Both the position numbers and the translations under genes were made by a program. The notes under the pieces are model-generated. The model was given only the letters and a program-made list of their open reading frames with translations. It was not told the origin of the DNA and searched no databases. Positions 1-64,000 of a stretch of 64,000 bases of DNA are shown piece by piece; the first letter of the stretch is position 1; each line of letters opens with the position of its first letter. Source of the stretch: Takakia lepidozioides (lineage: Eukaryota > Plantae > Bryophyta); contig CM060731.1 in assembly GCA_030704615.1 (NCBI GenBank), positions 67,208,001 to 67,272,000 on the forward strand, given 5' to 3'.

Positions 1-2061
1 CATTAGTTGTGTTTAGTAACTAGAAGAAAATACCAAACTTCCGGTACAATGTAATTGGGTCCCCATGGGGGAGGGGTAACAGATGACTCAAAATCTGTGG
101 ACTCACCACCTGGCATCCTCCAGGAATGCATCTCTTTTCACTGCCATCTCTCTGTACACGAATTCTTGGATTGATGGTGATGATCCAGGTGATGATATGC
201 AGAGGGTTTGCTATACACACTGCAGAACACAATTTCAAGAGCCTTTCCAGGTCTAGATCTCTGCTAAGAGCACCTCCCTGCCACGCAGCTGGTAGGCAGG
301 AACTGCTTCACTCATCAGGCAGATGTCTGCTAATCCTACCCACACAGCCTCGCCATATGCAGCCCTGCCAAAGTACGAAACATGAAACTACCTGACACAT
401 CCATCCTCAGCGGCAACTCCATTCTTGTGTCTCAACACACTGCTAGGCATGCTGTCCAACTCATCACTCGAGCTCTCGAGAATCTCGATGATGCTACATT
501 CATCTGGATTAAAGCTTTTCTTTTGACGCAGTTTGCTTGGTAGTCTGGCATTGATTCTTCTCCTGCCAGTTTTGGTCCAATCATCGCCAAACAAGTCCTT
601 CCGTCCATGACTGCTGACTATTTCCTGCCACATGTCAGGTAAGCACAATCAAGTGAGTTTTTTTCATGATACTTGCAGCAGAATACTTCACCCTTCTTTC
701 TTTTGCCTATACTCGAACACAAACTAATGCCATGACAAGTACACTGAAAAGAAATCCCTCACTGGTTTCCTGCGCCTCTTAGGATGTCGGTCCTCAAGAT
801 CAGGAGTCTGGATGGGTATTTGAACTGCACCAGTATTAAGTTCTGTTGCTGTCTTCGACAAGCCGTCTGGCTGCATGCCCACTCCATCGGGTTAGTATCC
901 ATCATCCAAATGCTAAACATTTATCTTGAACTACCTTGTTCCATGCATGCACAGCGTTCCAATCAACTGAATTATGAGGCTGTCTTTTGTCAACAAATAT
1001 TACTGTAACATTTTGAGAGCCCAGCAAACGTACTTCAAAGTGATCCCACACATAAGGACAAAGGGCGGACAAATGAAAGACCCACTAGACCACACCATGA
1101 CTGGCTTTCGTGCTCAAGTGGGAAATGACTGACCTCCATCGTCTCTGTAGAGCAGGTGGGGGGAGAATCCTCAGAATAGGTCCTCATTGCCTCATTAGAC
1201 GCATAGCAGGAGTGAGTGCATCCCTCACAAGCATTGAATCCATCTGGGGCAGCAATGTTCAAAACCTCACTCTTGGGCCCTGTAACGGACTCTGTGGCCT
1301 GCTGCTCTCCATTCGACACAGGCACTTTGGTGTTGGGAAGTGCATACCGCCATTTACTGGGAGTGTCGATTATGCTGTTGAGAGAGGTTCCTTTCGGTTG
1401 GCCAGCCCCATCAAACACCTGAACTCTAAAATGTGAGAACGCCGTGAGAGTAAAAATCAAATGGTCCCCTATCGCCAGGTCATGGTGGAAAGCGAAAACC
1501 CTCCAGCCACCGAGAAATATGACCTTGAAGTTATTAAGCCTGTGGATGGAGATTCCAATGTTCCATATGTAGCCACTAGGTCCCTGGAGGGTGACGTCTG
1601 GTCGAAACTTGTTGCCATGGCGGTTTACAAATGCGATTGGAATGCTCTGGGCAGAAAGCAAAGGAGCCAACAAACATGACATTAGACTACCAGAATGACG
1701 ATCGGCTTCATTCGATTCTCTGCATACAGAAAAAATTGTGCTCTCATCCACGGAATGTCGATAGGAAGGTTCAAAAACATTCGAATGTGAAGATGATGGA
1801 TGGCAGAACTCGGAATGGTTTCAAACAGAAATCGAAATCGAAAGCCTGTGGAGCTGTAGGCATTCATTGACAATTTGAAGATGCAAGAGCAATTCAAAAG
1901 CTTACAAATTCACAATTCTTGCCCACACGTGAAGTTTGCCGAGGCACCGTCAAGGTCTTGACAAAGTAGGGCCATCTCAACTTCTCATTCGCAATTGGCC
2001 CATGAGCGCTCCAACACAGCTGTGTGCAGAACGGGCAGGCTTTGAATCCACTGTTTTCCAT
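1..2061 (-). CDS. B3-domain (REM-like) transcription factor gene, multi-exon; 3' end uncertain or beyond the window start
   Basis: Exon 1 2061-1906 reads MENSGFKACPFCTQLC..WPYFVKTL and ends at a GTAAGC donor. Exon 2 from 1646 (after CAG) reads SIPIAFVNRHG..VTLQGPSGYIWNI..FLGGWRVFAFHHDLAIGDHLIFTL..FRVQVFD, a canonical B3 domain. Further exon-like segments at ~392-743 and <300. Confidence 0.85.
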
Positions 2062-2422
2062 TGCATGGGAGGACACTGTGCACTAGTGACACAAGGTATC
2101 ATAATTCCATCACTGAGACGCAAACAATGTTGAGCTATATACACGATGAGGCCACAGATGGCAAGCGTGGGAGAAGCTGACAACGCAATCGCTGACACGA
2201 CCTCATCGATATCATGCCGTCAACCCAACAGCAATGTCCTTGCACAGGAAAGTAGATTGAGATGGAAGAGAATTTGCTTCTTCTACTGTCCTCTCTGTAC
2301 CACGATCAGGGATTTCTACTTCCGCATTTCGACAGAGACAGCCAGCCACTCGGTGAAAAGGTCCAAGATCGTTACCGGGAGTTATTTGCGCAAATCAAAT
2401 TTCTTGGCTTCCCTCAATGACG

Positions 2423-2441
2423 AGGGTTTAGGGTTTTAGGG
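2423..2441 (-). promoter_or_regulatory. Telo-box (AAACCCTA) upstream of the B3 gene
   Basis: agggtttagggttttaggg lies ~360 bp 5' of the ATG; telo-boxes are a known plant promoter/Polycomb-recruiting motif. Confidence 0.5.
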
Positions 2442-2450
2442 TCACCCTCG

Positions 2451-2521
2451 AACTGCAGTTGAACCTACAGAACCTCGTTGGTTGAACCTCGTTCTCTAAA
2501 TAGATAGGTTCAACTGCAGTT
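2451..2521. repeat. 16-bp perfect inverted repeat
   Basis: aactgcagttgaacct (2451-2466) and aggttcaactgcagtt (2506-2521). Confidence 0.8.
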
Positions 2522-2704
2522 TTCGTGGTTCAGGCATGAACGACTATTAGTGTTCTTCATTGGATACAGTGCCTCCGCCACCACGGGCACTACAACTCAT
2601 CAATCAGCAACGCAGGGATGAAAGAGAGCGAGAGAGAGGACTCCGGCCAAAGCCAGCGTAACTAAGAGTCACTTCGCCTCACAGCTATGAAGCACTACAT
2701 CTTA

Positions 2705-3208
2705 GAGCATCTTCTGCAGTGGAAGCCAAATGCCCCGCCCAAATGCACTCTAAGTACCAGCCCGTTTGGCGGGGCCAATTTCCAAGATGGCATAGGGGTA
2801 GTAAAAAACCCTTGCCGTGCAAGGCTGGTGCCTCCCTGCCTTGGCCTTGCTGGCAGGTTTGGGCCCCCCTTGCTCTGGCATAGGTATTTGGGCTATAGAG
2901 AGCATGGCAAAGTGGCGGATTAATACACGTGTCGTTAGGAAAGGGATTCAAACATGTGGTGGGCCAGCAGATTAATGAGGGTTGTAGACACGTGTAGTTA
3001 GGAAAGGGATTCAAACATATGGCGGGCCAGGTTAGGTTTGCAGCCCGCCATATAAGCCCAAATGTGGTCGGGCAAATGCCAATTTGAACAGCCCCCCCAC
3101 AAATAATTTAGCGGTATTGCACCGTGGGGGTTTAGTTTGGGCCCCACCGTTCACGGCGGGACTAGATTGGCGGCAGCCGGTGTCTTTACCGTGCTGTAGG
3201 AGATACTC
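2705..3208. mobile_element. PIF/Harbinger (Tourist-like) MITE
   Basis: TIRs GAGCATCTTCTGCAG ... CTGTAGGAGATACTC, flanked by a TTA target-site duplication on both sides; internal ~60-bp direct duplication. Confidence 0.85.
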
Positions 3209-3838
3209 TTAGATAATTACGGTGGTTTTGGGGCTGCATGGTGTAGGCCCCACCCTCACTTCGTCTTCCTTTCCTCCTGTTGCATCCGCTCTTTGGGCTT
3301 TCCACGGACTTTTTTTTTTACATTATAAAGTGTCATTTTCATTTCACTTTTTCTTCATTAGAAATTTAGTTCTCTCTTTCACACAGAGCTACCATGGGCC
3401 TACCATGGACCTTATGCGCTTCCTTGCTTCCTCTCATAAAGGTAAGTATAGATAGTACATCATATTGTCCCCCCCTTTGGATGCTATAGAACTCCTTTCT
3501 TTCGTTTCTTTTTTCCATAAGCTCCTTGACATGAAAGTGGATGTTATACCTTTTCCTTTTGTTCCCTTTTTCGCCAAATGTATTGAGATCAGAGGTGGTG
3601 AGGAAAAGTCTGTCCATGCGAATGGCAACCAAAGAAGAGATATTGCGGAAATCAAATAAAGCCTTGCATATCCCGTACCACCTGCAAAAATGCTTTCAAG
3701 TTTGTTGCTGCTGGAATGGGGTTTACACTAGACATAGGATGGGAGTTGAATGCGCGCGTGAGGCTTGCCGATACAATCCCCGTACGATCCCCGGAGCTAA
3801 CCGGAGGGCCCACGTGGGCCTACGGTCAAATCCCCACC

Positions 3839-4233
3839 CCTGCTTCCCTCGTGTATGCTTCACGCCCCACCGAGGGTCCCGCGCTCCATGTTCCCACTGC
3901 AGCGCTCCTTTGTTCCTGCTCTGCCGATCCCCTGTTCCCCGCTCCTCCGCTCCCCTGTTCCCTGCTCCTCTGCTCCCCTGTTATTGCTCCCCGCTCCTCT
4001 ACTCCTCTGTTCTCCGCTCCCCTGCTATTGCTCCCTGCTCCCCTGTTATTGCTCCCCTCTCCTCCGCTCCCCTGTTATTGGAGCGGCGAAGCAGTAAAAC
4101 AGGGGAGCAATAGCACAAGGGAGCCGGGAGTAGTAACACAGGGACAGGGGAGCGGCGGACACACAGGGGAGCGGGGAACAGGGGAGCAGTGATTGGGAAC
4201 AGGGGAACGGAGATCCGCTTGAGGGAAGCATCC
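3839..4233. mobile_element. Foldback-like non-autonomous element
   Basis: Array of GCTCCCCTG(TT) units, then its reverse complement (CAGGGGAGC) after ~4085; outer arms tgcttccctc / gagggaagca. Confidence 0.6.
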
Positions 4234-4421
4234 AATACCTGCCAACCATGACAAAACTGCCTTGGCCTTATCCCTGCCTCCCCAATGATTGGGAAAGTTA
4301 AAGCAGAGAGAGATGACTCCGGCAAAGGCCGGCGTAACAAAAGAGCCACTTCACCTTGCGGCTATTGGCCCCTTTCGGGGGTGGGCTAAAGTTAAAGCAC
4401 AGCTGGAATTTCTGTTTCTTA

Positions 4422-4822
4422 GAGCATGCTCAGCAGTGTAGTTTTTTGGCACTCTATTTTCAATATAGCGTGGCCGCCAATTTCGGATGGGATTGTGCGT
4501 CCCCACACATTCTCCACTTCAAAATAGTGCCCCTCAGCAAATTTCGTCCCGCTCCCACACTATACAGCGCACTTGGAGTGCGGCATTCTCTCGCACTAAC
4601 ACAGGATCATTCTCACTTGTACTGACGGGTGGCAGGGCAGTTGGCGGGGCCCATGGTCACCGATCTGCATCTCAGCCTCGCCCCATTACTCTACTATGGA
4701 TACTATGGGTTGCTGTTGGGGCTCATGCAGCCCATGTACTATCTACATTGCGTGCCTCTCATATGCGTCAGTAAAATACATAGTGATAGTGGCAGTTTAG
4801 TGAGCCACTGCTGATCATGCCA
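4422..4822. mobile_element. Harbinger-like MITE
   Basis: TTA|GAGCATGCTCAGCAGTG ... CACTGCTGATCATGCC; the right target-site duplication is degenerate. Confidence 0.65.
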
Positions 4823-5044
4823 ACTTGTACAATAGTAAGCAACCTCAAAAAGAGCTCCAGGAGGGTTAGTATGGGGTGCAGAACATTCCTCAAGAATCCA
4901 TCACACCTGGCGGGACAGTCAGCAGATAGAAACAGCGGCTAATCTTTTCCACCAATCCAGATGCAAAAACCTAAGCAATAAAAGCACTTGGTTGGTAAGA
5001 ACTGCCACCGCATGTTGAGCTATAGGAACGGACTCTTTGAGATA

Positions 5045-7109
5045 TTCAAGAAAATACTATTTTAACTAATTCAGGACTTTTGTTTGGTCCAGAAATAATA
5101 TGAGAAATATGAATAAACAAATTTATTATTGAAATAAAGCGATATATATGATTATTTTGGTTATTTTATGCACAATATAACCATGAACAATAATCCTCCA
5201 AACATTTTTTGGAGACAATATAAGTATGTATTGTGGTTTTAGAAGAACATCCACTGCCAAGTTGACGTTCACGAAAAAAATGGGAGGATGCAATAAATTA
5301 CACCATGATGTGAGGTCAAATATGTAAAACTTTTTGCACAAAATGGTTGCCATATCAGATGACATACAAAACCAAACATAGAACAATCATGACATGTGAT
5401 GAAGAGGATGACATGAAAGAATGTGTCCGCATACATTGATGATAAACATTCATATTTTATTAGAGATTGCAACTTTGGCGTTGCAGTCAGACATAATGTA
5501 ACGTCAACTGTACATCCGTTGGACTTAATGTTATCCAGCGGCTCAAAGCCATACAACGGCTTACACTAACCCATTAATATTACAAAGCCTCCTCCCAAAC
5601 GGCTCGCAGTCAAGGCATGTATTCGAAGACACATCCGGTTACCACAACCACTTGCAACAGTCTCCGCACCAGAGGAAACGGAAATACTTTTGGAGAACTC
5701 GAACCTAATAGTAACATTATCATCCGAAATGTTACTTAGAACTCTACTTGTTGAATCTCTTGATGCCCTTGAAGCCTGCCGGGAAGCCCGCCATTCTTGC
5801 CAATCACGAAACTCTTCTATTTCTTTTCGAATTCGCTCCTTGAATGTGACTGGGCAAAACATTTTTTCATATGACAAATGTCAGCTGAAATATGGAACAT
5901 TTGTAGAAAAAATGATAAAGTATAAGTGCAAGTGGAAGACACTTTCAAGATCAAATTCTCCATAAACAACAAACAGTGGGATAAGTACATACCAAGGTAA
6001 TCAGGTTCTTTTTGTTGTGGGATCCAAACATGAGGATCAACATATCTTCTATACCAAGCCCAATAGGCATGGTCGCGACCAATAGGCTTACGAGAACACT
6101 TGGCAGGGTTCTCGCTGATGTAATCTACGACTGTTGAAGCTGCAACCATTTTCAATATATATGGCCACACAGCTTTTGTCATATCATCCTGGTCAACCAA
6201 ACCCTTTGGTGATGGCTTGTATGAAATAGGGAAGAATCCAGTATTTGGTGGGTTTCGGAGACCCTTTGATGGCTCATCATTGACAAGAAGTATTTGTCCT
6301 TGTGTTGCAAAGGGTGTACCAGGGTACTTGGCAAGAACAGTGCGAATATCCTTAACGAGATATTTCATCCCAAGCATGATATAACCGGTTGTGTCTTTGC
6401 AATCCTCAGCTGACCAGATGAAGCAAAACTTCTTCGCAATTTTCGTAGGAACTAAGCACTCGAGCATCCTACAAAGAACATCTCTTTCAGCACATGACCA
6501 GATCGTTACGTGAAAATGCATGAACGCAAGGTTGAGAAACTCCAAGACTCCGGGCCGGGGAACCACAAAAGGTCTGTCGAGAACATGAACTATAACTTTC
6601 CTGAAACGAAATCTCTCCTTAAACAATTCACCGCCGGTTGGAGGTGGCCGGTAGCAGAGGAATCCGTTGACACTCAATATTAACAACATCTGTTTCCTCT
6701 TCCCCGATGTGGCAAATGAAGGTTGATGGACGATGCCATCCTGCGCAATTTAAGTGTTCCCACCATCCGAAACAACACGATGTAGTGTTTCTTAGTTTCA
6801 GAGTGACCTCTACATTTTCGGAGACATAAGTGTCCCGACAATGGACTACTGTAAAGGACCAAGAGTAGACCATATATTGAAGAGTTCGAGATCACGAAAA
6901 GATGAACGTCGGCTGTCAAGTGGAGGTTAGTGGACGCACCTTGTCGGGAGGCGCATTCAAGAAGTTCTGCGGCTCCATACTCGTTTGTATAAAAATTACG
7001 GAGTTAGTTTGGGACCGCAAAACAAACTGCAAACAAAAGTGGAGAAATTGTTTTGAAATGACCATTGAAGCCTTATTGGAATGTCTTGCAGAAGAACAGT
7101 GGATTCCCG
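5045..7109 (-). mobile_element. Terminal fragment of the NIF-cargo element family (inverted sister of 25753-39545)
   Basis: The reverse complement matches 35.3-36.55 kb (NIF gene and 3' region), 38862-38950 (tgtttatcatcaatgt, ttacatatttga) and 39478-39545 (tatttctggaccaaac..gtcc.ga). Confidence 0.7.
5566..6689 (-). CDS. FCP1/SCP/NIF-family HAD phosphatase-like protein, catalytic Asp replaced; two or more exons
   Basis: LLILSVNG (motif I region), PRPGVLEFL..FHVTIWS, FIWSAEDC, KDI, ILLVNDEPSK..NP. Intron donor after PDYLG; exon 2 reads RIRKEIEEFRDWQEW. The upstream N-terminal part is frameshifted. Confidence 0.8.
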
Positions 7110-7640
7110 CACTACAAGATATGAGCGTTTTTAGGACTACGGCTTTGGCGGAGTCATAAAAACTGCACTAGGTAGATGACTACAGAGCGCTGAAATGCAT
7201 TGCAGTCATAGTTTTATCACTACATGACTCCAGAAAGTTATGGAGCTTTGGTCAAACATTGTTGACCACGATGACAGGGATGGTTTATATGACTAGTGTG
7301 ATATGTTTGATTACACGTGGACGACGTTTCATGGAATGTTCTGACTCCATGACTGGAGATGGTTTCACAGCTCTAATTATACGACTACATCGCTACACGT
7401 GTCATTTTGAAGGCAAATACACGAATGTATTCATCCATTGGACGAGTTCATCCACAGCATGACATGGCATATAAACTTATGACTGTCTGACTACAGATTG
7501 ATTCATGACTATATATATATATGACTACATCACTACACGTGGCATTTTAAATGCATTTATATGGACTTTATTAGTACACGTGTCATTTTGAAGACATATA
7601 CATGAATGGATCCATCCATTGGCTGAGCTCATCCATCCAT
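7110..7640 (+). mobile_element. CACTA-like left terminus with subterminal repeats
   Basis: Starts CACTACAAGA; followed by ~12 (A)TGACT/AGTCAT motifs in both orientations and 3 copies of TACACGTG.CATTTT. Confidence 0.65.
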
Positions 7641-8606
7641 GTTTGCCGAAATCCTATCAGCTTAGTACATGTGTTAGTTTCCTATTGGTTTGATATAGCT
7701 CAAGCATTTTGTAGTTACCATAGAGCACTAAGTCGCATTCTTCATTGAGTCTGTAAAGTGAGAGTCTGCAGAGGATGCCGTTTGGAATGTGGAGTTTGCA
7801 GAGAGGGAATGTGCGACAGTATGGCTGAACGACGGGTCGTGTCTTCAAATGCGATGATTGCAGGATAGCATGGTGATCATATCACAGGCGAGAACTGCAT
7901 CTACTTGAAGAAATTTGGAACGCTACCTTCATGGACATGTATGGAAGCATCGACGATGCGAATTCGAAGGGAGAGTTCGATAGGATGGACAAAGGTTATA
8001 TGGTGTCAAATTGGTAGGTTATAATCGAAACGTTTAAATATCTGCTGACAAGTCTACATCTCTTCCATTAGCAGTTATAACCAATCACCATCATGAAGCT
8101 GCAGGCCCGATGCGAAATCCCAATTGGAACCTGCATCTTCCTCCCCCTTTTTGTCCTTATTTCGCTGTCAATCCCTTCATTCTATTTGGAAGGTTCCAAA
8201 TGGAACTTCACATTTCCCCTCATGATCTTGATTTTGGGAATTCTTTTCGAATGCAATGTTGTTAGGATACGGGTAGCATTGTCGTCATCACAGGTTGGCT
8301 AGTCAAATAATGGAAGATATTACAAAGGAAAGGTTGAAATTGGCCGCCAGTATATGTGTTCTGTCCACGACAGATCACAGGCACTGAGGAGTAGGAAAAA
8401 AACACACAAGTGCCTCCGCAATCCGTGAAGGAGAAGAGCCGGGTGCAAGGCAGAAGGCGTGCAGTGGGGGGTGGGTCTTCCAGCGGAGGAACGAAGCCAG
8501 AGAAGGTTAGTTCATACATTTGAATCCATGGTCTTTGCAACACAAAGGAGTTAGATTGAGGTGTTGATAACGCTACCTAAAAGGTCACCTTTGCGAGAAT
8601 GTAAAG

Positions 8607-9330
8607 TCAATGTGCTATTGAACTCACCTGGATCAAACTCTGTCCACCGCTAGAAGTGTCCTCCGGTCCTCTCCCAGCCCGACGCTGCTTTCCGTTTGAG
8701 CCTTCTCCTTCAACGGCGCAAAGACAGCTGCATGGAGGAGGGCCGCCCCCTTGTCGGCAGGCCCCTCTGTGGACTTTGCTACGTTGCCTCCTCCTCCGCA
8801 GGAGCACCGCTCTCCCTTTCGACTTCCTCCTCCTGTATCAGTTGCAATAGAGGCAGCTCCAACAGATCCTCGAGCTGCTTGTCCAGAATGGGCTCCTTCC
8901 CTGCCAGACTCTCCATCCCTTCGCCCACAGAACCCTCCCCCTCACGATCGCTCCCTCCCTCTGAAAAATTCAAAGCCCTCCTAGCTTTCTTCATCCTCTC
9001 TCTCGCTCTCAACCTCTGCCTAGCAGACATGAAGTACAGAGACTGCCTTCTCGCTCTCTTCTTTCCGGAAATGCTCTCGTTCTTGGGATGCTTCAGTGTG
9101 GCGAGTCTGAAATGATGAACGCCAGAGTGTAACCTCCGAAGACATCCCTCGGGAAAATGACAAAAGTCGATGGCGGTTAGGTTTTCATCCCTCCCTCTCA
9201 AGGAATGACTAATCATCCAAAAACGTAACGGCTCATAATTGGGGTTTTCGTTTTTCGGCGGGATGCTTGCGGGCTGTCTTGCAGAGAACTCGACACCTGT
9301 TGCCCTTGCAAGACACTTAAATATAGGCAT
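8607..9330 (-). CDS. Hypothetical transposon accessory protein (basic segment followed by an acidic tail), divergent from the transposase
   Basis: 183-aa ORF with KKRARRQ..RQRLRARERMKKARR, a frameshifted continuation, and a GTGAGT donor near 8627; no recognisable domain. Confidence 0.4.
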
Positions 9331-9655
9331 GTCACGTATCCATGTTAGACATAAGGGGTTCGACCCACACCGCAGTCACTGAGGATGTGGCATCTGCAAA
9401 GTCGGCCGCTATTCTTGCCTGTCAGAATCATGTGTCCAGCGGTCTCTGATCTGACATTCATGGGATAAAATTCACCAGTATCTGTCAGAGTCAAAGCCGG
9501 CTACTAAACAGCATGCAAAGAAATAATTTGCCTCAGCACCTTCACTCGGTGGATCCACTGAGACATTGTCAGGAAGTGGTTCCACAAATTCGGCCTTCCT
9601 GGTGTACTCTTGTCACCTGTTCTCCACTGCCCACACTCCCGCGCTCGTTCATGCA

Positions 9656-12565
9656 ATGTCTCTCAACTCCGACGTTGCTGTTTTCTACTCCAACGGGCAA
9701 GTGGAGTACCTGAGTGCAGTAGCCGACGTGAATGGGCTCGCCGTAGTTCAAGAAGACTTGCTTTGCGTGACCTTCCGCTTTGAGGCAGGGATTGTACATG
9801 TAGTGAGAGAGGTGTATGACAAAGTGGGTAAGGTCGAGGGCACATGCGTTCAGAAACCACATTTGTCTGGCAGTCGGCGAGAGTGGAGAGTTCCACCAGC
9901 AAAGTATCGCGTTCATGGGGATCAAAGACGTCTGTCGGGAGGTTCCATAGTCACACCCGGAACAACAGCTTTGGTGGCTCAGGTGCCCAAAACTTTGCCC
10001 ATCAAAAGAGAAGAGACAACCTCCACCACATTTGTTGATATCTCCGATAGCTCAGAAGAGGACGTGTCGGAGCTCCCACCTCCTCTGAATCAACGTCTAT
10101 TGGGGGACCCCGATGTGCAAGAAATTGCAAGTGTCATACCGAAGTTGCTTTCGTTGAGGGGGTTTCCAGGATGCAAGAGTGACGTGAGAGGCATTGACTG
10201 GGATACACAGCGAATCGTTAGAGCAAAATACCTACCCAATGAATTTAACGGTCATATCATTTTTGAGCTGCCACCAGCGACATCCTCTGGGGGATTGGCA
10301 GGACGAATGGCGGGCATGGACAAGAAGCACGATGGACATCCATGGTGCCGGACGAAAACTTCCAATATATGCAATCCGCATGGCTTGAAGTTCCGTAGAT
10401 CGATTTGCGTTGGACACCTTCGTTGTCCAAATGCATCTTGCCAGCACTTCTAAATGGATGGTTCGGCAAACGAGACGGAATGGGAAGGTGTCAGCGACAA
10501 CCCTTTCAAAGTAGGTTGTGCTCCTGCAAGCAGTAGTACTCTTGTTTGCAAGTTATGTAAATTGGTCCCACAGTGCATTGCAGATTGCAATGCACGTATG
10601 TACTACGTGCTTCACAATTGCAGTTACCTCACAAGGGCATGTATCCATGTCGGCCTTCATGCACATCCGGTGTCCCGAGGACAGTGCAAAGAGACAATTG
10701 ATACAGTCCGTTCACTGCTTCAACACGAAATTCATAGTGCTCCTGGTGCATTGCCATCAACCATTGCTCTGGCAGCAAGCAAAGGATTCCTACAAAAGTA
10801 TTTGTTTGGGGAATCGCCAGAGTCCACCACTAAATTTGACACTGCCTCCCTTGACGATGTTCTGGACCATTTCTCAACATTGAGTTCTCCAAATGTGCGA
10901 AATCAAATCAACGTCCTAAAGGGGGGTGCTGCCAACACAGGCTTTATGGATAGCATCCTGGAGTTAAAGCGTATAAGCCGATATGACTTCATTCAGGACA
11001 GTGTTTTCCCGGGGCAAGGTGCCAAGAAAGTGTACTTATTGATCAAGATGTCCACAGTTGGTGAGGGATCGGGAGTTAGTCTAGTGCAAAGAATGCAACC
11101 TAGTGGTGATCTTCAGAAATCCTGGGTTATGTTTGATCACGTGAAACGTGTGAAGGAATGGACGATCATGGCCTGTCATGTATACGATCCTGCAGACCAG
11201 AGTGTGATGACTGTTGCTGTTTGTGACATGCAGTCGGAGGACACAGAGTCACAAATTCTTATGTGGAAGTCCCTTTGTTAACGTCGTGACAGCTCATGGT
11301 GTCCCAGATCCAAACTTCACTGGGTTCATGGCTGACAGCGCTCAAGCGAATTGGAATGTTGTCCGTACAGTTTTTGGTTCAGGCAACCCCAAAGTACCAA
11401 TGGAAGGCCGGGAACACACTTGCCTCTTTCATTGGAGCCAGTCCCTACAACGCCACACAAAGAGTTCCATAAAACTGGAGTTGCGGGATGAGCATATGAG
11501 ACTATGTCGTTTGTATAAAGATGCCACCTCCGAACAGGAAGCCAACTCTATGTTCCAGACTATTCGAGCATGGTGGTACTCATCTGAGGTAGCCAGTCTG
11601 GATGGAATCAAAGAACTGGAAGACTGGTTGGGGTTCTGGCACTTCAGATATAGATAGTGGAGTGCCTTCATGACGACTGTAAGTTATTAGCGAATTAGCA
11701 TGATTTTCTTTTATTCCTTCTCGTCGGGAGATATATCATGGAACGAACAGGCCCTCCAATCTAGTTCTTATGCTGCTGTACGTAATCATGCTTGTGTTGA
11801 ATTGCATGCAGAACATGTCATTGGAGGACATTGCCGATATGCCCTCCTGCAATCTAGCGGAGACTGTGCATAGTCAGTGGATGGCACAATCCGGCAAAAA
11901 TGGGAGGAACCTCTACGTTGCGACTGCAGATGACATGGTCCGGGCTGTTTCGCAACAAACAAGGTATCGAGACTTCCTGAGGGGACGGGGAGCTGGCAAA
12001 GGTCCAGACATGGAAGAGTTGCTACTCAGGGCTACAAATAGAGCGAATCATCCCGCTAAAATGGCGCGTGCTGTGAATGAGTTCACAAATGGAACACCTT
12101 TGCAGTCTAGACTCCCACATCTGAAAGGGGAGGAAAGATTCGGTTCATGCAAGCGCAAACTTGACACCCCACCAGGATCCGCTAGTGACTCCCATCGGCA
12201 TGACAGGGATAATTACTCAATTCCTCGTGTGCCTGTGCGGCCTCCGACATTCGAATTTGGCAGTCCCTCTGTCGGCGCCTGTTCTTCTGCTGTATACAAT
12301 GCTTCATATCCCTCTACTCCAGTGCGGGGAGAGGGAGAGATGATGTTGGCGGTGGAAGAGTCCGATTGTGTGGATGCAATATGGTACATTGAACGGACAG
12401 CCCAAGGATCAAAAGTTGGGTGTTCTGCTGTTAGGGCATTGTCCTTTGTGAAGTGCACCAGCAAGATTTCTAGGGGCGGAGGCGGGACTCCTGCCCCGTC
12501 TTTCACTGGTTTATTCAAACATTACGGTGCGCGAGAGTCCAGGCCTCACAAGTTCTGGTTTTGCC
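9656..12565 (+). pseudogene. Mutator/MULE-type DDE transposase with N-terminal WRKY/GCM-like zinc domain, disrupted and C-terminally truncated
   Basis: RSICVGHLRCPNASC..CKLC..CNARMYY..RACIHVGLHAHP (GCM-like); catalytic-like VMFDH, FMADSAQA, CLFHW (CxxH) and CNLAETVH. In-frame stops at 10451 and 11655, frameshift ~11275, GT-AG intron 11679-11811. Confidence 0.8.
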
Positions 12566-15500
12566 ATTGGCATCCCCTGCACTTCTTGCGAAGAAGACCC
12601 GAAAACTAGAGTTCTGGCCCTCAAATACGCCTCCATGAGATGTTCTTCAGGAATCATGAGCCTTTGGTCTATGTTTGAACTCAAGTCCTCCACTTGAGTC
12701 TGCAGTGTATCCACATCCTCTTGGAGCTCTCCTATTCTACTATAGACATTGTCTATAGTAGTGGTGGCAATATTCTGCACTTGCAGCCTCAGGTCATTCA
12801 TCTCCCCCTGGGTGAGCTTTCTCGGTGCTTTCCCTTCCACTGGCCCTTGTGCTAACCATACTTTTAAAAGTTGGTCATCCACTCTGTCATGTGTAACATC
12901 TCTGAGACTCTGCTCCTCCTTGAGTCTATAGGCATCTAACTGCTCTTGCAATCCTTGCATGCGCTTCTCATGAGGTTCAACTAAATTGGCATAAGCTGCA
13001 GCCAGATTATTGGCTTCCCTCGCTACCTTGTTAGCTACAGAGAGTTGATTCCTATTCGACATAAGGGTCTGTTGTAACTCCACAATGTACTTCTCTTGGT
13101 TATGTGTCCCGACCCCCTGCCCTCAAGGCAAAGGGCCGCGACAAATACTCAAAGGCCTGAGAGGAGAAGAGGTAGCATGGGAGAACATCATGTACAACGG
13201 ACTGGTAGAGAAGATGAAAAGATTGCAGGGAACTGCCGCTAAATCTCCTATCATAGTATCTGGGCCAGTCATTGCACAAATCATCCTAGACTCATGCGTA
13301 CTTGATGCGAGAGAAAGAAAGGAAATGGGAGTGTTTGAAATAACAACCACTACCATAGAAGAGCAAGGTTCTTCACAGGGTGAAGGAGGATTGGCAGAGC
13401 ATCAACAGCCCAAAAGACAGAGGAAAGGGATCACGTTGGAAGCTGAACCATTAGCTACAAGGCAGCAGGAGGAAGAAGTTACTCAAGCTCTTGTGCAGGA
13501 GAGGGTACAGCAGCACAGAGATCAAGGATTTTAAACAACACAACCTGTGGAGAGGGAACAGGAAGTCAATTCAGTATCACAGCCATCACAGCCAGGTGAA
13601 CGGCTTGCCAAAGAGTTACCACAAGTGGTCCATGCGGTTCCTCCACAAATAATAGATTTGGAAACAGAAGGGTTAGATATTCCAACTACAGAGCAAGTGG
13701 TGGCAGAGATTGAGAGAGGAGATCTTCTCTATGAAGACTCTAGTTTGCTCAGAGAGAGAGTGGAGCCAGAGGTCCAAAATCTGTCCAGTGAACTTCCTGA
13801 TGTGCAGGTAATACCCCCACCAGCACCACAAGTTTCAGAAGAGGAACATCAGGACACAGCAGCATCTGGGAGAAATGAGGAAATTGAGAAGGAGGATCTG
13901 GTGGAGCAGTGGTCTGAGTGGTTTGTGAGGCATCATCCTATGGATGAGAGGGGTGAACAGCAGCATGTTAACCATGATGGGCCTCAGCAGGCTATGCTGA
14001 TGAACTCCATAAGCCGAACCCTCAATTTGTTGGGAACTTACATGAAGTCACATGTTCCAGTGACTCAGTTGGAAGTTCTGAAGGAGAAACTCAGAAAAGA
14101 GTTCGAAAATCGGTTGGCAACCGAGTGTGTTAACAAAGTTGAGATGGAAGTGCATCTGCAGTTGCAACAGGAGTTGAGGGAAACAAAGAATGCTCTGCAA
14201 TTTGCTAAGCAGCAACTGATTGAGGGGGGTCTGGAGCAAGACCATCTGCAGGAGATACACAAGCAGCAATTATTCCAATTGCAGAACAAGCATGAGGATG
14301 AGATGCAAGGACTAAAGGAACAACAGGCAGAGTTGGAGGTAGTACATCAAAGGATGACGGTGCAATGTGCCACCCTCACAAATGTTCTAGAGCAAGCCAC
14401 AACAGAAGCCAACCAGTAGAGGGAGCGATGTGTAAGGGCAGAAACGGAGGTAGTGGAGCAAGCCAAATTCATTGTGGACCTCAAAGATACAATATGTCAC
14501 AATGAGGGTGCTTTACAGCAATACAAACAGGTTGAGGCTCACTAGGTGGAGCCCCGCACACCGGGTTGCGGTGGGGGTGGCTCCACAAGGGGTGGTGGTA
14601 GCTTAGCGGGACATAGTGGGGGTGGCATAGGACTCACCATTGGGGCGGAGACCTCGTGGTGGGAGTCGTGGAGAGTCTTGGGACTCATCACGGTCCATAG
14701 GGGCCGTGGTGAGTGGGCCAAGACTCACCGCGACTCATCACCGGGAGTCGAGGGTTTTCGTGGTGGTTCGCCATAAAATGGCATGGCTGGTTGTGAAACC
14801 CCCGCGGACAGCTACAGAAGTATATATAAGGGGAGTAGTGACCCCGAGAACGGTGCAAGCCCGTTGGTGACCAAAAACTAGTGAGTAAGCGAGCGAGCCG
14901 GAAAGCGACCAAAGAGTGGGGAGTTGTTCCGTTCTCCTAGTCCCAAATAGGTGGAGGGTTTAGTGGGAAGTGAAGGGGGACCGTTATGTCCCGGTGAGCA
15001 GCCGAAGCTCCAAGTTGGCCCGGGCGGCCAGGTTGGGAGTCAGGCGCGCGCATCAAAGCGAGTAACTATGACTTGAAGGAGAGCTTACCGAAGTGAGGTG
15101 CGCGACAGTATTTCCTCTGTGAAGGATCTGCTCAAATACTGCTGGTTCTGTTTCATGGCAAACAGAACGTTCAATATCTGGCCTACCTCCTTGAGCCCTG
15201 GGTACACCGCTTTGGTACAAGCATAGCCTTGAGTTTTAAAGAAACTCCCTTCTTCAAACAAATCTTTCATCTGCAATCTAGCCCTGTGCTCGTCCACATG
15301 AACCTGACCTGCTGGCAATGAAAACAGTTGTTGTAGGTATAAGGGAGTAAGTTCTAATTCAACTCCCTTCACCATTGTGGCTCCTGTCTTTGGGTCAAAG
15401 TTCTGCAAGAATTCTAACATGTACTTCCGATGGTGCAATGTCCAATCCTTGTTTTGCAATCCTTGTAATCGCAGTTCCTCTAGTAACTTCACCGCGTATG

Positions 15501-15577
15501 GCGTCGCAATCGTCTGTTTCTGCAGGATTGTGGTGCTTTTCACCTTGATGTCCTCCATCCTTCTTACTCTCTTCATT
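12565..15577 (-). pseudogene. Gypsy accessory 3' ORF (plant-transposon-protein-like N-terminus plus coiled coil), split by a solo LTR and an inversion
   Basis: ..YMLEFLQNF..VKGVELELTP..LFSLP..FTEEIL (minus, to 15108) continues as ILKGLRGEEVAW.. on the plus strand at 13144-14542, then HNQEKYIVELQQ on the minus strand from ~13104. Confidence 0.7.
14543..15107 (+). mobile_element. Solo LTR nested in the Gypsy accessory ORF; its first ~38 bp are displaced to 13106-13143 by the inversion
   Basis: Ends TGTCGCG...CGCGACA with a 5-bp TSD AATAC/GTATT at 13144-13148 and 15108-15112; TATA-like tatatataag at 14821. Confidence 0.8.
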
Positions 15578-16192
15578 TTAGAGAAACTGTAAGGCTGTGG
15601 TTGTAACAACTGAAGTAATGCCTGCAGAGCACAAAGCACAAATGTATGATTGCCACAAAATGCTATGGGTAGTGTCCTGTAAACCTGCGGGGCTTGCAAG
15701 CATTGATCAAGAGAAAAGTTACTCTCTGTTCTTCTGTTTCCTCGCCACTGCGTGAGTAGTATCGCGAGCGTATAATCTGCTAGTTCCCTCATAGCTTCAA
15801 AACTATCGCATTGATTGTCTGTCCCGTCGAGACGCCCGTTACTTGGAACGACGCCGACTCTTACGCTCAGAACTTTTTACTTTCTTGAAGTTGCTCCTGC
15901 TTCATGATTGGCTGTAACCGCTGTGACTAGATTTTAGAATTAATTTTCTTTAGTGGATTTTCCCTGCTGGCCTGTCCACTAGGATAACACACGTGACAAG
16001 AAATTCGTTTTTCTGTACTCGCCGTATGTTCCGTTACCCTTTTTCCGTATGCATTAATGGGCCCGCCATCCATCCTCTTTGACGTAGTAGGTAGGTACTT
16101 TGACGGCCACTCCTGTCCTTTTTCTTGATGACACTTGTTCTTGCAGCTCCTTCTCAGCTGTGCGTCACGGCCTGACTTCCACGCGTCCACTT

Positions 16193-19100
16193 TTAAACTG
16201 ACTTCCGCCCTTTCTTCCGCCGGCCATTTCCCTGATGTTTCTTTCGTCCACCTGTCACTAATCCTATGGACTGTGTAATTCTGATTGGCTGTGTGAGGCT
16301 GTGACAGGCTGTGCCGCCCTGTGCTAGGCTGTGCGCGACTGTGTGACACTGTGCTGGGCTGTGATAGGCTGTGTGACCCTGTGTTGGGCTGTGATGGGCT
16401 GTGTGACCCTGTGTTGGGCTGTGATAGGCTGTGTGACCTTGTGTTGGGCTGTGATAGCTATTTAAACATCTGTGTTTTCCGCTCCTCACCGGTTTAACGA
16501 TAAGTATTCTATGCTCCGTTGGTGTTACTGGAACAGCCTGTATTTGCTCCTGTGGTTCTATATGCAAATCGTACCTCAATGGCTTGTCACGGATACCACT
16601 GTATCCTTTCAACTTGTTGGCATTGACCCTGCCCAGCATTTCTTTGTTAATGGTTTGTAACATGGCCGTGTTGTTATCATACATCTTTTGTATGACATAA
16701 GGTCCATTCCATGGCGATTTAAGCTTAGAAGCCTTAATCTTTCCCTTCTTTTGCAACCACAAAACCAAATCTCCTGTTTTGAAAGTCTTCAACTTCCCTT
16801 CATCAAACTGATCCTTCATTTTCATCTGTATTCTCGTCATGTTGTCAGCTGCATCAGCTCGTACTTCCTCCATATGGTATAATTCATGTTTCCTGACCAT
16901 AATTGAATCTTCCAATTCCATTCTTTTTCCCCATTCAGTTCTCATAGTAGGTAATAAAAACTCCACTGGAAGTAAAACTTCCATACCATAAACTAATTGG
17001 AATGGTGTATACTTAGTGGTGACTTTATATGAAGTCCTGTATGACCACAAAGCTGTCAGTAGCTTTGTATCCCAGTCTGTTCTGTTTGCATTGACTATTT
17101 TAGCCAAGATGGTACATAGTATTTTGTTGGTAGCCTCTGCCTGTCCATTACCTTGTGGGTAATAGGTTGTACTTTTCCTATGCACAATCATGAACTCCTT
17201 AGTCAAGAGTTCTATGGTCTCATTGATGAAGTGACTTCCCTGATCACTGATAAATTCCAGGGGACAGCCAAACCGTGTAAGTATGTTCTCATACAGGAAC
17301 CCGGCTGTGGACTTAGCTGTGTTGTCCCTCAGAGCTTTAGCTTCCACCCACTTTGTAGTATAATCAGTAGCTGTGATTATATACTTGTTCTGTGTATTAT
17401 TGGCTGGTGGGTTTATTGGTCCAACAAAGTCCAGTCCCCATTTCTGAAATGATTCAGTAGGCATTGTAGGATGCAAAGCCATCTTTCCAGACCTCTGCAA
17501 TGGTCCTAGCCTCTGACACTCATCACAAGTTTTACAATACTTGTGCACATCTTTGAACAAGGTAGGCCACCAGTAACCGGCAAGTAGTATCTTCCTACTG
17601 GTAGTCTCTTCTCCAAAATGGCCCCCTGCCACTCCTTTATGAATTTCTTCCAAAACTTTATCAATTTCATGGTGGTATAAGCATCGCTTCAGCAATCCAT
17701 CTGGTCCTAGCTTATACATTCTGCTTCCTACCATAGTGTAAGGTAAAGCCTTGATAGCAATTCTCTTTCTCTGCTCCTTCCCATAACTTGGTGGACATTG
17801 ACCATGAGTAAGATAGTATCTGATTGGCCATTGCCAATCTAACCAATCATCTGCACTTCCCTGCACCTCCACGGCAAATAAGCTCGCATCTGGTAATTGA
17901 TCATCTACTCCTGTGGCTGGTTCACCTGTTGATAACCGTGACAAGTGGTCCGCCACAAGATGCAGCCTCCCAGGCTTGTAAATAACCTCAAACTCAAATT
18001 CGTGTAAGATTATCAACCATCTTGCTATTCTTCCGCTTATCAGAGGTTTGTTTACAAAGTATATCAAAGCTTGATGATCCACATAGAACATAAACTTCTT
18101 ACCCAACAGGTAATGCCTGAATTTCTTCACTGCATAGATCATTGCCAATGCTTCTCTTTCTGTTGTGCTATAATTTCTTTCAGCATTGTTCATTAATCGG
18201 CTAGCATAGTACACAGGTGAATCTATCCTTCCTGTAACATTTTGGGCTAGCACCGCTCCTAATGCTTCTCCTGAAGCATCACAGTGAACATGGAACATTT
18301 CCTGCCAGTGAGGATTAATCAATACAGGTGTTGTTGTCATTGACAATGTCAGTTCCTCAAAAGCCTGTTGACATTCATCTGTCCATGCAAACACTGCGTC
18401 TTTTTTTAAAAGTTTGCTCAAAGGTGCTGCCATCTGTGCATACCTTCTGATAAATCTTCTGTAGTAGCTGGTTTGTCCCAGGAATCTCCTTAGACTCTTA
18501 GCATTTACTGGAGGTGGGGAGGTTTTAATGGCCTCCGTCTTTCTGGGATCCACTATAAGTCCCTTTTTACACACTATGTGTCCCAAAAGTACCCCTGAGT
18601 TCACACAGAAAGTACATTTCTCTGGATTCAGGCCCAGACCTCTCATCCTGCATCTGGCCAAGCACAACTCCAATTTATGTAAGTGCTCACTCTTAGAGCT
18701 ATACACACTGAAATCATCCAAGAACACCTGCATGAAATCATCAAGGTACTCCTGAAAAGATTCACTTATAACTCTCTGGAAAGTTGCTGGTGCATTACAA
18801 AGTCCAAAAGACATGACTTTGTATGCATAAGCACCCCAGTCTGTGATGAAAGCTGTTTTTCCTTGATCTTCCTCTGCCACCTGTACTTGATTATAACCAC
18901 TAAAGCCATCCATGAATGAATACATTTCATGGCCTGCCACAATGTCCAATACTGCTTCTGTGAATGGTAGAGGAAATGATCCTTCCTCGTACAAGCATTC
19001 AGCTTCTTGTAGTTCACACAAACTCTTAGTTTGCCATTTTTCTTGGGGACTATCACAATGGGTGACAACCAAGTTGTATACTCTATCGGGTATATAAATT

Positions 19101-20634
19101 TAGCTTCAGCCAACTTTTTGATCTCTTCTCCAACCTTCTCTGCATAGTTGGAATTCATCCTGTATCTCGCCTGTTTAACTGGTATTGATCCTGGTTCCAG
19201 TTCAATCTTATGTTGACAGATCTCAGGTGGTATCCCCTTCAGATCCTCATAGCTCCAAGCAAATACATCTCTGTATTTAATGAACAGACTCTTTGCTTCC
19301 TCAAAGAATTCTGGCTCTAGATCCGCCCCTACCTTCACCATCCTTGGTTCCTTCTCAGTTCCCACATTCACTTCCCTCACCTGCTCATCAGCTGTGATTG
19401 TCCAACCAGTTACTATTTCATCCTGTAGACTTATAGTGGCCGGTTCCTCTAGGATATCAATCTCTCCTTCCATTTCCTCATAAAAATGTGGTGGGTAACT
19501 ATTTATTTCCTCCTCAATTGGGGTTGTTGTCACTGCACCACAGTAGATACTTTTTAAACAACTCAGACCTTCTAATTGCATCTCTGCAACCTGTTCCCAC
19601 TCTGGGTGTGCAGCAAACAAAGTAGCTTCCTGTTCCTCATCCAGTCCTTCTTTCCAATCATACTCTCTGACCCCTCTTGGTCTTCTTGTAGCAGATAGTC
19701 TTTCAGATTTCTTAGTGGTGATTTGTATCTTGTTCAACCCATCCTGCACAGTCAGTAACTGTGAATTCCAATCATGAGACACTTTGGCCTGTTTCAGCCA
19801 TGGTCTTCCCAACAATAAGGAATAAGCTTCCAGGACTTCATTCATCTTCAACACAGTTACTGTGATCTTAAAGATCATCTCTTGAATCTGGATTTTAACT
19901 CCTCTGATCAATCCCAATGGCTGTACACTCCTTTGGTCTGCCATGGTTACTGTAAATGGGGCTGGTTTCATGTTGTTTAGACCTAGCTTTTGCCTCAATT
20001 GGTCTGTCATGATATTCACAACAGAGCCTCCATCTATCAGTACATCTGCCAGCTCTGTGCTTCCAATTCTCAACTGGATAACTGGCATAGAATCATCAAA
20101 ATCCATGATTGTTTCTTGCCCTTCTGGCCTCACATTATAACTGGTCACCTTGCTGTTCAGGTCTGTGTTCTCTGTCAAATGGGCAATCCTGTTGATTGCT
20201 TGATACAGCCTGTGTCTACAATAAGGTGCCACAGCTAATAGCTGTCCAATGGTAATTTCCACTTTGGACTGGCATATCACTTCAGCCAATGTCCCTTCCT
20301 TACCCTGCACTTCTGCGGCTTCCCTCTTTCCTTCTTCCTCACTGACTTCTTCTTCTCCTTCAGAGTCTGAGGAGTCTACCATGGGAATATCAGTACTCTT
20401 CTGCATTTCCCGTATGGTATCCGCCACTTCCTTGTGCAGTTCCTTCTCATCTCTCCAAGCCTCATCATCTTCAGGCACATCACTGTCATCTTCATTATCA
20501 TCAACTTCATCTTCCACTGGAGGTACTAATTTGGCTCTGCTTCTTGTTACTATCATTGTACTCACTTCCGGTACAATACATGGCCTAACCATGTGGGCTG
20601 CCACTACTGGCCCCTCATTCCCAGGAGCTCTCAT
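16193..20634 (-). pseudogene. Gypsy pol (protease, RT, RNase H, integrase), frameshift near 18975
   Basis: VLIDGGS; MDGFSGYNQ, FGLCNAPATFQR, FLDDF; CDAS..NYSTTEREALA; GHFG..CDECQ, WGLDFVGP, ISDQGSHF, GQAEATNK, WNGPY. Confidence 0.95.
16285..16460. repeat. 30-bp tandem repeat downstream of the integrase
   Basis: About 5-6 copies of ggctgtgtgaccctgtgttgggctgtgata; a related ctgtg-rich array lies at 24770-24920. Confidence 0.85.
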
Positions 20635-22068
20635 CTCATTCTGGTGTCTGATCCAGAATGGACAAGCCGCCTTACGATGTCCTGCCTGATTACAATAGTA
20701 ACACAGTTCTTCTCCATTGGGTCCTTGCCCTTGGTCTGTTCTGGGATTATTTCTGTAATCCTGAATCCCTGGCTGGAAATTCCCTCTTGGATTACCCTGA
20801 TAGCCACCCCTGGGATGTCCCTAGTAATCCCCTCTTGGATTACCTCTCCTTTCCATGCCATTGTTATAACCACCTGTCCTACCATAGTGGTCTTGATCAT
20901 TGTTTCTTCTTGGCTGGGGTTGCACTTGATGCACCCTTACCTGCCTAGGCTCTCTTACTGTTGTTCTTCTGTTGTAGTAACAATTCTCAGTAGAATGGTT
21001 ATCCATTTTACAGATAGTGCAGTGTTTCTCCTTCATGTGGCATTCAGTAGTGGTGTGGCCTTCATTCTGGCATTTTGCACACCAAACACCCTTCCTCCAA
21101 TGTGTTGCAGCCTCTGTGGCATACTTTTTCAAGATTTCTTCTAATCTCTTCTCATAATTTTCCCTCTTCATCTTTTCCTTCTTTTTACTCTTTTTTTTAT
21201 GCTCCATCTCCTCTTCTTCTTCTGACTCATCCTCAGAGTCCTCTTCATCTCTTTTCTCCTTCCTGAGCATTCCCAACTGCTCAATTATGTTTGCTGTTTC
21301 AAATGCCTCATCCACTGTATTGTGGGATAACATGTCTACTTTCTTTTGCAACTCTGGCCTTAGTCCATTCACAAACCAAGCCTTCTGCAATCCTGGTGCT
21401 GGTATGGCAGCCAACTTTTTCATCATCAACTCCATTTTCTCCATATACTCTTCAACAGTTTCATGCTTCTTCTGCTTCAGCTGCTGTAAACTCCCATACA
21501 CTTCATCCTCAGTTTTACTGGTCCTGAACCTATTTCAGAACGCTGTACTCAAGCCATTCCAGGTTAGGAAATGATTATCAGGGAATCTTGCATACCATTC
21601 ACTGGCTTTCTTTATAAGTGAACACGGAAACAGTCTCATCTTGGCATCATCGCCATTCTCATTGTTCACTATACACATGTGCTCAAATTGGCTAATGTGT
21701 ACATCAGGATCCCCTTTCCCTGAATATATCGGAAAAGGTGGTTTAGCCCGTGTTGGTTGTAATGCCATCTGCGACCCTACACCCTGCCCCCTGACAGTTG
21801 TTGGCCTTTTGGCTGATGCTGGTCCCTGTGGACCTGCCTCAGTTGCGCTACTTTCCACACTCCCTGTCCCCCCAGAGCCAGATCCAGGTCTTTCGCCTGA
21901 TCCCTCTGAGCCGACACCTTCGTTGGCCTGTGATCCAAGTGCTCCACTTGATCCAGGTCCAACGGGTTGGGATGTCCTGGTTGTAGTCTCAACCTCAGCT
22001 GTTGGGTCTACTTCTTCATATTCCTCATCTTCCAATTTCTTTCCTTGGTTTTCTTCTTCTTCACTCAT
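20631..22068 (-). pseudogene. Gypsy gag with zinc knuckles, one stop and one frameshift
   Basis: YSGKGDPDVHISQFE..LFPCSL..ASEWY..LTWNGL; LKQKKHETVEEY..WFVNGL; CAKCQNEGHTTTEC and CTICKMDNHSTENC. Confidence 0.9.
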
Positions 22069-22219
22069 GTAACTATTTTGTAATAATGTTGGAGAGTTTG
22101 AACTCTCCGCTGGTTCTGCATCCTCATCTTCTGCTCCCGAAACTGGAGTTCCTGCTCATGGTGTTCCATGCCAACTCTTATCAAAGATTTCTGCCAAATC
22201 TTTTATCCAGGGATGTACC

Positions 22220-23115
22220 TCAGATCTTTTCACCTCGTGGTTGATCTTCTTCCTCTGCCAAGTCCCTTAATCTTTCTTGCAAAGAAAAAGAAGGTGTGGT
22301 ATCCAACTCTAACTCCTCTGGTATAGGTGATGTACTCCCTGATCTCAATGGTGTGAGAGGTCCAGATGATTCCCCAATGTCTATTCCTCTCTCCCACAGG
22401 TATGGATAATGAGCTTTCAGATAACTTTCTCTTTTTGCTGAATATCTTTGGAGTCTAGCTTCTCTTTCATCACTCATGTCCCATATCTTTCATTTCTTTT
22501 AGTATGGCAACAACCAAAATTCTCTCCTGTAGTATCTCTCATATATGCCTGGGTTTCTTTCCAGCTTCAATGTACCTCTGGCTATACTGGAAGTCTCCGT
22601 TACCATATAACCATATGGTAAACAAGTCTGAAAAGCTGTTCTTGGTGTAAGTTTGATCCACAAGATATCCTTTGGAATCCAATTCTTTACCAATACAAGC
22701 TCCTCATGCATATGAGTGTAAACATTCACTTTCCTTTCCTCCCAGCTTTCAAACTCTACCTGCTTAATAGATAGTAAGGCTATCACATAAACCAATGTTG
22801 GTAACCACCGTGCTCTTCCTCTACAGGCTACCTGATAAATCTTTATCACTCCTTTCTCCAGACCCCATTCCGGATCAGCATCATGCACTCGCTTAAGAAT
22901 ATTTTCTTTACAACTGTCTGGCAATTCCAAGAACCTTTGAAAGAATTATTTGGACAATCTTTCTTCCTTCGTTCCACAGGGAATTTGATTCACTTCAAAT
23001 TCCTTAATCCTCCAACCACCATGATCCCACCAGATGCCTGTCACATCTGGTTGTTCATGACTCAGTTCCCCAGTATGGTCGCCAAATGTCACACGGCTTT
23101 TACTCACCCATCCCT
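22220..23115 (-). CDS. Extra ORFs upstream of gag, function unknown
   Basis: ORFs 22946-23140, 22499-22930 and 22220-22477 are co-oriented with gag and have similar composition. Confidence 0.45.
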
Positions 23116-23124
23116 TTGCTATCC

Positions 23125-24245
23125 GAGGGGGAAACTCCAAGATAGAAGAGTTGGATATCTCTAAGCATTCAGCACATGGCCAAGAAGTGCACGAAGCCCC
23201 GGCAATTGAACATGACTCGGGAGACCACAGAGCTGTCAGAAGATACCATCAGTCGCTTGGTGGAAGCGGTGGTCGCCAGGACTTGCAAGGTAGGCAAATT
23301 TTCTTGTGAGTTGTATCAGGAAACTGGCGCCTTACGTAAAGGGAGTCAGTTATTGTTCGTGGATGGGATAATATCCGGAACTAACGTGTCGTTGTTGGTG
23401 GACACAGGAGCGTCGCACTCCTTCAAGACACCGGCAATGGCACAAAAGCTGGGACTCCCGATAAGTGACGTGGGGGCCTCTATTGAGGTGCGTTCTGCCA
23501 AAGGAGAACCGCAATTGGCGAAAAGGTTGGCGTTTGATGTTCCTCTTCAACTGGGGAGTTGGGAGGGACGTGAGAACTTCACCATCTGCGAGATCGATGG
23601 AGTGGATCTCATTTTGGGGATGACCTTTTTGAGCAAATCCGGAGCGGTCATAGATGGCCACAAGAGAGTAGTCACGCTGCCATATGGGAATGGTGGCGAG
23701 GTCTTACGAGTGTCGGAAACGCCCAAACCCGTGGGAGGGCAAATAAACCTTGTGTCAGCAAGGGAGTGGGCCGTGGAGGAGGCACACGAGCCCCAGTTTT
23801 TGCTCTACATTAGAGAAGTGAAGGGAGAAGGCGATGGGGAGCCGAGCCCAGATTGGATCAAGGGGATTTGGAAATACCAGGATGTGATGCCGGAGGATTT
23901 ACCAAGCGGCTTGCCACCGCGAAGAGGAGTTGACCACAAAATTGAGGTGATACCGGGATCGGAACCGCCTGCCAAGGCACCCTACCGGTTGAGCCACAGA
24001 GAGTTGGTCGAGCTGAAGGCTCAGCTCAAAGATCTAATGTCAAAGGGGTACATCCGGCGAGTAAGTCACCTTACCTGGCCCCGGTGCTATTCGCAGACAA
24101 GAAGGATGGGACGCTGCGGATGTGTGTCGATTACAGGGCTTTGAATAAGGTGACTATAAAAAACCGGTACCCTTTGCCAAGGATCGACGATCTTTTCGAT
24201 CGGTTGGCAGGAGCGAAGAATTTCAGCCGGATCGATCTGCCGCGT
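23125..24245 (+). mobile_element. Internal fragment of a second, chromovirus-like Gypsy element (protease plus start of RT) without LTRs
   Basis: [67 protein letters not shown]. Confidence 0.9.
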
Positions 24246-25312
24246 GAAACAATCAGTCATGACCTGCAGCTAGTGAATCATTGTTGGGTTTCCTATTATA
24301 TTCCTTATCAGTTTATATTCCCTGTTTATCATGACCAGGTATCTTTTTAAGCGTCAGATTGCTTCTTGGGCCCCCCCTGATTTCATTCATACACAGCTTC
24401 ACTCAAGTCTCTCAACACAAGGTGTTTGTATCGGATGAGAATCAGATTAATCATAATCCGATACATGCTGATGTCCTAACTTCTCTAATCTATCCCTCTA
24501 AGTAATCCTACATCTCGTACTAACTCTGTCCTATAGTATCTCCTTCCTCCTCGCCAGCTTCCCTTCCTTCGATCTTAGTCCTTCCCCAGGAGTGATCTCT
24601 GTGGCTAAAGTCCCCCAGCAGTGATCTCCATCCCCAAAAAGTGATCCCCTCCCATCTCCGCTGCCTCTTTTTTCTCCTTCCCCCCTGTTCTAACCGTTTT
24701 CCTTCACTAACCGTCCTCCGTGAATTACATGTTCCCCACAGTCGTTCCCTGTCATGATAACCGTTCCCTACGACTGTGACAGACTGTGCGACTGTGTCAG
24801 ACTGTGACGATTGTTTCGAGTTGTGTCGGGCTGTGACTGGCTGTGTATGGCTGTGACGGGCTGTGACTGTGTCGGACTGTGTATGGCTTTGACGGGCTGT
24901 GACTGGCTTTGACGGGCTATCTCAAAAAATTAAGGGTACCCCTCAGAACCCATAGAAGTGTCTAAGTCCCAGACTCCACAGAACCCATAAAAAAATGCCT
25001 AAGTCTCAGACTGCCTCCTAACACAATGCAGCGAATCAAAATTTTTAAATACAATATCCACTAATTCACATACGTACAGATATAAACTAAAAGTAAATGG
25101 GAAAAACGAAATAACAGTAATAAACAAAGAAACCAAATATTAAATAAAAAGCCTCCCAATTCATATATATATATATATATGTATGTATGTTTGTGTATGT
25201 ATGTATGTATAGTGTATATATATGTATGTATTTTTATATTTATATGTATATATGTATATACACCTCCAGAGTGAAACATATTTACTAAAATGTGTCCTCT
25301 TTTACTGCTTCA

Positions 25313-25752
25313 CAGTAGAATATTACAATATACAAAGTCAAGCAAATTCACTATCACTGATTTACAGTCAAACCGTATACTAAACATCATGGAACATAGT
25401 CAATATGTTCCACTTCAGTTAAACCACTTTACTACACGTCATGCATCCACGTCACTCTGCCCTTAAGCCACTCACTACACGTCATGCATCCATCTTATAA
25501 TTCAGTTAAACCACTTTACTACACGTCATAGCCACGTCGCATCCACGTCATACTGTGCTGCCTACACGTCACCCCCTAGGTTTTACTGTCACATTTCACT
25601 ATCAGAACCTGGCATCTGGATTCGACTGCTTGACTGAAACGACTTGACCTTTGTCACGCATGTTCGACTATGGAGGCTGGGAGTAAAAATGTCGCAAATG
25701 ACTAAAAAATGAGTCAAATACAGAGTCGAAAAGCCCAGCTTGTATTGTAGTG
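25313..25752 (+). mobile_element. CACTA-like right terminus
   Basis: Ends TATTGTAGTG (reverse complement CACTACAATA); subterminal CTACACGTCA and GACT repeats; second copy at 42226-42677. Confidence 0.7.
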
Positions 25753-27760
25753 CAACAACAACACCATTGATACCCAAATGATTAGATGACACATATGAGG
25801 ATATGTCTAAGTGCATACTCAAAACTGTAAAAGTGGTTCGGAAGACATTAGTTCACATTATACAATGTCAACTAAAATCTCCCGTCGCACTTTATGTGTC
25901 TTGCCATGCACATAGAGTATGATAATTCCTATATGTGGTGGCATGGTCACTCTTATGTATGATGGGCGGAGGTGTTCAGTGTGGACACAATAGTATACAA
26001 TAGTATCCAAATATCAATCCAAAAGTCCAGGGCAGTTTGAAATATTACTTGTCGTCAACATCACTTAAGTTGTTCATCGACTATGTCGACCACTGTTTCA
26101 GATTAGACAGTGAAAATGTGATGTCCAAGAATGGTTTAAAAGAGCGCGCGCGATCGCGCATGCTTCATTCAGTGCAAGTCGTCACCTACAGAAGCACTAT
26201 CGAGCAGTAGCTAATACCAAACTGTACGGGGTCGAAGAAATCATTCATTAGTAGGACAATAAACTCAGAGTTTTCAATTAAAAGGATTATGCAATTATTG
26301 AACCTTGCGCAATCGAACGAATTTGACTCCGTAGTTTACTGCATTGGATGAGAAATTGAAGATGTGATGCGAAAGAATGCCCTGATGAAGCAACGCGCGA
26401 TCGTGCGTGCTTCATTTGGTTGGTACTTGTATTCTAGCGACCAACAACAACACCATTGATACCCAGATGATTAGATGACACGTATGAGGATATGTCTGAG
26501 TGCATACAAAACTGTAAAGTGTTTCGGAAGACATTAGTTCACATTACACAATGTCAACTAAAATCTTCCGTCGCACTTTATGTGTCTTGCCATGCACACA
26601 GAGTATGATAATTCCTATATGTGGTGGCATGGTCACTCTTATGTATGATGGGCGGAGGTGTTCAGTGTGGACACAATAGTATCCAAATATCAATCCAAAA
26701 GTCTAGGGCAGTTTGAAATATTACTTGTCGTCAACATCGCTTAGGTTGTTCATCGACTATGTCGACCACTGTTTTAGATTAGATAGTGAAGATGTGATGT
26801 CCAAGAATGGTTTAAAGAAGCGCGCGCGATCGCGCGTGCTTCATTCAGTGCAAGTCGTCACCTATAGAAACACTATCGAACAGTAGCTAATACCAAACTG
26901 TACGGGGTCGAAGAAATCATTCATTAGTAGGACAATAAACTCAGTGTTTTCAATTAAAATGATTATGCAATTATTGAACCTTGCGCAATCGAACGAATTT
27001 GACTCTGTAGTTTACTGCATTGGATGAGAAATTGAAGATGTGATGCGAAAGAATGCCCTGAAGAAGCACGCGCGATCGCGCGTGCTTCATTTGGTTGGTA
27101 CTTGTATTCTAGCGACCAACAACAACACCATTGATACCCAGATGATTAGATGACACGTATGAGGATATGTCTGAGTGCATACTCAAAACAGTAAAGTGTT
27201 TCGGAAGACATTAGTTCACATTATACAATATCAACTAAAATCTTCCGTCGCACTTTATCTGCCTTGTCATGCACACAAAGTATGATAATTCCTATATGTG
27301 GTGGCATGGTCACTCTTATGTATGATGGGCAGAGGTGTTCAGTGTGGACACAATAGTATCTAAATATCAATCCAAAAGTCCAGGGCAGTTTGAAATATTA
27401 CTTGTCGTCAACATCACTTAGGTTGTTCATCGACTATGTCGACCACTGTTTCAGAATAGATAATGAAGATATGATGTCCAAGAATGGTTTAAAGAAGCGC
27501 GCGCGATCGCGCGTGCTTCATTCAGTGCAAGTCGTCACCTACAGAAGCACTATCGAACAGTAGCTAATACCAAACTGTACGGGGTCGAAGAAATCATTCA
27601 TTAGTAGGACAATAAACTCAGTGTTTTCAATTAAAATGATTATGCAATTATTGAACCTTACGCAATCGAACGAATTTGATTCCGTAGTTTACTGCATTGG
27701 ATGAGGAATTGAAGATGTGATGCGAAAGAATGCCCTGAAGAAGCACGCGCAATAGCGCGA
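25753..27760. repeat. Tandem repeat, ~3 units of ~675-690 bp
   Basis: Units start caacaacaacaccattgataccc at 25753, 26442 and 27117; each unit has two gaagatgtgatg..aagaatg + palindrome sub-repeats. Confidence 0.95.
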
Positions 27761-28134
27761 ATTTGACTTCTTCGTTTTAGTCTTATTCTAAATATAAATA
27801 AAAACGACTCCCAACTAGATAACCCTCAATGTTCTCAATGTACTTTAATAGTCCTTCCGGTTGACTTCTCGGAAATTAGTTCTTCTGTGCCTCAACTCAA
27901 TAACGCGCGATCGCACGTGGTTCTGATGTTCCTATAGCTCAGAAGAATTTTCTTGGGATAATATATGTCAGGATACTCTTATATGACTGAAAAAACAAAG
28001 TCATGTATATGGATTCTGTTCGCCATGCTTAGCAACCTCGTTGTTGCTTACAATCGGATTTTACGTTATTGGAGGGAAAATTGTGGACCAAATACACACG
28101 ATCGCGCGTTCTTTGCGTGTCTCTTTCTGTATAG

Positions 28135-28764
28135 TCTGTAACTGAGCACGAGTTCTTGATGATTCTTCCAGTGTGGTGGATTCGTGTTCGATGAAGGAGG
28201 AGAAGGAGATGGAACATACCGGACACAAGGCAACGCTTTCACCCTCCTCACAAGGTGAATGCAGAGTTGCGGTTATTATGACGGGACCTTCCGAAGGAGT
28301 TCGTGTTATATCATCTCCAGTTTCTACAATTCCATCCACAGAGGAGCCTGACACCTAATCCCCTGAATCAGACGATCAAGACTTATTCACCAATAGGATA
28401 TTTTTGCGACGTTCCTCCCAGGTCAGCAGCTTTAAGTTCTTTTCTAGAACAATATTGTGGAGGGTCTTCCGGAGATCCTGTAGCTGAAGTATCGACGGAA
28501 TCAAATGATTTCTGCGCTATGTACCCTGCGTATACGCCAGATACCCAAGATTATATACCCGGATCCCCGGAGTATACTCCCATATCACCAGAATACACTC
28601 CCTCAACCCCAGAGTACACTCTGACATCCCCAAAGTATACACCCTCATCGCTAGGGTATACTCCGGGATCCCCAAAATACTCACCAATATGATACTTTAG
28701 CCACCTCAGACCCGGGTCGGCTGCATTGGCCTCATTTTTGGCACAATACACACATACGTCAACT
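28135..28764 (+). pseudogene. Exon encoding RNA Pol II CTD-like heptad repeats
   Basis: 28531-28689 reads YTPDTQD YIPGSPE YTPISPE YTPSTPE YTLTSPK YTPSSLG YTPGSPK YSPI, flanked by a duplicated YSPIGYF...SAAL.SFL.QY block; TGA at 28690 replaces GGA; donor GTAAGT at 28765. Confidence 0.75.
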
Positions 28765-29355
28765 GTAAGTTTCGACCTTTCGAAATCATCAGAAATGGAA
28801 AGATTATTCACCGGCACACCGGAGTGTATTTGAACCAGTTCAGAATCTCCATGTGGTTCCACCGAATACCCACAATAATCAGTAGGATCAGTTTCTGGGT
28901 ACCCGAGAAGTTTTCAAGAGATTCACTGGGGGTGTCCTGAATCACCATGATATAGTCCTTCATCTCAGTTTTAGGCAGACCTATATGACAGTACATTTAA
29001 ACACCAACGATGTCTCCGTTTTCGTTCTTCACTGTTGAATAATAAAGTATTCTTCATGATTTTTGAAACCAATTAAATGATCTGCACCTTTTGAGATTTC
29101 CAGTTTAATTGTGACTTTGATTTATTCCATTCCATTTATTCCATATTGCAGTCACAATTGAATGTTCCCTATTCCAGCTTAATTGTAAGTTAGTTTCTTT
29201 CAATTCCATTTCTTCCAAGTGGGATTCCCATTTGTATATTGGCCTGATATCCGTAACATTATGATTTGTTTCAAACTTCGGCCTTTCCTCTCAATCCTGA
29301 AATAATGCCATGAGATATCTAATCCAGATAACATAATGTTGTGTTTCATGTTCAG

Positions 29356-32330
29356 TGGTCAATCAAACATATCGGCGGATTGCCTGGTTGGCGTATACAA
29401 GGAGGATGTACCTCCTGATGTACCTCCTGACCACCAACTGAAGTTTTCCTTCAAGATTTGGAGTGGAGGTGAAGGAGCTTAATTATGGCTACGTTAAAGA
29501 TGTTGAGATGGAGTCGGACGTGGAGAGTCCAATGATGGTGGTTTTCATCTTGGAGGATGGTAGAGCGAAAAAGACGTTTGACTTTTCTCTGGAATCTCGT
29601 CGCGTTCGCAAGGCAATGATGAAACCGGTTGTAAAGATGGGATTCACTTTCCCTGAAGGTGGTGCAGCCTTGACTGCTCAGGGATTCGTACGAGCTTGGA
29701 GCATTTTCCAAGATGTACTCCATGCGCAGGGAAACATCAACAGAAAACAACGAGACGATGCGACAGCGAAGGGGGCAAAGGGTAAAGGTAAACGGAAGTC
29801 AACGGCGAGATCCTCTCAAACTGAGAATGAGGAGGAGCAGCCGATGCATTGACGACTTGTTTCTAAGAGATGCATAGCATGATAAGCAAGCACGCACGAT
29901 CGCGCGTGCTCCTTTCTAGTTCAATTCCATGCCGATGTAACATTTTCCAAATCAGGAACTCGTGGAGGAGATTACTGACCGGGAGCAGAGGGACTACTAC
30001 ACCGAATGGCCATCAATTATCCTCTGGTCAGATAGTAATATTCGATTGCTGAAGATTTCTAAGCTCCTGAACGACCCAAATAAAGCCCAAAAATTCGACA
30101 CAACCTTCCCGGAGAAAGTTGCTCACGCCATGATGTACTATGAGTTGAGGGGGAAGCCCAAGAAATTCAACGATAATGTTTCCAAATCTGAAACCGTTCA
30201 GTGGAAGGTAATTATTCAGACTTCTTTTATTGTTTAATGTTTTGTTGTACATTCACTAGAACTGTGTGTCCCTGTTGTGTGTTGGCCTGACATGCTGTTC
30301 CTGTTGACCAGGAATTTCTACAAGCCTCACAACTTATATTGGAGATGCTTTGCGTTAAGGAGGCCATGACCTTGGTCCTTTGCGATGACGATGTTTGGGA
30401 GAAGTGGCAGGAGGTTTTCAAAGAGTGGGAGAAGGGAAACCTCCTGGACATTAACGAAAAGAAGCAGAAGGGTGTACAATCGCAGCTCACAAAATCTACA
30501 GTCTGCAAACTCCAAGGATTGAACCCCCTTCAAATGAAAAAGGTTGAGCAAAAGATTTTGGACTTGAAGATCTGTGTTCGTGGTCCTTACAAAGGAAAAG
30601 ACCCTAAGATTCTTTGCCTGTCCAATTACATCGATCGAATAAAGGACTGGCGGTTTATAATCGATGATGTCATGGAGGTATTGGGATTTGATGCTAGGAG
30701 CAAGCAACATCCAGAGCCGTATACAAAAGCACAATAGCTCGAAGTGAAGAAAATGTACAAGTTCAACAAGTCGGAGTTCGAGACATTCCGATCGAAACTG
30801 GGGGCCAAATACATTAAAAGCAAAGGGCCGCGACATTAAACTTTGCCTTAGTGGAAGTGACATTAGCCGCCTTCAACACGTCTTTCAACGTGCTTTCATC
30901 AAATACATGCTTTCATGTAAGAAAAGGGTTGAAGACATGGAGACGGAAATGGGCAACCTCAAGGATACCTTACCAGTGCATAGGAGGGAAGCGGAGGTTC
31001 ACGGATGCCAAAACACAGTTGAAAATTGTGAGAAAGAGAGATTTTGATAACATCGCAATGGTGTTCGTCAACACAGTCTGTGACGATGACTCAACTGTTT
31101 TTATGCAATGAAATTACAACAATATTTTCGATGCGTTCTTCGAACAACAGCTGAGCCCTAATGCATTTGCCTTCTTCTCGACACAGATGTCTTCTTCCAA
31201 TCTGGTTTCGTACATAAGGTTTGGCGAGGGGCGGGACAAGTATATTATGCTTCAGGGGTTGTATCTTCCTGGAGAGTTCGACAATCCTTACATGAGCTGG
31301 GCAAAGTCATTTTCAAGGCCACTCATGTGCCTTGATTACGTATTTCCTGCTACAGCTGCCCAGATTGAGAACCACGAGGAGCACTTGCAGGGAGTGCTGA
31401 TGTTCAGCCCCATTAAACGAGTGATTAAGGCTCTGGACACTGAGCTCATGGAACACGAGAAAGATTGTGCCGCTTATGAACACGAATTGTGGGCAGAGTC
31501 GAGCGACTACATTGCGTCCTTGTTCTGTGGCGAAGGGATGGCGGCTGTCAATGTTTTTGGAGGCGTAATGTTAACATCGGCTCTCCACGTAAGCAATTCC
31601 ATTTCCATATCCAATTCGATTTCCTTTTCCATTTCCATTTCCGAAACACATCTTTGGAACCTCGCGCGATCACGCGTTCATTCTATTTACTCAATGGTTG
31701 GCATTTTTTGTAGGCTAGGAACGTCCGAGTCCTTGATATAAACCACAACCTGAAAAAGAAATTATGCGCGAATAAGGTTGCCGCTAACTACACACTCCTC
31801 CACACGGAGAATGAGGACGGAACCGAGGTTGGTGATGACACATTGGGAGGGCAGGAGACCCACATGCACAATGGCGAAGGAAATGACGACGACGACGACG
31901 ATGACGGACAAAGAGATCTAAAGACAGAGCAAAACCAGGAAGAAGGTGACGGAAACGAAACGTTGGACAAAAAAAAGAACTTGAGGGAGGTGAGGAAGAC
32001 AAGGGCAACTACCAAACACGATGATGTCGTCAACAATTTATTGCAAGATGAGACAAAACAAATTGAGCAAGGCAGAAATCCACCAGCTGAACAAGTAGGG
32101 AGGGTAGTACCAGAAGAAAGCCACCATCCACAGGCCCTGACAAATACTGGTGAATGAGACAATCCCGAGACAATTGTGCTGTCTTCCTCCATTGAAGAAG
32201 TGGGGGGAGACAATGTAAAGGATAACGCTGATTCTAGAGACGTCTTCGATAAGGAGATTTCAGAAATAGACTCAGGGGTAGGATTCAGTCCTGTGGAGGG
32301 GGATATGCCATTACGGATGTCACCATATCA
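29356..32330 (+). pseudogene. Multi-exon decayed gene, tentatively ParB-like plus degenerate beta-class N6/N4 DNA methyltransferase fold plus acidic tail
   Basis: Co-linear ORFs linked by GT-AG introns (e.g. 30208-30311, 31589-31713) and in-frame stops; motifs WPSIILWSDSNIRLLKISKLLN..TTFPEKV, DNIAMVFVNT, FFEQQLSPNAFAFF, YIASLFCGEGMAAVNVFGG. Confidence 0.45.
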
Positions 32331-32916
32331 AGGTTTAAGCCAACGAGTTAGAGACATCGTTGATGGTCAGACATGTAGGGCATTGGTCGGCGATCAAAAC
32401 TTTGTTGATGTGAGTATTGCAGATTATGAGCTGTCCTGACACTTGTAAAACCCAATTTACAAACTTGATATAATATCAGAATCTTTTACCAATGGAACTA
32501 ATAACCTATTGCTCTGTGATAGTCTCATAAATCAATCGAAATTTATACGGAAGTCTAATCACCCGCATTTTCTGTAGATCCATGAGTCCAATACGGAGGA
32601 AGTGACACATATCAGAACAAACGACACACAACAGCGTACAATGAAGAAACAATACGACTTGAGAGTGAGGATATCGTCGCCCAAGGTGACAGCTTCAAAA
32701 ACCGCGGGCGATCGCGTGAGGTTACTTATGGGAGGGGTCGACAAAAACATACCAGATGGCGAAAGACCCATCGCCGGGGGAATTGGCGGCGAAACCTCAT
32801 CCGGCTTGGAGCAAGTGCCGCCAAAGCTGATAGTTCATTCTCCGCCTTCTGCTTTCCTTTCTGTATTCCATTGCGAAAAACTTCCAATGAATTAATAATT
32901 ATTTCCTAATGGGCAG

Positions 32917-33744
32917 GATGATATGATCTATCCACCATACGACTATTCCCAAGCTGTCAATTCCGTGGATTTCTTTGCTCTTCCAATGGGTCCAAATGGA
33001 TGTCAGCCCGGATATTATGTCCTGGTTCTGGATGTCGGGTTCATATGTGAGGTATACCTCCAGAATGGGCCAAAAACCCCTCCCGCAATGCAGCCTTGTG
33101 TCTCCGCTGGAAGATTTAAGTTAGCAATGCGACATGAGGTGGGAGACTTCCTCAAATGGGTCATCAAGAAGTTTTGGGTCATCTTATGGAACACTGGCAA
33201 AGAAGAGATTGTCGTGGATTTCAAATCACTCTTGTTCGGGAGGAACGCCCACAAGGTGATGCATTACAGTTCCGACCAATGTGTGGAACATAGACTTACT
33301 TTCAACACATATTGGCATACGCTACCTAAGGCCCCAATCTACTTCAAACAACTTTACGACTTGTTCGTAGACCCCGACTGTAAAGCCTATAGGTCTAACA
33401 CCCTGCTTATCGACGTCGTTGGGAACATGTACAAGTCTTTCCTCAATCCTCTGAGCTTGGTCATCTTCCTACCTAAATACGAAGCACTTGTAGATCCATA
33501 CAAGGATGATTTTTTGATGGGTCATCTGAAGCCCCACCTGGAGAAGTTGAGGCATTAAAAAATGGACACTTGGGCCTTCAATGAGCAGAACCCTTTTGGA
33601 ATACCTAAGGATATCTACTTTCAGGATGCTAGAGTGAAATTCATTAATTGCTGGGACTTTCCATGGCCTAAGAACAAAGAGGAATGGGATGCACATCTAA
33701 AGTACCTAGAGGCCCTGGAAATGGAACATGGGATATTAAAGTGA
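32917..33744 (+). pseudogene. Divergent NIF/FCP1-like phosphatase domain
   Basis: VLVLDVG, MRHEVGDFLKWVIKKFWVILWNT, SDQC, YFKQL, NTLLID, YKSFLNP; in-frame stop at 33556. Confidence 0.7.
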
Positions 33745-35236
33745 CTAGTTTTGAGAATGAATTGGGATTCTGAGGTCATTGAGTTCCTTATCTGTTCATA
33801 TGATTCTTCTTTTATTGATTTACTTAAGTGTCTTTATCACTCCTTCACAGATCCAACAGCCTAGATCTCCACCTGTGAGGGGACCCCGCTTGATAATTTT
33901 GACGTTAATGGAGTGCTATGCAAAATACGAAGCGCCAAAGCCCAGGACCTGCTCCACGTTTTTCGGAATCTGATTACATCATTCCTGCTATTGTTGGGTA
34001 TCGGCAAATCTTTAGACGGAAGATGTATCAGGAATCGTCTGATATTGTTGACGATGTAGAAATGATCAAGCCAGAAGCTTTCCAAGGACCTGACAACTTG
34101 TTGTCTACTCAGGCATCTATTGCTGTTATGGAGAGTGATCCCATCAGTGTTTCAGATGTTGTTTCGAGGCTCAAAATATCAAAAGGTGAATCCACCGTTA
34201 GCAGGGTCGATGATTTAACTGGGGTTGGCTACATAGTGGAAAGCGACTCTCAATATCTTGGGGAATTATCTTTGGAGCCGTCCTTATCCCAACACTTTCC
34301 ACCAGACGCCGTCACGGGGCATCTACAAGAGTCTACCGAACAATTGGTTGCAACTATCGCTGAACTGCCTCCTCATTATGTCGTAATTCCAAGTGGGTCA
34401 CCGGATCACAAGGGCTGGACACCTCAGCTGCTGAGAAGTCAGGTGATTTAATTCCATTTCATCCATGCGTTTTATTGTTACCGTGTTTCTGTTTATCCTC
34501 TAATTTTCTCTCTTTACTCCAGGCCAGAAAATCTGCAACGTATGACCTTCCTGTGAAGCAACAACTTATGTGGGGTTGTATTCCAAGGTAATATATATAT
34601 TTTTTCCGTTTGAATTCGGTTCAGGATGTGCAGAAAGAAAGAAACCGAATTCCATTGCCAACCGTCAGCGATAAGGTTATTGAACTCACTCATTCGCCGA
34701 CTGAGGTCAGCACACCGACAAGACCGGCATATATTTCTGCATATCCCCAACCCCCTAGAATTCCAGATGGTCCTGTGTCAAGGAAACGTTACAAATCACA
34801 GCAGTCAGCGGCGGTCGTGTCCGATGATGAAAAAACAACATCTGGCGTTCTGTTATTCCTTCAACATTCACCTGCCTCCAGTGGTAACCCGTCTCAGAAT
34901 CGAAGGATAAATCTAGCAAAGGTAATAAGTATCTCCTTCACTTGGTCCTCTGTCTTATTGGTTCTGGCTTCCTAGTAATCATTACATATATCATTTACAT
35001 TGTCGACACAACTTTACACAAAATAACCTCGCGCGATTGCACGTGGTTGCAGGAAACTCAGAGATTCCCGATTGTGATTTTTTGTCTCAAGTCTCAATTG
35101 GGTGTCGTAATGCTGAAAATATTACCTTCGCAAAATATTCCATTTGAAAATCAGGGTATAGAAACTAGGTAAACCACAAAACGCAAGTATGTCGTGGCAT
35201 TTTTTGAGTTGCAAAATGTATTGAAATACCTAATTT

Positions 35237-36395
35237 TTGGGTCAGATAACAGAAACTAATGGGCTCTTTTGGATGGTTCAGAACGTTGTTACTCAAGAAA
35301 TGTGTGGTGTCCGGAAACACAAACGCATGTTGCTGGTATTGAGTGTCAATGGACTTCTTTGCTACAGGCCACCTCCTACCGGAAGTGAGTTGTTTAAACA
35401 GAGGTTCCACTTGAGGAAAGTAACAATTCGGGTGCCCGCAAGATCATTTGTGGTTCCAAGACATGGAGTGCTGGAGTTTCTTCGACTTGCATTGACTCAT
35501 TTTCATGTAGCGATTTGGTCTTGCTCTGAGAGGGATAATGTATTCAAGATGTTGGAGTGTTTCGTTCCTCCGGAAATTATGAAACAATTTTGTTTCATAT
35601 GGTCTGCCAAGCATTGCACAGATACAGCTGGACATATTAAGCCTGGAATGAAATATCTTATTAAAGATATTAAGAGTATTCTCGTAATATTAAGTGAGAA
35701 AGAATTTGCTAGGCAGGGGCAAATTCTACTGGTTGACGATGACCCATCCAAGGCACTCCGAAACCCAGTGAATACTGGAGTCTTCCCCATCACATTCAAG
35801 GAATCAAGCAATTTGGAGGATTTGGTTGACCTCACCAAAGCTTTGTGGCCTTTTCTCTCTGGTTTGATTGGAGCCCAGTCCGTTGTTGATTACGTCGGCA
35901 AGAACTCCTGCAAATCTTTCGGCCCTCCGATAGATCGAAATCACGTCTACTGGTCCTGGTTTGGAAGATTTATTGATGCTTCTGTTTGACACCCTCCTCA
36001 AAAAGATCCCGATTATCTGGGTACGTAGTTTAACATTGCCCTATTTTGTGTGTAGTCCATCAGCTTTACTTCAACCTCCATTTGTACTTATACGTATGTT
36101 GACTTCACATGACTTTTGTGAGATCAATGATATTTCAATGATCTTTGTATTTTCTTTAACAATTCCTTTCTGTGCTGCCTCCACACAGTTATATTTCAGT
36201 GTCAAGTTCAGAATCAAATTCGACAGGAGAAGAAAGAGGAACGACAACGTAAGGCTGAGCGGAGGGACCGTGAGGCTTTACGTTTGTCAAGGTCATCAAG
36301 TACAACTACCAGTGCGGTGTCTGGTCATATCTTACATCAATCTCCCACTGTATCCATGTCTCCTTAGGTGCACAGAATTCCGCCATCAGTGGTAA
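35237..36395 (+). CDS. FCP1/SCP/NIF-family phosphatase-like protein, paralogue of 5566-6689
   Basis: LLVLSVNG..PRHGVLEFL..IWSC..ILLVDDDPSKALRNP; about two-thirds identical to the 5.8-6.7 kb copy over the first 119 aa (counted by eye); same intron position after PDYLG. Confidence 0.8.
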
Positions 36396-36609
36396 CCGAC
36401 GGCGATCTCGAACATATACGTTGAGTGTGAGCCGTTTGGGAAGCAACTCTGTGTTATTGATGAATTAAACTATGGCCGACCTATTCATTACACACATACG
36501 TTATTTAACTCTGTCAATGTTATGCCAGATCATTTCGGCTGTAATGTCAGTGATCGAAGTTTGAGAGAAATCACGCGCGATCGCGCGTGGTTCCTTCATA
36601 TATCCTCTT

Positions 36610-38748
36610 GTGGAGCTAGCATGGATCAGCAGTGCCATCAGATGTTATCAAAATAAGTTGACTTCATTGTTAGTTTAAGCAATAACAGATCAGGCTGGAG
36701 GCTGGAGGAGGCTGGAGGAGAAGAAATTTTCCAATGTTTTCATATTACGATGGGGAACAACACGATCATCGTCTATGACTGAATTCGGGTTCCTAACTCG
36801 TAATTCAAGCTCCCACGATGGTCGTCTCATTTGTTCCTGAGCGGATTGCGAAGCTCTGTTAAAATCTCTCTGAAGTAATTTTGGTGGCTTCGAAATTCTT
36901 TTCCTGACGAACTGATGGCACCACTGTGGTTGATTGAAATCTGGATGCACTCGGCTCGTTGGGGTTCTCAATGGTGGTAGAGGCAGAGATCTGTCGGGCG
37001 ATCACTCGTGGTTCGAAAAGCGGAATTCAGCATCGTCCTGGTTCTCCAGCCGATTGCCAAATGGTTATATTACCTCAGCAGTGCCACATGTGATTGGTCG
37101 GAGTGATGTTTTTTCTATGCTCACGCAATCAACAATGAAAATGCTGTCATTTGAAGATATGATGATTCTGCAGGCTTAGTCAGTTACAGCGAGGGAACTC
37201 AACGTATTCGGATAATCCGTCCCGGAATATTTCACACCATCATCCTGGATGATTCATTGATGTGTTTCAGAACATGCACTGAAATCATCCAGGCTGATGG
37301 TGTCACTTGTTCCTTGGCGGATTGTTCAAGTATCTTATAATCTTAGTCTTTAAGTTGTTTGAAATCATTCTCCCTGCTTGCATAATCCGATCTCCAACAA
37401 TTGACAACATCCTCGTGGTGTTTTTTTTGGTTCATATATCCTTCATTTGGAGATCCATTATTCTTTTGAGGAACACTAGCGATTAACATCGCGCGATCAC
37501 GCGTGCCTTTCTAAGAACTGACCTGTTATGATGTCCATCATTGCACACCAAAATGGTGTTACGAGGAGGCAAAATGTTAGCAATTGAACGTCGATCTCCA
37601 GCGACATTCTCGTCGTTTTCATGTGGACTGGACGCCAAAGGAGGAACACTGTCGCTAACAATCTCAACAATCATATGTACTTCAAGGTGCTTGATACTGC
37701 GTATGTTCATGTAGCTGATTTCTATAGGAGTCTTTTTGTTATTCCCATTCCAACAACATCAGGTCCACTGAGACTGCCATATTCCGAAATCGGAATCAGG
37801 CACCACCTACATGAAACCATCAGCTAAGAATGAAATCTCCAGTTCATTCAATCACAGCCCGGAGAAATATCTCAAGCTGCTGGCCAACTACTTATGGGCT
37901 AGGGTGTTTATCTGGAGTCGCATACAATGAATCGAAGATCTAGTTCTCAGCTGACATGCAGCAGATGGTTTTATATTGGTCAATGATGGTGGGCCGTGGC
38001 TGATACGGGAGTCTGAATATGACAGTCTTTGGGGATCTGATACTGTTCGCATGGGAATAGCAAAACAACTACTATACAATTCAGCTACAGGAACAACAAT
38101 AACATCAAACACCTAGCAGTAAATAGGATTTTTGACATTGCTTGTGATAGCTCCAATCAGTTAGTTGGTGGTTAGTCAGTAGGAGATTATTTAGTTGGTG
38201 ATCAGTTTACGAGTGCTTTACAGTAAATCGTCAGAAGTACCACAGTCCGTCACAGATGAACCTCGACTGGTCACCCGACACTATTTCCTTGAAGATTTCA
38301 TAGAAAACGTCACTCTCTCCATCAACGTACTCGCCACCTTCCCAATTGGATACTTTCAGCATCTTACTCCAGGGTCAGTTACTTGGACATTATGTTTTGA
38401 AGAGCATACGAGTAATTCATCATCTTCGCGATTCACTGAAAGTCTGCAAGACCACCAATTCTTCGAGAAGTACAGCTGAACTTCGGTCGCACAAGACATT
38501 GTTGGTTGGCGTAATATTGAAGGATATTTTTTGTGAGGTCATCACCATATCAACGATTCTCGAGACAACATTTCAGGGACTTCTTCCATCTTCTGCTAAC
38601 AAAACCTTCGGAACAACGGAAGAATACAGATTTGAAAATGGTCCCTCCAACCTTGTCAAAATATCGTGATTTTGGGAAATGATTTTCCTCAAAATATTTT
38701 CATCATAAGTACGTCGGCTGACATCGTCTTGTGTTAACGGAGTTCAGT
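36610..38748 (+). ncRNA. Cluster of long imperfect RNA hairpins (putative pre-miRNA/hpRNA array)
   Basis: Hand-folded stems at 36754-36837, 37029-37110, 37210-37327, 37382-37461, 37532-37634, 37684-38115, 38192-38461 and 38475-38748; several show G-U pairing on the plus strand. Confidence 0.6.
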
Positions 38749-39049
38749 CCTCATTCTAGAAGTTGATACTCTCATTGACATGGTTTACGTTACTTGTATT
38801 GGTCCATGCCGCATGGGACGAGACTTACTCAAATTGACGTGGTTCTGAAATAAAACCTGGTTGTTTATCATCAATGTCTCCCTATTGTCTTTCATTTCAT
38901 TTCATGGTATTGTGTCATTGTGCCATGTTTTGCTTACATATTTGATTGATTTGTCTTGTACATCACATAGTATCAGCCTTCACAAGCTCAGTCGCGGTCC
39001 AATCATCCATCAAGCCGCGGATCATGAAGTGAGTTATCACCCGACACCC

Positions 39050-39270
39050 GTTTTTTTAATTTATTTTTTAATGTAATGGAAACACCTGGGAGCGACAGCT
39101 CACAAATCAGGCCCCCTTAATAGTATAACCTCTTTCACAGTAACCCCGCCATGTGACGTTGGAATGGGACACCACCCATGAACATACCACACTCGTCGGT
39201 AACAAGATTTGACCCCATAATCATCTGGGTGGCACTCAGTGCACTTCACCAACTGAGCTACTGACTGTTG
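39050..39270 (-). mobile_element. tRNA-derived SINE
   Basis: Minus-strand A-box TAGCTCAGTTGG, B-box-like GGGTCAAATC, A-rich tail at 39050-39070. Confidence 0.7.
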
Positions 39271-39587
39271 GTATCTCATTCAACTCTTATCAAACGTCGA
39301 GTGAAACAGTGGAACTTGCTTTATGAGCCAAATAGAAACTGTTTTTTCTCCTAAAGTTTATACATAATGTTTCTTTATTGCTCATATTATATGTTAATAG
39401 ACAAATAATTATTTATATATTTATATTTATATTTAAAATGATCCATTTAAATTCATTTAAATGATTTAAAAATACATATTCAGATATTTCTCCTTATTTC
39501 TGGACCAAACTTTAGTCCAGATTTACTTAAAATTGTGTTCTTAGTAGGATTTGGCGTTTGTTGTGATTTGTTGCTGGGGCCTGTTTG

Positions 39588-39621
<34 letters not shown>
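39588..39621. repeat. (TA)n microsatellite
   Basis: About 17 TA units. Confidence 0.95.
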
Positions 39622-39623
<2 letters not shown>

Positions 39624-39670
39624 TCCTGATATATTCCCGTCTGCTCCTAAACAAGTACAGTCTGCCCTGG

Positions 39671-40860
39671 ATTTTTTTTTTAAATAATTTTAACAGGGGA
39701 GAGAGGCCCTGAGAACTTTACTGATAATTTAAAAGAGGACAAGCAAGGAAAAAATAACCTTGCAGGGGAAGCCATAAAGACCAACAGAAGAGACACCGCT
39801 CAGTAACCAAAGTTCAGGGGAAGGTCCTGCAGAAAACTAAGTGAGGAGGGTCGATCACACTTTTAGACTACGCTCAGGGCTATGCTCAAAAGCAAGATGG
39901 ATCTTTACTCTAGCCCTTCTAAAGCTGCGCTTATGGCGCCAATTCATCTCCGGCTCCTCGCCATCCAAAGTAGATTGCTTTCCACTAAGAGAGCTCGTAG
40001 CATGCAGGGAGGGCGTTGTTCTACACAACTCGAAGTTCTGCTGGTCTGGTGCAGAAGACGCTTGCTTTTCTCCAAGTTGAGTCGAAGTAAGCAAGTTGTT
40101 GTTGTCACCTGTCCATCTGCAAAAAGCTGCACATAGGACCCCCCAAGCTTTCCGAGCTTCTAGGCTGTAAGTCTGAATGAGCTCTAAACAGAATTGCCCT
40201 AGCAACAGGCTTAACATCATCATAAAGAGAAGAGCACCTGGCTTTCCAAATGTGCCAAAGCACATGCGCACGTAAGGCAGCCCATACAGGGCAATCGGAC
40301 CAAAGGGCATTGTTTTCATAGTTGAGGAGAATTAGAGAGGGTTGACGAGGGGAGGTGATCCTCTAGGGAGCATAAAACAAAGCCACTCTATCCCAAATGA
40401 GAGCAACAACAGGGCAGGAGACAAACAAATGCTCTATTGTCTCTTTGGTAAGCACCGAGCAGAATTGACAAAAAGAAAGCGAGTCAGAGGAGAGGTGGTT
40501 GAGAGGGAGGGCTCTGTTGATCAATCTCCAAAAAAACGCACTAATCCTTGCAGCCCGATCTTTACGCCATATGTCTTTCCAAAAATCAGGCTTGTCCACC
40601 AGATGCCTCCACTTGTGTAATCTGTAGAGCTCTGGGGGTGAAGCAAGGTGTATCCGAGCTTGACTGTGTAGGCAAAGAAATGGTCATGCTTTTTAGACAT
40701 CCAGGACCACTCGCCTGGATCAAACTGCAGCAAACGTATCGGGGCCTTTAGGAACCAACGAAATAATGAGCGATATTCACCGGGAGAAGAGGGTCGATCT
40801 GACCAGAACTCAAGCAAAACACTCTAATGGCAAACAACTCTGTCTCGGGTAGTTCTGTCA
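39671..40860 (-). mobile_element. 5'-truncated L1-type LINE (ORF2 3' end)
   Basis: zf-RVT-like FWKDIW..FFWRLINRALP..CQFC..ETIEHLFVSC..IW; poly(A) at ~39672. Confidence 0.85.
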
Positions 40861-40873
40861 TGCAGGGAGGGTA

Positions 40874-42133
40874 CCCTGGATAAATGTTAACAGTTGGGAG
40901 TAGAAAAAAAAATAACATTTAGACAAGGTTAATACATTAACAGTTTATGAAGGGGTTAGTTGTAACACATTAACATTTACAGAATGTAACATTTAACAAA
41001 TGTAAATTATGAAAGCAACACTTATGGAATAAAGTGTAACATATCCTATTCTCTCTTTGTTTGTGAGTTGTCTTTCATCTTTATTAATCACCTAATATCT
41101 AACTTATTAGTGCAACACATCTATCTAACCATATGTGGGTGGGCCTACCTATCAAAAACCAAAAAGAAAACTGCATAGGTATTTCAAGAATATTTTAACT
41201 ACACTCACTAAAAGACCAATCGATACCATCTACTTGCAAAATAGCTAACGCAGGTACAACTACCACATAACTTATGTGATCTTGTCTATCGAAAACATCC
41301 TGCATGTCAAGTCTCAAAATGCTGAACATACAGTCGTTGTATCTCAGAAATAACCTCCATATCAAGTCTCCAAGTTGTATATACCGTAGAGGACCCCTGC
41401 CGGAGTCATTAAATACATGCAAGTCGCCAGGTTCGGCAGGCTTACTGACAATGTTAATTTTTTCGTTGAGGCTTCATCCAATTTTTCAAGAATTCGGCAC
41501 TCACGGGTACTTCTCATTGAATTAGGTGGGCCATGTCAAGATTCACGTAGAGTTGACATTCCCTGTCGGAGGTCATAGTTATGGTTAGCCATAACTCTCT
41601 AGCTAGCCATAGTCATGGTTAGTGGTAAACATGTTTAATAAGTCTTAACCTTTGTATTTTGTTTTTCCTTTCAAACTTGACGTTTTCACTACCATATTGG
41701 CACCTTTTGTTTTCAAAGTTCATCTTTTTAAATGAAGATTATTTCCATATTTCGTCTACTCCTAGGGCAGAATTTTAAAATATTCGTTCTCTTTTAAAGT
41801 GAATTAATTAATGTCGGAATAGAGCGACCTCTAGAGTACACTTGCTTCATCTATTCACTTTAGTATTACCTCCCACTTACTTTCTGGTCTTTTGATTGGT
41901 TATGATTTAAGATGGAATCTTATCATAATCTAGTTGGAACTTATACTACTTTCTCCTCTTAGGTGAAGCCTTTATGGTACACTTAACATTTATGGAGGGA
42001 AAATTAACAAAGAGGGGAGTAAACAATTGTTAACAAATAACACTTAACATTTGCTAGTATCATAAGTAGGGGAGTAAAACTTTCTTAACATTTATGGTAG
42101 TTTAACGTTTATAGAGGTAACATTTATCTAGGG
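40874..42133. mobile_element. Tc1/mariner-type MITE containing a nested MITE
   Basis: TA|CCCTGGATAAATGTTA ... TAACATTTATCTAGGG|TA; subterminal TAACA repeats. Confidence 0.8.
41384..41836. mobile_element. Tc1/mariner(pogo)-type MITE, nested copy
   Basis: TA|CCGTAGAGG ... CCTCTAGAG|TA; homologous to 42779-43129. Confidence 0.75.
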
Positions 42134-42225
42134 TAGATTGTATAACCTCTGGTGATGTGTTGAAGGGTAGTCTCGTGACGCTTAGATGCCAGCGTGCAAG
42201 GAATTTGCTTATTAGGTGGAAACAG

Positions 42226-42677
42226 CAGTAGAATACTACACTATACAAAGTCAAGCAAACTCACTATAATTGATTCACAGTCAAACCATGTACTAAATAT
42301 CATGGAACATAGTCAATATGTTCCACTTCAGTTAAACCACTTTACTACACATCATGCATCCATGTTAATGCCCTTAAGCCACTCACTACACGTCATGCAT
42401 CCACGTCATAATGCAGTTAAACCACTTTATTATACTTCATAGCCACGTCATACTCTAGTTAAATCACTTTACTACATGTCATCCCTTATGTTTTACTGTC
42501 GTATTTCACTGTCAGAACCTGGCACCTAGATTCGACTGAAACGACTCGACCGCTTGACTGAAATGACTCGACCTTTGTCACTCAAGATTGACTCTGAAGG
42601 GTGAGGAGTAAAAATGTCAGAAACGACTAAAAAATGAGTCAAATACGGAGTAAAAAAACACACTTTCTATTGTAGTA
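42226..42677 (+). mobile_element. Second copy of the CACTA-like right terminus
   Basis: Direct repeat of 25313-25752, ending TATTGTAGTA. Confidence 0.75.
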
Positions 42678-42778
42678 CTCTCTCTCTCCCTCTCTCTAAT
42701 TAGTGCCTCATGCAGCTGTGCTGCAAAGCATTTCTGCATGAAAAAAGAAAGAATGGACTTTAATGATGTCCGTGAATA

Positions 42779-43129
42779 CCGTAGAGGCTGCTCTATTTTG
42801 ACGGACCCCTGCCGGAATCATTAAATACATGCAGGTCGCCAGGTTTGGCAGGCTTAATGACAATATTAATTTTCTCATCTAAGCTTGATCCGATTTTTCT
42901 GGAATTCGACAACCTGGGTACTTTTCATTAACTTTCATTAGTAAGTAGTTAGTAGTTAGTAAGTAATTAGTCCTAGCATTCACTACTGTAATGTTTTTGC
43001 ATTCCCCGTAGTTCATTTTTTAAAATGAAAATTATTCCCCTCTTTCATCTACTCCAAAGGCAAAATTTTAAAATATTCATCATCTCTTAAAATGCATTAA
43101 TTAAAGTCGGAATAGAGCGTCCTCTACGG
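42779..43129. mobile_element. Tc1/mariner(pogo)-type MITE
   Basis: TA|CCGTAGAGGCTGCTCTATTTTGAC ... GTCGGAATAGAGCGTCCTCTACGG|TA. Confidence 0.85.
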
Positions 43130-43499
43130 TACCCCCAAAGAGATTATGGGTATGTTCAACAAACCAAAGCATTACACTTTTTATGAGAGATGCAGTGAAA
43201 TGAGAAAAGAAAATGTACTATGTCCATAGGAGGCCCACAGACCTACTGGACACTATACTACAAGGCACAGAAATCCAAAAAATTAGTACTTCCCGGGGAG
43301 GCCCAAGGTGCCAATGGGACAGAGAAGAAAGAAAAACATGGGACACTGGTGCCACAAAAGCAACGAACAAATAAACCCAATGTTCCACAAAGGCTAAGTG
43401 CCTCATGCAGGTCAGTTTCTCAGCACTTTAGGTCATTAAATGTAGTGGCCTCTGCTGGGATGAGAGAAGTAAATAAGAGAAATTTGTAGGGATAGAACC

Positions 43500-46115
43500 C
43501 TTTATGTATTAGAGAATGTACTCATAAGACGTTGTTTGCCGTAGCCTTGTGGCCATTGACCCCCCGCCCAGTTTGAGCGGAACACAAAGGAACAGAACCT
43601 ACCTCTCTCAGGGGTTGATGTAGGTAGTATGACTTACCTTCATATAAAACATTGATCCAGGTTTTCCAGATATCCTCTAGAAATCCCTTCACACAAGCAT
43701 CAATCTGTTGTGTGTGGTCTGCCCAATAACCAGGCCCCAGAAGGGCCTTGGCTTTTGGCTCAACCTCGAGACTTTCAAAGTTGGTAAACAGAGGTATAGG
43801 CACAATTTCCTTGATAGTTTTCAGGAGAGCGTCTCTCTGGTGAGAGAACCCCGGACAGTGAATCAAAAAATGAATATTGTCTTCAGGTTGCCCACACAAT
43901 GGGCAATTGCACTCTCCCTTTCCTCTCTGCTTCTATTTGCTGTTCAAAGGTAGGCTTCCCGCCCTGAGTTTAAATTTCAGTCTAGTGCTGAGAGTGGGTA
44001 GACCCTTGAGGTCATCCATGATGTCCTCCCCCATGTCACAGACTGGAAACAAGTTCAGGGAAGTTTTCTGCCTAACTTCATTTCATCAGACAATTTCCTA
44101 ATTTCCTGGCAACAGACATGGCTTTGGACACTACAGCCTCTAAGTCACATTTATCTAGCAAGGTCAAGACTTGCGGGATTCAGATTCAGATCCTTGAGAA
44201 TCTCTTCTACTCTCTTCTGCCCATGATTTGCTGTTTGACAGGGCAGTCCTGTTTCCAAGATATAGAGTCGATTAACTTGGGATATCTGGTGTTGGGCATA
44301 TGTTGCAGCTAACCCCACCATCTGACCTTGGATTCATCTCACCGGGAGCTTAAGGAAGGGATGCCAAACTCACCCCGAACAGCCACATTGGCTGTGTTGG
44401 AGCATGCTGAGATGCACTCCTTAAGCACCTCCACTTGAATGGATTCTAGAGACTTAGCCTGGTTGGAGTTATCAACCCATATTGCAGATGCGTACTCCAA
44501 GGTAGGTCTAATAACGCGACAAAGCATGGTTTTCTTGACCTCAGAGTTGATCCCTCTACAGTGGAAGAATTTAGTGAGACCCAGCGTTTTGCGCTTTCCA
44601 GTTTGAACTACTTTCTGAATATGTGCATCCCAATTACAGTTGGAGGAAAACTCAACGCCCAGATATGTGTAAGAAGGGACGACCGGAGTCTCTCGGCTAC
44701 CCCACTGCCACTTGAGATCACTTCCTCCCTATCCTCTGTCGTTGAATGCCACCACTGCACACTTACTGACATAGCCTCTAGCCCCCAAAGGTCAAAGTAT
44801 CTCTTCGCGCAATCAATCAACTCCTGGAGGTTGGAAGGAGTCTCCCCTATGCCTGCCTGCCAAGTCATCCGCAAACATAAGGGCTGGTATGGTAGCATCA
44901 CCTACCCTTAACCGAAATCCCTCACTTTCCACATCCTCTAGGAGTTGATTGATGAAAACATTGAAGAGCAGAGGGGAGGGTACATCCTTGAGCTACATCT
45001 TGGTCTATGTCAAAGTTAGACTTCTGTCCATTAACAGTGACACAACTTTTGGTGTGAGCTTACATTTTATGGACAACTCTCCACATCTTTCCCTTGACCA
45101 CATGACCAAAGGCGGAGCCATAGCCCATCTCTCCACACCGTGTCATAAGCCTTTTTGACATCCAAGAAAAAACAAAAGTGGGTTTCCCTTCTTTTTTCCT
45201 TCCCTGGATAATCTGGCTTATGTGATCCACACAGCCCCTGTTTCGCCCCTGTTTCGCTGAAAACCAGCTTGGCCTTCGTGGAAACAACCTGTACATTCCA
45301 TATCAACCTTGAGACAAGTACTTGTAACTCTGCAAAATATCTTGCCAACAGCATTGAGGAGCGTGATGCCTCCGTAGTTCCCCTGTTCTTCTCTGTCACC
45401 CTTCTTGTATAGATTGACAATGACCCTCCGTCGCCAGCGAAAGGGGATCATTTCAGTCCTCCAGATAAGGTTAAAGAGAAGAACTAGGGCTCTATCATGG
45501 GATCACCACCATGCTTGATAAGCTCGTTGACTATGCCATCAGGTCCACCAGCTTTATATCCGTTTAAATGCTCATAGGAACAGTTTTTCCAACTGTGTCC
45601 TTCCATTCTTCAGAGGACCCCTCACTGTTAGATCTAGAAATTCTGCCAAGGATACTAGTGGCTTTCAAAGGTTTTGACAATGTCAACCGTTGAAGTCACC
45701 ACTGCACCCTTAGTAGTCTTCAGCACTTGTGCCACTTCCGAATCGAACGTTACACAGATCTCTTGGTGTTGGGAAAACACCTTTTGATCTCAGTCCAAAC
45801 CAGGAAGTGGTCAGAGGTACCAATATCAGTTGTCGATCAACACATTAGCACTCTGGGGAAACAAATATTTGTCCATTATGATATAATCCACAATGGATCG
45901 TTTCCCAGTTTGGGCTTTCTCACGAGTCCACTGCACTGTTCTCCTTTCGCCCTATTATTCAAGGTCAAAAGCTGAAGCTCTTCCAGACAGTTAATTAACC
46001 GTCTACCATTAGAATTCAGCTCGTCCTCACCAAAGGGCCAATGGTATCATCCCAATGGAGACCTTTGCCCTACCCGGGCATTGAAGTCACCCAATAAAAC
46101 CACCTGACCTTTGGC
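43500..46115 (-). mobile_element. Degenerate LINE (APE endonuclease, RT, CCHC)
   Basis: VVLLGDFNARVG (~46075-46110), NYGGITLLNAVGKIF, FLDVKKAYDTVW, IRPTLEYASAIW, CGQPEDNIHFLIHCP; many frameshifts. Confidence 0.85.
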
Positions 46116-46352
46116 AAGGATTTATGTATGAGAGAGACAGAATGAAAGAATGTTCTTTTTAATGTGCACGGGCAGCATGGTTCCAGTTCACCCGGTGTTC
46201 AAAACCTGACAAGTATGAGTGTTTCCCATAAAGGTGTGCAGGCCCTGGATCGCATCCATGGAAACCTATATGTGAGTTTGATCTCCTTGTATTTCCTTAT
46301 GATTGTCTTACATTTGAACTTGACCAAGGCTCGAGAACTCTGAACCTGTTTA

Positions 46353-49300
46353 TCACTCAAGATAGCAGCTAGTGAAAGACTCTGAGAATTGGCTGGATGG
46401 CACCCACCAATTGCCATCTTCATCCTGTTCAACAGATCTCTTCTTGCCCCGCGTCACTTCTTCTGCCAGAGCTACGTGAAACTCAGCCTCCTTCCCTTTC
46501 ATTCGTCTGCCAATCAAGCGGTCAACAAAATAGAACTGTCTCCCTACCTCCATTCCTTTCCCTGCATTTGCAGATGAAGGGTCCGTCTCCTGCAGCTCAC
46601 CTTGTTTCATTGTGGTATTCAAAGGGGTGAGCAGGGCACTTCCCTCAGCACCTAATTGGGATGCACATCTCATTACTTCTGGCTTTTTCTCATAATGCTC
46701 AGCGGTCTCCAACCGTGGTTTGGCCACTGCTACCTGCATTGGGCAGGGTACATTGGTGATCTTGGGCTTCTCTTCGTAGAAATCACATTGTGGAGCAACG
46801 GGTTTGCATGTGTACACAGTGTTAGGGTGCTGAGGGGCTACCTCTGTCACCTTAGGCTTCTCCTGCACATCACAGTGGGCCACCTTAGGCTTCTCCTCCA
46901 CATCACATTGGGCCGCCTTCGGCTTCTGCTTCTGGACATCACAGTGGACAAATGGTAATGCAGCTGCCTGGAGAGTTTTGGCGCTCTTTGGTGAACAGTG
47001 TAGACTCTTCTCACTGGGTTGCAAGATCGGTTTCCTGTTACCTGCTGAGATCTGCATGTTCCTGTCCACCTTGTGCTTTGGCTCCTCTGCCTGGACATCA
47101 GTTTGGGCCGACACTGAGACTGGATGGTGAGTTTTGATTTTCTTCGCTGAACTACGTGCAACCACCTCACGGGGTTGCAAAACTGACCTCCGCTTACCCT
47201 GTGGGATTTTGACGGACCCATCGATCTTGTGTGGAGCCACATACAAGTGAAGTTTCCTTCCAGTGAGACCATCAGCGATGTCAACCACACGAAATATATG
47301 TACAAGCAATGTCAGATGCTGAACAAGCTCAAAGACACATACGTCACCTTCCTCCAGGCAATGATCAAGCGCATAATCTCTCCACCCACCACTAAGACCG
47401 TTCTTGCCACCAATCCAAATTGCTGGCCACACATTGCCTTTGGTGTCTTTCAGTTTCACAGTCAATTTGACAATGGGCAAGTGCTTTCTCCCAAACGACC
47501 TTTGCAGGTTCTGCAACCACATTCCATGGTCACAGTTTAGATCGGGCCAAGCTCGTTCGGGAACAACAGACAATCCATATTCCACTAAGAATACCAGGTA
47601 TTCTTGTTGTTTTGGGAGAGCTTGTCAAAAATGTCAGTTCACAGCATTCTGGCTAACGGCAAGGAGTTACAAGCGCTGCATGTAGAAATTCAACTCAACT
47701 CGCAAGTGTTCTTGAATGATTACCAACACCGAAGGAATCAGATTCATACTCGTCCTTCCCAGCTTGGCTCACTGACATCATTAGCCACCAGCGAGAGAGC
47801 TTTTCAAATGGCACAGCGCGCGGCTAGCTCGACAGGATCTTCTAAATGTTGGTTTCACAAAGTGCAGCAGCGTCAGGAAAGCAAGAGAAGGAAGGTGAGG
47901 CTTACAAGCCAAAACCCACGGTACACGTGAGACGGTTTCATGAGCACAACAACATTGGGATTCTTGCAGTTGTTAGCAAATTCTCGTGCAGCCACCATCG
48001 CCTTTTCTCTCTCCGCATCTGAAACAGGGCGCCTCCTAGAGACAAATGTTTCGGAGAACCACCCATTACCTCCCTCCACGGGAATACAATCCAAATTCAC
48101 ACTACTGTGTGAGCTGGGAAAGTTCATCTCTCCCTCATCATTTTGGTTGGCTTCCCTTTCCCCCCCCTCTTTCTTCTGATGAGTCGCATCCATCGTTGGA
48201 ATCTTGCTCTTGGGCACCCTTTCTCTTTGTATCACTCGACGCCTTTGAGACAAGAATTTCCGTGCCAAACGTGCTCTGCGCAGCTCCATATACAGTGTCG
48301 GCTTAACAGCAGCAGTTCGGTTTTTATCCCTTCCATGAAACTGCCCTAACATCTCGTTCTCGTGGCCAGTGGCATTCGCTCGTTCTCCACTCTTGGAATT
48401 TTGTAGTAGACGTCGCTTGGAAGTTTTTCGTCTCTCAACAAAATTAGCCAAAGTGTCGACTCCAAGAATGTCAGCCACAGGGGTACCTACATTGCAGGAG
48501 CATGTAATCAAGAAATCGTCAATACATGTACAAGAAACAAATGAAGTTGCCGCAAAGGTACAGATTACAGACACAGCTGAGCAAACAACTCAAAAGCGAG
48601 GGGATCAACCGATCAGTCGCAAATCTACTTAGCGAAAACTCAAATTTTTTCATTATGGTCTCTCCCTCCTTCCCTCCATCCCGTTGCTCGTAGGTTCCAG
48701 AGTTGTTTTTGCTGTACCACTCCCACGGAGCAACATGCATGTACCAAAAACCCCACTCATAAATTCCTCTTCTGGACGAGAGACTGGCAAGGTGCAGTGA
48801 CAAGCAGGTGGAACCATGCAAGATAAGCATGCGTCGAAAAGGTGCGTTTATGTATCTGGGATTCAGTACCACTTTGTTGCGCCTCAATGTCATCGGAGGA
48901 AGAGCGTTGCTGCTCTACATCAGTAGACGCCAACTTTCCGTTACTATCGGGCTGCTTTTCTGCATACTCCAAGGTGCTCTCCTCCTCATGGTCTTTCCCT
49001 GTAGGTGCGCTATTCCTCCGCCCACTATCCATTCCAGCGTCGCTTGAAAGAACGGGGGAGCCAAGTATCTCCTCACCAAACATACTGAACAAGCGAACTA
49101 AGAATCGGGACTCTGACAGTAGAGTGAAGAGAACGAGGCCTCCTGCCTCCAGAGAATGGTCAACAGCAAACTGCCTCCAACCTCCTCTGAATGCCCACGT
49201 GCTTTCTGAGGAGAGTGACAGATCCACTTGCCATGCACGGCCACTCGAATCTTGCAGTGTAACATTATTCTTGAAACTACTGGCGTGGTGCTTTACAAAC

Positions 49301-49684
49301 CCCCATGGGATGAACTGGAACCAGACCACAAGAGTTTCAACTCACTACAGGTGTAATGCAGATCTTAAATGCTACTACATCACCCTTCTAATTAGCTTTG
49401 TCCATGCTCAAGTGAAAAAGAAGTGTTCTAACTTCTAGCGTGCACCACTGGCTTGATGTCCATATATTCTAGACATGTAATGAGCAAGGAGAGGTCACAG
49501 AAAAATAGAAAGAGCAAAAGAACGATTCACAGTACGAAGATACACCCACCAGCGGACTATCAGTCGAGACTTTCCGAAAATCTTCCACCACTATCTTGTA
49601 GAAGCTTTTTGGATACCTCTGCGCTTCGCCACAGTCTTGTCTCTGGCAATGGCGAGTGCACAACGTGCATACGCCCCCAGTCAT
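46353..49684 (-). CDS. B3/REM-like transcription factor with two B3 domains and a C-terminal chromodomain-like module, multi-exon
   Basis: Exon 1 MTGGVCTLCTRHC..PKSFYKIV; B3-1 FIPWGFV..VTLQDSSGRAWQV..GGWRQFAVDHSLEAGG; B3-2 VVLMKPSHVYRGFWL|intron|..LSGGWRDYALDHCLEEGDVCVFEL; tail FYFVDRLIGRR..EFHV..WWVP. Confidence 0.9.
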
Positions 49685-51204
49685 TAGAAAACGCCCGGCC
49701 CAACTGGACCCAGCTCACAGCGACATGAGCAAAGCACTGTGCAGCTCCGAAAACAAACCGCATACCCGCAATCCCAAATGGACCCAAGCAAAACACGCAG
49801 ACACCATAATATCAAACTGCACAGTGCAGACCCAAAGAAACAGCCAACGCTGCAGGAAGGCTGCGAGCGAAGGTGACAGACTACTCCAAAGAGACAAAGA
49901 CACCGCAGCGTGAACCTCAACTAACTCAACGACGAAGACCAACGATCGTCGGACTGGACAGAATGGAAACCCACAAAACTACCCGTTGAACTCATCAGAT
50001 CGTCTCTCTGTTGCTGCATGGAAGAAACCCACCACTGTTTTGGGCTCTTTGAACTTGTAACTCCCCACAAAAACTCCCGAGTCCTTCAATCCCTCAATCC
50101 CTTCATGAAGCACAAGTTATTCCAAAACAATGTCAGATAATTATGGCCATGGGCCATTAAAGTACATCTGTCACAGTTATGAGCCGGCATGGCAGTGAGA
50201 CTGCGACAAGCAGCCGAACCCCACTACCTACCCAATGGAGGTCCGAGAGTGAACTGTGAAAGCATGCATAACTTCCCCTTTGGAGTATTTGCTCCTCCAT
50301 GAGTTGAAGTTATTGAGGTTTTCATGGGTAGGTGACAGGCCTATATTTAGACAAACCTGTCTACATGTTGTCATTTGTTCTCCGTTATCATAAAATGAAA
50401 TAAAGTCTGTTTTCCGTCCAACAAATTTGTAGAGCATGCGGCTCATTCAACTCGCAGCTAATAAATGCTTGAAGAAACATTTGGACAGATAGAACCAGGC
50501 TTACCTCGGATCAGTGTTTCTCTTAAGAAATTTGGCGAGTGGCTACAGAGTTTTGCAAAAAATAACCGTACATTCTGTTCATCCACTAAAATTCATCCAC
50601 CTCTGTACTTTCATCCATTTATATCATCCATATTTGGCGAATACATCCATAATATATTTTCTACTTGGAGAAGTTTGGCAATTTCATCCATGGAAAACAG
50701 GGAATTTGCGACAAAATATTCCATTTTATTTTTTTGAGGTCACATTTGGCGATAAATTGCCAGTAAAAGAATGGCTACCTCGCAGTGAACCAGAAACATA
50801 GGATCCAATAGAATTCTTATCAGTCCGTTATAGCAGCGTCCTTGCTTATCTTCACAATTGTGTAGCATAATCACGCTCCTATCATGTTCACACTATGACC
50901 ACATGGCAATGGAGGTTAGCAGAGAAGCCTGTCATAATCCCCAAGATGCTTTGCCGTTCACACGAGTGTTGGGCGGTTCTTTAGTTTCCAAGCAAAGTAG
51001 TTGGGCGGTTTTGAGTTTTTACCACTATAGAACTTGGGGCCACAAGTTACTGGAAGTTAGAGGCCTGACACCCCTAGGTGCCCCCAGGAAATCACCCCCT
51101 TGTGTTTTTGGAGGGGCAATTCCTTCCTGGGACAGTTCTTTGGGGGTGAGGGGGAGTGCCCATGGAACCTGGTCCTAATCCCCATTGCCGTGATTGGCTA
51201 TTAT

Positions 51205-51400
51205 ATACACCTCCCGAAGCGCAAATTATGGTGTCTCTTCACCACAGGGGCTACTGCCTTCCAGCTAAAAGGTGGACACCTTCATGACACACCAGACGGT
51301 GGTCTGAACCCACATCCAACGTGGTATGAGCCCGTTACCACGGGGCTACATGTTGGTTGTCGGCTTCTCCCACCTTAGAGCTGCAAGAGCACACTCTACC
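51205..51400 (-). mobile_element. Short retroposon/SINE-like repeat (second copy 52915-53070; tail-only copies ~2640-2680, 4315-4355, 54278-54294)
   Basis: Shared cctcccgaag..cttcacc..gggctactgccttcc..aaggtggacaccttcatgacacaccagac..aacccaca. Confidence 0.55.
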
Positions 51401-51931
51401 TGGGCGGAACTTCCAATGGCAGCTTCCAACCATTGCGCGGCCAAAAGTGTGCAACCCCCGGTGTGAACATGTATGATGCAAGGGACCGATTTATTCCCAT
51501 TTATTCTGAAATTAATCTTATAAATTGTAGAAATTTGTTAGATCAAACGACCTTTGTATGTAAATAATCTTTGTAATTCTTTCCTAGAGGTCCAACCATC
51601 GTTCAATCATTACAGTACAATCATTACAGTATTACCGTTTTTGTTTTTAACCTTTTCAATAGTCTCCAGTCCTTGCTTGGACTTGAATCCAGGAAGAAAC
51701 ATAAATCCCAGTGCCATTTCTAGGTCACCCAAGAGAGATCCACCAGAACTGACTGCATGGCGGCAGATACAGCCCAGGTAAGACAAGAGTACCAGAAATT
51801 TTAGGAGTATTAATATTTTAGTTGGTTTAAAGTGTGTGTTTTATATATGGTAAAATACTTAAAGTGCGGTTTTTTTAATTGGATGTTTAATGTCTTACTT
51901 TTATTTTTCCACATTGCTATTTGGAGCATAC

Positions 51932-52558
51932 CAGTGTTGGACTGGTATCACAAAAATATGATACCAGACTGGTCCTGGTATCACAACCGCCCGTATTTCT
52001 CAAGACTGATAAGGTCCTGGTATTGGGATAAGGGGGCCAGATAGCATATAGGAGGGGTATCAATAACGTCAATTTATGGTTGTATAGCAGTATGGTATCA
52101 ATACTTATTTTTTTTCATCTCATACTGGGGGAATAATGAATATTTCCCGGGTATGTATATAGAGTATTTGATATATTCAAGAAAATAATCAATAACCTGA
52201 AAACAAAATTGACCTTCACACTCGATCACAATTACTACTGGTATTACTATCACTACTATGGTACTATCATTATTACTATTACTATGTTTATTACTACTGT
52301 GCCGTTTGGAGGCTCACATCGGAGCAATATTGGTATCAATAGCAATTTCGTCCATCACAATACCGGTATCAACAGCAATCTCGTCCATCGCAATACCAGC
52401 CGGGTATGGTATATACCGCAATATGGAGCTATATTGCATTGCCCCTAGTATGGTATTGCCGGGGGTATTGGCCACCCTACCTACTAGCCGGGTATGGTCT
52501 CACCTACCCGGGTTGATATAGCCGGGTTGGGGTTGGACCTATATAGCTGTCCAACACT
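51932..52558. mobile_element. hAT-like MITE with ATACC/GGTAT subterminal repeats (relatives at ~55140-55350 and 55872-56465)
   Basis: CAGTGTTGGAC ... GTCCAACACT ends; dense ataccag/ctggtat motifs; no clear TSD. Confidence 0.55.
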
Positions 52559-53933
52559 CGAGGAGACTAAGATTGAGTGTGCAACAGTGTCACCAGATTC
52601 TGCTGTATGCCTGAAAGCTAATAATTATGAAAGTTAAAATGATAGGGTCATTTTGCTACAATGTTTACAAATTTACAAGTTTGAGAAATTAGTTACTTCA
52701 TTTAAGGTGATATTTTTGGAGGTAATATAGCTCTAAGGGAAGGACGACAATGAGGTTATGAGAAAGGTAGAAGCTATTAACCCTAAAACGACGAGGACCA
52801 TTTTGGTGGACCCACTAAAAAATAGTGCATGCCTCATGGATAAGGGTGTAACTCTTTACCCCCAATCATCTATATGGATGAACCTTATACTAATGTGCAA
52901 AGTAAAAAAGTATGACGCCTCCCGAAGGAAGCGTAACTTATGGAGTCACTTCACCAGGAAGGGCTACTGCCTTCCGCTAGGAAGGTGGACACCTTCATGA
53001 CACACCAGACAGTGGTTTTAACCCACAACCATATCCAATGTGCTATGTGCCCATTACCACTGCTGGTTGTCTAATGTGTCAAATTACTAATGTGAAAAAT
53101 ATAGTCAATTTGACCATTGCATTTGAGAGACTATAACAGAATAATCTGTCCCAAGTTATAAATGTATTTTAAGATTGCATGGAAAAAATGGTTTGGCCAA
53201 TAAATTCATGTATCAAGTTGAATTCTCGAGGCATGCGCCCTCCATAATCTGATTATATGGCACCTAAGGGACTCTCTCCCCAAAAAGCAGACTGAAATTC
53301 CAAAAACTGAGATAGGCTGCTTTGTATGTGAAATCTGGGGGCTAAATTGTCATGGTTTGGCTTCTTTCCCAAGTACACCCACGAGGTGATGTTTGTTTTC
53401 TAATCCTGCGGTAAGTAAGTGCACACTAACATTACATAGTGCCTTGTACAAAAAAATTGGCATTTTGAGAAACTATGAGCCCTAAATGAATTTTCAAGAC
53501 TGCCCATTTGGCTTGCATGTGGGCAGGTCAACTGTTTTGGACCCTGGTTTCAGCCCCCTAGCACTTTGAAAAATTCTAGGGAGCAGAGCTTTTGTTAATT
53601 TAAGGCGCTGTAAATTCCCACGTGTGCTTCTCCCTAACCTGCACACTTTATCTTCAGGGATCACTTCCATCCTATGTCATCTATGAAAGCTGGATCGTGG
53701 CAAAAAATTGACTCAACCCATCCGGTTATGACTCAAGTAGAGTTGGACCGGTATACCTGGTCGAATCTAGGTACGGAATATGGGTATGAGTACATGTATT
53801 GAAGAACATACTAGTCAGGTATGATGAACCAATGTACTCTGGTGATACAGGTGGGGGGGGGGGGGGACGGGGTATATGTCTTTAGGGTTGCACCCCACAC
53901 ATACCATACCTGTCTGGGTATAACGTACGCATA

Positions 53934-54129
53934 AGTTGGTCCCCATACCAGTATTGCGGCGAGTTCATGGTGGATGGAGTATGAATATATGTTAGTGTAG
54001 GTTGGTCCCAATACCATTGTTGCGGCGAGTTCATGGTGGATGGAGTATGAATATATGTTAGTGTAGGTTGGTCCCAATACCATTGTTGCGGCGAGTTCAT
54101 GGTGGATGGAGTATGAGTATATGTTAGTG
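53934..54129. repeat. 66-bp tandem repeat, 3 copies
   Basis: gttggtcccaataccattgttgcggcgagttcatggtggatggagtatgaatatatgttagtgtag. Confidence 0.95.
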
Positions 54130-54307
54130 CAGCTAGTTGTAATCTGTACTACCATTTTGTTAATTCGAGGCTCCAGCTGCAATTTAGATTTCATTTGTTG
54201 TTTCATGCTACATTGGGTTGCCTTTGCCTCGTGTTTCATAGTTTAGACTACAATTAGTTGTGTGCTTTTTATTTACACTTCCTTCGGGAGGCATCAAATA
54301 TTATTAA

Positions 54308-55081
54308 CCCCTAATGGACCAGGCAGTTTTTGGTGGCCCCTCCAAAACATGACATACCCTCGCGAATGAGGGTATACCTCTTAGGAAACTAACATCCACA
54401 GGGATGAACCGTATGAATGGGAGGCTACCTACTTCATCCAGCTTCTGTGAAAATTTCAGCTCATTCCACCGTGTCGTTTGGAAGATTATAAGAAATTTGC
54501 AAGCCCAAAATTTGGGGTACACTCCAAATTTAGAGTGGAAAAATGGTTTGACCAGAAATTGGATCGACAAAATATTTTTTCCTCGCAAGACCCCATCCAG
54601 ATTCCAATTATGTGGCACCTAAAGCATGTTGCCCCAAAATTTCAAAGTAGAATTCCAAAATCTTGATAAGGTTGCTTGGTATGGAAAGAAAGGGGGGTCA
54701 AAACACACCATGAAGCTCAAATGACATGTAATTCAAGCTTAGGGAGTCGAAATTTCCTTGGAATCACAATTGTTGCGGTGAAAGTGTTCTTGAATGCTGA
54801 ACTACTACCTCCAAAAAAAATTCAGAATTCTAACAAAAATTCAGGCAGAGATTTGCATTTGTTTCCATTTGTACTTTTGCCTTGTTGTCACCCCTTCAGC
54901 CTGCCGCGTCCCTAAGTCAAAGCTGCTGGAGGACCAATTTTGGGCACCCCTGCACACTAATATAAATACTGACGGCAGGGCTTTCATTATTTTAGGGTGC
55001 CATAAAGACGGGCAGGTGCATGACATCAAGGTGCATCGTGGATGATTTCTGACGCGACCGGGTCGCCTCGTTCATTAGGGG
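54308..55081. mobile_element. piggyBac-like non-autonomous element
   Basis: TTAA|CCCCTAATGGACCAGGC ... GCCTCGTTCATTAGGGG|TTAA. Confidence 0.75.
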
Positions 55082-57090
55082 TTAAGCTGTGTGCTTTAAT
55101 GACATTTATTTATATATAGGGTGAGCAATAGAAATACTATACCAGTGCTCATATACCCCCAATATCACTATAAAAAAGTACAATACTAGTACCATACTCA
55201 TGTATAGGCTAAAATACAATTACTCATACCATACCCAAGTTGCTCATACCTGTATAGATACCTATATCAGCCTGGTATGAAAAAAGGGGTCGGACCCTTC
55301 ATACCAAGACCAGTTTGGTCGTAAAAAATGGACATATCAGTCCAACATTCGCTATCAGTCAACAACTTCTTAGCAGTACTCTTTCACAAGTTATTTATAG
55401 GGCTCACCATTGAACAGGAGCAATGTGAAGTGGCTTTTAATTAGGCGAGCAGTGGCCGACGTCTCTCTAGTTCTCTAGTTAGGGTTGAGAAAAATGGCTC
55501 TTAATTAGGCAAGCCCTGGCTGGTGTCTCTCTACTTCTCTAGTTAGGGTTGAGAAATTTAGGGTGCTTGGCAGTAAAGAGCCATGATATTTTTCTTCGTT
55601 CATTATTAGGTCGTTTATAGGGCAAAAGATCCCAGTGCCACCTCAAATGTCTATTCCCATTACGTAGAGCAGTTTCATTAATGAGGGAATCTTTAGAAGG
55701 TCCAAAAATAAGACATGGAGGGTGGGACGAATGGTATGGCACTGAAAGGGGTATGGGTAGGGGTAATTTGGCTTGTGAGGTGTCAAGCCAAGCTAAGAAG
55801 AAGGGAGCAGATGGGCCCATCTGGGATGCTTGGGAATTTGTCGTGACTCACTGTCTCACCTAGGAATATACCAGTGTTTGGACTGGTATCAATATTGGTA
55901 TGTATATTGGTATGAAGTACCAGACCAGTCTGGTATCGCCTCATGCCACTACCTAGCATATACCCGTATTGGCTCTGGTATGTGCTTCCTAATACTGTGG
56001 ATGCTACCCTACCAGTCTGGTAGGTGGTTGAAAATCTGGTACTTGATACCAGTACCAGGTCCATTTTTGTCAGGAGAACCTAGGTATCAATATCGACGGC
56101 GCAGTAAGGATGGATGCAGCTTTCAATAAGCAAAATAAAAATCAGGCCGGAAGATGAAATATGTGAAGCTGGATAATTTGAGGAGTAATATCAATGAGAA
56201 GCATGCTTGTACACATTTATATGAGAAGTGGGAGTTTTTTTTATACCAGACTACTATTGATATTACCCTGGTATCGATTTCTAAAAACTCTTGCTATTGA
56301 TACCCGTAAAACAGCACACTAATCATGTATTATTGATACCACCATGGTATCAAAATCTTAGATTTTTGCCAATACCAGTACCTACCTGGTATCACAATTG
56401 GCCGGGGGCCTATATACCAATACCAATACCAATATGGTGTGTTCAAAATACTATACCAGTCCACCTGTGGGGTGAAATCGGTGGGTCCATCTCCAACTAG
56501 GTATAGCCATCTTCAGTGGCTTTTTAGATAGTTATGTATGTAGGTATAGCCATCTTCACTAGTTTACTAGTTGACTTTCTAGATAGTTTTGCTGTTAGTG
56601 GGGTGAGAAGCAACTCACTAACCAGATGTGGAAGGAAGGAAGGTGGTTACACTGCGTGCATGGTTGTGGCTGGTGCAGGAGTATACAGGGGTGGGGTTGG
56701 TGAAGAACGATATGGTTGCACACATTGGGGCAGTGGGATGGGGAGAGGGTTGGGGGCTGGTCAAGGACGATACAGCTGCAGAGTGGGATTTACAGGTTCA
56801 ACACACAATCATCTTACTCATGAAATTTCTGCCTACAATCCCAAACACGCATTTTAGATATGTGCAGGAGCTCAAGAAATTTATGCTTCATTGCTCTGCT
56901 CTACTTTTGCAAATCCATTATACTACAACTTTTTGTAGAAAGTACTAAACATCAGTGTGGGAAATTTTGAAGGTAAGAAAACGAGAGATATTGGAGCATA
57001 CAATAGGGATGCAGGAAATGGTCCATGAGAGCAACTGATGGGATGAAGACATGTGTCCCAGCCACGTCCAGGGGCCACCGCCCGGATATA

Positions 57091-57494
57091 CCGTACTGAC
57101 CTAGCTTATTAGGCACTTCTGCCCCCTAATAATTAATCAAAATGGAATATTATTAGGCAGATTCATTTTTATTATTTAGGCACCGCACCTAGGTAATTTC
57201 CAAACATTAGGTACAGTCGACCCTAGATAATAATGAACATTGTTTTTGACCTCCCTAAAAGACTATTGTTGAGGTAATTTTCTTTAAAAAAAGCATAATG
57301 GTCTTGAAAATAGATATTACCTCAACAATTGTTTTTGACCTCCCTCAAAAACTATTGTTGAGGTAATTTTCGAGCAATTAGGCACTTCTCAGGAAAGTTT
57401 TCCAAGTTTTAGGCACATTTTCCAAAAATGTTCTAAATTTAATTAGGCACTTGATTTTGAATTAAGTATTGCCTAATAAGCTAGTTCAGTACGG
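57091..57494. mobile_element. Tc1/mariner(pogo)-type MITE
   Basis: TA|CCGTACTGACCTAGCTTATTAGGCA ... TGCCTAATAAGCTAGTTCAGTACGG|TA. Confidence 0.9.
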
Positions 57495-59305
57495 TATAAG
57501 GAGGGGAAGCTTGCCATGGCCTCTCCTGCCTCCAACTTACGGACTACTAACTTACTAACTAATCTACACCCACACCCAAAGCCTCCATTAAAAAGAAAAA
57601 ATATGGAACAGGTACCATGAGAAAATTATATGCTAGCTCTATTATTTAGATAAGCTCCCAAGTTTGGGTGGGGTTTGGGTGGGCCCTGTCCATTAGAGAG
57701 TCGTCCAGGAATTAATAAGCGGGGTTATAGTAAGCTAAACAAGGATTTGCATTAATAACCGTCATGTAAGTAAAGTAAAAAGAAGGTAGGAAGGTGAGAG
57801 GTATTAAATCGGGGATGGTTCAGCCGGCAATTCGGGTAAGAAGGTTTTTAGGGGTGACATGTCTAGGGCCTTCTAGATTAGCATTAGAAAGCAACCAGGC
57901 CCCAAAAATGCAGATGGATCTGAATTTCTAGATGCCCAGCAATCTGAATCTGGATGGCATTCACAATCAGAAACCAACACCAAAGGGACTTTGCTTGGTC
58001 AAACTAGTTTTCAGGACCCAAATCCCAGTGGATTTACAAAATCCACCTTGTGCTTTTGTTATACATATATTTTCCAGCAGTGAATTTGTTTGAAATTTTG
58101 TGAGTAAGTGGATGTAGTTATATGGGTTTCTGTAAGGTTCAAATCCGCGGATGGTACAATGTATTGAGACAGAGAGGGTTATATATGCAGGCATGGCAGG
58201 TTTTGAGGCCCACTAGCCCAAAAACTCGTCGGCACTTAGGGGTTAAACCGTCATGTTTAATGTGTCCAGATAATGCAATGTGCAGCCTCCCTCTCCAGAT
58301 CGCTACAAAGGAGGTAGAGCCAAATCTTGTCTCACAAATCCAAAAACTTACAAGAAGCTGGCCAACATCATGATGTATATTTCTATGGAAACTGGACTCA
58401 ACTGGATCAGCCATGTAGGAATTTGTGATTTTTGTTTTCCTATTTTGCAAAGGTTTTTAAAAAAAAAATTGCAGCTCACAAAATGGTTATAAGATTCCAA
58501 TTCTTACAAGTATGAATTGTGAAATTTGAGGTCTCAGTGCCTAAGGGATCTAGTTAGGAACTTGATTGAAGAGTCATAGAGCTTAACACAATTTTAGTAA
58601 TGAATAAAAAGGTGGCCAGGGGTGCAGATTTTGCAGTCAAGGGTGGAAAAAGGCTTAGGGCTAACACTGTGCAGCCTCACATGGGCGTCTTACGATCAGT
58701 AGGCATCCACTTCACTTGACGTGCGTTACTTTCGGAGCTCTATCTTTCTTTCGGACTCCGGGGCACCTTCCCCAACACAAAGAGCACAACGCACTGCCCG
58801 AGTGGATCCACACTTCTCGTATCCGGTCCAACAACCAGCACTTGCAGCGAGGTTCATTTGGCCTGCCGTTTCAAGGTAGTAATGACACATGCGCAATAGA
58901 GAGACCACATTTCTCTGTCGTTCCTCCATCGTACCACACTATCCCGTGTTATCAGAGTTGGATAAATATGATTCAAGCTGCTTATTCGTCATACATTCCC
59001 AATATCGAGTCTGTCCCGGCGCTATCAGTATCGAGTCTGCCCAAACCTTGGTCCGTCGTGAAGAGTCTGCATGTAGTGGAGCAGCAGGAAGTAAAGTTTA
59101 ATCTGACTAAAAATTGGAAGTGTTTACCCATCCTTGACTCACTACAAACGGGCTACAAAAAAAAAACTGATAATTTTGTAGCAAGGCAGATCGATTGTGA
59201 AGAATTTCCTCCAACAAAACAGATCAAAACAACCAGTCTTTCCAGAATTTTGATAAGAAAACTTTTTCCTCTATTCCTTTGAATCCTTTTTGGTCCTCCA
59301 ATAAA

Positions 59306-62300
59306 TCAATATAATCTTACCTCAGTTTCCATGGATGTTATAAATATGGCATCAGTTTTTTTTTCGGCAGTTCGGTGAGAAGTCTCAAAACGGAAACAGT
59401 GCACCGATGCTCTTTTTCCAGAGGGAAGGATGGAACTAACCACTAAAAACTTTGATGGGGCCAGGCAACACGTCCGACAATGGGGTGAAAAGAAGTGGGA
59501 AGATACCCACCATCGACCACCTTCGGATTGCACTGCGCCCCCTATATTGCTCTCTTGCACCACCTGTCCTTCCAGCAACAAGAGATATTCTCCTCCTTGG
59601 GGAACGTTTCACAATCTGTCCACTGTGTAGATCCGAGCTCCAACTTCTTGGCTTCCTGAAGGCTTTGTGCTAGGGCCAGGGCTTGATGACTCTGGCTAAT
59701 TTGCTTGTGACCCTGGATAGATGGGCCGAAACTGCTACTGCAGTTTGTCTAGGAAAGACTTGGATCTGCTGGGTCTACATATCCATTCCTGGAATGAGAA
59801 GTTTAGGTTTGGCAAACTCATGTGGTTCTTCTCTAGAATTTGTGACATAGGAGGCTTCCCTGGTGTTATCATTCAGTTGTAGCTTCTCCACCCAAGGCAA
59901 TGGCTTCTTCGGTTCCCGGGAGGTGGGTGTATTAATCCTCAGGCCAGGGTCCTCCTCATGTATAGATTCTGCCACAGGACTCTGCTCCCGTACTGGCGGC
60001 TCTATGCGTACACACTTTCTCTTCTCCTCTCTTTGTTTGCTATAACGGTTGTTTCCTGTTGCAGAATTAAAGCCTGAAGATCCCCTGCCATCTCTCCGCT
60101 TTCTTATATAGCCTGCTGCTCGTTTTTCTGGCAGAGTCCTTCTCACTACCCCGGGTTTGAGCAAAGACTTAGGCATCACAACCCCTTCTGATCGACAACC
60201 TGCACAACGTATGTCCGATACATCATACACAAGCTCAGGACAAATGAAAACTGGGATAGCTAGTTATCAATTCATTGTGTACCTACCCAGGTGTAGTTGT
60301 AACATACTACTCTCTTGCATTCCTCACCATGGGTGACTAAAAGTGTTACAGGGCTTCAGAATGGAGGTGCTTATAAGCAAGGCCGGCTTACAAGTGATTG
60401 TGGATTCAAAACCACATCTAGGTGTATGTTGTATGTCACACAAGCAATAAAGACTACAAATGATGGGCCCAACAGAGTTACTCTTGTTGTACAACATGAA
60501 AATTGTCTGGTAGAAGATTGCAGACAGAAGCACACCTGTCTCATTGACGCCTGGAGGATTTGAGGAGTCGCTGGAGTGGTTGTCATGCTTGATCGAAGCT
60601 TTTGAACTTGCAGGAACAGGTGGGCTAGTGTCCAACACTGCACTTTCATCACCTTGCTGCACTCCATCTTTGACTAGAACTTGACCTTCGCCATGATGTT
60701 GCTCTTGATGATAGAAAAGGTCTTCCACCTCGTCTTCAAAAACAATGGGATTGAAAGATGAACCTAGTGCTGCAGAAATGTTGGCTAATGCACATTCTTC
60801 CTTGACCGTCACTGCTGCTGGCTTGTGAGGGGGATGTAACTCCTCGCAAATACTGGGTTTAAGCTGTAAAATGACGTAACTGAATCTTTTGAGGAATACT
60901 AACCGTGTCTGTTCGATACAAACTAAACTTATCGCTTACAAAGGTATTCTTGCACTATATGCTGCCACTAAGGGTCATGGATCTCTCCACAAAACCATTG
61001 ACCAGAAAACTCCACATTTCACACTTTCCACTGCCGGTATCTCTTCCAAATGAACCTGACCTCAGAGAAAACAGTGTGCTGCTGCAACAAAGGGAAGGGA
61101 AGGGAAGGGATCATCTATATATAAAATAGAGAAGAACAACCACATACAGACATTAGAGGTAATCCAAGCAGATGTTGCCTAAGCTACCTCGCAACATAGA
61201 GAGTTTACTCCGAACATTGTGCTGTCTATCACAAATTCTCAGAACCATCAGCTTCATATTTTGGCAGTGACAATCTGCCACCACTCCCCTCTGACTTCAT
61301 TAGCTCCCAAAAATGATAATACTAAAATTTCATGGGCATATCATTATACTGTAAATCTTCTTTCTGAAGTTCTCCCGTTCAAATTGCAGGGAAAACTCAG
61401 CTATGACGTCAGCTAGCACTCAGCAGGCAAAGCTAATCAAAAGAGTCAGCTTCTTCACTTGCGCATAGCACTTGAATTATGATGTGAAATTATGTAGGAA
61501 GTATGCCATAGGATCTGAAATTTTACTTTTATAGCTTGTCTTGAGGAAAGGGAACAGATTACATAATCTGCGACTAAATAAATAACCTGCATTTTCATGG
61601 CATTGGAGGTTTGCTTGAATCATAGGTTGGTGCACCAGAATTACCTCTTTAACTGTCATTCGATCCACAATGCACACAATCATACATTCATCTATTTGTC
61701 TGCTTTACCTTGAAAGGTCCGGAAGTCTGTCTCTCGAAAATTTGGTTTGCGGGATTTCTTCTGTCCACCACCAACTCCTCAACTTTGAACTTAACCCTCT
61801 GATTTTGTGTGCAAGTAGCCTGGCAGCATTTCACTTGACAATTTGTTGCTGGTAGATCTCTGTCAATCATCTGCTCCCCACGGTCACACCTAGTCCTCTG
61901 CCTCCTTTGCTCTTCAAGGGAATTTTTAGGGTCCAGAGGCTCATGTGCCATGTGGACCTGTTTTCTGATTAGCGCAGCTGAAACTCCACCAGAGTGTCCT
62001 TCCTTCTCTCTTACAGGCATTTGAAAGCTGTCCTTGTTTGTCCTGGGCAAAGACTGTAAGTTTGTCTGGCCAATAGAGGTTGCTCTATCAAAAGCTCGCG
62101 GACTTCCTAGTGGCTCTGCAATAGAGTAGCATGGAGTCCTCTCCCAATCTATCTGTGTCTCTTTTTCTGGCATGTGGACCTGTTTTATGATTGGTGCAGC
62201 TGAAACTCCTCCAGAATGTCCATCCTTCTCTCTTACAGGCATTTGAAAGCTGTCCACGTTTGTCCTGGGGAAAGACTGTGTGTTTGTCTGGACAACAGAG

Positions 62301-63766
62301 GTTGCTCTGTCAAAATCTCGCGGACTTCCTTGAGTGACTAGTGGCTCTGCAATAGAGTAGCATGGAGTCCTCTCCCAATCTATCTGTGTGTCTGTTTCTG
62401 GCATGTGGATCTGTTTTATGATTAGTGCAGCTGAAACTCCTCCAGAATGTCCTTCCTTCTCTCTTACAGGCATTTGACAGCTTTCTACGTTTGTCCTGGG
62501 CAAAGACTCTGTGTTTACAGTCTGCACAATAGAGGTCGCTCTATCAAAAGCACCCAGACTTCCTCGAGTGACTACTGGCTCTGCAATAGAGTAGCATGGA
62601 GTCCTCTTCCAATCAATCTGTGTGTCTGTTTCCCAGATTGAGTCACCTACATAATTGATCAAATGTTCATGCATCTCTGCTTGTGGTGACTGGCTATATT
62701 TGTGACACTTTTCCAGGATCCTTGGCGGAGTATGCAGATTTGTCGTCTCAATTGGTTTCACAGTACTGATCATTACAGGGCTGCCTCCATTCAGGAGTTC
62801 CTCTACACTTGTGTCCCTGCACTTCTGTTTAGCAAGAATGATTGCCCTCACTGATTGACCAAGTTGAGAGTTGGGATTGTCCCTTGAAACTTCTTCCTTA
62901 ACCAACAGAGTGAGTCTGGGCTTTTCTTCGGAAAAATCCAAGTATGGTGTGTCCTCTTCCTCATAGATGTGTGTTGTTGCTGATCCCAAAGGCTTACTGT
63001 CGGGATTTCCAGGCCAACAGGGAGTCCTGGTGACAGACTCCATTTTGTGCGAAAGGAGGGTCCGAGAAGAAGTTGGAGGAGCCAATACTGCAGACTTGAA
63101 GGCAGACATAGGTACCCCATCAAGGCCTGAGTGCTCAGTCTTCACATAGGGGGAATTAACATCCATAATCTCTGTCCACCCTGCAGTGCATTTTGCCTTG
63201 ATATCAATGTTTCTCTCCCCAAAAGTAAGAGTCTCACTGGCATCAGATGACCTCTTTGTTTCAGCAAGGAGAGACCCCGTGAAGAGGACTTTGGAAGACC
63301 TCTTTAATTCTGCAGAGAGAGCAGCCTCAAAGTCTCTGTCCTTCCTCTTCCCAGTCAAAGAGCCACTACTGCAACCTTTCTCCAGCATGCCTGTCCCCAA
63401 TAGAAATGGAATGGAACAAGACCTAGCTTTTGTGGGACCGCCACAATTTTTCTGAGGTGAATTATTCTGCCTCTCGCAGCCAAATCTATCAAATATACGT
63501 ACTGAGAAGTGTGACTTGGCGATGAGTGTGAAAAGTAGCAACTCTCCTTTCTTAAGAAGATGGTAAGAAGCGAAAGCCTTCCACCCTTTTGTGAAGGCCA
63601 CCGTAGAGTAGCAGGGGCTTTCAAGGCACACGTTGAAGGTCTGCCCACATGGTCCTTGAATCAAAACGATCTCCTCTACATTCATTCCACTGCGTTTTAC
63701 AAACACCGAGGGTATTTGCTGGACAAAAGACCACAAACGAGCTTGATTTAGAGACCATTTACACAT
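59306..63766 (-). CDS. B3/REM-like gene (first exon beyond the window), with internal repeats and a disrupted chromodomain-like tail
   Basis: QIPSVFV..VLIQGPCGQTFNV..FTKGWKAFASYHLLKKGELLLFTL..FSVRIFD; exons ~63721-61708, ~60860-60480, ~60200-59306; tail EVGARIYTVDRL*..EYLL..RWWVS. Confidence 0.85.
61949..62636 (-). repeat. Three in-frame ~225-235-bp coding tandem repeats
   Basis: ETQIDWERTPCYSIAEP..FDRATS..PRTN..QMPVREKEGHSGGVSAA..KQVHM, three times. Confidence 0.95.
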
Positions 63767-64000
63767 CCCAATCCCCTAAAGAGAACCGTATTAAACTAAG
63801 ATCCCAACACTTGATCCCATCCATACTGTGGTAACATTTGAAGTATAATTCAACATCCACTTGTTATGAATAACAGACTAGAGAGGGATAGACGAGCGAA
63901 TAGAAATTCTCCTTCCTATCACTGCGCGCTGCAATACTAAGCTGTAATTAAGTTCTTTGTAGGCATGCTTAGCCCCTCCGCTCTAACACGGCCATGCGTG

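Follow-up and report, generated by a model that had tools for sequence, protein, structure and literature searches.

What kind of genetic unit is the block of about 14 kb that occupies positions 25753-39545 of a 64,000-nt stretch of Takakia lepidozioides DNA (CM060731.1), referred to here as the window? The sequence-only reading saw in it a transposon-like element combining iterated palindromes, a mimic of the Pol II CTD, CTD pseudophosphatases, a ParB/MTase-like protein and a hairpin-RNA array. Our own answer, to which we assign a probability of roughly 0.55, is that the block belongs to a family of plant mobile elements, as a decayed copy with a truncated left end, and carries a putative self-recognition cassette. 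That its structure joins a multi-exon gene to a family-specific iterated palindrome can be said with considerable confidence; that the two serve recognition and protection of the element is, judging from sequence patterns, slightly the better bet. The mobile-element nature of the block is supported, as is its decay, with stops and frameshifts all along it. A search of the literature found no description of such an element or system.

The gene itself runs in the order ParB-like, MTase-like, acidic linker, NIF1, NIF2. All sequence comparisons were made exon by exon, and L026 in the following lines is the relative discussed below:

29941..30207, plus strand: C-terminal half of a ParB-like domain (z=10 to L026 6225-6395)
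30208..30311, plus strand: phase-0 intron; the L026 intron at the matching place carries a palindrome
30312..30850, plus strand: helical linker exon, WQEV...G.L.D (z=3.9 to L026 6783-7184), interrupted by stops near 30735 and 30838
31031..31588, plus strand: region resembling beta-class amino-methyltransferases, with degenerate motifs and a stop at 31109; motif-I exon z=6 to L026
31589..31713, plus strand: intron with a palindrome; the L026 intron at the matching place carries six
31714..32436, plus strand: end of the MTase-like domain, then an acidic low-complexity linker; stop at 32155
32899..33741, plus strand: NIF1, a plant DxNG-type HAD domain; stop at 33556
35234..35986, plus strand: NIF2, a pseudophosphatase with Ser in place of the nucleophile Asp
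36402..36465, plus strand: small Cys-containing coding stretch, common to the sister copy (5564-5638)
39477..39544, plus strand: right terminus common to the sister copy, 7-bp stem with 9-nt loop
5053..6749, minus strand: sister copy of the 3' end, comprising NIF2, the small Cys exon and the terminus, by sequence homology to the block

The diverged sister copy announced earlier is thus confirmed; what remains of it has no palindrome and no hairpin cluster. Among the GT-AG introns proposed to link the open reading frames, 30208-30311 and 31589-31713 hold, the donor put at 34444 lies at 34443, and 34588-34624, being 37 nt long, is doubtful. From 29.9 kb onward, the single spliced gene suggested for 27.9-36.4 kb is plausible.

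Dispersed over the block is a 14-bp CG-rich palindrome with the core CGCGCGATCGCGCG, present in 14 copies with at most two mismatches between 26147 and 37503 (0 expected from 100 shuffles) and in a 15th, at 36995, with three; the longest perfect form measures 26 bp, at 27063. The palindrome is rightly called private, with 14-15 copies in the block and none elsewhere in the 64-kb window; a metagenome scan with it found nothing. Its copies sit in introns and non-coding DNA, both of the plus-strand gene and of a divergent minus-strand gene, and their number has been raised further by tandem triplication of a 675-bp unit:

26147, 26394, 26823, 27069, 27500, 27746, 27904, 28095, no strand: palindrome copies, by motif scan
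29893, 31663, 32705, 35030, 36574, 36995, 37490, no strand: further palindrome copies, by motif scan
25752..27759, minus strand: three tandem 675-bp units, 92-95% identical to one another
26769-26861 and 27015-27101, minus strand: predicted GT..AG introns of unit 2

Because every 675-bp unit has two predicted minus-strand GT..AG introns, of 93 and 87 nt and with one palindrome in each, the block cannot be described as co-oriented. The units look like a triplicated piece of a decayed divergent gene, and a Pfam search with their exons gave no match. The left end of the block is cut off at an adjoining MITE-like repeat; the flanking repeat 25313-25751 was considered as the left end of the element and rejected, since it has a second copy and inverted ends of its own. 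Substitutions among the palindrome copies are mostly (13 of 17) C>T or G>A, so the palindromes were methylated at some stage.

What gives this arrangement a meaning is a relative. One co-linear relative of the gene was found, on a contig of another sample (L026/L027): it encodes ParB-like, MTase-like, acidic and NIF parts in an order kept at 25-35% protein identity, and has two introns at places matching introns of the block, which supports the suggested co-travel of the modules. It has one NIF domain, no heptads and no hairpin cluster. Its palindrome differs from that of the block, with about 27 copies in introns and upstream DNA – 23 copies, against 0 in shuffles, and 4 more past a Copia element inserted into one copy. 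A third palindrome, TCGG-NN-CCGA, belongs to a second ParB/MTase-like family, which is paired with transposases of the GCM-domain MULE type; arrays of this palindrome lie upstream of the gene at four loci. Relatives, as these loci show, keep the gene and change the palindrome. The VANC-like logic proposed for the block gains support, because so distant a relative retains the layout, gene and intron positions yet bears a different iterated palindrome, and this suggests an undescribed form of transposon self-recognition.

How far, then, can the two leading domains be named? Searches of Pfam, PHROGs, NCBIfam and PDB sequences detected neither ParB nor MTase in the window's own exons; NIF gave the only Pfam match of any exon, PHROGs and NCBIfam gave none, and PDB matches to ribosomal eL24 and adaptin were dismissed as chance. 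What stands of the ParB/MTase-like protein is a gene conserved with its relatives, and through those relatives both putative folds are only moderately supported. A DG(N/Q)HR-type motif reads DGNHR in the second family and GQH in L026, and is not recognisable in the block copy; the low-confidence predicted model of the ParB-like domain (pLDDT 47) brings up sulfiredoxin at rank 4 (E 1.9), ParB/Srx profile searches gave no match, and viral sequence scans with both ParB types found nothing. For the MTase-like part, there is support in the second family for a beta-class motif order, IV ... X-I-II, in which the SAM loop lies towards the C-terminus; against a phage MTase profile, the motif-I exon of that family comes 1st-2nd among 6812 peptides (z=9). 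From there a chain of matches leads through L026 (z 2.8) to the block (z 6 to L026); the block exons have no direct match to phage MTases and none, by hhalign, to the second-family MTase pieces, and a word-based homologue search with the MTase-like exon found nothing.

The two NIF domains are recognised by Pfam (E 3.6e-10 and 0.007). As for their being CTD pseudophosphatases, two NIF/HAD domains are indeed present, but the first Asp is missing from NIF2 alone; NIF1 retains it, with its remaining motifs eroded. The link to CTD phosphatases is not supported, since both belong to the plant DxNG family – the type of 113 of 154 NIF domains among relatives – and the nearest solved structure is UBLCP1, with no FCP1/SCP chain among the matches listed. 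They share Pfam PF03031 and the NIF/HAD fold with the FCP1/SCP Pol II CTD phosphatases but have no DLDET/DxDxT motif I. Tandem domains occur in host proteins of the plant DxNG family too, whereas those of the block are element-borne and long-branched, NIF2 being without its nucleophile. The best match is a Sphagnum protein, KAH8970694.1, at about 30% identity over the domain. NIF2 groups in a clade with copies in L009, L010 and L011 (99/98) and, measured against the sister copy (dN 0.27, dS 1.38, dN/dS about 0.2), shows purifying selection. Decayed copies of the NIF1+NIF2 pair lie dispersed over other loci, and one pair has a Helitron-type end. A word-based homologue search with NIF2 found nothing; marine-algal NIF loci (L017-L020) were rejected as element copies, their gene surroundings being host-like.

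Two further components complete the inventory:

28531..28689, plus strand: seven to eight heptads resembling the CTD, Y-T-P-x-S-P-E/K, in a stop-interrupted exon rich in Ser and Pro
37193..37345, plus strand: hairpin 1, pre-miRNA-like, z -8.4; plus strand more stable
37640..38150, no strand: hairpin 2, a 510-nt foldback, z -11.9; arms 73% complementary, no strand bias
38466..38758, plus strand: hairpin 3, z -6.8; plus strand only

The heptads put forward as a Pol II CTD mimic are real and, with pairwise differences of 36/46/77 by codon position, constrained as protein, but the CTD story is weak: they are absent from every other locus scanned, with none visible in L026. Similarly, the hairpin-RNA array comprises three real hairpins – control stretches of the window have almost none of similar quality – but they are essentially unrelated stem-loops and form no array. 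They are absent from the sister copy, unmatched in L026 and without any other match. Heptads and hairpins are thus lineage-specific, private additions. An Rfam search gave chance palindrome matches only, and a fourth candidate hairpin at 36770-37030 was discarded (z -1.1).

The best reading of the block is a family-specific self-recognition cassette that would follow VANC-like logic with unrelated domains, binding and anti-silencing being what we infer. The element would make the ParB-like/MTase-like/NIF protein, a dimer of which would bind the two-fold symmetric palindrome, as ParB does on parS; the bound protein would coat the element, and the MTase-like domain, its catalytic motifs degenerate here, might shield or alter the CG-rich sites. 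The outcome would be an element that stays expressed or mobile, as VANDAL does through VANC. The NIF domains may be captured plant HAD domains, one an enzyme and the other a phospho-ligand-binding pseudoenzyme. Several points weigh against this reading: the single co-linear relative, with its one NIF and neither heptads nor hairpin cluster; the poor ParB-like model; the failure of the block's MTase-like exons to match phage MTases directly; the C>T/G>A decay of the palindromes; and their absence from the remainder of the sister copy. To our knowledge, a transposon accessory protein with sequence-specific anti-silencing is established essentially for VANDAL/VANC; if the reading is true, the same logic would operate with unrelated, apparently prokaryote-derived domains, self-recognition would have arisen more than once, and chromatin effectors of a new, targetable class might follow. 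As three or more different cognate palindromes are available, specificity lends itself to swap tests (protein A, motif B). A wider version is more tentative, and we would sooner bet against it than for it: in early-diverging land plants, transposons from more than one superfamily may have taken up a clamp of the bacterial ParB/parS kind, joined to an amino-methyltransferase-like domain. Each family would have co-evolved its own palindromic 'parS' and would coat and epigenetically protect or mark its own copies alone, which would make this a second programmable anti-silencing system, put together independently.

Known systems resemble the block in part. VANC motifs lie in introns and non-coding DNA, are amplified by tandem repeats and depend on the family (PMC5735166). 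Like VANDAL/VANC (PMC5735166, PMC10398659), the block has, beside an accessory gene, a motif peculiar to its family that is repeated through introns and non-coding DNA, amplified by tandem repeats and different between families. However, VANC motifs are of 8-9 nt and in a single orientation, whereas those of the block and its relatives are 10-26-bp CG-rich palindromes, and Pfam finds no VANC or MuDR-type domain in the block exons. Bacterial ParB/parS and phage ParB-methyltransferase loci resemble the block gene and its relatives in having iterated palindromes next to the gene and an MTase-like partner domain; relatives of the block gene add a candidate ParB-like motif, DGNH in the second family and GQH in L026. 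Unlike them, the block gene contains introns and lies in a plant mobile element, with degenerate MTase motifs, a putative ParB-like fold and neither ParA nor terminase in the block. Prokaryote-derived amino-MTase domains have eukaryotic precedents in a chlorophyte-type Dam fused to ParB-HTH and an inactive MTase passenger in DIRS1 (PMC4738411); these are group-2 enzymes of chlorophytes, chytrids and DIRS retroelements, whereas the order in the block is beta-class-like and a NIF fusion and palindromes are added.

Could the block instead have been pieced together from captured fragments of host genes and from nested repeats, in Pack-MULE/Helitron style and with no joint function? Its heavy decay, the nested insertions present in relatives and the Helitron-type end in related NIF modules would fit, but the co-linear L026 gene, with order, intron positions and palindrome habit retained at such low identity, largely refutes this, and together with the dN/dS of NIF2 leaves it scarcely probable. 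A single anti-silencing unit in which a Pol II CTD decoy works together with CTD pseudophosphatases and a small-RNA array is also very unlikely: the codon-level constraint on the heptads, the membership of CTD phosphatases in the NIF family and the strand bias of two hairpins agree with it, but the NIFs are of DxNG type and nearest UBLCP1, the heptads, with Thr2 but without Ser7, are missing from relatives, and the hairpins recur neither in the sister copy nor elsewhere.

Two other alternatives assign the palindromes a different task. In young copies the MTase-like domain could be an active N4-cytosine/N6-adenine methyltransferase whose targets are the palindromes of its own element, which it would mark like a restriction-modification methylase. 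CG is present in every core and GATC/TCGA often, the second-family motif-I exon matches phage MTases only, and 4mC MTases of bacterial origin function in Marchantia (10.1101/2021.02.12.428880). Yet the catalytic D/S-P-P-Y motif is replaced in every copy seen, the glycine loop is degenerate, the E-values of the phage matches (4-8; 0.35) are not significant on their own, and we consider this distinctly unlikely. In CACTA elements, TnpA binding of iterated motifs is established, and the palindromes might likewise be sites for mobilisation machinery (TnpA-like or Rep-type, perhaps the divergent minus-strand gene), with the ParB/MTase/NIF gene as helper or passenger. The divergent gene's introns carry palindromes too, and minus-strand pieces upstream in L027 and L011 bear what we take to be a resemblance to TNP1/CACTA accessory domains, albeit not a significant one. 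Transposase sites, however, normally lie near the ends, whereas the palindromes are spread over introns and missing from the last 2 kb of the block, and the pairing of ParB/MTase with palindromes is common to two different element types; this possibility is rather unlikely.

For the self-recognising element that we prefer, the lead with the most support as to its mobilisation is a Helitron-type end, with CACTA and a neighbouring GCM-MULE transposase as alternatives. The Helitron 3' end (hairpin, CTRR, T) stands out clearly in L016, at the point at which its homology with L010 stops, and a hairpin plus CTAG-T end occurs in NIF modules related to the block; the block and its sister have, by comparison, a weak stem – about 18 nt before homology ends and not significant by itself (z -1.2) – and a non-canonical end. 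CACTA pentamers lie close to three right ends, in one-mismatch forms and, in L026, exactly, with the partner end absent. Pfam gave no match for TnpD/TnpA genes. In contrast to all three element types, the block has no RepHel, TnpD or linked transposase, no left end and no target-site duplication; L026/L027 likewise yielded no transposase, and as the block is truncated this absence is not final. The third lead, a GCM-domain MULE-type transposase at 9527-12606 with D-D-CxxH-E motifs and a WRKY-GCM1-fold domain, adjoins the sister copy; a viral sequence scan with it found nothing, and its relatives are those paired with the second ParB/MTase-like family. This transposase family is abundant and unannotated in plants, and bears on the origin of GCM transcription factors.

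Fourteen copies of the CGCGCGATCGCGCG core, at ≤2 mismatches, mark the block, a decayed mobile element at 25753-39545 of the window; all lie within 26147-37503, and none arose in 100 shuffles. A triplicated 675-bp unit holds six of them, the motif having been amplified by tandem repeat. Each unit, read on the minus strand, has two predicted GT..AG introns (93 and 87 nt) with a palindrome at the centre of each; the array thus probably arose by triplication of part of a divergent gene, and, contrary to the sequence-only reading, the block is not co-oriented. In this dead copy, palindromes have decayed mainly through C>T and G>A changes; the window beyond the block is CpG-poor.

Palindromes of the block by position
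29893, 31663, 35030: in or beside plus-strand introns
27904, 28095: upstream
36574, 36995, 37490: downstream

A co-linear relative (L026/L027) was reached by walking along the contig of one transposase relative, and the block gene was compared exon by exon, with single exons as queries. In L026, the ParB-like to NIF exons all lie on one strand: a GQH-motif exon, aligning with window 29986-30159 (z=10); a WQEV exon, with a weaker match (z=3.9); an MTase motif-I-like exon, aligning with 31484-31588 (z=6); a linker that is acidic and coiled; and a NIF with DLNG. Introns come after the GQH and motif-I-like exons in both. The L026 palindrome differs from that of the block – TTTAGCTCGA-N-TCGAGCTAAA, 23 copies, 0 in shuffles – and sits in these two introns and upstream, with four more copies past a Copia element inserted into one copy (L027 5469-11014; 5-bp target duplication, LTRs 99% identical). 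Heptads, a recognisable NIF2 and the hairpin cluster are all absent from L026, and its span holds no transposase. Two stretches upstream of NIF modules, L027 4772-5038 (-) and L011 2440-2730 (-), are reminiscent of TNP1/CACTA accessory domains, a resemblance that was not significant in tests.

A second, multi-copy family is oriented divergently from a GCM-type transposase: at three loci (L001, L003 and L004), such transposases stand head to head with another gene, one with MTase-like exons and a DGNHR motif. Upstream of this second-family gene, a third palindrome (core TCGG-NN-CCGA) forms tandem arrays, so two protein families, with at least three motifs between them, show a ParB/MTase-like gene paired with a palindrome of its own.

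Second-family genes, ParB(DGNHR)/MTase-like
L001 38-3798 (-)
L004 231-5369 (-)
L003 59-796 (-)
L027 1-3127 (+)
L002 16312-20850 (-)

TCGG-NN-CCGA copies
L001: 6
L003: 7
L004: 6
L022: 4

Just downstream of a second-family MTase-like gene, L021 has a long AT-rich foldback (11421-12035) and a short hairpin (12035-12099). A further iterated palindrome of TCGGCT-N3 type (12 copies, L004 14215-20817, downstream of the transposase) probably belongs to another element.

'ParB' and 'MTase' are working labels: the former reflects the motif; the model was poor and the fold search gave no clear match. The second-family motif-I exon matches phage methyltransferases only (E 4-8), and takes the top two places among 6812 peptides compared with a local phage-MTase profile (E 0.35); its pairwise z=9 is inflated, since the phage protein was chosen as best match. 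The L026 exon reaches z=2.8; for the window exon, no direct match to the phage MTase was obtained.

The two NIF domains of the block had been read as CTD pseudophosphatases, with FCP1/SCP phosphatases as the known parallel, a link that is not supported: motif I is DxN in nearly all of about 800 relatives (about 30% identity, full profile search), UBLCP1 is the closest structure solved, and the structure matches include no chain of FCP1 or SCP. These relatives make up a plant family whose members are annotated as FCP1-domain or TIM50-like proteins; the top named relative for a protein of the block comes from Sphagnum, and the host is probably a non-seed land plant. NIF1 retains the first Asp. 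In NIF2, and in that of the sister – a diverged copy of the block's 3' end at 5053-6749 – it is replaced by Ser; because dN is nonetheless 0.27 vs dS 1.38 between the two, this dead domain was preserved by selection. The closest NIF2 relatives lie within decayed, dispersed NIF1+NIF2 pairs and cluster with the window's NIF2 (support 99/98, with a long-branch caveat). Two such loci, L010 and L016, are 85% identical with differing flanks; the pairs of L009 and L011 show about 70% identity. The L010/L016 homology ends just past a strong hairpin, after which L016 continues with CTAG and then T, giving a Helitron-type 3' end. Between NIF1 and NIF2, a third NIF-like motif I (D-V-N-G) begins at 33890-33970 (+), apparently as a fragment.

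Besides NIF2, block and sister have in common the terminus and a short stretch with Cys. Three hairpins of the proposed hairpin-RNA array are significant in the block, but the sister does not share them; a fourth candidate was not significant. Four of the five introns named earlier are plausible (one with its donor at 34443), whereas that of 37 nt is doubtful. The differences among the heptads (28531-28689) fall chiefly on the third position of the codon (36/46/77 by position).

ParB binds parS as a dimer, and we propose that the element's own protein would bind its palindrome likewise, and that, once bound, it would keep motif-bearing copies active in the manner of VANC, the anti-silencing protein of Arabidopsis VANDAL. 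VANC motifs lie in introns and non-coding DNA, have grown by tandem repeats and differ from family to family (PMC5735166), and the present elements resemble them in all these respects. The block element is not a VANDAL member, nor an FCP1/SCP system, and its MTase-like domain falls in none of the eukaryotic MTase groups of PMC4738411.

The palindromes might instead be transposase-binding sites. Were the element actively methylating itself, the MTase-like domain would be the candidate, and its catalytic motif is replaced in the window, L026 and second-family copies. A CTD-decoy model can point to the CTD and small-RNA elements of the sequence-only reading, which exist as sequences without forming the core of the system. 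A patchwork without function is the last rival. What is observed is the order of the genes, introns in common, iterated palindromes specific to each family, dispersal, and selection on NIF2. Anti-silencing cargo is our preferred reading: a real type of transposon cargo, probably undescribed, which would work like a known kind. Searches of the open literature, which does not take in subscription papers or Repbase, turned up no description of such elements, so these families may already be catalogued without this interpretation.

The block's left end adjoins the first copy of a complete-looking 430-bp MITE-like repeat, which has imperfect inverted ends close to CACTACA and, internally, a 10-mer that is repeated. 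What should precede the first 675-bp unit on its left is missing, so the element is truncated there.

MITE-like repeat, copies 82% identical
25313-25751
42226-42676

The right end, a short stem-loop and AT-rich tail common to block and sister, fits either of two readings, a weak Helitron end or a CACTA pentamer with one mismatch. A Helitron-like mobiliser is tentatively favoured, at somewhat under even odds; CACTA seems unlikely, a GCM-MULE less likely again, and another kind least likely. Adjoining the sister, a broken transposase (9527-12606 (+)) combines MULE-type D, D, CxxH and E motifs with a GCM-fold N-terminus; it has no Pfam match and 132 relatives, all unnamed, one of which, when modelled, best matches the GCM domain (1odh, probability 1.0, E 0.002). 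GCM domains have been described as animal-only (PMC1702500). Short tandem repeats with a CACGTG palindrome (7339-7635), between this transposase and the sister's NIF2, may represent a motif private to the sister lineage.

The window's content is eukaryotic and plant-like; a look-up of ten of its ORFs in the protein collection gave no match for any of them.

Gypsy pieces: 15-25 kb
B3-domain genes: 46-48 and 59-64 kb

To the right of the GCM transposase, the sequence is interrupted by nested Gypsy-type retroelement pieces that have TGTGAC-type repeats (12514-25012). Related B3-domain genes number at least three (1035-1751, 46353-49329 and 59400-63766 (-)), one with a 231-bp triplication at 61949-62632. 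Outside the block, foldback or inverted-repeat structures occur at 3945-4212, 14663-14736 and 57087-57498.
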